A DNA stretch of 64,000 nucleotides from Deltaproteobacteria bacterium HGW-Deltaproteobacteria-19 (GTDB taxonomy: Bacteria > Desulfobacterota > Syntrophia > Syntrophales > PHBD01), in the NCBI GenBank assembly GCA_002841865.1, contig PHBD01000006.1, positions 112,075-176,074 of the forward strand, given 5' to 3'. A program made the position numbers and the translations under genes. Positions 1 to 64,000 of this stretch are shown here, one piece after another. The notes under the pieces are model-generated. The model saw only the letters and a program-made list of their open reading frames with translations, was not told where the DNA came from and made no database searches. Positions within the stretch are counted from its first letter, which is position 1; every line of letters starts with the position of its first letter.

Positions 1-2
1 GT

Positions 3-719
3 TATTGGTTTTCCGACAAGATCGTGTTGCGCATGTACCGCGCTCAGGAAGTTACGGAAGCCCAGGCACCGGATCTTTATCACCTGGTGAAGAACCTGGC
101 CCTGAAGGCGTCCCTTCCCATGCCGAAGGTTTACATCATCCCGGAGGATACGCCCAATGCGTTTGCCACGGGCCGCAACGAGCAGCATGCCGTGGTGGCC
201 GTGACGGAAGGGATCCTGCGGATTCTGAACCAGGATGAGCTGGAAGGGGTCCTCGCCCATGAGCTGACCCATATCAAGAACAGGGACATCCTCATCGGCT
301 CCATTGCCGCGACCCTGGCAGGGGCCATCGTCATGCTGGCCAACATGGCCCAGTGGGCGGCCATTTTCGGCGGTGTCAGCCGGGACGACGACGAAGGGGG
401 AGGGGGGATTGTCGGCCTGATCCTGATGGCCATTCTGGCCCCCATCGCGGCAACGATCATCCAGATGGCGATCTCCCGCTCCCGGGAGTACCTCGCGGAT
501 GACGGAGGAGCCAAGGTGTCCGGCAAGCCGTATGGTCTTGCCGGAGCCCTCGAGAAGCTCTCCCGGGCTTCCCAGACCGTTCCGATGGATGCCAACCCGT
601 CGACGGCCCATATGTTTATCGTCAACCCCCTGACGGGGCGGTCCCTGATGAGCCTGTTCAGTACGCACCCGCCAATCGAGGAGCGGATTGCCAGGCTGCG
701 GAGCATGAGGATTTCCTGA
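3..719 (+). CDS. htpX: Zinc metalloprotease HtpX (5'-truncated by the window edge)
   Basis: Frame is open from position 3 ([12 protein letters not shown]). Motifs [15 protein letters not shown] (HExxH), [21 protein letters not shown]. Confidence 0.95.
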
Positions 720-796
720 ATCCCATCAAGGACTTCCGGTGGGCCGGGCATGTTGCCGGTTCCAGCCGGAAGTCTTTTGTATCGGAGGCTTGCGTC

Positions 797-1258
797 ATGG
801 CGGAAGAAAAGGAAGGAAAAGGCTTTGTTGTCCGGGATCGGCGTCTTTTCGACGAATCGGGAGCGCCGAAAGAAGAGACGGTCCCTCCGGAGGCTGTTTC
901 CCCCTCTGCGGACGAACCGGCAGTTGCTGCGGAAGAGCCCTCTCCCCGGCAGGAGGCTCCCCGTGAAGAGCCCGCTCCTGCCGATTCCCAGAGGGAAGAG
1001 GCCTCGTACCCGGAAGTCTCGTTTGCCAGCTTCGTCGTGTCCCTGAGCACGACGGTTCTCTATCATTTCGGCGATATTCCCGACCCCGTGACCAACAAGA
1101 CGGAACGAAACCTGCCGGCGGCCAAGCAGACCATCGACATCCTGGGAATGCTGCAGCGGAAGACGACGGGGAACCTGGACGAGGGAGAAAAGGCCCTTCT
1201 GGACAGTGCGCTGTTTGAACTGCGAATGCGTTATGTGAAAGAGAGCGCGAGCCGATGA
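797..1258 (+). CDS. DUF1844 family protein
   Basis: C-terminal AKQTIDILGMLQRKTTGNLDEGE...LFELRMRYV. GGAGG RBS. Usual position upstream of ispE in deltaproteobacteria. Confidence 0.8.
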   Translation: MAEEKEGKGFVVRDRRLFDESGAPKEETVPPEAVSPSADEPAVAAEEPSPRQEAPREEPAPADSQREEASYPEVSFASFVVSLSTTVLYHFGDIPDPVTNKTERNLPAAKQTIDILGMLQRKTTGNLDEGEKALLDSALFELRMRYVKESASR

Positions 1259-2091
1259 TCCGGAGGCTGTCTCCGGCGAAGGTGAACCTCGTTCTACGGG
1301 TCCTGGGCAAAAGAGGCGACGGCTATCACGAGATCGCCTCCCTGATGCAGTCGATCAGCTTGTGTGACGAGTTGATCTTCCAAAGGAGACCGCAGGGAAT
1401 CATCCTCCGGTGCCCCGGAAGCGGACTTCCGGAGGATCAGCGGAACCTGGTTTACCGGGCTGCCCAGGCTTTTTTTGCCCGTTCCGGCATATCCGGGGGA
1501 GTGGAGATCGAACTCCACAAGCAGATCCCCATGGCCGCGGGGCTGGGTGGCGGCAGTTCCAACGCCGCCGTCACGCTGTCCACCCTGAATGAAATCCACG
1601 GATCACCGCTGACCGCGGGTGACTTGACCCACCTGGCCGCTTCGCTGGGGGCCGATGTCCCCTTTTTCCTGTTCGGAAACCGGGCCTGGGCCTTTGGAAT
1701 CGGCGAGCGGCTCGAGCCCGCGGATCCCCTTCCTTCCTTCGACCTGGTTCTTCTTCACCCCCCCCTCGAAGTGTCCACCGGGCCGGTCTATCAGGGGCTC
1801 AATTTGGGATTGACAAACGGTCTTATACATTATAGCATCCCGCGATTTTATACGATCTGTGACGTGGCGCAGGGTCTTTGGAACGATCTGGAGAGCGTGA
1901 CCCTGAAGCGCCATCCGGAGCTTCAGGAACTGAAGAATCTCCTGCTTCGAAAAGGCGCTTTGGGAACCCTGATGTCCGGCAGCGGTCCCACCGTCTTCGG
2001 CATTTTCGAAAGAGGAGAAGATGCCCGGAGAACAGCGGCGGCTCTGACGGGTTCGGGGGAATGGGATGTGTACACGGCCCGTTCATTGTAA
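1255..2091 (+). CDS. ispE: 4-(cytidine 5'-diphospho)-2-C-methyl-D-erythritol kinase
   Basis: SPAKVNL, GYHEI, IPMAAGLGGGSSNAA, LGADVPFF, MSGSGPTVF. Confidence 0.97.
   Translation: MIRRLSPAKVNLVLRVLGKRGDGYHEIASLMQSISLCDELIFQRRPQGIILRCPGSGLPEDQRNLVYRAAQAFFARSGISGGVEIELHKQIPMAAGLGGGSSNAAVTLSTLNEIHGSPLTAGDLTHLAASLGADVPFFLFGNRAWAFGIGERLEPADPLPSFDLVLLHPPLEVSTGPVYQGLNLGLTNGLIHYSIPRFYTICDVAQGLWNDLESVTLKRHPELQELKNLLLRKGALGTLMSGSGPTVFGIFERGEDARRTAAALTGSGEWDVYTARSL
1810..1838 (+). promoter_or_regulatory. Sigma70-type promoter inside ispE, probably driving tRNA-Gln-prs-rplY-pth
   Basis: TTGACA (1810-1815), 17 nt spacer, TAGCAT (1833-1838), in an AT-rich patch of a GC-rich gene. Confidence 0.6.
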
Positions 2092-2168
2092 CTCCCGGTT
2101 GCCTTGATGTCATCCGCCGGCTCGACCGAACCCGGGTCCGGACATTCAGAACGGTCTGGATGGTATAC

Positions 2169-2243
2169 TGGGGCGTCGTCAAGCGGTAAGACACAAGAAT
2201 TTGGATCTTGCATACGGAGGTTCGAATCCTCCCGCCCCAGCCA
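2169..2243 (+). tRNA. tRNA-Gln (TTG)
   Basis: Acceptor stem TGGGGCG/CGCCCCA plus GCCA. Anticodon arm CAAGA-ATTTGGA-TCTTG. T-loop GGTTCGAATCC. Confidence 0.97.
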
Positions 2244-2298
2244 TGCCATGCATCGCTAACCAATCGGGATACGAATTCCCGTCAAAAGAGAGTTTATC

Positions 2299-3240
2299 AT
2301 GCTGGAAAGAATAAGGATCTTCTCCGGGAACGCCAATCCGGAGCTTTCCCAGAAAATCTGTAACCATCTGGGTGTGTCGCTCGGAAAAGCTCATGTCTCG
2401 ACGTTCAGTGACGGCGAGACGCGCGTGGAAATCGATGAAAATGTCCGGGGGATGGACGTGTTCATCATCCAGTCGACCTGCCCGCCGGTAAACCTCACCT
2501 GCATGGAACTGCTGATCATGATTGACGCCATGAAGCGGGCGTCGGCGGATCGCATAACGGCGGTCATTCCGTATTACGGGTATGCCAGACAGGACCGGAA
2601 GGTGGCTCCCCGGGCGCCCATATCGGCAAAGCTCCTGGCCGATCTCATTACGACGGCCGGTGCCAGTCGCGTCCTCTCGATGGACCTTCACGCCGGCCAG
2701 ATCCAGGGCTTCTTCAACATCCCCGTCGACAATCTCTTCGCCACCCCCATTCTTCTCGATTATTTCAAAGAGCGTTACACGGAAAACACCGTTGTCGTTT
2801 CGCCCGATACGGGGGGCGTCGAACGGGCGAGGGCCTTTGCGAAGCGCCTCGGGGCGAGCCTGGCCATCATCGATAAGCGGCGGGACGGTCCCAATGAAGC
2901 GCAAGTGATGAACATCATTGGAAACGTTGAGGGGAAAAGGGTTATCATTCTCGATGACATGATCGATACGGCGGGAACGGTTGTCCAGGGCTGTAACGCC
3001 CTGAAAGAAGCGGGAGCCCTCGAAGTGGCCGTTTGCTGCACACATCCGGTACTTTCCGGTCCGGCCATAGAACGGATCGAAAGCTCGTCACTCAAGGAAG
3101 TCGTCGTCACCGACACCATCCCGCTTCATGAGCGGGCGAAGGCCTGCAATCGGGTCCAGGTGCTTTCCGTGGCCCGGCTTTTAAGCGAAGCGGTGCGGCG
3201 GATTTACTATAACGATTCCATCAGTTCACTATTCATATAG
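2299..3240 (+). CDS. prs: Ribose-phosphate pyrophosphokinase
   Basis: [36 protein letters not shown]. Confidence 0.98.
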
Positions 3241-3252
3241 CAGGAGGAAGTC

Positions 3253-3897
3253 ATGGAAGTCATGGAGTTGAGGGCCGAGGCCCGGACAGGATCGGGAAAG
3301 GGGCCGGCCCGGCGTCTGCGCAGCCAGGGGAAGATTCCGGCCGTATTTTACGGCGGCGGGGCCGACTCCGTGCCCATATCCGTAAGTTCCGCTGATCTGC
3401 GCAAGCTCTTGAAGAGCGCAGAGGAAAATGTCTTTGTGAAGCTGGTTATCGATGATGCGGGGAAAAAGGCGGAAAAGCTGTCCCTGATCAAGGAGCTTCA
3501 GATCGATCCGGCCACTCGGAAACTATTCCACGCCGATTTCTGCGAAGTCAGCATGGACCACAAGATGACCTTTGACGTTTCCCTCCACTTTACCGGTACG
3601 CCCGTCGGAACCCAGGATGGCGGCGAGATGCTCCATCTGAAGAGGGATGTGCGCGTGAGTTGTCTGCCGGGTCTGCTTCCCCAGTTCATCGAGGTGGATG
3701 TGACCGGGCTCAAGATCGGCGATTCCCTGAAGGTTGCGGACCTCAAGGTAGCGGAGGGAGTTGCACTGGTCGACGGTGAGGATACGGCCATCGTGACGGT
3801 TATGGCCCCGAGGGTCGCTGAAGCGGTCGAGCCGGAAGCCGGCGAGGAAGGAACGAAGGAACCGGAGGTCCTGAAACAAAAGGTACGCGAGGAGTAA
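3253..3897 (+). CDS. rplY: 50S ribosomal protein L25/Ctc
   Basis: GKGPARRLRSQGKIPAVFYG, HADF. Located between prs and pth. Confidence 0.95.
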   Translation: MEVMELRAEARTGSGKGPARRLRSQGKIPAVFYGGGADSVPISVSSADLRKLLKSAEENVFVKLVIDDAGKKAEKLSLIKELQIDPATRKLFHADFCEVSMDHKMTFDVSLHFTGTPVGTQDGGEMLHLKRDVRVSCLPGLLPQFIEVDVTGLKIGDSLKVADLKVAEGVALVDGEDTAIVTVMAPRVAEAVEPEAGEEGTKEPEVLKQKVREE

Positions 3898-3912
3898 GGA
3901 TCGGGGATACCG

Positions 3913-4505
3913 ATGAAGCTCATCGTGGGACTGGGCAATCCGGGGGAGCGATACCGGTTCAGCCGGCACAACCTGGGGTTTCTGGTGATCGATGAGCTGG
4001 CCGACCGCGAGGAGATAACTCTCTCCCAGAAGCGGTTCGAGGCGATATACGGCAAGGGATCCATCGGTTCGTCATCCACCCTTCTCGCCAAGCCTCAAAC
4101 GTATATGAACCTCAGCGGACTGTCTGTTCGCAGGCTCTTTGACTTTTTTAAAATCGACCTGGAAAACCTCATCGTCATCCATGATGATCTTGACCTGCCC
4201 TTCGGAACCCTCCGCCTGAAAAAGGGGGGAGGATCCGGCGGGCATAGGGGTGTGATCTCTGTCATGGAATCCCTGGGGGAGGACAATTTCATCCGCGTCC
4301 GCATGGGGATCGGCAAACCGCCCCACAAAGGAATGGTGGAAGATTACGTGCTCCAGCTCCTGCCCCTCGAAGAGGCGGAGAGGCTGTCCGAGGTCGTTTC
4401 CGAAGCGGCGGAAGCCATTGGCTTTCTCGTGGCGACCGGACTTCCGGCCGCCATGAACCGGTACAATGGCAAAGCCATGAAAAATCTTAAAGAAGAGGAG
4501 GTTTA

Positions 4506-4506
<1 letters not shown>
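3913..4506 (+). CDS. pth: Peptidyl-tRNA hydrolase
   Basis: LIVGLGNPG, RHNLGF, KPQTYMNLSG, HDDLDL, GGHRG. Confidence 0.97.
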
Positions 4507-6956
<2,450 letters not shown>

Positions 6957-6989
6957 TGATGGTTTAAGAGAATCCTGAACAGATTCAGC

Positions 6990-7022
6990 AAGGCGCCCCG
7001 GTTTCCGGGGCGCCTTTTTTTG
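6990..7022 (+). terminator. Rho-independent terminator after hppA
   Basis: AAGGCGCCCCGG-TTT-CCGGGGCGCCTT followed by a T-run. Confidence 0.9.
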
Positions 7023-7260
7023 GAGCTACACCCGGCAGGTTTTCGGTTAGAGCGATCTCTTCGCCGACGGGGCACCGATGTTGTGCATCAACGTGCTGAT
7101 GGGAGGCTGATTTCCAACAGGAATTGCGGCAGCATGCTTCGGCTTGCCCTGTCGGGAAACTGCCACTTTGATTACGGGAGAGGGAAAATGCTGCTTTAAT
7201 GGAAGGGTAAAACCATGCAGGCCTGCTTCCTTCGTCATCAGAAGGGGCCGATGAAGCGGT

Positions 7261-10125
7261 TCAGGACGATACGATCTCACGGGAATGGAGAATACGCTCG
7301 ATTTCCCGGTTCAGCCTGTCAAAGCTGTATGGTTTTTCGATATATCCGGAGGCTCCGTTCTCGATGGTCGACGCCAGGGTTGCATCGGGAAGGCAGCCGC
7401 TGGATATGACGATCTTCGCATCCGGTTTGAGATTCAGGAGTTCCGCCATGCATTTTGCCCCTCCCATTCCGGGCATGATCAGATCGAGGACGACCAGGCC
7501 GATCCGATCGTAGTGATTCCTGAAGATATCGATCGCCTTTTCTCCACAGTCGGCCGTAAGCACCTCATATCCATAGTATTGAAGCATGTCCTGACCGATA
7601 TCCCGGAGGTTCTGATCGTCGTCAACGAACAGGACCGTCGTCCCGGTCTCTGTAATGATGGAAGGTTCACGGGAATCCTCCCGTCTTTTCCCTTCGGGAG
7701 CCTTTTCGCAGTAAGGGAGATGGATCTGGAAGGTGGATCCTTTCCCGGGTTCACTGCTGCACAGGATCGAGCCCCCATGATGCTTCACGATGCCGTACAC
7801 GACGGACAGGCCGAGTCCGGTCCCCTTGCCGGCCTCTTTGGTCGTGAAAAACGGCTCGAAAATATGCTCCAGCGTCGTCTGGTCCATGCCAAGCCCGCTG
7901 TCCTGAATGCTCATCCAGGCATACTTGCCGGGCTTGAGGAATATCATCTCCGCCTCGTGAGGATCCTCCAGACGGATCACATCCGTAAGGATGGTGATGG
8001 TTCCACCCTCCGGCATGGCATCCCGCGCATTGACAATGAGGTTCATGATGACCTGGGAGATCTGGACCGGATCCGCATGCACGGTGCAGGGGCACTCGGA
8101 AGGATCGAACTTGACGGCAATCATTTTCGGTATGGTTCGGTAAAGCAATTCGCAGAGGGAATGGATTTCCACATTCAGATCGATCCGTTCCGGTCGGCTT
8201 TCTACCCGGCGGCTGAAGAACAGGAGCTGTCGAATCAGGTCTGCCGCCCGCTCTGTCAATTCGTGAATGCTTTCGAGGTGTTTCCAGTCCCCGGAGATCC
8301 CGTGGTTCCGCATGAGGATCTGGTTGTAGCCGCTCATGGCATGGATGATATTGTTGAAGTCGTGGGCGATTCCACCGGTCAGCGTCCCGATGGCCTCCAT
8401 CTTCGAGGCGTGGTTGAGCTGTTCTTCCAGGCGGCGCTGTTCCGTGATGTCCTTCAGGGATCCGACGATTCCCTTCACGCTTCCATCGGAGTTGAAATCG
8501 GGTGCGACATTGGCAATGAACAGCCGAGCCTTTCCGGACCGATCCAGAATCGTGCCCGTGGCATCCCGCATGATGGTCTTCCCGTCCCGGATTCGCTTGA
8601 ACTGTTCAATGTAAAGCCTGTGATCCGCATCGCTCACAAAGTCCAGGAAAAATTTCCCCAGCACCTCCAACGGCTGGTGACCGAGGATCTTTTCCCAGGC
8701 GGGGTTGACATAGTTGATCCGCCCGTCCGATTCGAGGGTGAAGATAATGTCCGGTGAGTTCTCGCTAAGATTTCGGAAGCGCTCCTCGCTCTCCTTGAGA
8801 GATTGGTAAACCCGGCTGAGCCGGATGCTGAAAGCGATGGAGGGGGCTATCCCCAGGAGGAGGTTGAGATCGCTCTGGGTCAGATTTCGCTTTGTCCGCT
8901 TGTTGTCCACCGCGAGGATTCCCTCTACCTCTCCCTCATAGGCAATGGGCACGCACATGAATGACTGCACACCCATTTCCCGTGCGTATTCGAGGCTCTT
9001 GGGCGAGAGATCCCTCCGAATCGAGTCTATGTTGTTGACGAGCAGCGGTTTCTGTTCCCGGAAACAGATCACGAACGGTCCCCGGGAGGAGGGGCTGGTG
9101 GTGAAGAACGATTGGCCCAGGAAAAAAAATTTCCGCTCTTCCTGAGTGTATCCGTAACCCTCGGCAAAGATCAGCCTGCTTTTGTCTTCATTGGCCAGCA
9201 GGATGAGCCCCCGGTCGAAATCCAGCAGCCTTTCCATGCTTCCCATGATGGTCCGCAGGAACTGGCTGGTCTGTAGCGTCTGGGAAATAGCCTCGCCGGT
9301 CTCCTGGATCAGAAGCAGGCTTTTATAGGTCATGTTGATCCGGTCCAGCAGATCACCGGCGGTTTCCCCCTGTTTTTGCAGACGACTCTGAATCTCCCTG
9401 TTTTCCAGGTTCTTGACGAACAGGGACAGGATGGATACGGCGGCGATAAACGCGATGGACAGGGCCGGCCAGTCCGCAGGCTCTGTCGCGGGGATCAGGG
9501 CCAGGACGGCAAGGAAACCGATCAGGATGAACCAGTTGCGCACCTGTTTCCAGAAGATGGCGGGCGGTCGTTTCCACGACACGACATAGCGGCAGACGGA
9601 ATCGCCCCGGTGAACGCAGGACACGTGATCGATGGAGGCATACTCTCCCGTGAACAGTTTGCCGATCGCCTCCAGGGTGCCCATCCTGTTCGCACACTGG
9701 TATGGTTTTTCCCTGACACCCGGATTCGGATGTGCAATCACCTCGATCCGGTTATGATCGAGGTCTCTTGTCGATACGGTGAATGACTTTGACGCCTGGC
9801 CGAAGATCCTGCCAAGCATGCGATAGGAGCGGGAGGGAGTCATGAATCCAAGGGCCAGCCGTTGTACGTCCCCTGCCGCTGCGGACATTGCGGTGTACCG
9901 TCCCACTTTCCGCGGGAGTTCATCGTCCTTTACCATGACGAGAAGGGCATCCTGGAACCGGTCAACCTGCTCCTGAGTGAACCAGTGTCCCCGATCTTCG
10001 ATCTGCCCCGCTGTTATCCCGGCGGAATCGAGAAGCAACTCGATATCCACGTCCGGATGGTGCGCCTTCAGATATTCGATGTAACCTTTGGTGATCCGGC
10101 TGTTGTAAAGGGCTTCTTCACTCAT
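7261..10125 (-). CDS. Hybrid sensor histidine kinase (V4R-like N-terminal domain, 2 TM, GAF, PAS, HisKA, HATPase, REC)
   Basis: H-box [35 protein letters not shown], receiver [17 protein letters not shown]-terminal [15 protein letters not shown]. Confidence 0.9.
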
Positions 10126-10469
10126 CGGTCCAGGAAGCTCACTCGTCTACTCCAGCAGAGGTGATGCGCGTATATATCTGATTTGTTTTCGCTTTTCAAT
10201 ATGGATTTTCACGCCTGTTTTGATGCATGACAGGGATGGTTTGTTCCTGTCCACGGGAACGGAAGCGAAGCGAGGTTGAAAGGGATATTATAATGATTAC
10301 AAAGATATAAAAATGTCTTCCAGACTAAAGAATTTCACACAAACGTTCGATAGGAACAATAGAGAATCCGGGTTTATGGAATACGCTGCTTGTCCGCTTA
10401 AGAGTGAGGTTTGGAGAAGCGAATGAAATAGAGAAAAAGAGGATTCTCTTCCCGCAGAGAGAAGGGCTC

Positions 10470-12356
10470 ATGCTTCCGAAGACATTCATTCAAAACAAAA
10501 AACGATATCTCGCCTACAATCAGTTCCGAAAAGGGCTTTTTGCCGAGCTTGCCCCCAAGGACAGCGAGGCCATCCTGCATCTGCTCCCCTGGATGCTGAA
10601 TGAAAACAATCCCCAGGTTCCCGGATATGTCCCCCACCTTGCCCGCCCCATCGGTGTTTATAACCTTGATAACGACCCGGAGATCCGGAAGCGGGAAGCG
10701 TCTTTCAGTTTCCTTTTCCACATCGACAAGGCAAGGCGGAGGGTGAAATTCAAGCCGGACTCCTGGATGATCCAGGGCGTCTATACGATCGGGAGCGTCG
10801 GTTCCGTTACGCAGACCGCCTGTTCCGACTGTGACATATGGCTGTGCGTGGATCGGGATCGGTTCGGAGAGGAGGGAATGGCGCAGCTGCAGCAGAAGGT
10901 CAACCTGATCAAGGACTGGCTCGATGCAAACATCCGCATGCCCGTCTATTTCTTTCTCTGTGACGTGGATGACGTCCGGAAAGGGCATTTTGGCGATGTT
11001 TCCGGTGAAAGCTGCGGCAGCACTCAGAAAAACATCCTGAAGGAGGAGTTCTATCGCACGGCGGTCATGATCGCCGGCAAGATTCCGCTCTGGTGGCTGG
11101 CCTTCGATCCGGAAGATGACGTCGATTACCGGAAGCTGGCCGCGAACTATGAGCGGGAAGTCTTCGGTGATTACGACGCCATCGATCTGGGAAATCTGGA
11201 ACGGGTCGAGCAGGAGGAGTACTTCGGCGCCGCCCTCTGGCAGTTCAACAAGGCCCTCACGCATCCCCTGAAATCCATCACCAAGATGCTGCTCCTGCAG
11301 ATGTTCCTGGCTTTCCCCCCGGGTCGCCTTCTCTGCCACCAGTTCCGGGCGGAGGTCATGAATCCGGTGAAGGACCGCCCCTTCATCGACCCGGGCACCT
11401 TCACGATCCAGTCCATTTTCGATTTCAACCGGGATCGCGACCGCGACGACTTCCATTTCATCCAGAAGTGCATCTACCTGCGATGCGACGTGAAAATGCA
11501 TTCCAGAAAGGCGGGAATGCGGGAGGAACTCCTCCGGGAGACCTTCCAGAAGGATCCGCTTTCCAGGGAGGAAATCCACAGCCTCAACAAGTTCAAGACC
11601 TGGCATTTCCACGATCAGGTCCGGATCGGGAACCGGACACTGGCGCTGCTGCTGAAGATATACAAGGACATCACCGGGGTGCATCTGAACGCCGGGCCGA
11701 GCCGGGTCAGCCCCGGGGACCTCCGGATCATCGGCCGGAAGCTTTCCTCCTGTCTGGAGAAGAAACCAAACAAGATCCAGGTGATCCACAAACCGACGGA
11801 TTCACTGAACCAGCCGACTCTTGTTTTTCGCTTCAATGGGAAAAAATGGCAGGTCCTTCCCGCCGACGATCAGGAGACGGTGATTGTCGAGGACGTCCAC
11901 ATCGTTTCCTGCATCGCCTATCTTGTCTGGAACGATCTCTTCCGGCCCGGGGAGATCCGCATGCTTCCGAATCCTACACCCGTCACGCTCCAGGAAATCC
12001 TGAACCTGGGAAACAAAGTCCGGAATCTGTTCGGGACCTACAATATCTCCGCCATCGATTTCCAGAATTTCAGCGTCCAGGAGAAACTGGAGACGATGCT
12101 CGTGATCGCCAACTTTGAAGATACATCGGGGAACAGGAATGGCGACGCCTACAGCGTTCTTTATACGAACAACTGGGGCGAGCTTTTCCTCGATCGAGTC
12201 GGATCCGCGGAGGCATTCTGCGATGCATTCAACGGTCGGAGCCGAAAACAGCGATCCCTCAACGTTCATTACCATGTCCAGCGAACCAGTCTGCAGTATG
12301 AAAAGATCATCGAACGGGCAAAGAAGATGGTGATGGAAACGCTTGGTCAAGGCTGA
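10470..12356 (+). CDS. Class I adenylate cyclase-like protein
   Basis: YTIGSVGSVTQTACSDCDIWLC (GS..SDxD nucleotidyltransferase motif), ESCGSTQKNILKEEFYRT, AGKIPLWW, EYFGAALWQFNK. ATG at 10470 chosen over GTG at 10404. Confidence 0.88.
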   Translation: MLPKTFIQNKKRYLAYNQFRKGLFAELAPKDSEAILHLLPWMLNENNPQVPGYVPHLARPIGVYNLDNDPEIRKREASFSFLFHIDKARRRVKFKPDSWMIQGVYTIGSVGSVTQTACSDCDIWLCVDRDRFGEEGMAQLQQKVNLIKDWLDANIRMPVYFFLCDVDDVRKGHFGDVSGESCGSTQKNILKEEFYRTAVMIAGKIPLWWLAFDPEDDVDYRKLAANYEREVFGDYDAIDLGNLERVEQEEYFGAALWQFNKALTHPLKSITKMLLLQMFLAFPPGRLLCHQFRAEVMNPVKDRPFIDPGTFTIQSIFDFNRDRDRDDFHFIQKCIYLRCDVKMHSRKAGMREELLRETFQKDPLSREEIHSLNKFKTWHFHDQVRIGNRTLALLLKIYKDITGVHLNAGPSRVSPGDLRIIGRKLSSCLEKKPNKIQVIHKPTDSLNQPTLVFRFNGKKWQVLPADDQETVIVEDVHIVSCIAYLVWNDLFRPGEIRMLPNPTPVTLQEILNLGNKVRNLFGTYNISAIDFQNFSVQEKLETMLVIANFEDTSGNRNGDAYSVLYTNNWGELFLDRVGSAEAFCDAFNGRSRKQRSLNVHYHVQRTSLQYEKIIERAKKMVMETLGQG

Positions 12357-12392
12357 AGAGGGAAGTGCTGCAGGAACTTCGCGCTGCCTGCC

Positions 12393-13514
12393 CTAGAACA
12401 AAGCCAGCCGGTCCGCTACGGCCAATCCCGCCCGGGTGGGCCGGAGGAATCCCCGCGACATCTCGACGAGGCCCTCTTCCGCCAGTTTCCGGAGGAGGGG
12501 GCCGTTCTCCCCCTTCAGATCCGTTCCGTATTTCCGCCGGTAGCTCTCCAAGTGTAGCCCCCGGGCAGTCCGCAGGGCCAGGAATCGGTCCTCCAGGGCC
12601 ATCTGCTCCCGGGACAGGGCCTCCGAGGCGGCGACAGGGGAGCGCCCCGACTCGACTGCCGCCAGGTAATCCGGCAGGGAGCGGACGTTCCACCAGCGCC
12701 GGATCCCTCGGAAGGAATGGGCCGACGGACCAAGACCGAGATAGGGGACGCGGCGCCAGTATTTCGAGTTGTGGCGACTGACATACAGAGGTCCCCGGGC
12801 GAAATTCGAGACCTCATAATGGAGATACCCAACTCCCGCCAGGTATCGGGATGTGGCGAAAAAGAAATCCGCGGACCGGGAGTCCCCCGGCGGTTCCGGT
12901 AACGTACTTCCATAGAGCCGGGCGAGGGGCGTGTCGGGTTCGATTGTCAGTTCGTAACAGGACAGGTGAACGACCGGGAGCACGGTGGAAATGGAGAGCG
13001 TCTCCATCCAGGCCTCCTGGGATTGGCCGGGAATGCCGTATATCAGGTCGATTCCGAGGTTCCCGAAACCGGCCTGCGAGGCCTCCCGGACGGCCCGCAG
13101 GGCCTGCTCCGCCGAATGCCGCCGCCCCAGGAAGGAAAGGATTCCATCGTCCAGGGACTGGATGCCGATGTTGAGCCGGTTTACTCCGATCCCGTGGAGT
13201 TTCCGCAGGTCCGAGGCTGTCCAGTCGGCAGGATTCATCTCCACCGTGATCTCGGCGTTGGCGGCGATACGGAAGGAATCCCGGATGTCTTCGAGGATCC
13301 GCCCGATCTGTCCGGGGGTCAGCAGGGACGGCGTTCCGCCCCCGAAATAGACTGTGTCGAAGGACCGGAAGGTGCGCCGGTGAAAGGCCATCTCGCGGCG
13401 CAGGGCCTCCAGGAACCGGGGGATTTCCTGCTCCGCCCGCTGGAGGGAGTAGAAACTGCAGTAGGCGCACTTGGAGCGGCAGAAGGGGACATGAATATAA
13501 AGGCCCGCCGGCAT
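12393..13514 (-). CDS. hemW: Radical SAM heme chaperone HemW
   Basis: GLYIHVPFCRSKCAYCSF, YFGGGTPS, YEVSNFA, HNSKYW, YLGLGPSAHS. Directly downstream of lepA. Confidence 0.88.
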   Translation of the reverse strand: MPAGLYIHVPFCRSKCAYCSFYSLQRAEQEIPRFLEALRREMAFHRRTFRSFDTVYFGGGTPSLLTPGQIGRILEDIRDSFRIAANAEITVEMNPADWTASDLRKLHGIGVNRLNIGIQSLDDGILSFLGRRHSAEQALRAVREASQAGFGNLGIDLIYGIPGQSQEAWMETLSISTVLPVVHLSCYELTIEPDTPLARLYGSTLPEPPGDSRSADFFFATSRYLAGVGYLHYEVSNFARGPLYVSRHNSKYWRRVPYLGLGPSAHSFRGIRRWWNVRSLPDYLAAVESGRSPVAASEALSREQMALEDRFLALRTARGLHLESYRRKYGTDLKGENGPLLRKLAEEGLVEMSRGFLRPTRAGLAVADRLALF

Positions 13515-13519
13515 CGCCT

Positions 13520-15316
13520 TCAGTCCGTGTCGGACTTCAGGACCGCCAGGAAGGCGCTCTGGGGAATGCTGACGTTTCCCACCATCTTCATGCGCTTCTT
13601 GCCTTTTTTCTGCTTCTCCAGGAGCTTCCGCTTCCGTGAGATGTCGCCGCCATAGCATTTGGCCGTGACGTCCTTCCGGAAGGCAGAGATGGTGCTACGG
13701 GAGACGATCTCGCCGCCGATGGCCCCCTGGATGGCGATCTTGAACATCTGCCGGGGGATCTCGTCCTTCAGCCGGTCGCAGGCCTGGACGCCCCGACTAC
13801 GGGCCTTGTCCCGGTGGACGATCTGGGAGAGGGCATCGACTTTTTCCCCGTTCACCAGGATGTCGAGGAGGGCCAGGTTGCTCTCCCGATAGTCGATCAG
13901 GTCGTAATCGAAGGAGCCGTATCCCTGGGTGACCGACTTGAAGCGGTCGTAGAAATCATAAATGACCTCCGCCAGGGGCATTTCGTACGTAAGTTCGGCC
14001 CGTCCCGGGGTGGGGTAGTTCAGGCTCGAATTCACGGCCCGCTTTTCCATGCAGAGCTTCATGACGGCGCCCAGATAGCGTTCCGGGAGCATCATCATGG
14101 CCCGGATGTACGGCTCTTCGGAGCCGGCGATGGAGACGGGATCCGGATAGTGGGACGGGTTGTCCACGTCGACGACCGTCCCATCCCTCAGGGTGAACCG
14201 GTAGCGCACTGAGGGGACCGAAAGGATGATGGAGAGGTCGTATTCCCGCTCCAGGCGCTCCTGGACGACGTCCAGGTGGAGAAGCCCCAGGAATCCGCAT
14301 CGAAATCCCTGCCCCAGGGCGACGGAGGAGTCTTTCTCGTAGACGAACGAGGCGTCGTTGAGCCGGTATTTCTCCAGTGCGACGGCCAGGTCCTCGTAGT
14401 CGTCCGAGGCGATGGGATAGATGGAGGCGAAGACGACGGGCTTGACCTCCTTGAAACCGGGAAGCGGGCCGTCGCAGGGGCGAGCGTCCAGGGTGATCGT
14501 ATCGCCCGTCCGGACGTCGGCGACGGTTTTCACGCCGGCGATGATGTAGCCTACCTCGCCCGCCGAGAGGACGGATCGCTTTTCCCGGTTCAGCAGAAAG
14601 CGCCCGACTTCTTCCACCCGGTAGGTTGTCCCGTTGTACATGAATCGGATTGTGTCACCGCTTTTCACCGCGCCGTCGAAAACCCGGCAGTTGATGACGG
14701 TGCCCCGGAAGGGGTCGTACTTGGCGTCGAAGATCAGGGCCGCAAGGGGGGCCTCGGGATTTCCTCCGGGTGGCGGGATCCGCTCCACGACGGCCTCGAG
14801 AATCGCCTCGATGCCGATGCCCTCCTTGGCGGAACAGCGCAGCGCATGGTCGGGATCCAGTCCCAGCTCGGCATCGATCTGTTCCAGGACGCGCTCTACG
14901 TCGGCCGCGGGCAGGTCGATCTTGTTGATGACCGGAATGATCTCCAGGTTGTGCTCCAGCGCCAGGTACAGGTTGGCCAGGGTCTGGGCCTGGACCCCCT
15001 GGGCCGCGTCGATCAGGAGGAGCACCCCCTCGCAGGAAGCCAGAGAACGGGAGACTTCGTAGGAGAAGTCCACGTGCCCCGGCGTGTCGATCAGGTTGAG
15101 CACATAGTCCCGGCCGTCTTTCGCCCGGTAGGGCAGGGTGATGGCCTGGCTCTTGATCGTGATTCCCCGTTCCCGCTCAATATCCATGTTGTCGAGGATC
15201 TGATCCTGAAAGTTCCGGTCGTCGCAGACGCCGGTATGCTGGATCAGACGGTCCGCAAGAGTGGACTTGCCGTGGTCGATATGGGCGATGATGCTGAAAT
15301 TGCGTATGGTTTCCAT
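13520..15316 (-). CDS. lepA: Elongation factor 4
   Basis: IRNFSIIAHIDHGKSTLADRL, ERGITIK, DTPGHVDF, KCYGGDISRKRKLLEKQK. Confidence 0.98.
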   Translation of the reverse strand: METIRNFSIIAHIDHGKSTLADRLIQHTGVCDDRNFQDQILDNMDIERERGITIKSQAITLPYRAKDGRDYVLNLIDTPGHVDFSYEVSRSLASCEGVLLLIDAAQGVQAQTLANLYLALEHNLEIIPVINKIDLPAADVERVLEQIDAELGLDPDHALRCSAKEGIGIEAILEAVVERIPPPGGNPEAPLAALIFDAKYDPFRGTVINCRVFDGAVKSGDTIRFMYNGTTYRVEEVGRFLLNREKRSVLSAGEVGYIIAGVKTVADVRTGDTITLDARPCDGPLPGFKEVKPVVFASIYPIASDDYEDLAVALEKYRLNDASFVYEKDSSVALGQGFRCGFLGLLHLDVVQERLEREYDLSIILSVPSVRYRFTLRDGTVVDVDNPSHYPDPVSIAGSEEPYIRAMMMLPERYLGAVMKLCMEKRAVNSSLNYPTPGRAELTYEMPLAEVIYDFYDRFKSVTQGYGSFDYDLIDYRESNLALLDILVNGEKVDALSQIVHRDKARSRGVQACDRLKDEIPRQMFKIAIQGAIGGEIVSRSTISAFRKDVTAKCYGGDISRKRKLLEKQKKGKKRMKMVGNVSIPQSAFLAVLKSDTD

Positions 15317-15684
15317 AAACTCCCTTCGAGGCGCCCTTCCTTACTAGACCCGCGGGGTTTTGTCAATGCGTCCGGGAGGTCCGGACGTCTTCCGATCCGG
15401 GAATGCGACAAGACCGTCCTTTTCAATATCGACCCGTTCGGGAACGTCTCCGATACCCGCAGCCACAGAGGGGGAGAGACAGGGAATCAAACCGGAGCGG
15501 CGGAATGAGGTGACCGCTCCCGGGCAGGGCAATGGAGCGGTGTGTAAGTGGGTGGATGCGGCCGGGCGAAATCACGGCCGGCCGCCGACCATCCCGGTTC
15601 GGGACGCGACACGCCTCCCGCCGGTCGCACTTCAGAGTATCCCGGGACGGAATCCCGTCCGCCCGGCGCGGATGGTCTCCGGGA

Positions 15685-16596
15685 TCAGGGCGCCTTCTGA
15701 AAACGCACCGTCATGGGATTCTGCAGTTCAAACTTCAGCCCCTCGACCTTGTGGAACAGTGCCTTCATGTCCGCGAAGGACTCGGGTTTCCCGGCGGTCA
15801 TCTTCTGCATCAGGTCCTTGTTTCCCAGGATCTTTTCGAAATCGAAGTCCATGAGAGTGATCTCCGTACCCTGCCGCCAGGTGGCGTTGGTCTCGATGAT
15901 GGAACCTTCGATCCTGACGGAGACGCTCATCCGCATGCCCTTAAAGAGGGTCTGCATCATCTCGACTGTTTTGGGATCCATGGGTTCCTGGGCGGCAGTC
16001 TCTTTTTTCGCGGCGTCGGGGGATGTTTTCTCCTTGCTCAGGTCCTTTGTTTCCTCGGGCAGGCGGACAGTCAGCAGGGCCGGGGAGCCGGCAGCCGCCT
16101 TGGCGAACTCAAAACGGATGGCGTCATCTCTCTTCGCTTTTTCTGCCGGTTTGCCTTTCGGGGCGGTGTCTTCGTGTTTCTTTTCCTTGCCGATCCGGAT
16201 CTGGCGGACATCGTCGAAGGCGTAAACGGCGCGGTAGCCCGCGGCGGACTCCGTCTTCTCCGGTACGACCGAAACGAACCGGACACCGGTGCCGAACTGG
16301 GGCGATTTCTCCCTGGCCTCCTTTATCATCTTGGCGATCTCGTCCGGCTTCTCGGGCTTTGTCCCCTTCCGGCCGTCCTTTTTCGGGGTAGCGTCGGGCG
16401 TCTCCTCCTGGCCCTCCTTCTCTGCCGCATTGGTCATGCTCTCCATGAATTCCTTGACGGTATTGGAGATGAGGAGCTTTTCCTCGATGGTTCCGGTTCC
16501 GTCGGGAAGAACGGAGATCCGGATGTCATCCTGAATGCATGCCTGCAGAAGCAGGGGCAACATGGCGATGAAACCGGCGATGAGCAAGCGTTTCAT
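15685..16596 (-). CDS. Putative lipoprotein
   Basis: Signal peptide MKRLLIAGFIAMLPLLLQA-C (lipobox). GGAGG RBS before ATG at 16596. Confidence 0.75.
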   Translation of the reverse strand: MKRLLIAGFIAMLPLLLQACIQDDIRISVLPDGTGTIEEKLLISNTVKEFMESMTNAAEKEGQEETPDATPKKDGRKGTKPEKPDEIAKMIKEAREKSPQFGTGVRFVSVVPEKTESAAGYRAVYAFDDVRQIRIGKEKKHEDTAPKGKPAEKAKRDDAIRFEFAKAAAGSPALLTVRLPEETKDLSKEKTSPDAAKKETAAQEPMDPKTVEMMQTLFKGMRMSVSVRIEGSIIETNATWRQGTEITLMDFDFEKILGNKDLMQKMTAGKPESFADMKALFHKVEGLKFELQNPMTVRFQKAP

Positions 16597-16669
16597 GGAT
16601 CCTCCCGGAACCTGCGGCATTTCCCTCAAGGGATTTCCGTTCTTTTCACCACAAAACCATCGTGCGGGC

Positions 16670-16707
16670 AAGAAAAGAAACGGCCCCCCCGGGAACCAGG
16701 AGGGCCG
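16670..16707 (-). terminator. Probable terminator after adk
   Basis: Minus strand CGGCCCTCCTGG-TTC-CCGGGGGGGCCG followed by TTTCTTTTCTT. Confidence 0.65.
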
Positions 16708-16764
16708 CTGTTTCTGCACGTTCGGGTGTTGCGCATCGAGGCGGCCCGTCGGGCCGTGTGCGAA

Positions 16765-17439
16765 TCAGCTCAGCTTTTTGAGCAGGTCTTCGGAGACTTC
16801 CTTGACGCCGGCCGTTCCATCCACTTCGATGACCTTGACGCGCTCCTTGAAATAGTTCACCGCCGCCAGGGAGCCGGTCTTCGTGTCGTAGTAGATGCCG
16901 TGACGCTTGTCGATGGCGTCCTCGTCCTGGTCATCGGCCCGGGCCGTCAGGGTCTCGCAGCCGCAGACCCGGCACACCGGCTTGCCGTCTTTTTCCGCCG
17001 GCTTGATCGCGTCGATGAAGATGTTGTTGGGATGGTTGTTGTCATTGGCGCAGAGCCTCCGGCCCATGATGCGCTGTTTGGCGATCTTCCGGTCCAGGAG
17101 GATCTCGATGACGAAGTCGAGCTTCATGCCCGCCGCCTGCAGGGCCTTCCAGAGGGCCTCTGCCTGGGCCAGGTTTCTCGGGAAGCCGTCCAGCAGCCAG
17201 CCCTTCTTGCAGTCGTCTTCCTGCAGCCGGCTCAGGATCATGGGAACGGTGATCTCGTCGGGGACCAGTTCGCCCTTGTCGATGAAGGCCTTCGCCTTCA
17301 TGCCCAACTCCGTTCCCCCCTTGATGTTCTGGCGGAAGATGACGCCTGTCTCGATGTGGGGCACGCCAAACTTCTTCTGGACGATGGCGCCCTGGGTGCC
17401 CTTGCCGCTGCCGTTGGGTCCGAAAATAAGAATGTTCAT
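16765..17439 (-). CDS. adk: Adenylate kinase with a metal-binding LID
   Basis: GPNGSGKGTQ, LLDGFPRN, RADD. LID C-X5-H...CxxC as in Desulfovibrio enzymes. Confidence 0.96.
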   Translation of the reverse strand: MNILIFGPNGSGKGTQGAIVQKKFGVPHIETGVIFRQNIKGGTELGMKAKAFIDKGELVPDEITVPMILSRLQEDDCKKGWLLDGFPRNLAQAEALWKALQAAGMKLDFVIEILLDRKIAKQRIMGRRLCANDNNHPNNIFIDAIKPAEKDGKPVCRVCGCETLTARADDQDEDAIDKRHGIYYDTKTGSLAAVNYFKERVKVIEVDGTAGVKEVSEDLLKKLS

Positions 17440-17549
17440 GCGTGAACTCCTTTCGTCTTTATGAGACCCCGGAACGCCGCCGGCTCCGACTCGCGGCGTC
17501 GGTTTTTTTTCGGTTGGGCTTCTCCGGAGGGACTCTGCGGTGCGCGAGC

Positions 17550-17578
17550 CTTATAACCAATCCGGGTCAACTTGGCAA
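17550..17578 (-). promoter_or_regulatory. Sigma70-type promoter for adk
   Basis: Minus strand TTGCCA-17 nt-TATAAG. Confidence 0.55.
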
Positions 17579-17585
17579 CGTGAAA

Positions 17586-17604
17586 ATGCGGCGGACCGCC
17601 GCAT
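17586..17604 (-). promoter_or_regulatory. Candidate bacterial SECIS hairpin
   Basis: ATGCGGCG-GTC-CGCCGCAT begins 14 nt after the in-frame TGA at 17618-17620. Apical GGUC. Confidence 0.55.
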
Positions 17605-17608
17605 CGGC

Positions 17609-17809
17609 TCAGTGGCCTCAGCCGGGACTGCAGGAGGTTGCGGCGCAGGAAGAGCACCCCGATTTTCCACCGGCGAAGGCCGACATCAGCTTGTGGATTT
17701 TCTTCGACCGGCAGGACGGGCAGGCGAGGTCCGAGTCCCTGTCGCTCGACCGGACCAGGAGTTCAAAGCGATCTTTGCATTTTTTGCATTCGTATTCGTA
17801 GATGGGCAT
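17609..17809 (-). CDS. FmdB-family zinc-ribbon protein, probable selenoprotein (ends at 17618 if TGA is a stop)
   Basis: MPIYEYECKKC...CPSC...GCSSCAATSCSPG-TGA-GH-TGA. Confidence 0.85.
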
Positions 17810-17888
17810 GGTGTTTCTGGTTTTCCTTCGGATTTCCCCCGTCCGCCGGGATCGATTACAACGGATCCGAACGCCGGGAGATGGTGGC

Positions 17889-17917
17889 AATGTAGGGCAG
17901 GGACCGCGAAATGTCAA
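17889..17917 (-). promoter_or_regulatory. Sigma70-type promoter for the FmdB-family gene
   Basis: Minus strand TTGACA-17 nt-TACATT. Confidence 0.65.
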
Positions 17918-17990
17918 GAATTCCGAGTCACGGCGACGTGTTCCATCACGCTTCTGTTGAGGCGGTTCCCTGCAATGCGGCACCCCCGCG

Positions 17991-18019
17991 TTGACGCCGC
18001 CCGGCCCCTGTGGTACAAA
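17991..18019 (+). promoter_or_regulatory. Sigma70-type promoter for the aminotransferase
   Basis: TTGACG-17 nt-TACAAA. Confidence 0.55.
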
Positions 18020-18081
18020 GCTCCCGGCGCCGCCCGGCGTCGGGCCGACAAGCCGGGCAAACACCCGCCAGGAGGCGTTTC

Positions 18082-19263
18082 ATGGCCATTTCCCGGAAGA
18101 TCCAATCCTTCATTTCCCAGTCTTCCTGGATCCGCAGGATGTTCGAGGAGGGTGTCCGCCTCAGGCAGATCCATGGCGCCGAAAACGTCTTCGACTTCAG
18201 CCTCGGGAACCCGAACGTGGACCCCCCGGCGGTCTTCAAGGAAGAACTGCGGAGGCTGGCGGCCGTGGAAATCGAGGGGATGCACGGCTACATGCCCAAC
18301 GCCGGCTACCCGGATACCCGCCGGGCCGTGGCGGACCATCTCTCCGGGATTCACGGCGTCGCCCTGACGGCGGATCACCTCGTCATGACCTGCGGGGCCG
18401 GCGGTGCACTCAACGTTATCCTGAAGTCGCTCCTGGATCCGGGGGACGAGGTTGTCGTCCCGACCCCCTTCTTCGTGGAGTATCGCTTTTACGCGGACAA
18501 TGCCGGCGGAGTCCTGAAACTCGTTCCGACGAAGCCGGACTTTTCCCTCGACCTGGAAGCCCTGTCCGGGGCCATCTCGGACAAGACGAAAGTCGTCCTC
18601 ATCAATTCGCCCAACAACCCGACCGGCCGCGTTTACGACGACGCCTCCATCGGGGCGCTCGCGAAAATCCTGGCGGAGAAAAGCCGGGACCTGGGGAGGC
18701 CGATCTACCTGGTATCCGACGAGCCCTATCGGGAACTCGTGTACGACGGCGTAAAGGTTCCCAGCATTCTTGCGGCCTACGGAAACAGTCTCGTGGCTTC
18801 TTCCTACTCGAAGAACCTGTCCCTGCCGGGGGAACGGATCGGCTACATCGCCGTCAACCCCTCCGCCGAGCCGATGGAGGATCTCCTGGGAGCCCTGGTC
18901 CTGTGCAACCGCATCCTCGGTTTCGTCAACGCGCCGGCCCTGATGCAGCGGGTGATCAGCCGTCTCCAGGGAGTCCAGGTGGACGCGGGAATCTACCAGA
19001 GAAAGCGGGATCTCCTGTATGAGGGGCTCGTCAATGCCGGCTACGACGTAACGAAGCCGGAGGGTGCCTTCTATCTCTTTCCGCGCAGCCCCATCGAGGA
19101 TGACGTGGCCTTCGTCCGGGCCCTGCAGGAGAAGAGGATCCTGACGGTTCCGGGAAGCGGATTCGGTGGTCCCGGGCATTTTCGCATCGCCTACTGCGTC
19201 GACGACCGGACCATCCTGGGAGCCTTGGACGGTTTCGCCGAGGTCCGGCGCGCCTACCGCTGA
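18082..19263 (+). CDS. PLP-dependent class I/II aminotransferase (aspartate aminotransferase-like)
   Basis: FSLGNP, INSPNNPTG, SDEPY, SYSKNLSLPGERIGY. AGGAGG RBS. Confidence 0.92.
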   Translation: MAISRKIQSFISQSSWIRRMFEEGVRLRQIHGAENVFDFSLGNPNVDPPAVFKEELRRLAAVEIEGMHGYMPNAGYPDTRRAVADHLSGIHGVALTADHLVMTCGAGGALNVILKSLLDPGDEVVVPTPFFVEYRFYADNAGGVLKLVPTKPDFSLDLEALSGAISDKTKVVLINSPNNPTGRVYDDASIGALAKILAEKSRDLGRPIYLVSDEPYRELVYDGVKVPSILAAYGNSLVASSYSKNLSLPGERIGYIAVNPSAEPMEDLLGALVLCNRILGFVNAPALMQRVISRLQGVQVDAGIYQRKRDLLYEGLVNAGYDVTKPEGAFYLFPRSPIEDDVAFVRALQEKRILTVPGSGFGGPGHFRIAYCVDDRTILGALDGFAEVRRAYR

Positions 19264-19394
19264 AAAAATCCGGGAGCGGCTTTCTCCGTCGCTCCCGGAT
19301 ACAACAACCCCCCGACTTCCTTTTAAAAGAACCCCCTTTCGTTGCCCGGGAGGGGGGATCGCTCCTTCCAGATCTCCCATTTTCCCCTTGATTG

Positions 19395-19442
19395 CACCAA
19401 TATGTAGTGGTAAAAGAGAGCCTCTACCCCAATATGTTGGGT
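19395..19442 (+). promoter_or_regulatory. Tandem NrdR boxes
   Basis: CACCAATATGTAGTGG (19395-19410) and CCCCAATATGTTGGGT (19427-19442) match acaCwAtATaTwGtgt. Starts are 32 bp apart, upstream of nrdD. Confidence 0.9.
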
Positions 19443-19495
19443 AATTCATCGTCGTCTTAATAATCGGTTCATACAAGAAAGCGGAGGGAATTTCC

Positions 19496-21586
19496 ATGCG
19501 TGGAAAGATCAGGAAACGGGACGGGCGGCTCGTCAAGTTCAACGCCGAGAAGATTACGAACGCCATCGCCAGGGCCGGGGAGGCGACGGGGGAATTCGAC
19601 GAGAAGGCCGCCCGCAAGCTCACCATCCGGGTCCTCAACCTGGCGGAAAAACTCTACAACGGCAACATCATGACCGTGGAGGATGCCCAGGACATCGTTG
19701 AGGAAGTGCTCCTCGATTCCTCCTATCGCAAAACCGCCAAGGCCTACATCATCTACCGGGAGCAGCACGCCCGGTTGCGGGAAATCGCCCAGAAGATGGA
19801 GGTGGACCTGGTTGACCAGTACCTGAAAAAGAAGGACTGGAAGATAAACGAAAACAGCAACATGGACTATTCCCTCCAGGGGCTCAACAACTACATATCC
19901 TCGGAGGTGAGCAAGGTCTACTGGCTGAACGAGATCTATTCCCCGGAGATCCGCAAGGCCCACTCGGACGGGGATTTTCACATCCACGACCTCTCCCTCC
20001 TGTCGGTCTACTGCGTCGGCTGGGACCTCTACGACCTGCTTCTGGAAGGTTTCCGCGGCGTCTCCGGGAAAGTGGAGAGCAGGCCCGCCAAGCATCTCCG
20101 GAGCGCCTTGGGACAGATCGTCAACTTTTTCTATACCCTCCAGGGCGAGGCGGCGGGCGCCCAGGCTTTTTCCAATTTCGACACCCTGCTGGCACCCTTC
20201 ATCCGCTACGATGGTCTCGAATACATCGAGATCAAGCAGGCCCTCCAGGAATTCATCTTCAACATCAACGTTCCGACCCGGGTCGGCTTCCAGACGCCCT
20301 TCACGAACGTCACCCTCGACGTGACGGTGCCCCGGTATTACGCGGAGCAGTCCGTCATCATCGGCGGCCAGCCCCAGAAAGAGGTTTACGGGGAGTTTCA
20401 GAAGGAAATGAATCTCTTCAACCGCGCCTTCCTCGAGGTGATGGCGGAAGGGGACGCGAAGGGAAGGGTATTCACGTTTCCCATCCCGACCTACAACGTC
20501 ACCAAGAATTTCAACTGGGAAGACCCGAACCTCGCCAGCCTCTGGGAGATGACGGCCAAGTACGGCGTTCCCTACTTCTCCAATTTCATCAACTCCGACA
20601 TGAATCCGGAGGATGCCCGGAGCATGTGCTGCCGGCTCCGCATCGACAACCGCGAGCTGGAAAAGCGGGGTGGCGGGCTGTTCGGCTCCAACCCCCTGAC
20701 GGGCTCCATCGGCGTCATCACCATCAACATGCCCCGGATCGGCTACCTGTCCAAGTCGGAGGACGAGTACCTCCAGCACCTGGAGCGGCTGATGAGCGTC
20801 GCCCGGGAGAGCCTGGAGACGAAGCGCAAGGTCCTGGAGAAGTTTACCGATGGAAACCTGTACCCCTACACGAGGCACTACCTGCGGAAGATCAAGGAGC
20901 GTTTCGGCGAATACTGGAAGAACCACTTTTCCACCATCGGACTGGTGGGGATGAACGAGGCGTGCCAGAATCTGCTGGGAGAGAACCTGGGCAGCCCCGA
21001 GGGCCAGCGGTTCACGAAGAAGGTTCTCGACTTCATGCGGGACCGGCTGGTTCACTTCCAGCGCCAGACGGGAAACAACTACAACCTGGAATCGACCCCT
21101 GCCGAGGGGACCAGTTACCGGTTGGCCAAGATCGACAAGGGAAAATATCCCGAGATCCTCTGCGCCAACGAGCACCACGTCCGGGACGAGAAGGCGGAGC
21201 CCTTCTACACAAATTCGACCCAGCTGCCGGTGAATTACACCGACGACATCTTCGAGGCCCTGGACCTGCAGGACGAGATCCAGTCGAAGTATACCGGGGG
21301 CACTGTCTTCCATACGTTTGCCGGCGAGCGCGTCGACGATCCGGAGGCGGTCAAAAGCCTTGTCCGGAAGGTCTGCACCCGTTATCACCTTCCGTACATG
21401 ACCTTTACACCCACCTTCAGCATCTGCCCATCCCACGGATACCTGAAGGGGGAACAGGAAGAATGCCCGGAGTGCCAGTCGCCCTGCGAGATCTATTCGC
21501 GGGTGGTGGGATACCTGCGGCCGGTCCAGCAGTGGAACAAGGGAAAGCAGGCGGAATTCGAGCTGAGAAGGGAATACGGGTTCTGA
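19496..21586 (+). CDS. nrdD: Anaerobic (class III) ribonucleoside-triphosphate reductase with ATP cone
   Basis: N-terminal KIRKRDGRLVKF ATP cone, HIHDL, SMCCRL, C-terminal CxxH..CxxC, glycyl-radical loop YSRVVGYL. Confidence 0.96.
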   Translation: MRGKIRKRDGRLVKFNAEKITNAIARAGEATGEFDEKAARKLTIRVLNLAEKLYNGNIMTVEDAQDIVEEVLLDSSYRKTAKAYIIYREQHARLREIAQKMEVDLVDQYLKKKDWKINENSNMDYSLQGLNNYISSEVSKVYWLNEIYSPEIRKAHSDGDFHIHDLSLLSVYCVGWDLYDLLLEGFRGVSGKVESRPAKHLRSALGQIVNFFYTLQGEAAGAQAFSNFDTLLAPFIRYDGLEYIEIKQALQEFIFNINVPTRVGFQTPFTNVTLDVTVPRYYAEQSVIIGGQPQKEVYGEFQKEMNLFNRAFLEVMAEGDAKGRVFTFPIPTYNVTKNFNWEDPNLASLWEMTAKYGVPYFSNFINSDMNPEDARSMCCRLRIDNRELEKRGGGLFGSNPLTGSIGVITINMPRIGYLSKSEDEYLQHLERLMSVARESLETKRKVLEKFTDGNLYPYTRHYLRKIKERFGEYWKNHFSTIGLVGMNEACQNLLGENLGSPEGQRFTKKVLDFMRDRLVHFQRQTGNNYNLESTPAEGTSYRLAKIDKGKYPEILCANEHHVRDEKAEPFYTNSTQLPVNYTDDIFEALDLQDEIQSKYTGGTVFHTFAGERVDDPEAVKSLVRKVCTRYHLPYMTFTPTFSICPSHGYLKGEQEECPECQSPCEIYSRVVGYLRPVQQWNKGKQAEFELRREYGF

Positions 21587-21617
21587 ACCGGTGAATGCGG
21601 GATGTAGCGCTCTCAAA

Positions 21618-22304
21618 ATGAAAATCGGCGGTTTTCAGAAGGTTTCCCTGATCGATTATCCCGGGCGGGTCTGCGCCGTGGTCTTCACCCAGGGGTGCAA
21701 CTTCCGCTGCCCCTTCTGCCACAACCCGGAGCTGGTCGATCCCGGACGGTTTGAACCACTCCTGGACGAGGCGGAGATCCTTGCCTTCCTGGAAAAACGG
21801 CGGGGCAAGCTGGACGGCGTTTCCATCACCGGCGGCGAGCCGACGCTCCAGCCGGACCTGGCGGCGTTTGCCGGTCGGCTGAAAAAGATGGAGTTCCTGG
21901 TGAAGATCGACTCCAACGGCTCCCGGCCGGATGTCCTGAAGGAGCTGGTCGAGCGGCGACTCGTCGATTATCTGGCCATGGACATCAAGGGTCCCCTGAA
22001 AAAATATGATACCCTGACGGGCGTCGGAAACAGCGGCCGGGAGATCCGGGAAAGCATCGCCCTCATCGTGGCCTCCGGTCTTCCCTGCGAGTTCCGGACA
22101 ACGGTAGTCCCCTCCCTTCTGGCGGAACGGGATTTCCGGGAGATCGGGAAACTCGTGGAGAACGCCCCCCGTTTTGTGTTACAGAGGTACGCACGAACGA
22201 AGCAGCTTGATTCCGCCGTTCCTCCTCCCGGAGCTGAACCACCGGACCTGGAGAAATGCGCGGAGATCATGAGGCAGCATGTATCCCAGGTCCGGATCCG
22301 TTGA
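21618..22304 (+). CDS. nrdG: Class III RNR activating radical SAM protein
   Basis: SLIDYPG, GCNFRCPFCHN, ITGGEPTL. Adjacent to nrdD. Confidence 0.93.
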   Translation: MKIGGFQKVSLIDYPGRVCAVVFTQGCNFRCPFCHNPELVDPGRFEPLLDEAEILAFLEKRRGKLDGVSITGGEPTLQPDLAAFAGRLKKMEFLVKIDSNGSRPDVLKELVERRLVDYLAMDIKGPLKKYDTLTGVGNSGREIRESIALIVASGLPCEFRTTVVPSLLAERDFREIGKLVENAPRFVLQRYARTKQLDSAVPPPGAEPPDLEKCAEIMRQHVSQVRIR

Positions 22305-22365
22305 GTTCCGGTTCCGCCCCACCGAGTCGGCCGGTGGCGCCGACAATGCCCGTTGAGGTTTTCCC

Positions 22366-24060
22366 ATGAACGAGACAAGCGAGCGGAAACTTGATATCCA
22401 GTTCACCGCCTATCCCCAGGTGAACCGTCTGCTGAACCATCTCGTTGCGGAGGTCCAGGATTTCACCGAGGCCCAGCTCGGCCTGATCCGCCGTCTTACC
22501 CAGATCGGCTCGGCCCTCTCGGCGGAGCGGAACCTGGGGAAACTTCTGGAGATGATCATCGACGAGGCCCGGGAGTTCACCAACGCCGACGGCGGGACGC
22601 TCTACATCATGTCCGACGACGAGACGGAACTCCAATTCGCCATCGTCCAGAACGGAACGCTGGATGTCCGCATGGGCGGAACCGGGGACAAGATCACCTG
22701 GCCCGCCGTTCCGCTCCGCTGCCCCGACGGAACGGAGAATTTCTCGAACGTCTCCGCATTCGTCGCTCTGACGGGCCAGGCGGTGAACATACCGGACGTC
22801 TACCATGCCGAGGGGTTCAATTTCGAGGGGACGAAAAAATTCGACGAGCGGACGGGGTACCGATCCAAGTCCATGCTTGTCCTTCCCATGCGGAACCATG
22901 AGAACGATATCATCGGCGTTCTGCAGCTCCTCAACCCCCGGGACCCCGAGACGGGCGAAATGATCCCGTTCAGCAAGGAGAGCCAGGAGATGACGGAATC
23001 CCTGGCCTCCCAGGCCGCCGTGGCGCTCACCAACAACCGCCTCATCGGCGACCTGGAAGAACTCCTCGAATCCTTCATCCGGACCATCGGCAGCGCCATC
23101 GACGAAAAATCACCCTATACGGGCGGCCACATCCGGCGCGTCGCCGAGCTGACCATGGACATCGCCGAGCGGATCAACGCAGCGACGGAACCGCCTTACG
23201 GCGATTACAACCTCACCGCCGACGAGTTGCGGGAACTCCGGCTCGCGGCCTGGCTTCACGATGTGGGCAAGATCACGACGCCGGAGCACGTCGTGGACAA
23301 GGCCACGAAGCTGCAGACGATCTGCGACCGGATCGATCTCCTGAAGGCCCGCGTCGAGATCATCAAGAAGAACCACATCATCGACGTTCTCCGGCAGCAG
23401 TTGGGCAGTGACCGTGCAAAGGAGAGCCCGTCCGACGGGGACTATGAAGACGACTTTACCCGGAGGCTTGACGAAGACCTGAAATTCCTTGAGACCACAA
23501 ATCTGGGCGGCGAATTCCTGCCGGACGACAAGGTGAAGCGGCTGAAGGAATTGAAGGAAACGACGTATTGTTTCCACGGCGAGGAACAGCCGGTCCTGAC
23601 GGAGGATGAGTGCGCCAATCTCAGCATCCGCCGGGGGACTCTGAACGATGAGGAGCGGGAGATCATCAACAACCACACGGTGGTGACCTTCAAGATGCTC
23701 TCCCAGCTTCCGTTTCCGAAGAAGCTCAAGCACGTGCCGGAATACGCCGCGGCTCACCATGAGCGCCTCGACGGCACCGGCTACCCGCTGGGCCTCAAGG
23801 AGAACGACATTCCCATCCAGGCCCGCATCCTGGCACTGGCAGATGTCTTCGAAGCCCTAACAGCGCGGGACCGTCCTTACACGAAGGGGAAAACCCTGCA
23901 GGAAGCCCTCAAAATCGTCGGGTTCATGGTGAAGGACCGGCACATCGATGGGGACATCTTCGATCTGTTCGTGCGGGAGAAAATTTACACGGATTATATC
24001 CGCCGGGAGGCTCCTCATCTCTTGGCGGAGTTGGAGGGCGGCGAGTCCGGGGCATCCTGA
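22366..24060 (+). CDS. GAF + HD-GYP domain phosphodiesterase
   Basis: GAF domain, YTGGHIRRVA, LHDVGK, HHERLDGTGYP, ADVFEALTARDRPY. Confidence 0.92.
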   Translation: MNETSERKLDIQFTAYPQVNRLLNHLVAEVQDFTEAQLGLIRRLTQIGSALSAERNLGKLLEMIIDEAREFTNADGGTLYIMSDDETELQFAIVQNGTLDVRMGGTGDKITWPAVPLRCPDGTENFSNVSAFVALTGQAVNIPDVYHAEGFNFEGTKKFDERTGYRSKSMLVLPMRNHENDIIGVLQLLNPRDPETGEMIPFSKESQEMTESLASQAAVALTNNRLIGDLEELLESFIRTIGSAIDEKSPYTGGHIRRVAELTMDIAERINAATEPPYGDYNLTADELRELRLAAWLHDVGKITTPEHVVDKATKLQTICDRIDLLKARVEIIKKNHIIDVLRQQLGSDRAKESPSDGDYEDDFTRRLDEDLKFLETTNLGGEFLPDDKVKRLKELKETTYCFHGEEQPVLTEDECANLSIRRGTLNDEEREIINNHTVVTFKMLSQLPFPKKLKHVPEYAAAHHERLDGTGYPLGLKENDIPIQARILALADVFEALTARDRPYTKGKTLQEALKIVGFMVKDRHIDGDIFDLFVREKIYTDYIRREAPHLLAELEGGESGAS

Positions 24061-25463
24061 CCCTTCTTGAGGGAATCGATCGCCTTCTGTATCCGGCGGG
24101 ATTTTTCCGGGTCCCGCCCGAGGAGCTTCTTGGCCTCTTCGAGGTGGTAGAGGGCGTTGTCCTTCCGGTTTTGCTTCTTCAGGAACAGGCCGTAAAAATA
24201 GTGGTAATCCCCGGTGCGGCCTGTTCTCCCGTAGGCCATGGCCATGTTGTAGAGGATGTCCGCCTCTTGGGGCGGATCGTTTTCCAGCCGCCGGTACAGG
24301 TCTACGGCGGCTTCATAATTTTCCATCGTCCCGTAGGCCCTTCCCAGGTAGAGCAGGGTCTCTCTGTCATCCAGGTCCAGCTGCAGGGCCTTCCGCAGCG
24401 GTTCGATAGCCTCCTGTGTCCGCCCGGCCTTTACATAGACGATTCCGGTTTCTCTCAGGATGTCCTCGTCGTTCGGGGCTTCCTGCAGGAGCTTGTGAAA
24501 GATCTCCATGGCCTCGGCGACGCGGCCGGTTCTATCCAGGGAGACCGCCAGGCCGAGCCGGTCGTCCAGGGAAGCCGGATTCTTCCGGACCCGGTCCCGG
24601 AAATAGGCGTAATTCGTCTGCGCATCCGGTCTGGACAGGGCCATTTCAATCCTGATTCTGTCGAACCGCTTCGAGAGGTTGTCCTTACCCTGCTGCTTCC
24701 GGTAAACCGTCTGAAGCATGCCGTCGAGGTAGCGGATCCGGTCGTCCGTTCCCGGGTGGGTCTTGAAATACGAGGGGACGGTGCTCGAGTAGTATTCGTA
24801 TCGCCGCATCATGCGCAGCATTTCGACTGAGCCCTGGCCATCGTATCCTGTAGAAATAAGGTAGGAAAGGCCAAGGCGGTCCGCTTCTTCCTCGTGCTCC
24901 CGGCTGTACTGCAGGTTGAGCGTTGTGGCGGCGGCGAGGGAAAAGGCCATGGCCCCGACAGCCAGGTCGCTTCCTCCGCCCAGGAACGCCCCGGCAAGAA
25001 TGGCCGCCAGGGCTGCCACATTCACTTTCGTGGATTTCTCGATGATCCGGGCAATGTGACGGGCGTTCACATGTGCGATTTCATGGGCCATGACGCTGGC
25101 CAACTGGGCCTCATCCTCCGCCAGGGCGATGAGTCCCCGGGAGACGTAGACGTATCCGCCGGGCGTGGCAAAGGCATTGATGGCGGAATCTTTGTAGACG
25201 GAAAAGCGAAAATCGAAGGGAGCCTTGTTGCTGTGGGAAAGGATGCTGTTGCCCAGTTCCGTGATGTAGACCTGAACCCGCTTTTCCTTGACCAGGGCAT
25301 TGCTCTTTTCAATCTTTTCGTAGAATTCCCGCCCCACTTTCCGCTCGTCTTCCAGGGTGAAGGCAGCGAAGGCGGAACCGGCTCCAAGAACCCCGCAGAG
25401 GATCACAACGATCAGTAGAAGGGTTGTCTTCGAATGTGCCATGAATGCTTTCCTCGTCATCAA
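24015..25463 (-). CDS. M48 metalloprotease with TPR repeats (BepA/YfgC-like); start may be 25442
   Basis: Signal peptide, INAFATPGG, AHEIAH, YSREHEEEAD, THPG, C-terminal TPR-like helices. Confidence 0.88.
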   Translation of the reverse strand: MMTRKAFMAHSKTTLLLIVVILCGVLGAGSAFAAFTLEDERKVGREFYEKIEKSNALVKEKRVQVYITELGNSILSHSNKAPFDFRFSVYKDSAINAFATPGGYVYVSRGLIALAEDEAQLASVMAHEIAHVNARHIARIIEKSTKVNVAALAAILAGAFLGGGSDLAVGAMAFSLAAATTLNLQYSREHEEEADRLGLSYLISTGYDGQGSVEMLRMMRRYEYYSSTVPSYFKTHPGTDDRIRYLDGMLQTVYRKQQGKDNLSKRFDRIRIEMALSRPDAQTNYAYFRDRVRKNPASLDDRLGLAVSLDRTGRVAEAMEIFHKLLQEAPNDEDILRETGIVYVKAGRTQEAIEPLRKALQLDLDDRETLLYLGRAYGTMENYEAAVDLYRRLENDPPQEADILYNMAMAYGRTGRTGDYHYFYGLFLKKQNRKDNALYHLEEAKKLLGRDPEKSRRIQKAIDSLKKGQDAPDSPPSNSAKR

Positions 25464-25496
25464 TTACCGGGCTTGTTTCGGGTAATCCGGGGCGCA

Positions 25497-26498
25497 TTAT
25501 TTGGTGGGCGACGCGGGGATCAGGCGGATTTCCACTCGCCGGTTCGCATCTCCCGCGCCCTTCGCAAACAGGGGCTCCGATGTGCCCGCTCCGGAGGCCT
25601 CGACAGCCGAGTCCGCGACACCGGCAATCAGGAAGGCCTTCCTGATCATCTGGGCCATGGCGTTCGTGGCTCTCTGATCCTCCGCCCGCACCGGTTTCCC
25701 GGAACCGTGGACCGCGACGGCCAACCGCGTTCCCGGGTAGGCCTTCACGAGGTCCGCGATGCGCTGAATGTGAAGCGCCGCCTGCGGGGCGAGAGAGGAG
25801 GATCCCTTGGCCGCGGTGCGAATCAGGTCATCCCTGGGGATCACGAGCGTAGTCCCCTTATTTGACGGGCGGGACAGATAGGCCAGCTTCTCCAGGGAGC
25901 GCTGAAACTCGACGGTTCGGGTCAGGGAGTTGACCTGCTTTTTGAGGCCCTCGCGCTCCGCCTTGAGCTGGGCAATGTCTTTTTCCAGTCCAGTCCGGGC
26001 CGTCCGCAATGAGGCCAGTTCTCCCGACAGGCTCTTCATCTCGCTCGGGGGTTTTCCCGCCTGGTCACGAAGCCGGCGGATCTCTTCTTCCTTGTCTGCA
26101 AAGACCTTAATCTTTGCCTCGATCTCCGGAATAGCCTTTTCCAGCCGCACGTTCTCCCGCTCATGAGAGATCTTTTCCAGCCGCGCCATGCCGGTCGAGG
26201 CGGCGATCTCCGCCATCTCCGCCCAGTAGCGGATATCCGGGAGGACCGCCGGATTCAGCTTGCCCCGCCAGGATGTGTTCTTGTCCAAGGCCACCTGAGC
26301 GTTTCCCAGATATGTCCGGGCTTTTTGAAGCTCGGCCACCGTGACTTTTGCCTCATCGCTTTTGGCCGTTGTTTTTTCGACGACCGTTCGGGCCTTCTGA
26401 ATGGCGAACTGGGCCTGCTCTCTTTCGTCGGCCAGGACCGGGGCGGCCAGGGCGACACACAGGACGGAAAGCAGGAGGGAGAACAGAATCCGTTTCAT
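25497..26498 (-). CDS. Secreted coiled-coil protein with a degenerate OmpA-like C-terminal domain
   Basis: Signal peptide, long coiled coil, C-terminal G.G...P....NRRVEI. Confidence 0.7.
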   Translation of the reverse strand: MKRILFSLLLSVLCVALAAPVLADEREQAQFAIQKARTVVEKTTAKSDEAKVTVAELQKARTYLGNAQVALDKNTSWRGKLNPAVLPDIRYWAEMAEIAASTGMARLEKISHERENVRLEKAIPEIEAKIKVFADKEEEIRRLRDQAGKPPSEMKSLSGELASLRTARTGLEKDIAQLKAEREGLKKQVNSLTRTVEFQRSLEKLAYLSRPSNKGTTLVIPRDDLIRTAAKGSSSLAPQAALHIQRIADLVKAYPGTRLAVAVHGSGKPVRAEDQRATNAMAQMIRKAFLIAGVADSAVEASGAGTSEPLFAKGAGDANRRVEIRLIPASPTK

Positions 26499-26887
26499 GG
26501 CTTTTCTCCTTTCCCGGCCAGGATATCGTCAAGCCGCTTCTGCAGCTTGTCCAGTCTGGCCCGGGTCACGGCGGTTTTTTCCGCTGCTTCCCGTTCCTCG
26601 GTCCGCGCTTTGGCCAGATCCATCTGGAGAACGGCCATGTCCAGCGCCGTCTTCACGGTTCCTTCGTTCCCGCTGTCGGCGGCCTCCTTGGCTTTTGCCA
26701 GGGTCTGCTGGGTCGATTCCAGGACCTCCCGGGCATAGACGCCTGCCTTGGTCTGCCGCATTTCCTCGATCGATGCCTTAACCTGACGGTAGCGATCCAT
26801 GACGGCGGGGGATACGCTTCCGGCGGTTGCGGCGATCGGGCAGGCCAGGATTCCCAAAAGCGTAAAAAAGACGATCAATGAGCGCAT
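26495..26887 (-). CDS. DUF4398-like secreted helical protein
   Basis: Signal peptide, Ala-rich helices (AGVYAREVLESTQQTLAKA). 4-nt overlap with the OmpA-like gene. Confidence 0.6.
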   Translation of the reverse strand: MRSLIVFFTLLGILACPIAATAGSVSPAVMDRYRQVKASIEEMRQTKAGVYAREVLESTQQTLAKAKEAADSGNEGTVKTALDMAVLQMDLAKARTEEREAAEKTAVTRARLDKLQKRLDDILAGKGEKP

Positions 26888-27053
26888 GGTTTCCTCCTGC
26901 TTGGGATGAAACGCCGGCGGATATGGGCCGGCGTGAACACGATGGTGAGTTTTTTGTGTGGATGAACGTTATACCCTTCCAGGGGGGACCGTCAACGGAT
27001 TTGTCGCTTCCGGGGCGGTCCCGCGCCGTGCTGCAGGGGTGGTCCGGCACCGT

Positions 27054-28109
27054 TCAGCGCGGTCCGGAGCGTCCACCCGGTCCCTTACCGATCTGCCGGC
27101 CCAGCAGGATCAGGTCCTCCCGCAGGCGGGCCAGAAGAACATCCCCGTCCGGCACGGCGGCCTTTCCGGGATAGATGTCGTAACGGGCTCGCAGGGATTC
27201 GGGGGTGAAATCGGGCATGACGACGTTGGCCCCTGCCCGGAGCGCCCGGATCCGGCCTTCCGGATGAAGGGTCCCCAGGGCCGTCGTAGCGGGGATGTTG
27301 GTATTCCGGGTCAGGAGGCGGGCCAGGGCCAGGACCCGGAGCGTCCCTGCCAGGTCGCCACCCGGCTCGTCGGCAAGGGGTGTCCCCGGGTGGGGAATGA
27401 AAGGGCCGATCCCCAGCATGTCCGCATCCAGGGACCGCATCAGGAGAAGATCCTCCGCCAGGATCTCCGGTGTCTGTCCGGGGAGGCCCACCATGTTCCC
27501 CGTTCCGACCTCGTAACCCAGGTCCCGGAGGTCCTTCAGGCATCGAAGGCGGTCCTCCAGGGTGCATCCTGGCCGAAGCCGCCGGTAGAGGTCCGGAGAG
27601 GCCGTCTCGTGCTTGAGGAGATACCGGTCCGCTCCGGCCTCGCGGAAGGCCCGGTAGTCCTCCCGGGGCCGCTCACCCACCGAGAGCGTCACGATCAGGC
27701 CCGTCTCGTCCTTGATCCGACCGACGATGCGGCACAGGTCGCCACGGGTGTATGCGGGATCCTCGCCGGACTGAAGGACAACCGTGCCGATCCCCTTGTC
27801 CCGGATCCCGTGGACGGCGGCGAGGACGGCGTCCTCGTCCATCCGGTAGCGCACGACGTCCCGGTTGTCCCGGCGGAGGCCGCAGTAGAGGCAGTTCTGC
27901 CGGCAGAAGTTGGAGAACTCGACGATTCCACGGAGATGCACGGCATCGCCCACGTATTCCCGCCGGGCCGAATTGGCCGCCGTCTCGAGCGCCCCTAGTG
28001 ATGCTTCGTCCGAGAGCGACAGAAGAAAGGCCAGGTCTTCCCGGGAGAGATCCTCCCCCCGGTGGGCGGCGTCGATCAGCCTGCCGATCCGGTCCGGCGT
28101 CTCAGACAT
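27054..28109 (-). CDS. hydE: [FeFe]-hydrogenase maturase HydE
   Basis: EFSNFCRQNCLYCGLR, VLQSGED, RYLLKHET, GIGPFIPHPGTP, GANVVMP, YDIYPGK. Confidence 0.93.
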   Translation of the reverse strand: MSETPDRIGRLIDAAHRGEDLSREDLAFLLSLSDEASLGALETAANSARREYVGDAVHLRGIVEFSNFCRQNCLYCGLRRDNRDVVRYRMDEDAVLAAVHGIRDKGIGTVVLQSGEDPAYTRGDLCRIVGRIKDETGLIVTLSVGERPREDYRAFREAGADRYLLKHETASPDLYRRLRPGCTLEDRLRCLKDLRDLGYEVGTGNMVGLPGQTPEILAEDLLLMRSLDADMLGIGPFIPHPGTPLADEPGGDLAGTLRVLALARLLTRNTNIPATTALGTLHPEGRIRALRAGANVVMPDFTPESLRARYDIYPGKAAVPDGDVLLARLREDLILLGRQIGKGPGGRSGPR

Positions 28110-29499
28110 AGAGATCCCGCTGGCCTTCCTCGATCTTCCGCAGGCGCTTCTGCAGGTTATCCCGCTGGCGGGCGCTTTTCGTCTCCGCCAGGAGGCGGTC
28201 GATCAGGGCATAGCCCACGGCCTTCGCCTCCGGAGATGCATAGTCCTCCAGGTATTCCTTGTAGGTGAGGATGGCATTGGTGCGGCAGAACTTCTGGATC
28301 AGCCCCGGTTTCGCCAGATCCATGAAATCCGCGCCCGTCCGGCCGAGGCGGTAGCAGGCGGTGCAGAAGCTGGGAATATGCCCGTGGGTGCTGATGTCGA
28401 GGATCACCTCGTCGAGGGTCCGCGTGTCCCCCAGGTTGAACTGAGCCGCCCGGAATCCCTCGCTGGTGTCCTCCCGGTAGCCCCCTGGATTTGTCCGGGA
28501 ACCGGCGCTGATCTGGGAAATCCCCAGGTCGAAAACCTCGCTCCGGAGGGCCGCCGTCTCGCGGGTGGAGAGGATCATGCCCGTGTAGGGGACGGCCATG
28601 CGGATCACCGCTACGAGTTTCTTGAACTCCTCGTCGGAGACCGGATGGGGCGGCTTGATGGCCGCCGGCGCGTTGAGGGCCGGCTCCAGCCGTGGAATCG
28701 AGATGGTGTGAGGGCCCACGCCGCAGTCCCGCTCGAGCTGCAGAGCGTGGAAAAGGAGCCCCAGGACCTCGAACTTGTAGTCGTAAAGACCGAAGAGGGC
28801 CCCGATCCCCACATCGTCGATGCCGCCCTCCTGGGCCCGGTGCATCGCCGTCAGCCGCCGGACATAGTCCTTCTTGGGACCGCTGGGGTGCATCTTGCCA
28901 TATGTCCCGTGATGGTAGGTTTCCTGAAACAGGACGTAGGTTCCGATCTTCGCCGCCTTGAGCCGCCGGAACTCCTCGACTTCCAGCGGGGCGATCTCCA
29001 CGTTGATCCGTCGGATCTCTCCGCCCTTCTCCGTCTTCACGGAATAGGCCGTTTCGATGGCCTCAACGAAGTAGTCCAGGCTGGACCGGCCGGGGTGCTC
29101 GCCGCAGAGCATCAGGAGCCGCTTGTGCCCCTCCCGCTCCAGGACGCTCACTTCGCTTGCGATCTGCTCCAGGGAGAGGGCCACGCGCTTGAGGTCCTTG
29201 TTGTCCTTGCGGAATCCGCAGTAGAGGCAGTTGTTGCTGCAGAAGTTCGCGATGTAGAGGGGTGCGAAAAGAACCAGGCGGTTCCCGTAGATGTCCCGCT
29301 TGATCTGCCGGGCCGTCCGCCCGATCTCTGCCAGGAGCTCCGGGTCTTCCGTCTGCAGGAGAACGGCCGTTTCCTCCGGCGTCAGGCCTTGCAGCTTCTT
29401 CGCCTTTTCAATCAATTCCTCAACCCGCTGACGGGACGGGTTCTTCGATTCGGTGAGCAGTCGCTCGATCTTTCCGTCGTCGATGAAATCTGTGATCAT
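28102..29499 (-). CDS. hydG: [FeFe]-hydrogenase maturase HydG
   Basis: FAPLYIANFCSNNCLYC, FQETYH, GPHTISIPR, C-terminal SFCTACYR...C (Cx2Cx22C). ATG at 29499. Confidence 0.96.
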   Translation of the reverse strand: MITDFIDDGKIERLLTESKNPSRQRVEELIEKAKKLQGLTPEETAVLLQTEDPELLAEIGRTARQIKRDIYGNRLVLFAPLYIANFCSNNCLYCGFRKDNKDLKRVALSLEQIASEVSVLEREGHKRLLMLCGEHPGRSSLDYFVEAIETAYSVKTEKGGEIRRINVEIAPLEVEEFRRLKAAKIGTYVLFQETYHHGTYGKMHPSGPKKDYVRRLTAMHRAQEGGIDDVGIGALFGLYDYKFEVLGLLFHALQLERDCGVGPHTISIPRLEPALNAPAAIKPPHPVSDEEFKKLVAVIRMAVPYTGMILSTRETAALRSEVFDLGISQISAGSRTNPGGYREDTSEGFRAAQFNLGDTRTLDEVILDISTHGHIPSFCTACYRLGRTGADFMDLAKPGLIQKFCRTNAILTYKEYLEDYASPEAKAVGYALIDRLLAETKSARQRDNLQKRLRKIEEGQRDLYV

Positions 29500-29513
29500 T
29501 TGGTCTTTCCCTT

Positions 29514-29762
29514 CTATGCTTTGGTCAGGGCCGACTTCACCTGCACTCCCTCCAGGGCGCCCAGCTTTCCCGTGAGGGAGCCGATCTCGTCGGTCGTGGC
29601 ATGAACGATCAGGGAGATGATGTGGAGGCCCTTGGGCGGGTAGGGCAGTCCCATCCTGCCGATGACGGCCTCGCCGTGCTCGCTCAGGATGGCGTTGATC
29701 CGGTTGGCCTGGTCGGCCCGGTTCGTGATGATGATGGTGATGGTTCCGATGCGGCGGTGCAT
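29514..29762 (-). CDS. TM1266-family putative iron-only hydrogenase system regulator
   Basis: 82 aa; INAILSEHG..IGRMGLPY...IISLIV...IGSLTGKLGALEGVQVK. Directly upstream of hydG. Confidence 0.9.
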   Translation of the reverse strand: MHRRIGTITIIITNRADQANRINAILSEHGEAVIGRMGLPYPPKGLHIISLIVHATTDEIGSLTGKLGALEGVQVKSALTKA

Positions 29763-29782
29763 GCAAGCTTCCTTTCGTTGCC

Positions 29783-29820
29783 AAAAAAAAGAGGTCAGCT
29801 CCTGAAGGGAGCAGACCTCT
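29783..29820 (-). terminator. Intrinsic terminator in the 5' leader of TM1266-hydG-hydE
   Basis: Minus strand AGAGGTC-T-GCTCC-CTTCA-GGAGC-T-GACCTC followed by T8, 20 nt before the ATG. Confidence 0.85.
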
Positions 29821-29900
29821 CGCGATGGCTCGTTGTGCTCCCCTCGAGGTCAGACGGCGTCCTTCCTCTCAGGACCGGCCGGATCAACCGGCCGCCGGCT
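29783..29900 (-). ncRNA. Candidate cis-regulatory leader RNA (attenuator or riboswitch-like)
   Basis: Three-way junction fold, then an antiterminator segment GAGGGGAGCA complementary to the terminator's TGCTCCCTTC. TTGACA at 29923-29928 upstream. Confidence 0.5.
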
Positions 29901-30003
29901 ATTCATCACAGATCGGCGGGAATGTCAACGGTTATGTTGAAAATGGCATACATCTCGAACCTCGATATTCCGTGATCGCGGGGTTCTTCGCTGCAGCCCG
30001 GTC

Positions 30004-31251
30004 TCAGGGGGCCGCGGCGGCCCGATCATAGGCCAGGAGTGCCGAGGGGAAGGGCGTCAGGACCCGGCGGATGACCCCCTGGGTGTAGGAGATGGCCAGG
30101 CCGTAGTTCGTGATCGGGACGCCGGCCTCGTGGGCCTTGTGGAGACGGCTCAGCATCTCACGGCGGTTCAGCATGCAGGCGCCGCAGTGGATGACGAGCC
30201 GGTATTTGGAAAGATCCTGCGGATAGTCCCGTCCCGCCGAGACGTCCACCGCCAGCTCGCCGCCGACATACTGCCGGAGCCAGCGGGGGATCTTGACCCG
30301 GCCGATGTCGTCCTGGAGAGGATGGTGGGAGCAGGCCTCGGCGATGAGGACCGGATCCCCCGGGCGGAGGCGTTCGATGGCGGCCACTCCGGCGGCGGCC
30401 GTGGACAGGTCGCCTTTCTGGCGGGCCATGAGGATGGAGAAGGTCGTCAAGGGGACTGATGCCGGCGTGTCGCCGGAGACCTTGAGGATTGCCTGGGAGT
30501 CCGTCACCACCAGGTCCGGCGGGCGGGACAGACGGGCCAGCATGGCCGCCAGCTCCCGCTCTTTCACCATCAGGGCCGCGGCGTCACTGTCCAGGGCGTC
30601 GCGGATTGTCTGGACCTGCGGCAGGATCAGCCGTCCCTTGGGGGCCTGTAGGTCGATGGGCACCACCAGCACGGCCAGGCCGCCCGGGGGCAGGAGGTCT
30701 CCCACCAGGGGCGGCGGCTCCAGGAAGTGATCCGGCGCCGTCTCCAGGAGGTGCCGCTTCACCGCCTCCAGGGCCGCTTCCCGGCCCGCCCCGTCCGTGC
30801 TGGAGACGGCCAGGACCCGCCCGGCCTTCTCCCGGAGCGAGGCGAGGAACGCCTCCGACGGTGCGCAGAGATCCGTCTTGTTCACCACCGGGATGACGGG
30901 GATCTTGTGGGCCTTCGCTTCCCCGAGCAGGTTATCCTCGAAGTCCGTCCATGCCTCCGCTTCCGTGACGAGGAGGATCGCGTCGGCCCGGTCGAGGATC
31001 CGCCGGGTCTTCTCCAGCCGCTTTGCCGACAGTTCCGTGATGTCGTCCAGGCCCGCCGTGTCGAGGAACAGGACGGGGCCGAGGGGCAAAAGCTCCGCCG
31101 CCTTCTCCACCACGTCCGTCGTCGTTCCCGCCACGGGGGAGGTAATGGCCACCTCCTGGCCCAGCAGGTAGTTGAGGAGGCTCGACTTGCCCACGTTCGT
31201 GCGGCCGAAAAGGGCCACGTGAAGGCGGTTTCCCTTGGGGGTGGCGTCCAT
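30004..31251 (-). CDS. hydF: [FeFe]-hydrogenase maturation GTPase HydF
   Basis: GRTNVGKSS, GTTTD, DTAG, NKTD, APKGRLILPQVQ, ACSHH...HCGACM. Confidence 0.97.
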   Translation of the reverse strand: MDATPKGNRLHVALFGRTNVGKSSLLNYLLGQEVAITSPVAGTTTDVVEKAAELLPLGPVLFLDTAGLDDITELSAKRLEKTRRILDRADAILLVTEAEAWTDFEDNLLGEAKAHKIPVIPVVNKTDLCAPSEAFLASLREKAGRVLAVSSTDGAGREAALEAVKRHLLETAPDHFLEPPPLVGDLLPPGGLAVLVVPIDLQAPKGRLILPQVQTIRDALDSDAAALMVKERELAAMLARLSRPPDLVVTDSQAILKVSGDTPASVPLTTFSILMARQKGDLSTAAAGVAAIERLRPGDPVLIAEACSHHPLQDDIGRVKIPRWLRQYVGGELAVDVSAGRDYPQDLSKYRLVIHCGACMLNRREMLSRLHKAHEAGVPITNYGLAISYTQGVIRRVLTPFPSALLAYDRAAAAP

Positions 31252-31253
31252 GG

Positions 31254-32654
31254 TCAGTTCTCTTTCCGGTATCCCAGGGCGGTGAGCGACCAGGGCGACA
31301 GGACCCGGTCGATCATCTCTTTTCCCAGTTTTTCCTCCAGGAAGGCCCGCATCGTCCGGCTCTCCGAAAGGCCCTGCCTCTCCAGTTCACGGTATTCCCG
31401 GATCAGCTCCGTGGCGCGCTCGTAGCCCAGGTGGGGCACCAGGGCCGTCACCAGCATGGGGCTCCGGTCGAAGGCCCTCCGGCAGGCCTCTTCATCCGCT
31501 TCAATGCCCCGGACGTGCTCCGCCAGGAGCGCATCGGCCCGCGCCAGGAGGTCCAGCGACTCCAGGAAGGCGTCCGCCGCCAGGGGCAGGAATTCACTGA
31601 TCTGGCCGGTGCCTCGGCTCAGGGCGTCGGAGACGATCGCGTCGTTGGCGAAGACCTTGAGACCGACCTGGATCGCCGCCTCCGCCAGGACGGGGTTCAC
31701 CTTGCCCGGCATGATGGACGAGCCCGCCTGGAGGTCCGGCAGGCGGATCTCTCCGAGAAGGTTCAGGAGGCGCAGGTCTCCGGCGATCTTGACGAGGTTG
31801 GCCGCGTGGGCCTTGAGGACGCCCGACACCTCCACGAAGGCGTCCGCGAAGGCCGTCTCGCCCGTCAGGTTCTCTCCCCGGGAGAGGCCCTGTCCCGTCG
31901 TCTCGCGGAGCTTCTCGATGACCAGGAAGATATAGTCCCGTGGGGCCGCGAGCCCCGTGCCCACGGCGGTTCCGCCGAGATTGACCACCCGTAGCCGCTC
32001 TTCCCCCTTGAAGGTGCGCCAGCGGTCCCGGGAAAGCGCCTCGGCGAAAGCGGCGAACTCCGCCCCCAGCGTCATGGGAACCGCCTCCTGCAGCTCCGTT
32101 CGTCCGACCTTTACGATGGCGCCGAAGGCCTTTTCCTTCTCCTGGAAGGCCCCCTGGAGGTCCGCCGCGGCCCGGCTCAGGCTCCGCAGGCCGAAGATCC
32201 CGGCAACCTTCACGGCCGTGGGGTAGGTGTCGTTCGTGGACTGGTGGAGATTGACGTGCTCCAGGGGGTGGACAAGGGCGTAGTCGCCCTTCCGGCCCCC
32301 CAGGATCTCGATGGCCCGGTTGGCCAGGACCTCGTTGACGTTCATGTTCGTGGACGTCCCCGCCCCGCCCTGGAGGGCGTCCACGGGGAACTGGCCGGCA
32401 AGCCCGCCCGCCGCGACCTCGTCGCACGCCTGCTCGATGGCCCGGGCCCTCTCCGCATCCAGGTAACCCAGTTCGGCATTGGCCAGGCAGCAGGCCTTCT
32501 TGACCAGGGCGCAGGCCCGGATCAGCCCGGCGTTGACGCTCCTCCCGGAGAGGGGAAAGTTGCGGACCGCCCGGAGGGTGTGGATTCCCCAGTATGCGTC
32601 CGCCGGAATCTCCAGATCGCCGAGAAGGTCTTTTTCGGTGCGTGTCGGGGTCAT
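31254..32654 (-). CDS. aspA: Aspartate ammonia-lyase-like protein (fumarase/aspartase superfamily)
   Basis: YWGIHTLRA, QGGAGTSTNMNVNEV, QSTNDTYPT, GSSIMPGKVNPV. Confidence 0.85.
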   Translation of the reverse strand: MTPTRTEKDLLGDLEIPADAYWGIHTLRAVRNFPLSGRSVNAGLIRACALVKKACCLANAELGYLDAERARAIEQACDEVAAGGLAGQFPVDALQGGAGTSTNMNVNEVLANRAIEILGGRKGDYALVHPLEHVNLHQSTNDTYPTAVKVAGIFGLRSLSRAAADLQGAFQEKEKAFGAIVKVGRTELQEAVPMTLGAEFAAFAEALSRDRWRTFKGEERLRVVNLGGTAVGTGLAAPRDYIFLVIEKLRETTGQGLSRGENLTGETAFADAFVEVSGVLKAHAANLVKIAGDLRLLNLLGEIRLPDLQAGSSIMPGKVNPVLAEAAIQVGLKVFANDAIVSDALSRGTGQISEFLPLAADAFLESLDLLARADALLAEHVRGIEADEEACRRAFDRSPMLVTALVPHLGYERATELIREYRELERQGLSESRTMRAFLEEKLGKEMIDRVLSPWSLTALGYRKEN

Positions 32655-32762
32655 CGGGTGTCCTCAAACGGGACGGCGTTCGTCTACGCTTTGCGTCTCC
32701 GCCGCCGGCGTCATCTCGTGCAGACTGGCGAAGTCCGCTGCAGGGTCATGGGTCGCCCGTCG

Positions 32763-32791
32763 TTTATATACGAGCGCCCCGCCGCTGTCGA
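32763..32791 (-). promoter_or_regulatory. Sigma70-type promoter upstream of aspA-hydF
   Basis: Minus strand TCGACA-17 nt-TATAAA. Confidence 0.55.
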
Positions 32792-32858
32792 GGGGGGAAT
32801 CGACCCGGAATGATGAACGGAATCGGTGCAGGAGCCGAAGGATGCTGCAGCCGCAGAC

Positions 32859-34889
32859 CTACCGGTAGATCGGCACGCGCATCCGCTCGATCTTCATCTG
32901 CTGCTGGGCGCCGAAGACGTCCGGGCTGCCGGGCGTGCCGGAGATCCGGTCCCGGTAGCGGGAGATCTTGACGGCGAAGCATGGGTCGGCGCGGAAGGTC
33001 CCCATGATGCGGTCTTCCGGCACGCCGAGCGTTTTCGCGATCTCCCCCTTCGTGAAGGCGTTCGACCGGAGGGCCTGCCGGTACTCTTCCTCCGATTTGA
33101 AAAAGACGTCGTAGGTGATCGTGTTGATCCCCGCATCCTTTGAGCGCAGGACCTGGATCATGTCGAGGAGCGGCCGGGATTCGACGGGCTCTCCCGAATG
33201 CGCCACCGGCTCGATGGCGTCCACGCTGCGGTCGTCCAGGCTGCCGGGATAGTCCGTGAGGCCGATCGGCGAGTACGCGGGCCGCATCTCCCGGACCGGG
33301 CTCCAGTCCCGGCCGTTTGCTTCGTACAGACGGATTGGGAACAGGTGCTCCCGGATCGCCTCCTCATTGTTCCAGAGGTGAAAGACGCTCCAGGCATAGC
33401 TGTCGGCTCCTTCCAGGCGGAGGAAGGACGGACGGCCCGGATCGAGGTATGCCTCCGCCTGCTTCAGGTCCTCTTCGTGCCGCCTTGCGGCCTCTTCGGC
33501 GGTCTCCGCAACGGTCTCCAGGAACAGCAGCGGATGCTCCGGGCCGGCGATGATGAAATCGACGGTGCATCCGGCATAGATGTCCGGGTACTCCTCCTGG
33601 GCGAGGGCCAGGATCTTCCGGAAAATGTCTTCCCTCTGCTCGATGAAGCGCGGCTCCCTCGTTCCGGCCAGAACAAGGGCGGTGCATGCGCCATCCGCTT
33701 CCCGGAAGACAACCTCGCTGGGCGACATGGGGAACGCCAGATTGCCCGCCGTCGTGATGCGGCCGGGATACCCGAAGTGCAGCATGAAGCCCTTCAGGAC
33801 CGTGGAAAGCGCCTCGACGCCATCCCTGTCGGTTCCGCTGACCTTGAGCAGGATGCCGATCTCCTGTTCTCCCGGGAGGAGGCGGCTTCGCTCCACGGCG
33901 TTGAGGCCGTAGACAAGGTGGCGGTCGAGAAAGGGATCGCTGGAGAGGGCGGCTTCTCCTTTCAGGGGCAGGAAAGAGACCAGCCGCTTCCCGATTTCCC
34001 GGCTGCCCTCGATTTTCACGGTCAGCGGGCTGTGTGCGAAGGCGGCGTTCCGGATCCCGGCGGTCCGGTCGCTGTCGTTGAAATACTCCGTCCGCTGCAT
34101 GACCAGGACGCCCTCGGGGTAATACTGCAGGCAGGGGTGGCTCTCCTCGTACAGCGCGTGGGCGGCGACGGAATAGACCGTGGCCTTCCGCTCGGGGTTC
34201 GGGGGGATGAAGACGACGCTCCCGTCATCCCGGAACTCCGCGATCAGGTAGTCGCTGGCCGAGCCGGGATCGCAGGCGATGGCGCCACATTCCAGGATGT
34301 GGGCCGCCTGGAAGGCCAGGCCCGGGTCGATCCCGCGCCGGACAGGGTCCGCGGCGAAGATGGACACGTCGCAGGAGCGTCCGCAGAGAACGATCTGCGC
34401 CCCCGCGTCGAGGGCGGTGATGTACGGGGCGATGCCCATCTGGGCGACCAGCCGGCTGTTCCGGACGTCGTCTTCGGCCAGCGCCGGCATGGACCCCAGG
34501 GGCCGCAGCTCGTCGATGCGGCCGATCAGCAGCCCGTTGTCCACGTGCCCGTCCACGACGGCCACCCGGAGGCCCCTCGCGTTCTCCTCCTCGAAGATCT
34601 CCCGGATGAGCTCCAGCATGAAGGCCAGGTGGGGCTCGTCGCCGGCGAGGCCGAGGCTGCCGATGAGGAGCGGACAGTTCATCCGGAGGGCTGCCCGGAG
34701 GAGCAGGGTGAAGTCCCGCTTCAGGGAGGCCGGCTTCATGTAGGATTTCCCCGTCCCCAGGTAATAGGGGCCCGGGTCCATGGAGCCCGCGTCGGCCCCG
34801 ATGAGATCGATCTTCATCTTCATGGCTTCTTCCCAGGAGGATTCGGGGCAGCTGTAGCCCAACTTGGATGCCAGGATGCGGTAGCTCAT
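32859..34889 (-). CDS. AtuA-like (DUF1446) protein fused to a C-terminal DUF4387-like domain
   Basis: N-terminal LGY...GADAGSMDPGPYYLG, VAQMG, GRSCD, AHILECGA, AHALYE. C-terminal LRSKDAGINTITYDVFF...DVFGAQQ. Confidence 0.7.
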   Translation of the reverse strand: MSYRILASKLGYSCPESSWEEAMKMKIDLIGADAGSMDPGPYYLGTGKSYMKPASLKRDFTLLLRAALRMNCPLLIGSLGLAGDEPHLAFMLELIREIFEEENARGLRVAVVDGHVDNGLLIGRIDELRPLGSMPALAEDDVRNSRLVAQMGIAPYITALDAGAQIVLCGRSCDVSIFAADPVRRGIDPGLAFQAAHILECGAIACDPGSASDYLIAEFRDDGSVVFIPPNPERKATVYSVAAHALYEESHPCLQYYPEGVLVMQRTEYFNDSDRTAGIRNAAFAHSPLTVKIEGSREIGKRLVSFLPLKGEAALSSDPFLDRHLVYGLNAVERSRLLPGEQEIGILLKVSGTDRDGVEALSTVLKGFMLHFGYPGRITTAGNLAFPMSPSEVVFREADGACTALVLAGTREPRFIEQREDIFRKILALAQEEYPDIYAGCTVDFIIAGPEHPLLFLETVAETAEEAARRHEEDLKQAEAYLDPGRPSFLRLEGADSYAWSVFHLWNNEEAIREHLFPIRLYEANGRDWSPVREMRPAYSPIGLTDYPGSLDDRSVDAIEPVAHSGEPVESRPLLDMIQVLRSKDAGINTITYDVFFKSEEEYRQALRSNAFTKGEIAKTLGVPEDRIMGTFRADPCFAVKISRYRDRISGTPGSPDVFGAQQQMKIERMRVPIYR

Positions 34890-35109
34890 GATGTCTCCTT
34901 TCGTTTCCCGGTGGCTTGGGTGGATTCACCGTCTATTTTGTCCGAAGGTCCGGCGGGCGGCTGAAAACGGGTCGCCGCTCTTTTTCGAAACGCGGCATGA
35001 AGGTCAGGGATCACGATATAGGACCGTTTGGCGGATTGCGCAACGGGTTTGCGTTCGGGTGTCTCGATGCGCGAGTGGTGTGAAGGAAGCGACCACCGCC
35101 CCGAAGACA

Positions 35110-36093
35110 TCAGGCATCCCCGTAGCCCATCGGATGGGCCTGCCGCCAGAGCCAGGCGCTCTCGATGATGTCCTCCAGGGCGGGGCGCTTCGGCTCCCAG
35201 CCCAGCTCCCTGCGGATTCTTTCGCTCCCGGCCACGAGGATTGCGGGGTCGCCCGGGCGGCGGGGTTCCTCCACAACGGGGACGGGGTGGCCCGTCACGA
35301 GGCGGGCGGCCTCGATGACCTGCCGGACGGAATATCCCTGGCCGTTGCCCAGGTTGTAGCGCAGTGAGCGCCTGCTTTCCAGGGTCTCCAGGGCCAGGAG
35401 GTGTGCGGTGGCCAGATCCTCGACATGGATGTAGTCCCGGATGCAGGTTCCGTCCGGAGTCGGATAGTCCGTCCCGAAGACCTTGATGTGGGGACGCTTT
35501 TCCAGGGCCGTGTCCAGCACCAGAGGGATCAGGTGGGTCTCGGGGTGATGGTCTTCCCCAAGGCGGTCGGAACAGCCGGCGGCATTGAAGTAGCGAAGGG
35601 CGGCATAGCTCAGCCCCCGGTGACGGTTCAGCCAGTCCAGGGTCTGCTCCACCATGAGCTTGGCCTGGCCGTAGGCGTTGGTCGGCCGTTGGGGATGGGC
35701 TTCATCGATGGGAATGTATTGCGGCTCGCCATAGGTGGCGGCGGTGGAGCTGAAGACGAATTTCCCGATCCCCGCCCGGAGCATCGCCTCCAGGAGGATC
35801 ATGGTCCGGGCCGTGTTGTTGACAAAAAATCTCTCCGGGAAGGCCATGGATTCGCCGGCCTCGATATAGGCCGCGAAATGCATCACCGCATCCACCCACC
35901 CCTCGCCGAAGATCCGTGACAGAAGGGCTGCGTCGCCGCAGTCTCCCCGGACGAAGGCCGCCTCGGGGTTTACTGCGATCCGGTGGCCCTTCTCAAGAGT
36001 GTCCAGAACGGTGACCCGGTGCCCTCCCCGGATCAGCAGGTCGACGACATGGCTCCCGATGAATCCGGCTCCGCCGGTGACGAGAATGTGCAT
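35110..36093 (-). CDS. galE: UDP-glucose 4-epimerase
   Basis: [23 protein letters not shown] (YxxxK), [19 protein letters not shown]. Confidence 0.95.
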
Positions 36094-37151
36094 TCGGATC
36101 TCCCGGTGTAATCCTGCCGCTGCTTATAGTGAACCTCGGAGCATTCCCGAAGCCTGGCCGCAGCCTGCTCCGCCGTCATGTCGCGCCCGGGCATGCCGAG
36201 CATTTCAAAGCCCACCATGAATTTCCGAACCGTGGCGCTCCTCATGAGAGGTGGATAGAAATGAAGGTGGAGCACCCATTCGGGGTGTTCCTCGCCGTCG
36301 AAAGGCGCCTGGTGAAAACCCATGCTGTAGGGGAAGCTGATTTCGAAAAGGTTGTCGTAGCGGGTGGTCAGGCGCTTGAGGAGATCCGCCAGGGCCAGCC
36401 GTTCCGCCGCCTCCAGTTCCGGCAGGCGAGACACGGAGCGGCGGGGGATGAGCAGCGTCTCGAAGGGCCAAAGCGCCCAGAAGGGCACCAGGGCCGTCCA
36501 GTGCTCGTTTCCCGCCACGAGGCGCACGCCGGCGGTCTTTTCCTGGATCAGCACGTCCAGCAGCAGGGGACGGCCGTGCGTCTGAAAATAATCTTGCTGG
36601 CTGAACAACTCCTTGGCGGGTTCCGTGGGAATGTGCTCCGTGGCCCAGATCTGGCTGTGGGGATGGGGATTGGAACAACCCATGATTTCGCCCTTGTTCT
36701 CGAAGATCTGGACGTAACGGATGTACTCCCGCGCGCCCAGGGCGGTGGATTCCCCGGACCAGGCGGCGATGACGGAGTCGATTTCCGCGACGCCGAGTTC
36801 CGGCAGGCTGAGATCGTGGCGGGGGGAAAAACACACGACCCGGCAGACTCCCCCTTCCGCCTCCGCCGACAGCAGGCCGTATTCGTACCGTTCGGGCCTT
36901 CGGTGCAGCCTGGGCAGAAGGGCCGCAAAGTCGTTGTCGAAGGCGAAGGTCCCTTCGTAGGGCGGATTCATGAGGCCTCCCGCCCGGGAGTTGCCGGGGC
37001 AGAGATAGCAATCCGGATCGTAGGCCGGGCGGCCGGCCTCGGGAGTTCGCTCCCGGAGTCCCTGCCAGGGGCGCTGATTGCGATTGGGACTCACCAGGAC
37101 GTATTCGCCGGTCAGGACGTTGAATCGGCGATGGGAACGGTCAGAGAACAT
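36033..37151 (-). CDS. galT: Galactose-1-phosphate uridylyltransferase
   Basis: [36 protein letters not shown]. Confidence 0.96.
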
Positions 37152-38368
37152 CAGGTTTCCTCCGTTGTGCCGTCGTCAATGCAGCAGATGTGCATGACGG
37201 GAGATTTTCCCAGGCGGTCGCGAAAAACGGCCGCCATGGTCTCCCGGAAACGGTCCAGGGCGGTTTCTTCCACCAGGTTGATCGTGCAGCCGCCGAAACC
37301 GCCGCCCATCATGCGGCTCCCCAGGACGCCGGGCACATCCATGGCTGCCTCTGCCAGGATGTCGAGTTCCGGGCAGGATACCTCGTAGTCATCCCGCAGC
37401 CCTGCATGGGTGGCGTTCATGAGGGCCCCGACGGTTTTCAGGTCGTCCCTTTGCAAAGCCTCGCAGGCCTCGAGTACACGACGGTTCTCCCCCACGACGT
37501 AGCGGCACCGGCGGTATAAAAGATGATCCATGCGATCCAGGTGATCACGGACTGCCTCCACCATGTCCGGAGTGGCGTCCCGGAGGCTCCATACTTCCGG
37601 ATATGCTTCGGCCAGCACGGTCACACCCACCTCGCACTCTGCATGGCGCACGTTGTACTCACTGTTCCAGAGGCTTCGCTGTACCTGCGAATCGCAGAGC
37701 ACAATCCGTATGTCCGGCCGCGTGAATGGCACATGTTCGAAGTCGTGGGTCCGGCAGTCCAGGCGGATCAGGTGATCCTTCCTGCCGAGCAGGGCGGCGA
37801 ACGGATCCATGATTCCGCAGTCCACGCCCACAAATCGGTTTTCCGCCCGCTGGCAGAGACCGGCCAGGGCCACGGGATCCATACGCAAACCGAAAAGGGT
37901 GTTGAGGGCGAAGGCAAGGCCGCATTCAAGGGCGGCGGAGGAGGACATTCCACTGGCGATGGGGATGTCTCCCCCGAAGGTGCAGTCCACTCCGGGGACT
38001 GCATTTTTACCTTCTGCGGCCAGCTGGGCGTAGATTCCCAGCAGGTAATTGGCCCATCGGGTCTCGGACCGGGAGAGTTTGTCCAGGTTTACGATCAGGG
38101 AGTCATTCAGGTCCACGCTGCAGAAACGGCAGAAGCGGTCCCGGCGGGGGCTCACGGCAAACCAGATGGCCCGGTCCACAGCGCCGGGGAGCGCGAAGCC
38201 CAGGTTATAGTCCGTATGCTCACCGATGAGGTTCACGCGGCCGGGGCTGCGAACCACAAGGGACGGTTCGCCGAAGTGGCGGCGGAAGGCCTCGCGAATT
38301 CGCCCGGGTTGATCCCCGGCGGCCATGGATGGGTGATTCCAGGGAGAGTGGGCCTGAAGCTCCATCAC
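37151..38368 (-). CDS. galK: Galactokinase
   Basis: [41 protein letters not shown]. Confidence 0.96.
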
Positions 38369-39384
38369 CGCATCACCGCCGACTGATTGCGTTGCTTGAA
38401 CTGATCCAGAAGGACGGCGATGATCAGGATGGCGCCCCGGACGACATATTGGTAAAAGGTCTCTACGTTCAAGAGATTGAGAACGTTCTGGACCGTTCCC
38501 ATGATCAGGACGCCTGCCAGAAGGCCTTCGATGGTGGCGATGCCGCCCAGAAGGGAAACGCCTCCTAGAACGCAGGCCGCGATCACGTCCAGCTCCAGCC
38601 CCAGGCCGACGTTGGGCTGTCCGCTCGTCATGCGGGACGACAGGATGACTCCGGCGATTCCGCAGACGAACCCCTGCAGGGTGAACGCCGTGTTTTTCAT
38701 CAGGGAGACGTTGATTCCCGCCAGGCGGGACGCTTCCTTGTTGCCGCCGATGGCCAGGATGTTCTTCCCGTAGGACGTGCTGTTCAGCAGGATTCCGAAC
38801 ACGATGAAAATCAGGATGGTGATCCAGATGGGGTTTGGAATCCCGAAAACCGACTCGTTGCCCAGGGCAAAGAATTCCGGGATGGTGATGCCGATTGCGA
38901 TGCCGTCGGAAACGATCATGGCTCCGCCCCGGACGATCTGCATGGTCGCCAGGGTGCAGATCAGGGGGTTCAGGTTGAAGACGGCGATCAATGTACCGTT
39001 CAGCAGGCCCACGGCCCCCCCGCCGATCACTCCCGCCAGGGCGCCGATATAGACGTCGCCGGTCTGGTTGATGACCGTGGCGGCGATGATGCCGGAAAAC
39101 GCAACAATGGAGCCGACGGAGAGATCCAGGTCACCGGAGGCGAGAATGAACATCATGGTGCAGGCGATCATGCCGATCGTCGTGATGGAAAGGGCCAGGC
39201 CGATCATGTTGCGCAGCGTGAAAAAGTAAGGCACGAACACCGAGCACGCGATGAACATGACGACATAGACCACCACCATTCCGGAATTCGCCCAGATGTT
39301 CTGCAGAAACCGGTTGATCCGCAACTTCTTCAAATCCCATGCGGCCGCCGCTGATTCCGCCTGTTGTTCAACGATTCTGTTCAT
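38365..39384 (-). CDS. araH: Monosaccharide ABC transporter permease (AraH-like)
   Basis: DLDLSVGS, AIGGNKEASRLAGI, ELDVIAACVLGGVSL. Confidence 0.82.
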   Translation of the reverse strand: MNRIVEQQAESAAAAWDLKKLRINRFLQNIWANSGMVVVYVVMFIACSVFVPYFFTLRNMIGLALSITTIGMIACTMMFILASGDLDLSVGSIVAFSGIIAATVINQTGDVYIGALAGVIGGGAVGLLNGTLIAVFNLNPLICTLATMQIVRGGAMIVSDGIAIGITIPEFFALGNESVFGIPNPIWITILIFIVFGILLNSTSYGKNILAIGGNKEASRLAGINVSLMKNTAFTLQGFVCGIAGVILSSRMTSGQPNVGLGLELDVIAACVLGGVSLLGGIATIEGLLAGVLIMGTVQNVLNLLNVETFYQYVVRGAILIIAVLLDQFKQRNQSAVMR

Positions 39385-39401
39385 AAAGCGAATAACCTCG
39401 A

Positions 39402-40904
39402 TTATCCTTTGGGTAATGCCATCGAAAGAAGGGTCTCCTCGCTGACGTCTTTCCGGTCCACTTCACCGACGATGGTGCCGCCGCACATGACCACGACCCG
39501 GTCGGCGACGCTCATCACTTCCGGCAGGCTGCTGGATGCAAAAATGACGGTTTTCCCTTCTTCCGCCAGTCCATACATGATCTGGTAAATCTCGTACTTC
39601 GATCCGACGTCGATGCCGCGGGTCGGCTCGTCCAGCAGAAAGACGTCGACTTTTTCGCTGAGCCACCGCGCCAGGATGGCTTTCTGCTGGTTTCCTCCCG
39701 ACAGGTTGCCGATGAACTGATCTCTCGACGGGGTTCGGATGTGCAGTTTTTCGATGAATCGATCGGCCCCTTCCTGCTCGCATTTTTTATTCAGAAAGAA
39801 ACCGAGTCTCACAAAGTGCCGCCGGGAACTGATGTTGATGTTTTCACTCAGGGACCGGACGGCAATGATTCCCTCGTATTTCCTGTCTTCGGGGCAGAGG
39901 CACAGGCCGTGATCGATCGCGGAAAAGGGGTTTTTTACCGCGACGGGTTTTCCGTCGACGATAATTTCACCGCATCGCTTCTCGATGGCGCCGAAGATGT
40001 TCTTCATCAGCTCCGTGCGCCCCGATCCGCTCAAGCCGAAAAACCCGACAATTTCGCCCCGGGCAGCCGATAATGAAGACTTTTCCCTGATTCCGGGTCC
40101 CTGCAGGTCATTCACTTCAAACAGCGGGGCGCCTTTCTCCCTCGGGCGATAACCGTACATATCCGTGATTTCGCGGCCCACCATCCGCTGAATCAGGATG
40201 TTGTCCGTGATCCCTTCCATTGTCTCGAACGTCTCGATCTTCCGGCCGTCGCGAAAAACGGTGACGGCGTCGCACAGCAGGAAGATCTCTTCCATCCGGT
40301 GCGACACATAGAGAATGGCTTTTCCACGTGCGCGGAGATCCCGGATGATGCGGAAAAGATGTTCCGTTTCCTTCCTGGAGAGCGAACTGGTCGGCTCGTC
40401 AAAGGCGATGATCCAGGCGTCATGAAGGAGTGCTTTCCCGATCTCGACCATCTGCCTCTGCCCGATGGGGAGGTCTTTCACTTTGGTGTCCGGATCGATG
40501 TCCTCCATCAGCTCCCGGATCTGAACCCGGGCTCGCTCCCGGAGGGCTTGTCTGTCCAAAAAGACGCCTCGCCGGGGCCATTTTCCCAGGAGCATGTTTT
40601 CCGCTACCGTCATTTCCGGGACCAGGTTCAGTTCCTGGTAAATGATGGCAACCCCGGCTTCTATTGCGTCGCGGGTTTTTGAAAAGAGCTTTGTCTCACC
40701 ATTGATGACGATTTTTCCTTCCGAGGGGGTGTATGCGCCGCTCAATATCTTCAACAGGGTTGATTTGCCGGCGCCGTTCTCTCCGACCAGGCCGTGTACG
40801 GCTCCTTTTGAGGCGCCGAGCGAAACGTTATCGAGGGCCTTCACTCCGGGAAAGGTTTTCGTGATATTTTGGAACTCCAGAAAACAGTTCATGGCAGTTT
40901 GCAT
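39402..40904 (-). CDS. araG: Monosaccharide ABC transporter ATPase, two NBDs (AraG-like)
   Basis: GENGAGKST, FDEPTSSL, LSGGNQQK, LDEPTRGIDVG. Confidence 0.85.
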   Translation of the reverse strand: MQTAMNCFLEFQNITKTFPGVKALDNVSLGASKGAVHGLVGENGAGKSTLLKILSGAYTPSEGKIVINGETKLFSKTRDAIEAGVAIIYQELNLVPEMTVAENMLLGKWPRRGVFLDRQALRERARVQIRELMEDIDPDTKVKDLPIGQRQMVEIGKALLHDAWIIAFDEPTSSLSRKETEHLFRIIRDLRARGKAILYVSHRMEEIFLLCDAVTVFRDGRKIETFETMEGITDNILIQRMVGREITDMYGYRPREKGAPLFEVNDLQGPGIREKSSLSAARGEIVGFFGLSGSGRTELMKNIFGAIEKRCGEIIVDGKPVAVKNPFSAIDHGLCLCPEDRKYEGIIAVRSLSENINISSRRHFVRLGFFLNKKCEQEGADRFIEKLHIRTPSRDQFIGNLSGGNQQKAILARWLSEKVDVFLLDEPTRGIDVGSKYEIYQIMYGLAEEGKTVIFASSSLPEVMSVADRVVVMCGGTIVGEVDRKDVSEETLLSMALPKG

Positions 40905-40980
40905 CTCGAGGAGAGGACAGAGCCGAAAGATCGCGATTCCGTCCCTCGGCCCTGTGCCGTTTTCATGTCTGACCGTTCTT

Positions 40981-41955
40981 TTACTTGAGGCCCATCAGGC
41001 TTTTGTAGTTCTTCCGGGTCATGACGGTGCCCGCCGTCCAGGTGATTTTCGGGGGCTCTTTCCCGTCCCGGATCCAGAGAAACATGCTTTTGGCCGTGTC
41101 GTAACCGTGCTGCCTGGCGTTGAGCAGAATCGTCGCGATGAATGCCGTTTTGTTTTTCTTCTGGAACTCCGCAACCGCTTCCGTTCCGTTGATCCCGACG
41201 CCGATTGCGCTGTCGGCGCGGAACCTGTGTCCTTCCAGGGCCCGAATCGCCCCCAGCACCGAATTGTCGTTCCCTCCCACGACGATCCAGAGGGTGATGT
41301 CCGGGTGTTTGGTTATGGTGATGTTTGCGGCATTGAAGCTCCCTTCGACGTCGAGGGTTTTCATGGGTGAATCGAAGATTCGCGCTTTCGGAAGGCCGGC
41401 GGCGAGGAGGGCTGCGGTGGCGCCATCCGTCCGCTCTTTGATGGTGGGAAGGGAATCGAAGCTCATCCGCAGAAAACCAACGTTCTTCAGGTTCCAGCCG
41501 CGTGCCTTTGCCTCATTGACGATGGTCCGGCCCGCCAGCGAGCCGATGTTTGAGGCGGAGATCCCGACATGATGGACGTCTTCCATGACTGCACCCTTCG
41601 GGCCGATGAAGCGGTCGTCAACGCTCATCAGTTTCAGGCGGTTCGCCCGGGCCTTGGCCGCGATGGCCGGACCGAGCTTCACGTCGGGGGTGCAGATGAT
41701 GAAACCCCTCGCGCCCTGGATCGCCAGGTTGTCGATCCCGTTCAGGACCTTTTCCCCGTCGGTTCCGCCAATTTTGATGACGTCGAAACCGAACTGGCGG
41801 GCTGCCTGGTCTGAATACTTCCATTCGTCCTGGAACCAGGATTCGTCGGGCTGTTTGACGATGAAGCCGATTTTGATCCGCTCGGCAGCAGAGACGGAGG
41901 AGACAATCGACAATACGCAAAGCCATACGGTCAGATAAACCAGCACTCTTTTCAT
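40981..41955 (-). CDS. araF: L-arabinose/D-galactose-binding periplasmic protein (AraF-like)
   Basis: Signal peptide; IGFIVKQPDESWFQDEW, DGEKVLNGIDNL, GFIICTPDVKLG, VDD, close to E. coli AraF as recalled. Confidence 0.85.
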   Translation of the reverse strand: MKRVLVYLTVWLCVLSIVSSVSAAERIKIGFIVKQPDESWFQDEWKYSDQAARQFGFDVIKIGGTDGEKVLNGIDNLAIQGARGFIICTPDVKLGPAIAAKARANRLKLMSVDDRFIGPKGAVMEDVHHVGISASNIGSLAGRTIVNEAKARGWNLKNVGFLRMSFDSLPTIKERTDGATAALLAAGLPKARIFDSPMKTLDVEGSFNAANITITKHPDITLWIVVGGNDNSVLGAIRALEGHRFRADSAIGVGINGTEAVAEFQKKNKTAFIATILLNARQHGYDTAKSMFLWIRDGKEPPKITWTAGTVMTRKNYKSLMGLK

Positions 41956-42562
41956 AACGCCTTTTCCCTTTCTTTCATCCGGGAGGATGCTGAATGCCCG
42001 ACGAAGCCTCGGAAGCGGACGCTTCCGCCGTCTGTCGGCCGGTCCAGTCTGCGAGCGGTTTGTGTCTTGCAGGGGAAGAGTTTGTTGCCGGCATGCACAT
42101 GCAGGCTGGAAATTCATGTCGGGACCAGACAAATATCACCTGCCTCGAACATTGCAACACCTGATAATTATTTAATAATTACTGGCAATAAATAGGCATT
42201 GCCACTGTTGTTCGAGGTTCGGCCCGCTCTTTCCTGCCTGGGGCGTCACCGATAATTATTTGAAAATCTGGAAGAAGTCTCCGATGGGCTTCTCCCGGTT
42301 CCGGGAGTGCGTGGTTCCCGTATATGGATTGTTACCCGATCACTCCGGGGAGGCAAATCAGGAGGCGGGGATGGAAACAGACTTGACGGACTTTGCGCAC
42401 ATCGTTACTGTTGCCGGGCCGTGCGGGTTGACAGGAATGCCGGAGCGGTGAATTTTCAGAGACACGGCGGTTCCTGTAAAAAAATGGTTTCCGCCGGGTG
42501 TTTTGCTTTTCATGCCTTCGCATGGTTCTTCACACACGCAGCCGGCCGTTACGAGGAGGGAC

Positions 42563-43162
42563 ATGAAAATCCTGCTTGTCCTGGGTCATCCCGATCCGGG
42601 GAGTTTCAATCATGCCGTTGCCGCCGCCGCACGGGCAGCTCTGGAGGAGGGCGGCCATGACGTTGTCTTCCACGATCTGTGCACGGAGGGTTTCGATCCC
42701 CTGCTGCCCGCTGCGGAGATCGCCGCGACGGCTGCCCTTCCGGAGCCGATCCGGCGGCACTGCGAGGATCTCCGGTCCGCCGACGGGATCGTCATCGTCC
42801 ATCCCAACTGGTGGGGACAGCCGCCGGCGATTCTGAAAGGCTGGGTCGACCGGGTTGTCCGCCCGGGCGTGGCCTACCGGTTCGAGGAGGGGGACAGCGG
42901 CGAGGGGGTTCCCGTGGGCCTGCTGAAGGCGAAGGCGGCCGTCGTGTTCAACACCTCGAATACGATCGAGGACCGGGAACGGGCCGTCTTCGGCGATCCC
43001 CTGGAGGCCCTGTGGAGGCGTTGCATCTTCGACCTCTGCGGCGTCCGGGATTTCCATCGGAGAACGTTCAGAGTCGTGGTCACGAGCACGCTCGATCAGA
43101 GGCGGGCGTGGCTGGAGGAGGCGAAGATGATTTGCCGCCGCGTCTTCCGGGCGGGCGAATAA
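42563..43162 (+). CDS. Flavodoxin-fold NAD(P)H-dependent oxidoreductase (Flavodoxin_2)
   Basis: GHPDPGSFNHA, HPNWWGQPPAILKGWVDRV. AGGAGG RBS. Confidence 0.9.
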   Translation: MKILLVLGHPDPGSFNHAVAAAARAALEEGGHDVVFHDLCTEGFDPLLPAAEIAATAALPEPIRRHCEDLRSADGIVIVHPNWWGQPPAILKGWVDRVVRPGVAYRFEEGDSGEGVPVGLLKAKAAVVFNTSNTIEDRERAVFGDPLEALWRRCIFDLCGVRDFHRRTFRVVVTSTLDQRRAWLEEAKMICRRVFRAGE

Positions 43163-43250
43163 CGACGGGCGGCGGGCGGCATCACACAAGATTCCCGGAC
43201 CGGTGGATGCATCCGGCATGAAAACATCTGGAAGACGGGGAAAGGAATCC

Positions 43251-43892
43251 ATGAGCGATCTGAAACTGCGTGTTGCCGCCGGGCTGTTCGTCCTCGCCGC
43301 GTTGATTGTCTCCGGACTCGATCCTTATGACCGCGCCACCTGGCTCATGGAGGTCGCCCCCGTTCTGATGGCGGCGCCGATTCTGCTCGCAACGCACCGC
43401 CGCTTTCCCCTGACTTCCCTCCTTTTCTTCCTGCTCTGTGCCCATGCGCTGGTCCTGATCATGGGCGGCGCATACACCTATGCGCGGGTTCCCCTGGGGG
43501 CCTGGTTCCAGGAGCTCTTCGACCTGAGCAGAAACCCCTACGACAAACTCGGCCATTTCATGCAGGGATTCGTTCCCGCGCTCCTGGTGCGTGAGATCCT
43601 GCTCCGGGGCCGGTTCGTGAGGGGAAAGGGCATGGCTGCCTTTCTGTCGGTCTGTGTCGCCCTGGCCTTCAGCGCCGTCTATGAGCTGATCGAATGGTGG
43701 GCGGCGGTGGCCCTGGGGCAGGGGGCGGATGAGTTCCTGGGGACCCAGGGCGACCCCTGGGACACCCAGTCGGACATGTTCCTGGCGTTGATCGGAGCGA
43801 GCCTGGCGATGTTCACCCTGTCCTCTTTCCATGACCGGCAGATCGGGGCGCTGGAACGGGAGGCTGGCGGGGAGGCTCGGCGAAGCGGCTGA
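43251..43892 (+). CDS. DUF2238 (YjdF-like) membrane protein
   Basis: PYDRATWLME, YTYARVP, RNPYDKLGHF, YELIEW, FLGTQGDPWDTQSDM. Confidence 0.88.
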   Translation: MSDLKLRVAAGLFVLAALIVSGLDPYDRATWLMEVAPVLMAAPILLATHRRFPLTSLLFFLLCAHALVLIMGGAYTYARVPLGAWFQELFDLSRNPYDKLGHFMQGFVPALLVREILLRGRFVRGKGMAAFLSVCVALAFSAVYELIEWWAAVALGQGADEFLGTQGDPWDTQSDMFLALIGASLAMFTLSSFHDRQIGALEREAGGEARRSG

Positions 43893-44012
43893 TCCTTCCA
43901 ACCGCTCACCCCGGGGTGATGCGAGGAAGGAGGCATCGGTGCCACGCCGTCAGGGCCAGGCCCGCAAACGGGCAACGGGCAAACCGATGATTTGATTTCA
44001 CCGGAGAGAGAC

Positions 44013-45089
44013 ATGACCAGAGAGATCGAGTGGATTGAAATCGCCAGAACCGGCTGCATGCTGCTGGTCGTCCTCAGTCATGTACTGGACATATTTCTCT
44101 TCCACGGCGGTGAAGCGGCGCAGCCGTGGGAACTGGCCTTCCTCTGTTTCTCGCGTTTTGCGGTGCCCATGTTTTTCATCATCTCCGGCTTCCTGCTCCG
44201 GATCGAGTTCGATCGCTCTCCGGAGCCGGTCAGGTACGGCGAATTTCTCCGGCACAAGGTCGCAACGGTCCTGGCGCCGTTTTTCATCTGGAATGCGATT
44301 TACCTGGTCTTCGCCAGGGTGCTCATGGGCTGGCCCCTGTTCTCGGGGAGCGCGATGTTTGCTTTTCTGACCGGTTTCGTCCACCTGTATTTCGTCTTTG
44401 TCCTGTTCCAGTTTTTCCTTCTGTATCCGCTCCTGCACAGGCATCTCCAGGGACGTGGCCTGAATTGGGCTCTTGCGGTCTCCGTCGTCCTGTCCCTCGG
44501 GTTTTACGGGGTTTCGGAGTATGCCCTCTGGGTGTCCGGCATCTCCGAGCCGACCTTCGAGTGGCACTACGGAAAACTGTTTTTCGGGTGGAGCGCCTTC
44601 TTCATGACCGGCGTCTGGCTGGGAGCCAGGCCGGACCGTGTCGAGCTTCTGGCCGGGCACACGCTCTCGCTCTTCGTTCTCGGTTCGGTTCTCCTGGTGC
44701 CGTATTATTATGAAACATCCCGGCAGCTGGAGGTTTTTCATGTCTACGGCAGGGGGTATTTCCTTCTCTCCGGCTTTCCCTTCCATCTGGTGGGCGCCCT
44801 TTTCATGGTCGGGCTGCTCCGGAGCGTCGAGCGGTCATTCCGGAAAGGGCGCATCCTGAACTATCTGATCCGGAGCGGCGTGGACACCTTCGAGATTTAC
44901 ATCGTGCATTACCTGTTCCTGCTCCTGCTCGTCGCCGCATGGACCGGTCTCGGCCTGCCCGGGGCCCTGCTGGTGAAGATTCCCGTTCTTTTCCTCTGCG
45001 TGTGGCTGCTGTCGCACGGGTTCGCCGGACTTCGCCGGCGGCCGTCCCTGGCCGGGGCGGGAAAGCTGTTTTTTGGCCACAGGGACTGA
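44013..45089 (+). CDS. Acyltransferase 3 family membrane protein
   Basis: IEIAR...VVLSH, RFAVPMFFIISGF, HLYFVFVLFQF, FEIYIVH. Confidence 0.85.
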   Translation: MTREIEWIEIARTGCMLLVVLSHVLDIFLFHGGEAAQPWELAFLCFSRFAVPMFFIISGFLLRIEFDRSPEPVRYGEFLRHKVATVLAPFFIWNAIYLVFARVLMGWPLFSGSAMFAFLTGFVHLYFVFVLFQFFLLYPLLHRHLQGRGLNWALAVSVVLSLGFYGVSEYALWVSGISEPTFEWHYGKLFFGWSAFFMTGVWLGARPDRVELLAGHTLSLFVLGSVLLVPYYYETSRQLEVFHVYGRGYFLLSGFPFHLVGALFMVGLLRSVERSFRKGRILNYLIRSGVDTFEIYIVHYLFLLLLVAAWTGLGLPGALLVKIPVLFLCVWLLSHGFAGLRRRPSLAGAGKLFFGHRD

Positions 45090-45196
45090 ACGATCCGGCG
45101 CCGGAGGCGCAGGTACCTGTTCCATCTAAAAGTGAATCAGGTATGTTCCGGAACCGGCAGGCGAGATAGAATCGTCGATAAAAACGAGGAGGAAAC

Positions 45197-46555
45197 ATGC
45201 TGGAAGAGAAGCTTGCCGCATATGTCGCGGAGACTGCATTTTCGGAAATGGACGAACAGAAGGTCCATATCCTCAAGCGGAACATTCTCGATTCCTATGC
45301 GGGAATCTGCATGTCCCTCAAGGATGTCGACATGCTCGGAAAATTCGACGCCATGACCTCCCTGACTCCGGCGGAGAAAGGGCTGGCCGTCTGGGGGCTT
45401 CAGCGCAAGGCGAACACCTCGAATGCCGTTTTCATGAATACGATCCTGGGACGGCGGAGCGACCTGGTCAATACGTATCTTCCTCCGAACGGAATGGGGG
45501 GGTGCCACCCGTCGGACAACGTGTCGCTTGTCCTCTCCATGGCCGACTGGCTGAAGAAGAGCGGGAAGGATGTCCTGTCCCTGATGCATGTCGCCTATCT
45601 TCTGTCGTGCTCTTTCACGGATTATTATCACCCCGAGGAAAGCAGCTACGATCACGACACCCCGGCGCTCTTCTACCTTTCCCTGACCATCGGATGCGCC
45701 ATGGGCCTGTCCGTCGCCCAACTGACGGAGGCGCAGCGGATCGCCGGCATGCTGGGGCTGGACATCAACCAGGCCGCCATGGGTGAGGTCACGGACTGGA
45801 AGCACTGCACGTACGCATCCTGCGCCATGCGCGCACTCCATGCCGTCAAGATGGCCTACGCCGGTTTCCAGGGTCCGAGAGACATCTACGATGGCGAGGC
45901 GGGAATCAACCGGTTCCTTCCCCATGCCGGGTCCATCCTGGATCCTCCACCCGACCTGGAATCCATTGTCTTCAAGCGCTGGCCGGCGCTGGTTTTCTGC
46001 CAGACGCCCATCGACGCGGCCATTGAAATCGCCGGACGGATAAACGATCCGGAAGCGATCGACCGGGTTCTGGTCCATACATACAAAAAAGCGATCGAGG
46101 AGGCGGACGGCGAAGCCGCCTATCGGCCCGTGAGCCGGGCGGGCCGGACCCATTCGCTTCCCTATTGCGTGGCGGCGGCGCTCGTGAAGAAGACCATCGA
46201 ATATGAATATTTCAATGACGACTTCCTCGAAAAAGAAGAGGCCGTGGCCCGCCTGATTCCGAAGATCGCCGTGGCCGAAGACGTCCACATGACCCGGACC
46301 TATCCCGACGGCTCGCCCTGCCGGATTGCGGTGACGCTGAAAAACGGGGAGACGATCCGCCTCGACCGCGATTTCCCCCGCGGGGATCCCCACGATCCGC
46401 TGACGGACCGGGAGATCGAAGAGAAGGTGGAAGGGAGCATGTCCCATCTCGTCAACCGGGATGTGGCGCGCTCAATCATCGGAAGGGTATGGGAACTGGA
46501 GAAGGAGGGCTCCATCGACTGGCTGGTGGCACCTCTGAAACGGCGTGTTCTATAA
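45197..46555 (+). CDS. MmgE/PrpD family protein
   Basis: ILDSY, GGCHPSDN, THSLPYCVAAAL, PRGDPHDPLT. Confidence 0.85.
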   Translation: MLEEKLAAYVAETAFSEMDEQKVHILKRNILDSYAGICMSLKDVDMLGKFDAMTSLTPAEKGLAVWGLQRKANTSNAVFMNTILGRRSDLVNTYLPPNGMGGCHPSDNVSLVLSMADWLKKSGKDVLSLMHVAYLLSCSFTDYYHPEESSYDHDTPALFYLSLTIGCAMGLSVAQLTEAQRIAGMLGLDINQAAMGEVTDWKHCTYASCAMRALHAVKMAYAGFQGPRDIYDGEAGINRFLPHAGSILDPPPDLESIVFKRWPALVFCQTPIDAAIEIAGRINDPEAIDRVLVHTYKKAIEEADGEAAYRPVSRAGRTHSLPYCVAAALVKKTIEYEYFNDDFLEKEEAVARLIPKIAVAEDVHMTRTYPDGSPCRIAVTLKNGETIRLDRDFPRGDPHDPLTDREIEEKVEGSMSHLVNRDVARSIIGRVWELEKEGSIDWLVAPLKRRVL

Positions 46556-46575
46556 ACGAGATGGAGGGAAATGGT

Positions 46576-46974
46576 ATGAAAAAACAGGCGATTGAATCGG
46601 TTGCGGATATCGAGAGGTTCTTTGACGCCTTTAACCGCCGGGACTGGGAAATGGTGTTTCAATTCGTGAGAGACGACTGCGTCTGGGAGGCATCCGAAAA
46701 GCGCCTGGAAGGCAGAAAAAATATGCTTGATTACTGGACGCAGGATCACGTTTCCTTCCGGGAGACGTTGGGCATGCCGGAAAAGGTTGTATTCGGCGAC
46801 CGGACGGTTTATCTTCAGGTGAAGATTCGCCTGGATTTCCTGGAAGACGGCTTTTTTTTCGGAAAGTCTTACCGGAAGGGAGAGACGATTGACTTCTCCT
46901 GCGCCGATTTCTATGAGCTCGACGAAGATGGGAAAATCAGGGCCGGCCGCGTTTTTACCCGGTTCAATCCCTGA
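46576..46974 (+). CDS. SnoaL/NTF2-like fold protein
   Basis: 132 aa; FFDAFNRRDWE...DDCVW...EGR...DFYELDEDGKI. Confidence 0.75.
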   Translation: MKKQAIESVADIERFFDAFNRRDWEMVFQFVRDDCVWEASEKRLEGRKNMLDYWTQDHVSFRETLGMPEKVVFGDRTVYLQVKIRLDFLEDGFFFGKSYRKGETIDFSCADFYELDEDGKIRAGRVFTRFNP

Positions 46975-47195
46975 AGCCCCCGGTTTATCCTTCCCCGGAG
47001 CGCCTTTGACTCCGGAGACGGATCTCCTGACGTACATCTACCTGCCGAGAAAATAAGAGATGAAGATGTTTTGCCCGGGCTGCCGGCCGGGACGTTCCAG
47101 GCGATGGAATCAGGAGCGGATCATCGTGGATGAACGATGGAGCGATCCAGGGAATCTGCGCCTGACCGGGCGGTTCCGATGAACGAAAAACAGAA

Positions 47196-49667
47196 GTGAA
47201 AGGTACCGGAGCTTTGGACGATTCCGTTGACAGGCATTCCGACGAGACGATTCGCAAAAAGGCCGCGAATTCCGGGAAGGGTGCGGATGCAGCCTCGTCC
47301 GACCTGCAGACGCTCGTTCAGAGGCTGGAGCACGAAATCGCCGAACGGCGACGTGTCGAGGAGGCGTTGCGGGAGAGTGAGGAACTGTACCGCCAGGCGT
47401 TCGAGCAATCGAATGACGGCATCGTCATCACCCAGGACGGGCGCTACGTATTCATCAACCAGGTCTTCCTCCGGACCATCGGCCGTAGCATGGAGGAACT
47501 CCTCGGCAAGACCCTGGGGGCCTTCGTCCACCCCGATGACCGGGAAAGGCTCGCTGACTATGCCCGGAGGCGGCGGGCCGGGGAACCGGCACCATCGAAC
47601 TACGAGCTTCGGATCATTCGGAGCGATGGGTCGTTGGTGCAGGTCGACGTCAACGTCATCGAGGTTGTCTACAAGGGAGGCAGGGCTTTTCTTGCCTACC
47701 TGCGGGACATCACCGAGAGAAAGAAGGCGGAAGAGCAGCTTCGGCAGAGTGAGGAAAAGTACCGGCACCTGGTCGATCATGCACCCGCCGGAATATACCA
47801 GGTCGATTTCCGCTCACGGCGGTTCATCAGCGTCAACGACGTCATGTGCCAGTACACGGGCTATACGCGGGACGAATTCCTGACCCTGGACCCGCTTCGG
47901 ATCCTGACGGAGGACTCCCTGGAACCCTTCCTGAAAAGGATGGCCGATGTCATGGAGGGAATTCCGATCTCCGATTCGGTGGAATACAAGATCCGGGGCA
48001 AGAATGGACGGGAGTTCTGGGTCCTGCTTCACAACAGCTTCCTTTACGAGGAGGGAAGGCCCGTCATCTCCACGGTGATCATCCACGACATTACGGAGCG
48101 GAGGCAGACGGAGCAGGCCCTCCGGGAAAGCGAAGAACGCTACCGCACCCTGGTCGAGACGTCGCCCGATTCCATCATCCTGTATTCGTTGACCGGAGAG
48201 ATCCTCGCCGCAAGCGGCCAGACTGCCGCAATGTATGGTGCGTCGAGCACAGCGGAGTTTATGAAAGAAGTCAGGACGGTCTTCGACCTCCTGACTGATG
48301 AAGGCCGTGAGAAGGCGGCGGCAAACTTCAGCCGTACGCTGGCAAAGGGGCATTCGGAGAAAAACGAGTACCGTATCCGGCTCCGCGATCAGAGCCAGAT
48401 CGACGTGGAGATCAATTCATCCCTCGTCCGGGACGCCTCCGGGGAGCCGCGGGCCTTCATCAGCGTGGTCCGTGACATCACGGACCGCAAGCGGGCGGAG
48501 GAGGAGCGGGAGCGGCTCCAGATGCAGCTTCTCCAGGCCCAGAAAATGGAGTCGGTGGGGCGCCTGGCGGGAGGAGTGGCCCATGACTTCAACAACATCC
48601 TCGCCGCGGTCATGGGGTACACAGAGATGTCCCTGCTCTTGGCGACGCCGGGAACGAAGCTGCACCAAAACCTGCAGGAGATCCTCAAGGCAGCCGGACG
48701 GTCGGCGGATCTCACCGGCCAGCTCCTGGCCTTCGCCCGCAGGCAGGTGACGAGCCCGAAGGTGCTGAACCTGAACGACACCGTCGGCGGCATGCTGAAG
48801 ATGCTGCAGCGACTGATCGGCGAGGATGTCGAACTGGCCTGGATTCCGGGCCACGATCTGTGGAACGTGAGGATCGACACTTCCCAGGTCGACCAGGTGC
48901 TGGCCAACCTTCTGGTCAATGCCCGGGACGCCATCTCCGGGGCGGGGCGGGTGACCATCGAGACGCGCAACCTGGAGGTGGACGAGGGCTTTATCGCCCG
49001 CCACGGAGAATTTGCCCCCGGCGGGTATGTGCTTCTTTCCGTCAGCGACACCGGATGCGGCATGGACCGGGAGACCCTGGAACACGTCTTCGAGCCGTTT
49101 TTTACTACCAAGGAAATCGGAAAGGGAACAGGCCTGGGGCTGGCAATGGTCTTCGGGATCGTCCGGCAGAACGAGGGATTCATCCACGCCTACAGTGAAC
49201 CGGGGCAGGGCACGACCTTCCGGATCTATCTGCCCCGGGTTGCGTCCGCCCGGCCTGAGCAGTCTCAGCCGGGTGAGGCGGTGAAACCGCGGCGGGGCGA
49301 GGAGACGATCCTGCTTGCGGAAGACGACGAGGCCGTTCTCATGCTGACCCGGAGCGTGCTCGAGGCCCTGGGCTATCGGGTCATAACGGCCGGTACACCG
49401 GACCGGGCGATCCAGGTGGTCGGGGAGTCCAAGGAAACCATCCATCTGCTCCTGACCGATGTGGTCATGCCGGGTATGAACGGAAGAGACCTGGCCGAGC
49501 GCCTGGTTTCCCTCCGTCCGGGCCTGAAGTGCCTGTTCATGTCAGGCTATCCGGCCGATGTCATCGCCCACCATGGAATCCTGGAAGAGGGCATTCACTT
49601 CGTCCAGAAACCATTTTCGATCCAGGCTCTCTCCGAGGCGGTGCGCCGCGTGCTCGATCAGGAATGA
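47196..49667 (+). CDS. Cytoplasmic hybrid histidine kinase (3 PAS, HisKA, HATPase, REC)
   Basis: Three PAS/PAC repeats ending (R/H)[34 protein letters not shown]. Start uncertain. Confidence 0.9.
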
Positions 49668-49881
49668 TGGAGGCCCTTTCCTTTCCAGGGCCTCAGGAAC
49701 GTTGGGCCGTCGGGTGTGCCCTTCGCGGCGAAGTCGCCTGGTTGCTGTCGGAGGGGGTAATGAGTTTACCGGAAGGACCGTATCGCGGCGGTTCTGCACG
49801 AGCAAAGGAGAATCGGCAAACCAGGCCGGTGAAAGCGACGGACTCAGGAGCCGTCGGTCAAATCAGTCAGGAGGTGTCGCC

Positions 49882-50418
49882 ATGAAAAAGATTGTGTCGA
49901 TCATGTTGATTTCTTTCCTCGTCATCGGTTTTTCGGCCGTCGCTTATGCAGACCTGGACGTCTTTCTCCGCGACCTGAACGTCCAGGCCAAGGCCGACAT
50001 GGGCGGCTTCAGCGCCAGGGTGAGTGCGCAGTTCGGCGTGCCCGTACCGAGGGTCCATGCCATCATCAAGTCCGTGGACAACCCCGCCGACGCCTTCATG
50101 TGCTTCGAGATCGGGCGGATGACGGGACGAGCACCGGATGCGGTCGTGACTACGTACAGACGCCACAAGGGGAAAGGCTGGGGCGTCATTGCCAAGGAAA
50201 TGGGCATCAAGCCCGGATCCGCCGAATTTCATGCCCTCAAGCGGGGAGATCTCACACTGACGGGGAAACCGGGCGGACCAGGCGGAAAGGGACCGGGGAA
50301 GAAAGAGAAGGTCAAGGGCAAGGGAAAGTGGAAAGACCGTGACGACTCCCGGGACTTCGATGATGACGACCGGGGGCCCGGAAAAGGTCGGGGACAGGGG
50401 CGAGGCCAGAACCGCTGA
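49882..50418 (+). CDS. Secreted hypothetical protein with a Gly/Lys-rich tail
   Basis: AGGAGG RBS, signal peptide, KGKGWGVIAKEMGIKPGSAEFHALK, low-complexity C-terminus. Confidence 0.75.
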   Translation: MKKIVSIMLISFLVIGFSAVAYADLDVFLRDLNVQAKADMGGFSARVSAQFGVPVPRVHAIIKSVDNPADAFMCFEIGRMTGRAPDAVVTTYRRHKGKGWGVIAKEMGIKPGSAEFHALKRGDLTLTGKPGGPGGKGPGKKEKVKGKGKWKDRDDSRDFDDDDRGPGKGRGQGRGQNR

Positions 50419-50511
50419 GGCTCCCGGTTAGTCGGGACGGGGCAGGGCAGGGCGGACAGGTTCCGGCCGGCGCGGCGACAGGAGCTGAAAACCCTTGAAG
50501 AGAGAGGGACC

Positions 50512-50916
50512 ATGAAGCTGGAAGAACAGATCGATCAGGCCCTGGCGACGCTCCTGCCGGGACATCTCGGGATACGGATCGAGAAGGCCTCCCCGGAGGA
50601 GGTCGTCGGTTCGCTGATCGTCGAGGAGCGCCTGTGCACGTACGGCGGCATCCTCCACGGTGGGTCCGTCATGGCCCTGGCAGACACGCTGGGCGGCGTC
50701 GGGGCCTTCCTGAATCTTCCGCCCGACAGGCGGACCTCGACGGTGGAATCCAAGACGAACTTCGTCCGGGCAGCAAAGATCGGGACGAAGGTGACGGCGA
50801 CGAGCCGGCTCATGAACAAGGGACGGACGCTGACGCTCTGGCAGACGGAGGTGCGGGACGCCGAAGGAAACCTGCTGGCCCTGGTTTCCCAGACGCAAAT
50901 GGTCGTTCCGGCCTGA
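50512..50916 (+). CDS. PaaI family thioesterase
   Basis: GILHGGSVMALADTLGG, STVESKTNF. Confidence 0.9.
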   Translation: MKLEEQIDQALATLLPGHLGIRIEKASPEEVVGSLIVEERLCTYGGILHGGSVMALADTLGGVGAFLNLPPDRRTSTVESKTNFVRAAKIGTKVTATSRLMNKGRTLTLWQTEVRDAEGNLLALVSQTQMVVPA

Positions 50917-51008
50917 GGAAGCGGGCGGTTTCCTTGTCAGGCCGGGAACGCGGCGCCCCTGCCGTTACAGGCCGGAAGGGGCGCCTCATTCTTCCTTTTT
51001 TTATCGCT

Positions 51009-51545
51009 CTATGCGGCCGGACCGGTTACGAAGCCCTTGGACGGGGGGCCCGTGTCTGCCGGCGTCCCAGCGATCTGGGCAAGGTAGGCGGCTCCGAGCT
51101 TCTTCAGGTGATCGCTCACGTTGTCGAAGTAGTTGAAGTGGATCTGCTCCTCGTCGTTGATGGTCTCGAAGAGCTTCATGCTGATGCTGTCCCCGTTTTC
51201 CCGGCATACCAGGAGGAACTGGTTGTAGGCGTCGATGGTGTCGTCTTCCAGGTTGGAATTGAAAGAAAAGACGGCCTCCACCTTCTGTCCCTTCTGCACC
51301 TTCGAGGCGAGGTCCGTCGTCGGCTCCCCGCCCAGCTCCTTGATCCGCTCGGCGAACATCTCGGCGTGGCGCATCTCGTCGATGGCGATCAGCTTGATCT
51401 TCGCCGCCAGTTCCCCATAATCCTGGTCGTCCAGGTTGTAGTGCTGGTTCATGTACTGGTGGATGGCCATCAGTTCCATGGACCGCGCCTTGTTCAGAAC
51501 TTCAACGACCTTCTTCCGCCGCTGTTCCTTGCTGCCTTGTGCCAT
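51009..51545 (-). CDS. bfr: Bacterioferritin (Desulfovibrio type)
   Basis: VLNKARSMELMAIHQYMNQHY, IDEMRHAE (heme Met), EEQIH ferroxidase ligands. Confidence 0.92.
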   Translation of the reverse strand: MAQGSKEQRRKKVVEVLNKARSMELMAIHQYMNQHYNLDDQDYGELAAKIKLIAIDEMRHAEMFAERIKELGGEPTTDLASKVQKGQKVEAVFSFNSNLEDDTIDAYNQFLLVCRENGDSISMKLFETINDEEQIHFNYFDNVSDHLKKLGAAYLAQIAGTPADTGPPSKGFVTGPAA

Positions 51546-51693
51546 AAGGACCCCCTTTCCAGCCTGCGTTGGATGATCTCCCGTCGATAGAGACAAGAAC
51601 CGCTGTTCGTGCTATGCAACTCCCCCAGAACCGGGGAACCGATGACTCCCTCATGATCCCTAACGGACCGACACTCACTATAACAGAAAGGGG

Positions 51694-52248
51694 ATGCAGA
51701 TGAAAAGAGTCCTACTGTTGATTGATATCCAGAACGATTATTTTCCCGGCGGCAAGATGGAGCTGTCCGGGAGCGCCGGGGCCGGTGAGAAAGCCGGGGT
51801 CCTGCTGGCGGCGTTCCGGAGCCGGGACCTCCCGGTGGTCCACATCCAGCACGTGTCGATCCGCCCGGGATCCTCGTTTTTTCTGCCCGATACGGAAGGC
51901 GTACAGGTCCATGCCTCCGTCCAGCCGCGGGAGGGAGAGGCGCTCTTTCAGAAATATTACCCCAACAGCTTTCGCGAGACCCCTCTGCTGGAGCACCTGC
52001 GCCGGCTTGAAGCCAGGCAGCTCTTCATCGCCGGGATGATGACCCACATGTGCGTCGATTCCACCGTGCGTGCGGCCTTCGACCTGGGCTTCGCCTGCAG
52101 CCTGGCCCACGACGCCTGTGCCACGCGCAGCCTGTCCTTCGGGAACATCGTGGTGCCTGCGGAGTACGTCCACGCCTCCCACATCGCCGCCCTCCACGGC
52201 ATTTTCTGCAAGGCCGCCACCGTGGAAGAACTATGTGCCGGTCTTTGA
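51694..52248 (+). CDS. Cysteine hydrolase (isochorismatase family)
   Basis: LIDIQNDYF, KYYPNSF, GMMTHMCVDST. Confidence 0.9.
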   Translation: MQMKRVLLLIDIQNDYFPGGKMELSGSAGAGEKAGVLLAAFRSRDLPVVHIQHVSIRPGSSFFLPDTEGVQVHASVQPREGEALFQKYYPNSFRETPLLEHLRRLEARQLFIAGMMTHMCVDSTVRAAFDLGFACSLAHDACATRSLSFGNIVVPAEYVHASHIAALHGIFCKAATVEELCAGL

Positions 52249-52347
52249 GACGGAATCGCGGGCAGGCAGGAAACCGATGTGTTCGGGGGGAATCGGCCCG
52301 TTTCCGGACCGGCCTGCGCCGGAGAAACGATAAAGGAGGAATCCAGA

Positions 52348-53343
52348 ATGAGCGGTAGAATCCGGTTTCTGCTGACCGTTGCCGTTGTGGCTGCCATTGC
52401 CATGGGATTTCCGGTGACCGGCCCGGCGCGGGCCGCCTGGCCCGAGAGACCCGTAACTCTGCTGGTCGGCTTCGCTCCCGGCGGCACCATGGATCTGAGC
52501 GCGAGGGCCCTCGCCCGGGCGACGGAGAAGGTCCTGGGGAAACCGGTAGTGGTCGAGAACAAGACCGGGGGGACGGGAACCGTGGCCCTTGCGGCCCTGC
52601 TTGCCCAGAAGGCCGACGGCTACACCCTCTGCGCCACGCCCAGTTCGGTCCTGATCCGCGTCTCCCAGATGCAGCGGGTTCCCTTCAAGCCGCTGGCCAG
52701 TTTCCGGCCCATTCTCGGCTTCACGACCCCGCAGCTGGGGATCGTGGTGAAGCAGGATGCACCGTGGAAATCCCTGGCGGAGCTGGTCGCCTATGCAAAG
52801 AAACATCCCGGCGGGGTCAAGTACGCCACCACCGGCGTGGGAAGCACAACCCACGCTGCGGTGGAGGAGCTCGCCGCGCGGGAAAAGGTGCGGATGATCC
52901 ATATCCCCTACAAGGGCAGCATCGAGGCGTTGACGGCACTCCTGGGCGGACATGTCGATTTCGCCTCCGTGACCTCGGAATTCATCCCCTCCGTGAAGGG
53001 CGGCCAGGCCCGCCTGCTGGTGACCATGGGGGAGAAGCGGTCGCCCAAGTTCCCGCGGGTGCCGACAATGAAGGAAGCAGGATACGACTTCACCAACGAC
53101 GCAGTCTATGCCGTTGTTGCGCCGGCCGGTCTGCCGCCGGAGATCGCGAAGAAGATCGAGGAGGCCTTCGCCCGGGCCGTCCGGGACCGGGAATTCCTGG
53201 AGGCCCTCGACCGGATCGACCTGGTTCCGGTGTACTACAACTCGAAAGCCTTCAACGAATTCCTGCAGGCCCAGTGGAAGATCATCAACCGGCACCTGAC
53301 CTCGGCGGGCCTCATCCGGCAAGCGGCCACGCCTCCGGAATAG
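52348..53343 (+). CDS. tctC: Tripartite tricarboxylate transporter substrate-binding protein
   Basis: WPERPVTLLVGFAPGGTMD, ADGYTL, IPYKGS..ALLGGHVD. Confidence 0.88.
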   Translation: MSGRIRFLLTVAVVAAIAMGFPVTGPARAAWPERPVTLLVGFAPGGTMDLSARALARATEKVLGKPVVVENKTGGTGTVALAALLAQKADGYTLCATPSSVLIRVSQMQRVPFKPLASFRPILGFTTPQLGIVVKQDAPWKSLAELVAYAKKHPGGVKYATTGVGSTTHAAVEELAAREKVRMIHIPYKGSIEALTALLGGHVDFASVTSEFIPSVKGGQARLLVTMGEKRSPKFPRVPTMKEAGYDFTNDAVYAVVAPAGLPPEIAKKIEEAFARAVRDREFLEALDRIDLVPVYYNSKAFNEFLQAQWKIINRHLTSAGLIRQAATPPE

Positions 53344-53395
53344 GAAGCCGTCGGACCGGGCGGCGGGAGGCGATTTGGGCGATGGGAGCGGAAAC

Positions 53396-53842
53396 ATGAT
53401 CACCCGGGATCGGATCAGCGGCGCACTCTGGCTGCTTGCGGCCGGTTTTGTGACGGTGTCGGGTGTGAACCTCGGAATCGGGGCGTACGACGATCCCGGC
53501 CCCGGCTTTCTTCCCTTCTGGTCCGGCCTCGCGCTGGCCCTGCTGGCCGTCGTTCTGCTCGTCCTGAGCCTCTGGGACCGGGTGCCGGCGGAGGAACGGC
53601 GGATGGGTCTGCCGGGGAGGACCGGCGTTGCCGTTGTCGCCGCCCTTGCCCTCTACTGCTGGCTGCTGCCCTGGCTGGGCTATCTCATCGCGACGACGGG
53701 ACTGATGCTCGTCCTGTTCGGGCTTGGGCGCATGAGGGTCCGCACGGTCGTCCTCGGCTCCCTGCTGGCGGTCTTCCTGAGCTACATCCTTTTTCTCCAC
53801 GTTCTGAAGGTGCCCCTTCCCCGGGGGATTCTACCCTTCTGA
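53396..53842 (+). CDS. tctB: Tripartite tricarboxylate transporter small membrane subunit
   Basis: PGPGFLP, LGY, LKVPLPRG; 4-5 TM helices. Confidence 0.85.
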   Translation: MITRDRISGALWLLAAGFVTVSGVNLGIGAYDDPGPGFLPFWSGLALALLAVVLLVLSLWDRVPAEERRMGLPGRTGVAVVAALALYCWLLPWLGYLIATTGLMLVLFGLGRMRVRTVVLGSLLAVFLSYILFLHVLKVPLPRGILPF

Positions 53843-53867
53843 TCAAGGAGTCGGGAGAGTTTCATCG

Positions 53868-55346
53868 TTGGACATCCTGAACGGTCTCCTTTACGGCTTT
53901 TCCATTGCCACCCAGCCGGGCCACCTCGCCCTGGTTTTCGCCGGCTGTCTGCTGGGGACGCTGGTCGGCGTACTACCGGGTCTCGGACCGGTGGCGGCGA
54001 TCTCCATTCTTCTGCCCCTGACGTTTCATCTGCCGCCCGCCGGGGCGATCATCATGCTGGCAGGGATCTACTACGGGGTGATGTATGGCGGCTCCACCAC
54101 GTCGATCCTGGTGAACGTCCCCGGGGAAACGGCCTCCGTCGTGACCTGCCTGGACGGCTACCAGATGGCCCGCCAGGGCCGGGCGGGGGCCGCCCTGGGG
54201 ATCGCAGCCTTCGGATCCTTCATCGCCGGCACCGTCGGCATCGTCGGCCTGCAGCTGATCGCCGGGCCCCTTTCCTCCGTCGCCCTGAAGTTCGGTCCGC
54301 CGGAATATTTCGCCATCATCCTCATGGGATTCACGTTTGTCACCTACCTGGCCCCGGGATCGTCGCTCAAGGCCGGGATCATGGCCGTCCTCGGCCTGAT
54401 CCTGAGCGGCGTCGGGCTGGATCCGATCACGTCGGAGCAGCGGATGACCTTCGGGGTTCTCAACCTGTTCGAGGGGATCGGGGTGGCCCCCCTGGCCATG
54501 GGGCTCTTCGGCGTCGCGGAGGTCCTGAACCGCCTGGAGCAGGCGTCCTTCGGCAGGGTCCTGCAGGTGAAGATCCGGAGCCTCTTTCCGGACCGGAAGG
54601 ATTGGCTGTCGGCCCGGTGGGCCATCCTCCGGGGAACCCTGATCGGGTTCTTCCTGGGCATTCTTCCCGGCGGCGGGCCCGTTCTCTCCACCTTCATCTC
54701 CTATGGCGTGGAAAAGCGGATCGCGAAGGAGCCGGAGCGGTTCGGCCGGGGGGCCATCGAAGGGGTGGCCGCCCCCGAGGCGGCAAACAATGCCGCCGCC
54801 TCCACGTCCTTCATTCCGCTCTTCACCCTGGGCATTCCGCCGAATGTCGTCCTGGCGGTCCTGTTCGGGGCCTTCCTGGTTCACGGCATTCAGCCGGGCC
54901 CCCTCCTGATCCGCGACCATCCGGACATCTTCTGGGGTGTCGTGGGCAGCATGTACATCGGCAACGTCATGCTGCTCGTCCTGAATCTGCCCCTCATCCC
55001 CCTGTGGGTCCAGGTCCTCCGGATCCCGGACCGGATCCTGTATCCGCTGATCCTCCTGCTTTGCGTCGTCGGCGCCTATTCCATCAACAACAGCGTCTTC
55101 GACATCGGTGTGATGGTGGTCTTCGGCGTCGTCGGTTTTCTTCTGAAAAGGGGAAGTTACGAAGCGGCTCCACTGATCCTGGCGTTCGTCCTCGGACCCA
55201 TGCTGGAGGTGAACCTGCGGCGGTCCCTGTTGATTTCGGGGGGCGACTTCTCCATCTTCTTCACCCGCCCGATCGCCCTGGGGGCCATGATTGTCTGCCT
55301 GTTCCTCCTGGCCCTGTCTTTCCTCCGGGCAAAAAAAGGGAACTGA
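53868..55346 (+). CDS. tctA: Tripartite tricarboxylate transporter large membrane subunit
   Basis: GVLPGLG, YYGVMYGGS, GVAAPEAANNA, LGIP. TTG start. Confidence 0.92.
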   Translation: MDILNGLLYGFSIATQPGHLALVFAGCLLGTLVGVLPGLGPVAAISILLPLTFHLPPAGAIIMLAGIYYGVMYGGSTTSILVNVPGETASVVTCLDGYQMARQGRAGAALGIAAFGSFIAGTVGIVGLQLIAGPLSSVALKFGPPEYFAIILMGFTFVTYLAPGSSLKAGIMAVLGLILSGVGLDPITSEQRMTFGVLNLFEGIGVAPLAMGLFGVAEVLNRLEQASFGRVLQVKIRSLFPDRKDWLSARWAILRGTLIGFFLGILPGGGPVLSTFISYGVEKRIAKEPERFGRGAIEGVAAPEAANNAAASTSFIPLFTLGIPPNVVLAVLFGAFLVHGIQPGPLLIRDHPDIFWGVVGSMYIGNVMLLVLNLPLIPLWVQVLRIPDRILYPLILLLCVVGAYSINNSVFDIGVMVVFGVVGFLLKRGSYEAAPLILAFVLGPMLEVNLRRSLLISGGDFSIFFTRPIALGAMIVCLFLLALSFLRAKKGN

Positions 55347-55405
55347 TCCAATTGGACCAGCTCCCTTTTGTGAACGGTCTTGAAGCTATTATTCAGCCCG
55401 GCAGG

Positions 55406-57202
55406 TCAACTTTCCGCCGGATGGTGAGGATCCTCCCAGGACCCCTCGTAGGCCCGGTGAGGCACGTCGGTCCCCCGCTTCACGTAGTGCGTGTGCAGAA
55501 GCTCGTGGGACTTGTGGCCCAGGGGCTCCTTCAGGAAGATCTCGTAGATCTTCGTGATCGACGGGTTTTCGTGGGACTGGCGGAGCTTCTGGACGTCCTT
55601 GTCGTCCCGGTAGAGGGCCGATGAGCGAAGGATGCGGATCTCGTTGTTCGTCGGGATCGGCTCTCCGCCGCCGGCGATGCAGCCGCCGGGGCAGCACATC
55701 ACCTCGATGAAGGCATAGTTCGCCTTCCCCGCCCGGATCAGGTCCATCAGCTTCCGTGCGTTGCTGAGGCCGTGGGCCACCGCAACCTTCACCTCGCCCA
55801 GGGGGCCGACTGTCAGCGCCGCCTCCTTGACCCCTTCCAGACCGCGGACCGGGGTGATGTCGAGGCTTGGCAGGTTCTCGCCGGTCACCACCGCGTACAC
55901 TGTCCGGAGGGCCGCCTCCATGACGCCGCCGGTGGCGCCGAAGATCGTGCCCGCGCCGGTGTATTCGCCCATCGGGGCGTCGTAGTCCTCTTCCGGCAGG
56001 TTGAGGAAGTCGATGCCCCCCTCCTTGATCATCCGGCCCAGCTCCCGGGTCGTCAGGACGTAATCCACGTCGCGGTAGCCGCTGGAGTTCATCTCCGGCC
56101 GGGAGGCCTCGAACTTCTTGGCCGTGCAGGGCATGATGGAGACAACGATGATGTCCTTCGGATCGATGCCGGCGATCCCGGCGTAATACGTCTTCGCCAG
56201 GGCGCCGAACATCTGCTGCGGCGACTTGCAGGTGGAAAGGTTGTCCAGCAGGTCCGGAAAAAAGTGCTCGCAGAACTTGATCCACCCGGGGCTGCAGGAG
56301 GTGATCATGGGCAGCGTGCCCCCATCCTTGACCCGTTTCAGGAGCTCGTTGCCTTCTTCGATGATCGTCAGGTCGGCAGTGAAGTTCGTGTCAAAGACCT
56401 TGTCGAAGCCCAGGCGCCTGAGCGCGGCGATCATCTTGCCCGTCACGAGGGATCCAGGGGGGAGGCCGAATTCCTCGCCCAGGGCGGCCCGGATGGCCGG
56501 GGCCTCCTGGACGACGACATGCTTCGTGGGATCCTGGAGGGCCTTCCAGACGTCGTCCACGTCGTCCTTTTCATAGAGGGCTCCCACGGGGCAGGCGAGG
56601 ATGCACTGGCCGCAGGCGACGCAGGTGGACTCGATCAGGGGCAGGTTGAAGGCCGGTGTGACCCGGACGTCGCTGCCCCGGTAGGACGGCGTCAGGACGC
56701 TCACCGACTGGATGGATTCGCAGACGGTGATGCACCGGTGGCAGTTGATGCACTTGCGGTTGTCCCGGACGATGGACGGGCTGGACCGGTCGATCATGCT
56801 CTCCGGGAAAGACTCGGGGACGTCGAACCGCATAGAGCGGACGCCCACCATTTCCGCGACTCTCTGGAGCTCGCAGTTGCCGTTGCGGACGCAGAAGTTG
56901 CACTCCTGGGGATGGTTGGAAAGGAGCAGCTCCACGACCATCCGCCGGGCGTTCCGGACGCGGTCGGTCGTCGTTTTGACGACCATCCCCTCGCTGACGG
57001 GGAACACGCAGGAAGCGATCAGGCTCCGCTGGTTTTCCACTTCCACCATGCAGACCCGGCAGGCGCCGGGGGTGTGGCCGATTTCCTGCCAGGCGCAGAG
57101 GGTGGGGATCCTGACGCCCGCCTGCTTTGCGGCATTCAGGATCGTCGTCCCCGGCTCCACGCTGACTTTCTGGTTATCTATGGTCAGGGTTACTTGTGAC
57201 AT
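55406..57202 (-). CDS. hydA: Group A [FeFe]-hydrogenase catalytic subunit (HydA/HndD-like)
   Basis: N-terminal [2Fe-2S], His-ligated [4Fe-4S] (HPQECNFC), 2x[4Fe-4S]. H-cluster motifs TSCSPGW, MPCTAKKFE, EVMCCPGGC. Fused small-subunit tail. Confidence 0.96.
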   Translation of the reverse strand: MSQVTLTIDNQKVSVEPGTTILNAAKQAGVRIPTLCAWQEIGHTPGACRVCMVEVENQRSLIASCVFPVSEGMVVKTTTDRVRNARRMVVELLLSNHPQECNFCVRNGNCELQRVAEMVGVRSMRFDVPESFPESMIDRSSPSIVRDNRKCINCHRCITVCESIQSVSVLTPSYRGSDVRVTPAFNLPLIESTCVACGQCILACPVGALYEKDDVDDVWKALQDPTKHVVVQEAPAIRAALGEEFGLPPGSLVTGKMIAALRRLGFDKVFDTNFTADLTIIEEGNELLKRVKDGGTLPMITSCSPGWIKFCEHFFPDLLDNLSTCKSPQQMFGALAKTYYAGIAGIDPKDIIVVSIMPCTAKKFEASRPEMNSSGYRDVDYVLTTRELGRMIKEGGIDFLNLPEEDYDAPMGEYTGAGTIFGATGGVMEAALRTVYAVVTGENLPSLDITPVRGLEGVKEAALTVGPLGEVKVAVAHGLSNARKLMDLIRAGKANYAFIEVMCCPGGCIAGGGEPIPTNNEIRILRSSALYRDDKDVQKLRQSHENPSITKIYEIFLKEPLGHKSHELLHTHYVKRGTDVPHRAYEGSWEDPHHPAES

Positions 57203-57251
57203 GAATGTCCTCCATTCTATTCATAGAACACCGGCTCCGGTGAAAGAGCGC

Positions 57252-60200
57252 CTATATTTCCGCGTCGCAGCGCAGGCAGCGGCAGGCTTCCGCGATGGCC
57301 AGCTCCCGGGTGAATCCGAGTTCGACCTCCACAAAAGACGCGTTCCGCTGGGCCCCGTGGAGCTCCGGCATCGCCGTTTGAGGTGCTTCCTGAGTTTCCT
57401 CGTCAATGATGAGGGGGATGTCGATTTTTTCTTCAACCGGCGCTTCCCATGCAGGCTCGCCGAGAGCGGACCGGATGTCGGCGTCGATATCTGCCGCCGC
57501 CTGGTGTCCCGCTGCGATGGCGCCAATGACCGTGTCGGGTCCTGTGACGGCGTCGCCGCCGGCGTAGAACTTCGGATTCGTCGTCCGTGACTTGCTGTCC
57601 TTGGCCAGGTCGTAGCAGGCCCATTTGTTGATGACGACGCCGCTGTCCTTGGGGACGAAGGTCATGTCGGGCACCTGGCCGATGGCCGCCACGACGGCGT
57701 CCACGGAGAGGGTGAACTGGGAATCCTTGATGGCGACGGGCCGCTTGCGGCCGCTCCGGTCGAAGTCTCCAAGTTTCATCCGCTCGCAGGTGATGCCGCT
57801 GACCTTGCCGTCCTTCCCCTCGATCCTGAGGGGCGCCGCGAGGAACTCGATCTTGATGCCCTCATCCAGGGCCGCCGTCACTTCCTCCCCTGCGGCGGGC
57901 ATTTCCTTCCGTTCGCGCCGGTAGAGGATGGTCACGTCGGCGCCCATCCGCTTGGCGCAGCGGGCGGCGTCGATGGCCGAGTTCCCGCCGCCGATGACGG
58001 CCACTTTCGACCCGAGGGTCTTGCCGCCCTTCATCCAGGCGTTTTCATCGAGGTTGAAGGCCCGCAGGAATTCCACACCGCCCCAGACTCCCTGGAGATC
58101 CTCTCCGGGGACGTCCATCTTTGTACTCTTGTGGGCTCCCGTGGCCAGGTAGACGTAGTCGAAGTCCTTGCCCAGCCTGTCGAAGGGCAGGTCTTTCCCC
58201 ACCCGGACGTTACAGCGGATCTCGACGCCGAGCTGACGGATGTCGTCGATCTCGCCGTTCAGGATGTTCCGGGGCAGCCGGTAGGACGGAATGGCCCAGC
58301 GCAGCATGCCGCCCGGATCGGGAAGCTCTTCGAAGACCGTCACGGAGTAGCCCCGGAGCGCCAGGTCCCGGGCGGCCGTGAGGCCCGCCGGACCGGCGCC
58401 GACCACGGCGATCTTCTCCTTCCGGGTGGCCGGAACGGGGCTGACCTTGGGTCGCGGGGCGTTGTCGGTGATGAACCGCTTGAGAAATTTGATGGCAATG
58501 GGCTCGTCCATCTTGCCGCGGCGGCACTTGGACTGGCACTTGTGATCGCAGACGCGGCCGCAGACAGAGGGGAAGGGGTTCGTCTTCAGGAGAACCTTGT
58601 AAGCGTCCTCCAACCGCTCCGCCCGGATCAGGCTGATATAGGCCGGAATATCCATCCCGATGGGACAGGTGTTCTGGCAGGGGGATTTGAAGAGGGCCGA
58701 GCAGACGGCCGCCCCGCAGTGCTTGTTCCGGATGTGATCCTCGTACTCCTGACGGAAATAGCGGATGGTGCTGAGCACGGGGTTCGGCGCCGTCTGGCCG
58801 AGGCCGCAGAGGGAGGCATCCTTGATGATTCCCGCCATCTCCTCCAGGAGCTCGATGTCGCCCTCCTTGCCCTTTCCCCGGGTGATGTTCGTGAGGATTT
58901 CAAGCATTCGCTTGGTTCCCTCGCGGCAGGGGGTGCACTTCCCACAGGACTCGTCCTGGCAGAAATCCATGAAGAACCGGGCCATGTCGACGGCGCAGTT
59001 GTCCTCGTTCATGACGATGAGTCCGCCGGAGCCCATGATGGCGCCCAGTTCGGCCACCTTTTCGTAGTCCACCGGGGCGTTCAGGTGCTGGATGGGGATA
59101 CAGCCTCCGGAAGGCCCGCCGAGCTGGGCGGCCTTGTATTTCTTGTTCTTGGGAATACCGCCGCCGATGTCAAAGACGATCGTTCCCAGGGGTGTTCCCA
59201 TGGGGACTTCGACGAGTCCCACGTTGTTCACGTCGCCCGTCAGCGCGAAGACCTTGGTTCCCTTGCTCTTCTCGGAACCGACGCTGGCGTGCCAGGCGGC
59301 GCCTTTCAGGATGATCTGGGCGACGTTGGCCAAGGTTTCGACGTTGTTCAGGACGGACGGACGCTGCCACAGTCCCGCGATAGCGGGGAAGGGCGGCCGC
59401 GGACGGGGCATGCCCCGTTTCCCTTCGATGGAGGTCATCAGTGCCGTTTCTTCGCCGCAGACGAAGGCGCCGGCACCCTGGTAGATCTCCAGGTTGAAGT
59501 CGAAGCCCGTGCCGAGGATGTCCTGTCCCAGGAGCCCCATATCCGTGGCCTGATTGATGGCGACGTTCAGGCGGTGGATGGCCAGGGGGTATTCGGCCCG
59601 GCAGTAGATGTATCCGTGATGGGCGCCGATGGCCTTGGCCGCGATGACCATGCCCTCGAGAACCGCATGGGGATCTGCTTCCAGGACGCTGCGGTCCATG
59701 AAGGCCCCGGGATCGCCTTCGTCGGCGTTGCAGAGAACGTACTTGATGTCGCCGGGGGAGGTGGAGCAGAACTTCCACTTCAGGCCCGTGGGGAACCCGG
59801 CGCCGCCGCGGCCCCGGAGGCCCGAATCCAGCATGACCTGGACGATTTCCGCGGAAGTCATCTCGGTCAGGGCCTTTGCCATGCCGGCATAGCCGTCCCG
59901 GGCGATGTACTCCTCGATCCGCTCCGGGTCGATGAGACCCCGGTTGCGGAGAACCCGCAGCTCCTGCAGGGCGAAAAACGGGATTTCCTGCATCGTCGGG
60001 ATGACCGCTTCCGTGGTCGGCTCCCGGTACAGCAGGCGTTCCAGGACGCGTCCCTTCACCAGGTGTTCTTCCACCAGTTCCGGCACATCCTCCGCCTTGA
60101 TCATCATATAAATAATGCCCTCGGGGTAGACCACCATGATGGGGCCCTGGGCGCAGAATCCGTTGCAGCCCGTTTCCACCACCTTGATCTCCTCGGCGAG

Positions 60201-60308
60201 ATTGCGCTTCATCAATTCTGCCACCAGGGCCTTTTTGACCGCAAGGCTTCCCGAGGCATGGCAGCCTGTCCCTCCGCAGAGCAACAGATGTGAACGAAAT
60301 ACTTTCAT
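57252..60308 (-). CDS. Hydrogenase beta subunit: NuoF/HydB fused to a GltD/NfnB-like FAD oxidoreductase
   Basis: Trx-like [2Fe-2S], GLRGRGGAGFPTG, NADEGDPGAFMDR, GAFVCGEETAL, ESCGKCTPCREG. Then SPCQNTCP..CGRVC, GAGPAGL, GGGNSAID, YRR, AGGD, CRCLRC. Confidence 0.92.
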   Translation of the reverse strand: MKVFRSHLLLCGGTGCHASGSLAVKKALVAELMKRNLAEEIKVVETGCNGFCAQGPIMVVYPEGIIYMMIKAEDVPELVEEHLVKGRVLERLLYREPTTEAVIPTMQEIPFFALQELRVLRNRGLIDPERIEEYIARDGYAGMAKALTEMTSAEIVQVMLDSGLRGRGGAGFPTGLKWKFCSTSPGDIKYVLCNADEGDPGAFMDRSVLEADPHAVLEGMVIAAKAIGAHHGYIYCRAEYPLAIHRLNVAINQATDMGLLGQDILGTGFDFNLEIYQGAGAFVCGEETALMTSIEGKRGMPRPRPPFPAIAGLWQRPSVLNNVETLANVAQIILKGAAWHASVGSEKSKGTKVFALTGDVNNVGLVEVPMGTPLGTIVFDIGGGIPKNKKYKAAQLGGPSGGCIPIQHLNAPVDYEKVAELGAIMGSGGLIVMNEDNCAVDMARFFMDFCQDESCGKCTPCREGTKRMLEILTNITRGKGKEGDIELLEEMAGIIKDASLCGLGQTAPNPVLSTIRYFRQEYEDHIRNKHCGAAVCSALFKSPCQNTCPIGMDIPAYISLIRAERLEDAYKVLLKTNPFPSVCGRVCDHKCQSKCRRGKMDEPIAIKFLKRFITDNAPRPKVSPVPATRKEKIAVVGAGPAGLTAARDLALRGYSVTVFEELPDPGGMLRWAIPSYRLPRNILNGEIDDIRQLGVEIRCNVRVGKDLPFDRLGKDFDYVYLATGAHKSTKMDVPGEDLQGVWGGVEFLRAFNLDENAWMKGGKTLGSKVAVIGGGNSAIDAARCAKRMGADVTILYRRERKEMPAAGEEVTAALDEGIKIEFLAAPLRIEGKDGKVSGITCERMKLGDFDRSGRKRPVAIKDSQFTLSVDAVVAAIGQVPDMTFVPKDSGVVINKWACYDLAKDSKSRTTNPKFYAGGDAVTGPDTVIGAIAAGHQAAADIDADIRSALGEPAWEAPVEEKIDIPLIIDEETQEAPQTAMPELHGAQRNASFVEVELGFTRELAIAEACRCLRCDAEI

Positions 60309-60347
60309 TGGGTTTCCATCCTCCTTCACGTCAGAGATTCCGTCCCG

Positions 60348-60731
60348 CTATTTTACGATTTCCGCGCCCCGTGCGAGGACGAAGGGCGTCTGGATCTCCC
60401 CCTCCAGGACGTGTTTCTTGAATACCTGCCGCATCTTGTTGGCGTCCATATACTCGTATTTGATCGGTTCCTGGCCGATCAGCTCAACCGTGACCAGGGG
60501 CTCGCGGCTGCAGAGACCCATGCAGCCCGAAGTGGTGATGGCCACGTCGATGACACCGGCCTCTTCGATGACCTTCATCAGGGCATCCATGACGTCCCGC
60601 GCTCCCGAGGCGATTCCGCAGGTCCCCATGTGCACGGTGATCTTCGCGCGGCGCTCTCCATCCCGGAGGGCCGTTTCGGCGTGCACCCTCTCCTTGATCT
60701 TTTTGAGATCTTCGATCTTCAGCTTTGCCAT
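60348..60731 (-). CDS. Thioredoxin-like ferredoxin subunit (HndB/HydD-like)
   Basis: VHMGTCGIASGA, SGCMGLCSREP. Confidence 0.88.
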   Translation of the reverse strand: MAKLKIEDLKKIKERVHAETALRDGERRAKITVHMGTCGIASGARDVMDALMKVIEEAGVIDVAITTSGCMGLCSREPLVTVELIGQEPIKYEYMDANKMRQVFKKHVLEGEIQTPFVLARGAEIVK

Positions 60732-60762
60732 AGTGCCGTTCCTCGCCTTTGCAAGAGTCTTT

Positions 60763-61257
60763 TTATTCGTACTGGTTGAGAAGTTCCTTCACCTTGCCGG
60801 GTTTGACGCGTCCATGGACGTCTTCGTCCACCACCACCACCGGTCCCAGGCCGCAGGCGCCGAGGCAGCGCACGGATTCATAGGTGAACCGCCGGTCGGG
60901 TGTGGTCTCGCCTTCCTTGACACCGAAGACTTTCTCAAGTGCCGCCGCGATGGCCTTGCCACCCCGGACATAACAGGCAGTGCCGAGGCAGACCCGGACC
61001 GTGTGCCGGCCCTTGGGTGTCATGGTGAAGAAAGAGTAGAACGTAACGACGCCGTACACACGGCTGAGTGGCAGATTGAGGCCTTCTGCGATCCGTTTCT
61101 GTATTCCGATGGGCAGGTATTCCAGAACCATCTGGGCCTCTTCCAGTACAGGAATCAACCCCCCCGGCTTGCCCCTGTACTTCTCGATGATCGCATCGAG
61201 TTTCACGATCTGTTCCTGTGAAAACTCCTTCAACAGTTCTTCGTTAACAAGTTTCAT
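60763..61257 (-). CDS. NuoE-like [2Fe-2S] subunit (HydC/HndA)
   Basis: VYGVVTFYSFF, VCLGTACYVRG, RCLGACGLGP. Confidence 0.93.
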   Translation of the reverse strand: MKLVNEELLKEFSQEQIVKLDAIIEKYRGKPGGLIPVLEEAQMVLEYLPIGIQKRIAEGLNLPLSRVYGVVTFYSFFTMTPKGRHTVRVCLGTACYVRGGKAIAAALEKVFGVKEGETTPDRRFTYESVRCLGACGLGPVVVVDEDVHGRVKPGKVKELLNQYE

Positions 61258-61288
61258 AAATGCGTTATCCTCCTTCCCGTCAACAGGG

Positions 61289-61837
61289 TCACGCCCCTGC
61301 TTCGATTTCCATTAAACCTTCATCTACCTGCAGGCGGATCCAGGCCAGGATCTCCGGGTGGTTGAGAGGGATATCCCCGATCTCTTCCCGGATCTCCCGG
61401 GTGTCCAGGAGAAAACTCCGCCCTCCCCGCTCGTGGCGGTAAATCAGTTCAATCTTCGGGTGACCCGTGAGGATGGTCACCAGGGTGCCCGCAATGTCGC
61501 CCAGGGGTTGGCGGTCAATGTGCGCGAGTCCGAACGTTACCCGGATCCTCGTCCCCTCACCGGGTTTCGATTCCAGGATCAGTCCGCCTCCGGTTTTCCC
61601 GGCCGCTTCCCCCAGCATGGGAAGCCCCAGGCCGACCCGGCGGACTTTTTTTGTCGTATAGAACGGATCCAGAACTTTTGCGAGGGTCTCTTCCGTCATT
61701 CCGATCCCGTCGTCCCGAATCTCCAGCGTTAAACGGTCCTCCTCCGGATTTTCCCGGATGGTGATAAATATATGCTTCGCCTCCGCCCGGGTGGAGTTTT
61801 CCGCGATGTCCAGCACGTGCAGGGAGAGCTCCAGCAT
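61289..61837 (-). CDS. Stand-alone HATPase_c (histidine kinase-like ATP-binding) protein
   Basis: ELSLHVLDIAENS, DDGIGM, DPFYTTK..RRVGLGLP, HIDRQPLGD. Confidence 0.85.
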   Translation of the reverse strand: MLELSLHVLDIAENSTRAEAKHIFITIRENPEEDRLTLEIRDDGIGMTEETLAKVLDPFYTTKKVRRVGLGLPMLGEAAGKTGGGLILESKPGEGTRIRVTFGLAHIDRQPLGDIAGTLVTILTGHPKIELIYRHERGGRSFLLDTREIREEIGDIPLNHPEILAWIRLQVDEGLMEIEAGA

Positions 61838-61842
61838 CCGGG

Positions 61843-62580
61843 CTATTCCTCGATGGTCCGTCCTGCCTGTTTCCGGAAGGCCATCGACAATTCCTTCACC
61901 GAGACGGTTTCGACCCTCACGGCTGTCCAGGCCCTCCCGATCTCCCGGAGATGATGGGCATCCGAAGAGGTGATAAAGGAGAAACTCTCCAGTTCCGGAT
62001 AACGGAGCCGCCCACCGCGGATTCCCGTTTCTGCAGATATTTCCAGTGCGTCAAATGGGGGGCCCGGGACGACGAAACCGAGCTGGCTCAAGATGCTGAA
62101 GCTTTCCCGGTCGATGTGGGATGCCACGGCCAGTCCTCCCAGGCCATGGATTTTCTCCACGATAGCCTGCAGCGGAAGTTCCGTAGCCCCGATGAGAAGG
62201 CGGTCGCAGAACCCTTCCACCTCGTCCCGTTCGTTGACAATGGCCTGACAGCCAAAGCGCCGCTCGTCATTACGGCCGGGAAGGTGTCGACTGATCCATT
62301 CCTGAAGAGGGAGAATCTCCTCCACCTTGTCAAAGAGAGCCAGGAGATGCACTTCCTCCCGGCTTGCGATCTCCATTCCCGCCAGCACGGTGAGCGGCGT
62401 TCCCTCGGCGCATCGCCGGACGTAGGCGACATTTTCCGAGGCGTTGTGGTCGCAGATGGCCACGGCATCCAGCCCGACGGCCAGGCAGCGCTCGACCAGC
62501 TTTCGGGGGTACATGTCCAGTTCCGCACAGGGCGACAGGCAGGAGTGAACGTGCAGGTCGCAGCGGAGGCCCTTCATCAT
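61843..62580 (-). CDS. PHP-domain phosphoesterase
   Basis: DLHVHSCLSPC, ICDHN, EEVHLL, SHIDR, SSDAH. Confidence 0.9.
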   Translation of the reverse strand: MMKGLRCDLHVHSCLSPCAELDMYPRKLVERCLAVGLDAVAICDHNASENVAYVRRCAEGTPLTVLAGMEIASREEVHLLALFDKVEEILPLQEWISRHLPGRNDERRFGCQAIVNERDEVEGFCDRLLIGATELPLQAIVEKIHGLGGLAVASHIDRESFSILSQLGFVVPGPPFDALEISAETGIRGGRLRYPELESFSFITSSDAHHLREIGRAWTAVRVETVSVKELSMAFRKQAGRTIEE

Positions 62581-62603
62581 GTCCGGATCCCCGAATCTCC
62601 GGC

Positions 62604-62637
62604 AAAAAAAAAGACCATGGGGAAATCCATGGTCTTT
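62604..62637 (-). terminator. Intrinsic terminator inside the hydrogenase gene cluster
   Basis: Minus strand AAAGACCATGG-ATTTCC-CCATGGTC followed by T9. Confidence 0.8.
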
Positions 62638-62644
62638 CCGGGGG

Positions 62645-62989
62645 TTACACTCCCCGTACCTTCAGAATTGCGTAAATCTTACCGGCCGTCTCGAAACCGG
62701 ACAGGTCCGATACAAGGATCGGAACCTTTTCCTTTACGGCCTTCTCCAGGGTGTCCGCAGCCGGTTCGTTTCCCTGCACCAGGACAATGCCGGCGTGGTC
62801 CTTCAGGCTGGCAACGGCGATGATGTTCTGGTGAACCTGGCGGGTGATCCAGAGATTGCCTTCGCTGCTGTGGGCCATGACGTCGCTCAGCAGATCCCCC
62901 GTGAATCCTCCTGTCACTTTTCTGTCCAGCAGATCGGCTCCGCTGCGGACCTTCAAGCCCAGCGCCTTTACGATAGCTGCCAAGTCCAC
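62645..62989 (-). CDS. DRTGG-domain protein
   Basis: GGFTGDLLSDVMA, WITRQVHQNIIAVA. GTG start. Confidence 0.85.
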   Translation of the reverse strand: MDLAAIVKALGLKVRSGADLLDRKVTGGFTGDLLSDVMAHSSEGNLWITRQVHQNIIAVASLKDHAGIVLVQGNEPAADTLEKAVKEKVPILVSDLSGFETAGKIYAILKVRGV

Positions 62990-63004
62990 GATATTACACC
63001 CTTT

Positions 63005-63472
63005 TTATATTCCGTCGAAGATCTTGTCGATCTTGATTACCATCTTCAACTGCGTGCCTTTCCCCACGTCGGAGGAAATGCGGAAGAAATCGGAGAAGTT
63101 CTTGATGTTGCAAAGGCCCATGCCGGCACCGAACCCCATCTCCCGGATCCGCTGGCTCGCCGTGGACCAACCCTGCTGCATGGCCAGTTCCAGGTCCGGG
63201 ATGCCGTCCCCCTCATCAATGGCCTCGATCAGCACGTAATCCGGTTTTACCTGAATGTGTATATGCCCTTTCCGAGCGTAAGAGACGATGTTGATTTCAG
63301 ATTCGTAGGACACCAGCGCCACCCGGCGGATGATCTCACTGGAGAGCTTCATCCTTTTCAGGATGGCTTTTATCTGGCTTGATACCTGTCCGGCCTTGTC
63401 GAAATTTCCACCCTCAACGGGGAACTTGTTCTCGTACAGGGTCGTTTCATGTGCGAACACGTTCTTCGTCAA
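63005..63472 (-). CDS. RsbT-like anti-sigma/Ser-Thr kinase ATPase (start 63472 or 63460)
   Basis: YESEINIV, DEGDGIPD...AMQQGWSTA, MGFGAGMGL. Confidence 0.85.
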   Translation of the reverse strand: MTKNVFAHETTLYENKFPVEGGNFDKAGQVSSQIKAILKRMKLSSEIIRRVALVSYESEINIVSYARKGHIHIQVKPDYVLIEAIDEGDGIPDLELAMQQGWSTASQRIREMGFGAGMGLCNIKNFSDFFRISSDVGKGTQLKMVIKIDKIFDGI

Positions 63473-63821
63473 CCCTTTCCATACATCCGACGATTCCCCT
63501 CTGATACAGGCGGCCCGCTGTTTCAAAGAGGATGAATTTGGTCGTCATGATGGGAATCTTCAATTCCTCGGCCAGAGTCAGGGTCTCCGGGGATGGTTTC
63601 TTCCCCCGAACGAGGATGATGGCTGCAATGTCCAGCACATCGGAAGTCCTGACCACCTGGGGATTCGTCAGGCCCGTCAGGAGGAGGCTTCCGGCCTTGG
63701 CAAAAGCCAGCACGTCGCTCATCAGGTCTGCCCCGAAGGCCGTCTTGACGTCTTTGTCCATCTGTTCCTGTCCGACGAGCACTTCGGCGTCCAGGATGTC
63801 TTTTACCTCACGCAGGGTCAC
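63447..63821 (-). CDS. DRTGG-domain protein
   Basis: AAGGAG RBS with GTG at 63821; GADLMSDVLA, LLTGLTNPQVVRT, VRGKKP. Confidence 0.85.
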   Translation of the reverse strand: MTLREVKDILDAEVLVGQEQMDKDVKTAFGADLMSDVLAFAKAGSLLLTGLTNPQVVRTSDVLDIAAIILVRGKKPSPETLTLAEELKIPIMTTKFILFETAGRLYQRGIVGCMERVDEERVRT

Positions 63822-63908
63822 AATGCTCTCCTTGGGAGTGTTGTTCCGTTTCCGCGGACAGGGATCCGAAAACCTGCGGAAATAGGGTCCAAACCGATGG
63901 GACAAGAC

Positions 63909-63937
63909 CGATTACCATAGGCCTCCTGTGATGTCAA
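63909..63937 (-). promoter_or_regulatory. Possible promoter of the hydrogenase operon
   Basis: Perfect TTGACA (63932-63937); the -10 element is only a partial match (TGGTAAT). Confidence 0.4.
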
Positions 63938-64000
63938 CCGGTTTAAGGCATTCAGAAATGAGGCGATTCGGCCGAAAAAACTTTTGCGTCCCCCGGGCAA

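Follow-up and report, generated by a model that had tools for sequence, protein, structure and literature searches.

An [FeFe]-hydrogenase operon from the order Syntrophales with an NADPH-type flavin module on its NADH-binding subunit

The region 55406-61837 (minus strand) of the window, the 64,000-nucleotide stretch of DNA analyzed here, is a genuine [FeFe]-hydrogenase operon with an NADPH-type flavin module on the NADH-binding subunit. By homology, the enzyme is a cytoplasmic [FeFe]-hydrogenase of the HydABC(D)/Hnd type (Bfu family). Hnd of Desulfovibrio fructosovorans is grouped with the electron-bifurcating HydABC(D) enzymes. In the B subunit of the present enzyme, a predicted unit of the NfnA/StnC type, comprising two [4Fe-4S] clusters, FAD and an NADPH site, takes the place of the ferredoxin-like domain with clusters B3 and B4. 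The best reading, held with a confidence just short of even, is that the enzyme would link H2 to NADH and NADPH without ferredoxin. The features of the operon and of the maturase genes are summarized in Table 1.

Table 1. Features of the hydrogenase operon and of the H-cluster maturase genes in the window. Residues of the fused HydB are counted from the GTG at 60329.
Feature	Position	Strand	Remarks
HATPase_c protein, 182 aa	61289..61837	-	First gene of the set; Pfam HATPase_c E 2.8e-17
HydC/HndA/BfuC, NuoE-like, C1 [2Fe-2S] site, 164 aa	60763..61257	-	Pfam 2Fe-2S_thioredx E 8e-50
HndB/BfuD-like small thioredoxin-fold subunit, 127 aa	60348..60731	-	Pfam 2Fe-2S_thioredx 17.3 bits, below cut-off (weak)
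Fused HydB/HndC/BfuB flavoprotein, 1018 aa	57252..60308	-	Likely ATG start at 60308
HydB part, residues 12-533	58731..60296	-	B5 [2Fe-2S] domain, NuoF FMN/NADH core, SLBB, B1 [4Fe-4S] helix bundle
Junction, residues 532-556	58662..58736	-	H532..C538..C543 (with C445), then C551 and C555 after 7 residues
GltD/NfnA-type module, residues 548-1022	57264..58688	-	Two [4Fe-4S] sites, FAD and NADPH Rossmann folds
HydA, [FeFe]-hydrogenase catalytic subunit, 598 aa	55406..57202	-	Pfam Fe_hyd_lg_C E 6.5e-102; NF040763
H-cluster maturase HydE	27054-28109	-	TIGR03956/TIGR03955 matches over cut-off in maturase region
H-cluster maturase HydG	28102-29784	-	TIGR03956/TIGR03955 matches over cut-off in maturase region
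H-cluster maturase HydF	30004-31251	-	HydF domains

ORF and domain analysis gives five co-directional ORFs, which encode an ATPase-like protein, HydC/HndA, HndB, the 1018-aa HydB and HydA. The first of these was missing from the gene set of the first-pass annotation and belongs to the conserved set. Its product contains an HATPase_c domain only, without HisKA or a sensor domain, and against NCBIfam it gives partial kinase matches only, all far under the cut-offs. Of 60 loci sampled in the order, 56 carry a homolog upstream of the flavoprotein genes, and the role of the protein is probably regulatory. The C1 [2Fe-2S] residues of HydC (Cys90, Cys95, Cys131 and Cys135) are invariant in 60/60 orthologs. 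The HndB-like subunit has only three cysteines and carries His34, Cys38, Cys70 and Cys74 in place of four Cys; this set is invariant in 57/57 orthologs, the gene being found at 57 of the 60 loci. The open frame of the fused HydB extends to a GTG at 60329 (57252-60329, 1025 aa from the GTG). A length of 1018 aa is preferred because AAGGAGG stands just upstream of the ATG at 60308 and because a 100%-identical protein (P0005) has the same length.

HydA contains the Pfam domains Fe_hyd_lg_C, Fe_hyd_SSU, Fer2_4 and NADH-G_4Fe-4S_3, laid out as an N-terminal [2Fe-2S] domain, a His-ligated [4Fe-4S] cluster, 2x[4Fe-4S] and the H-cluster domain. It scores 906 bits with NF040763 (cut-off 765) and 548 with TIGR02512 (cut-off 406), and the H-cluster motifs P1-P3 are all present (TSCSPGW, MPCTAKK and EVMCCPGGCIAGGGEP). 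The top solved-structure match is HydA1 of Acetobacterium woodii (7q4v_A, E 3.4e-197, residues 1-574), which has the TSCSPGW variant in common with it; an extra C-terminal [2Fe-2S] domain is absent according to both Pfam and this match. The maturases HydE, HydG and HydF, expected nearby from the first reading, are encoded ~24 kb from the hydrogenase genes within the same 64-kb window (27054-31251), where TIGR03956 (341.5 bits) and TIGR03955 (549.1 bits) both score above their cut-offs. An aspartase-like gene (31254-32654) comes after the maturase genes.

A scan of the window for the sigma-54 consensus gave 29 matches (<=2 mismatches) against 49 expected by chance, none of them upstream of the hydrogenase operon, and a sigma-70 and terminator scan of 55000-62400 stayed at chance level. 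An 8866-base contig from a library labelled mixed-culture metatranscriptome spans 55418-61837; it comes from a relative, because it has 629 differing letters and 8 gaps, and as an RNA-library contig it does not show transcription. Of the 24 sequencing runs compared, 16 are on record as RNA and the others are guessed to be; each contained only 0.05-0.07 of the sampled words, and four were aligned to the window.

The N-terminal half of the fused subunit closely resembles solved HydB chains. Pfam places 2Fe-2S_thioredx at residues 12-88, Complex1_51K at 168-337, SLBB at 360-409 and NADH_4Fe-4S at 448-532, followed in the C-terminal half by Fer4_20 (539-624) and Pyr_redox_2 (639-941). The phmmer matches to 7t2r_B (E 5.9e-236), 7q4v_B (4.4e-226) and 8a6t_B (2.7e-207) each cover residues ~8-549 and end at ~549. 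The B5 thioredoxin-like [2Fe-2S] cysteines are C18, C23, C55 and C59, and the B1 [4Fe-4S] cluster is formed by C462, C465 and C508 (60/60 orthologs) with C468 (58/60); among the core ligands, the only others to fall below 60/60 are C18 and C55 (59/60). C445, H532, C538 and C543 are invariant in 60/60 orthologs and align with the motif in 7q4v_B, 8a6t_B and 8oh5_B, which is described as a zinc site of three Cys and one His at the B2 position (PMC12018979). GAFM (within DPGAFMDR at 206), PPFP (at 312) and GGPSG (at 404) were proposed by Losey et al. (2020, PMC7311640) to mark bifurcating B subunits, and their residues A209, M211, F314 and GGPSG 404-408 occur in 60/60 orthologs of the order. The first-pass annotation had described a ~1018-aa subunit with a Trx-like [2Fe-2S] domain and a NuoF core carrying these three motifs, and had named them as proposed bifurcation markers; the Pfam domains, the motif positions and the cited paper agree with it. 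These alignments predict that the fused HydB retains the FMN/NADH site together with the B1 cluster, the B5 domain and a zinc site at B2. It is apparently the only NuoF in the genome, with the caveat that a second NuoE-like gene is cut by the end of contig C65.

These are features of the Bfu family (a NuoF core with B1, BfuC with C1, B2, and B5 with the Losey markers), and B3/B4 are the ones missing. HydA, HydC and residues 8-549 of HydB match the HydABC(D) enzymes of A. woodii (7q4v/8a5e), Thermoanaerobacter kivui (8a6t) and Thermotoga maritima (7p5h) over their full length, and the zinc site, the B5 domain and the Losey markers are held in common. Whereas the B subunit of those enzymes has a C-terminal 2x[4Fe-4S] ferredoxin exit, a ~475-residue Fe-S/FAD/NADPH module is found here instead. 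The alignment to HydB/StnB of A. woodii, T. kivui and S. ovata continues through HIRxKxCxxxxC, and the GltD-type cluster ligands begin at the point from which HydB would continue into its B3/B4 domain: the two GltD-type [4Fe-4S] clusters have C551 and C555 as their first ligands, 8 and 12 residues past C543. A motif scan finds no CxxCxxCxxxC(P) anywhere in the fused HydB, Pfam gives no match to a Fer4 dicluster (B3/B4 ferredoxin-like) domain in it, and a domain search finds no ferredoxin gene in the operon. The earlier statement that the 2x[4Fe-4S] ferredoxin domain is absent is thus upheld by both the motif and the Pfam search.

The module carries VVGAGPAG at 642 (GAGPAG at 644), GGGNSA at 780 and YRR at 803-805, and in the alignment its C-terminal RCLRC segment completes one [4Fe-4S] cluster. 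With Fer4_20 and Pyr_redox_2 this is the complete GltD-type module with two Rossmann motifs and YRR that had been noticed at first. Its top solved match is NfnA of the C. saccharolyticus NfnABC complex (9bov_A residues 101-567, E 5.3e-106), whose permuted topology it has, followed in order by 4ylf_B, 9n5u_A, 8oh5_C and 5jca_L. C104, C108, C147, C151, C155 and K170 of 9bov_A correspond to C551, C555, C594, C598, C602 and K617, and its RCLEC end to RCLRC; all eight ligand positions of both clusters, Lys617 included, match the A6/A7 clusters of NfnA, and C551, C555, C594, C598, C602, K617, C1018 and C1021 are invariant in 60/60 orthologs. The ligand list for NfnA is taken from PMC11829005, in which the NfnA module is a plain NADPH-to-cluster wire. 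GGGNSA and YRR are common to the module and four NADPH-using solved enzymes, and the Cys and NADPH motifs are conserved at 19-22 of 22 in fusions down to 34% identity. The module is, on these alignments, a complete Fe-S/FAD/NADPH unit, and its closest resemblance is to the NADPH-input module of NfnA/StnC.

The Nfn-Bfu/Stn enzymes (NfnABC of C. saccharolyticus, 9bov; StnABC of S. ovata, 8oh5; T. sibiricus, 9n5u) have the same BC core, and their module is the closest solved relative, with the permuted topology, the 3Cys+Lys cluster and GGGNxA/YRR in common. In those enzymes, the module sits within the A subunit, a NuoG-like protein with an N-terminal [2Fe-2S] domain and a C-terminal molybdopterin-like part, where it replaces the hydrogenase site as mid-potential input, while B still has B3/B4 and reduces ferredoxin. 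In the present operon, by contrast, it is B that carries the module, at the position of B3/B4, and the A subunit is an ordinary, genuine HydA. An NfnB-like insert in the ferredoxin domain of ANME-1 HdrA is an independent placement of an NADPH/FAD module at a ferredoxin-handling domain (PMC9012536); its host is a heterodisulfide reductase unrelated to Bfu, and the role of the module there is likewise a proposal.

A homologous two-cluster/FAD/NADPH subunit is also found in NfnAB/NfnSL (T. maritima 4ylf/4yry; P. furiosus 5jca), which raises the alternative of a hydrogenase fused to an Nfn-like transhydrogenase. Such an enzyme would have two bifurcating centers and still use ferredoxin, with an FAD like that of NfnL and ferredoxin docking on the distal GltD-type cluster. 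Zheng and Huang raise this possibility and favor a possible second bifurcating center at the FAD (PMC11406978), and the module is 40-odd % identical to NfnB/NfnL (4ylf_B, E 2e-100; 5jca_L, 9e-94). However, NfnB/NfnL has the unpermuted topology, needs a PyrK-like small subunit, and has Glu as its special ligand where NfnA has Lys (PMC12018979). The present module has Lys617 in 60/60 orthologs, as in non-bifurcating NfnA, and both its top match and its permuted topology are those of NfnA/StnC. Its RCLRC segment is C-terminal, and HMMER aligns this segment as a separate stretch to the N-terminus of 4ylf_B and 5jca_L. No NfnS-like partner (PyrK-type [2Fe-2S]/FAD subunit) was found in the operon, and the genome yielded no Rnf that could recycle ferredoxin. 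We consider such a hybrid quite unlikely. The earlier suggestion of a hydrogenase-transhydrogenase hybrid is weakened by the Lys ligand, whereas its companion, the coupling of H2 to two pyridine-nucleotide sites, would be the most economical reading given an intact NADH/FMN site and an FAD/NADPH-type module at the exit.

In solved Bfu enzymes, low-potential electrons leave the B1-FMN-C1 center through C1, B3 and B4 to ferredoxin (PMC11829005, PMC12018979), in agreement with the role of ferredoxin exit that had been assigned to the C-terminal domain. In the ferredoxin-free reading, these electrons would enter the two GltD-type clusters and then the FAD instead of B3/B4, and the FAD would pair the electrons and reduce NADP+. 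The net reaction would be 2 H2 + NAD+ + NADP+ = NADH + NADPH + 2 H+, with ferredoxin not involved; in a syntroph it would run toward H2, a more reduced NADPH pool replacing ferredoxin as the driving donor for NADH oxidation. The potential of the NADPH pool is taken as ~-370 mV. By our own Nernst arithmetic, the H2 ceiling is ~3 Pa with NADH alone at ~-280 mV and ~100 Pa with NADH and NADPH together at this NADPH potential.

This reading is favored because of the domain order and the solved-structure matches of both halves, the HydB homology that runs through the zinc-site motif with GltD ligands starting at the B3/B4 position, and the lack of any remaining ferredoxin-type motif in the subunit or ferredoxin gene in the operon. 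It further rests on module ligands, GGGNSA and YRR that match NfnA/NADPH enzymes and are invariant in 60/60 orthologs, on the exit role of C1, B3 and B4, and on the genome context given below. Against it, the bifurcating markers kept in 60/60 orthologs are hard to explain with near-isopotential nucleotide acceptors, for which bifurcation would seem unnecessary, and the GltD-type clusters could still serve as a docking site for ferredoxin, as in NfnL. Also, the abundant HndABCD of a phosphite-oxidizing syntroph was modelled as NADH and ferredoxin dependent (PMC12994167); its HndC may or may not be a fusion.

Another alternative is a non-bifurcating, dual-entry hydrogenase, in which NADH at FMN and NADPH at FAD each feed or drain one cluster chain independently and the enzyme takes either nucleotide, like the NADH-only enzymes of S. 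wolfei and S. aciditrophicus plus an NADPH port. S. wolfei Hyd1ABC and S. aciditrophicus HydAB are syntroph enzymes without B3/B4, ferredoxin-independent, NADH-dependent and non-bifurcating (PMC7311640); loss of B3/B4 accompanies loss of bifurcation in Hyd1ABC (PMC11406978, PMC9304861), and the GltD module here is of the plain-wire NfnA type. Their B subunits, however, have T/S and K/S/A, Tyr and no GGPSG at the marker positions, with no extra flavin module described (PMC7311640), and characterized non-bifurcating B subunits are described without B2/B5 sites (PMC7311640, PMC9304861). In the present family, 60/60 orthologs keep A209/M211, F314, GGPSG and both the B2 and the B5 sites, and the fusion places the module at the low-potential exit rather than on the side of HydA, the entry point of mid-potential electrons. 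A dual-entry enzyme therefore appears rather unlikely.

The fusion is found in ~146/201 genomes of the order (Syntrophales) and in at least 38/121 genomes of the phylum. No RnfD match and no RnfC above cut-off was obtained in this genome (marker completeness 100%), and RnfD was not found in 177/201 genomes of the order; this scarcity, with the fusion kept in ~146, adds to the case for the ferredoxin-free reading. The fusion as a simple stand-in for Rnf is ruled against, since 16 of the 24 RnfD-positive genomes also carry it, a count that also weighs against the ferredoxin-free reading itself. Contig C86 encodes a separate NfnA/NfnB-like pair by which electrons from ferredoxin could reach NADPH, a further point in favor of that reading.

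The catalytic gene downstream varies among the 60 sampled loci: HydA at 15, selenocysteine FdhA at 18, NiFe at 4 and none nearby at 19. The label of a four-subunit hydrogenase is too narrow, since in relatives the flavoprotein set lies beside formate dehydrogenase or NiFe-hydrogenase genes. Together, the ATPase-like protein, C, D and fused B form a core that is conserved in the order; catalytic subunits that form H2 and others that form formate probably share this set, or it is exchanged among them. More tentatively, this set (ATPase-like protein/HydC/HndB/NuoF::GltD) is possibly the general soluble "diaphorase" of the order, confurcating NADH and NADPH instead of ferredoxin and plugging into exchangeable [FeFe]-HydA, NiFe or selenocysteine FdhA; the partners may include ones encoded elsewhere, such as an orphan FdhA. 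One orphan FdhA gene lies on contig C46 of this genome. GltD-family modules also occur in sulfide dehydrogenase, NsoC and SfrB (PMC7483475), so that the module might serve polysulfide/sulfur (SudA/Nso-like) or Fe(III) (SfrB-like), or be mainly structural. This is very improbable: even in those three proteins the role of the module is NADPH binding (PMC7483475), the FAD/NADPH motifs and cluster ligands are invariant in 60 orthologs, which speaks against a structural relic, and the partner genes beside the flavoprotein set encode H2- and formate-forming subunits only.

The architecture itself, once hoped to be novel, is in print as sub-type I BfuB, including a homolog with the fourth subunit, BfuD, in Syntrophus gentianae (PMC11406978). 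Going by names, S. gentianae apparently belongs to the order of this genome. Sub-type I BfuB has the same B architecture, with B3/B4 replaced by a DPD_II two-cluster domain and an FAD/NAD(P) domain, in a cluster of M3a-type bfuA and bfuC with bfuD optional (Zheng and Huang, 2024, mSystems, PMC11406978). The fused HydB fits this description, with Fer4_20 and Pyr_redox_2 directly after the B2 motif and with HydA, HydC and a small D-like subunit adjacent and co-directional. That survey was genome-based and Hydrogenedentota-centered, with no biochemistry, and took in only clusters with hydA nearby; its available text reports neither Fdh nor NiFe partners, gives no Syntrophales-wide count and does not weigh NfnA against NfnL as the relative of the module (PMC11406978). 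The architecture is therefore known from genomes since 2024, and the order and phylum counts, the ligand invariance in 60 orthologs, the variable partners and the Rnf scarcity are new. No biochemical test or characterized enzyme with this architecture was found in the open-access PMC and bioRxiv literature: such a fusion is not described in PMC5736913 or PMC12583861, PMC8924675 does not mention glutamate synthase, GltD or NADP, and the words "fusion", "fused to" and "glutamate synthase" are absent from PMC9304861. Present annotations label the fused-B genes NuoF, "FAD-dependent oxidoreductase" or HndC.

The mechanism by which Bfu enzymes split electron pairs is still debated, and an enzyme in which an NADPH flavin module has taken over the ferredoxin branch would be a natural test of the parts needed for bifurcation. 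Models of syntrophs usually assume NADH- and ferredoxin-dependent hydrogenases fed by Rnf. The diaphorase reading, if true, would explain how most members of the order can dispense with an Rnf complex while forming H2 and formate from NADH. Given that the fused form is the common type in the order and that searches there mostly find no Rnf, the part of NADPH in driving H2 and formate release may have been overlooked, and in that case the energetic bookkeeping of methanogenic digesters and sediments would change.

Five closely spaced, co-directional minus-strand genes of the window encode an [FeFe]-hydrogenase and a HydB/HndC/BfuB-type flavoprotein with a C-terminal GltD/NfnA-type module, referred to here as the fusion. 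Residues of the fusion are numbered from the GTG at 60329, but translation most likely begins at an ATG (60308) shortly preceded by AAGGAGG; this would give 1018 aa, the same length as the identical public-collection protein P0005. HydA, whose ATG is preceded by GGAGG, scores 906 bits with the NCBIfam [FeFe] group model (cut-off 765) and contains all three H-cluster motifs. Among solved structures it is matched best by A. woodii HydA1 (E 3.4e-197), a characterised enzyme with which it shares the TSCSPGW variant. The maturase cluster (27054-32654) lies about 24 kb from the operon and contains the local HydE, HydG and HydF mentioned by the first-pass annotation. Another genome of the order (L043) has a homologue of its lyase-like gene a short distance downstream of hydA. 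The window also encodes a membrane H+/Na+-pyrophosphatase, in keeping with reports that relatives conserve energy by way of pyrophosphate. The positions of these features are collected in the table below.

Coordinates of the features discussed (window positions unless a contig, locus or residue range is named)
Feature	Position	Strand	Basis or remark
HATPase_c-only protein, 182 aa	61289-61837	-	Pfam; heads the flavoprotein gene set
HydC/HndA, NuoE-like	60763-61257	-	domain match
HndB-like subunit, thioredoxin-fold, 127 aa	60348-60731	-	weak domain match, below the cut-off
Fused flavoprotein, open frame	57252-60329	-	ORF and Pfam
HydA	55406-57202	-	family score and H-cluster motifs
hydE	27054-28109	-	maturase cluster
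hydG	28102-29784	-	maturase cluster
hydF	30004-31251	-	maturase cluster
Aspartate-ammonia-lyase-like gene	31254-32654	-	adjoins hydF, same cluster
H+/Na+-pyrophosphatase	4506-6953	+	H_PPase, E 5e-177
Thioredoxin-like [2Fe-2S]	fusion residues 12-88		Pfam
Complex1_51K	fusion residues 168-337		Pfam
SLBB	fusion residues 360-409		Pfam
NADH_4Fe-4S	fusion residues 448-532		Pfam
Fer4_20	fusion residues 539-624		Pfam
Pyr_redox_2	fusion residues 639-941		Pfam
Selenocysteine FdhA, NuoG-like N-terminus	C46:79798-82485 (L053 5787-8486)		no NuoE/NuoF-type neighbour
Selenocysteine FdhA, NuoG-like N-terminus	C54:1572-4241		no NuoE/NuoF-type neighbour
1148-aa HydA/NADPH-module protein	C35:234157-241000 (L056 4158-10772)
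437-aa HydA-end frame	C65 (L055 5094-6920)
~660-aa frame	C26:121080-123600 (L003, L028)

Fusion residues 8-549 align end to end with solved bifurcating-type B subunits, i.e. 7t2r_B (E 5.9e-236), A. woodii 7q4v_B (4.4e-226) and T. kivui 8a6t_B (2.7e-207). The three motifs proposed by Losey et al. 2020 (PMC7311640) are found at residues 208-211 (GAFM), 312 (PPFP) and 404 (GGPSG). The HydB alignment extends through HIRxKxCxxxxC, which together with an upstream Cys matches, by comparison, the zinc (“B2”) site of Nfn-Bfu structures, which has 3Cys+1His as ligands (PMC12018979; PMC11829005). The zinc site ends with C543, and after a gap of seven residues C551 and C555 begin a stretch, up to residue 1022, that among solved structures most closely matches the NADPH-input module of C. 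saccharolyticus NfnA (9bov_A of NfnABC, residues 101-567, E 5.3e-106), followed in order by T. maritima NfnB, T. sibiricus NfnA, S. ovata StnC and P. furiosus NfnL. The topology of the module is that of NfnA and StnC, with the “RCLxC” segment at the extreme C-terminus, whereas NfnB and NfnL carry it at the start and HMMER aligns the segment of the fusion separately to 4ylf_B residues 5-43. The ligands of the NfnA A7 cluster, Cys108, Cys147, Cys151 and Lys170 (PMC11829005), correspond in the alignment to C555, C594, C598 and K617. This leaves C551, C602, C1018 and C1021 for the second GltD-type cluster. Rossmann glycine motifs are present at 642 and 780 and YRR at 803-805; the GGGNSA...LYRRERKEMPA stretch of the NADPH domain is near-identical across four aligned NADPH-using enzymes, and its two YRR arginines presumably bind the NADPH 2'-phosphate. 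The module is thus closer kin to NfnA than to NfnL, a placement added by the present analysis.

A search for CxxCxxCxxxC(P) across the whole fused subunit found none. The genes, domains, motifs, HydA score and maturases as found confirm the first-pass annotation, which had described a ~1018-aa subunit with these motifs and a GltD-type module. The novelty that it had raised does not hold, since the fusion architecture is already in print from genomes (Xiaowei Zheng and Li Huang 2024, PMC11406978). The authors note homologs across several phyla, among them those of Syntrophus gentianae (with BfuD) and Desulfotignum balticum. The feature is real and correctly observed, and of a kind already described. 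No enzymology of such a fused enzyme was found in open-access full texts.

Conservation of the sites was assessed in 60 B subunits from 60 genomes of the same order. The ligands of the [4Fe-4S] cluster B1, the zinc site B2 and the N-terminal [2Fe-2S] cluster B5 are present in 60/60 orthologs, except C18 (59), C55 (59) and C468 (58). The three Losey markers, the eight GltD-type cluster ligands including Lys617, and GxGxxA and YRR are each invariant in all 60. HydC likewise retains all four Cys in 60/60. The small HndB/BfuD-like subunit has three Cys only, and conservation of His34, Cys38, Cys70 and Cys74 in 57/57 orthologs suggests a putative His-ligated cluster or metal site rather than a cofactor-free protein. 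In a broader alignment of 22 fusion proteins, with identity down to 34%, the zinc site, cluster Cys and GxGxxA are kept in 21-22 and YRR in 19-22; the Lys ligand position is Lys in 16 and Glu in four, and the Losey markers are looser (12-18 of 22).

The sequence shows which cofactor sites are present and in what order they lie. In the 2025 Nfn-Bfu structures, the HydC/NfnC domain swings, and low-potential electrons leave from the HydC [2Fe-2S] cluster C1 by way of the ferredoxin-like clusters B3/B4, which pass them on to ferredoxin (PMC11829005; PMC12018979). In the fusion, the two GltD-type clusters would stand in the place of B3/B4 and take the electrons from C1, and the FAD would gather two of them to reduce NADP+; in reverse, NADPH and NADH would be co-oxidised to yield H2. 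A ferredoxin-free, NADH/NADPH-linked hydrogenase is the favoured reading, plausible though far from secure. An enzyme into which both nucleotides simply enter, with no bifurcation, is rather unlikely, as the invariant “bifurcating” markers and zinc site speak against it and argue that the FMN centre would still work as in HydABC. A possible second bifurcating centre has been suggested by Zheng and Huang, who themselves note the lack of biochemical validation (PMC11406978). Such a two-centre enzyme still using ferredoxin is improbable, because the Lys ligand and NfnA-like topology point to a simple electron wire rather than to a further bifurcating flavin, and some other acceptor is very improbable. 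H2 ceilings were obtained by our own Nernst arithmetic, with the NADPH potential taken as about -370 mV. The ceiling is about 3 Pa if NADH is the only donor, about 100 Pa if NADPH is oxidised with it, and about 0.15 bar if ferredoxin is the co-donor. The other potentials are E0'(H2) -414 mV and NADH about -280 mV (PMC9304861).

The fusion is widespread in the order. A 261-residue query across the junction gave near-full-length matches in at least about 146 of 201 sampled genomes (at least 256/261 residues aligned at 73-100% identity, in frames about 1020 aa long), and four of the matches listed are second copies in the same genome; judged by best E-value, 35 genomes gave only weak, partial matches. 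Names of close homologs point to Syntrophales/Syntrophaceae, and their current labels are NuoF, “FAD-dependent oxidoreductase” and HndC. Across the phylum, sampled evenly, a match over the junction within a frame of at least 750 aa occurs in at least 38 of 121 genomes; most of these frames are about 1000 aa or longer. The best 150 matches of an exhaustive search of 50%-identity representatives include a dozen full-length fusion clusters. Order-wide conservation and the invariance of every ligand are added by the present analysis.

Neighbourhoods of about 15 kb were compared in 60 genomes chosen from these matches to maximise genera, with four from the genus of the window, and not at random. 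Upstream, the ATPase-like gene is present in 56/60 loci irrespective of catalytic partner, HydC in 60/60 and the small subunit in 57/60. Partners were scored up to about 6 kb downstream on that strand, with Pfam checks. Full-length HydA follows in 15 loci, of which three continue with a NuoG-like gene and NiFe small and large subunits and one with FdhA. A formate dehydrogenase alpha subunit with NuoG-like N-terminus follows in 18, and its in-frame TGA in the context HCARL*H indicates selenocysteine. A NuoG-like gene with NiFe subunits follows in four, none of the three partners in 19, three loci end at the contig edge, and in one the gene is a paralog, 63% identical, whose neighbour differs. 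A FastTree of 61 B subunits (local supports) requires at least 20 changes of the partner label; the clade of the window (five rows, one genus) is entirely HydA-linked and its sister is Fdh-linked. HydA, FdhA and NiFe partners are thus probably interchangeable, which the present analysis adds.

In the source genome, which comprises 87 contigs with a marker completeness of 100%, a profile search finds a single Complex1_51K domain, that of the fusion itself. A second NuoF-type gene may be unassembled, since a second NuoE-like frame is cut by the end of contig C65; it follows a 437-aa frame with a radical-SAM/MoaA-like part, a HydA large-subunit end and a small-subunit domain, and this contig may alternatively be chimeric. 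On contig C86 an NfnA/NfnB-like pair scores over both NCBIfam cut-offs. The FdhA on contig C46, with an in-frame TGA in HCARL*H and a flanking PAS/sigma-54 activator, is 75-77% identical to those directly behind the fusion in other genomes. The 1148-aa polypeptide on contig C35 combines an N-terminal [2Fe-2S], a GltD-type NADPH/FAD module, HydA and a C-terminal thioredoxin-like [2Fe-2S], and is, from its predicted domains, a second, different NADPH-to-H-cluster joining in the same genome. Behind it lie genes for a HydS-like sensory hydrogenase (572 aa) and a SpoIIE-type phosphatase (392 aa), and the HATPase_c-only protein may belong with these regulatory genes. The C26 frame matches fusion residues 413-1021 only, i.e. 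B1 helix bundle, zinc site and GltD module without the FMN core, and adjoins a NuoG-like gene; similar ~650-aa proteins form several 50%-identity clusters (P0203, P0204, P0229 and others).

Searches of this genome gave no match for RnfD and no RnfC over the cut-off. Of the 201 sampled genomes, 177 gave no RnfD; it was found in 7/65 genera and in 16/143 high-quality genomes of the order. Among the 24 RnfD-positive genomes, 16 carry the fusion as well, and having one therefore does not exclude the other. In a 2026 study, the abundant HndABCD of a phosphite-oxidising syntroph is taken to be a canonical NADH/ferredoxin enzyme that Rnf feeds (PMC12994167). That the order commonly lacks Rnf is also added by the present analysis; this complex, mostly not found in these organisms, is the one on which published syntroph models usually lean.
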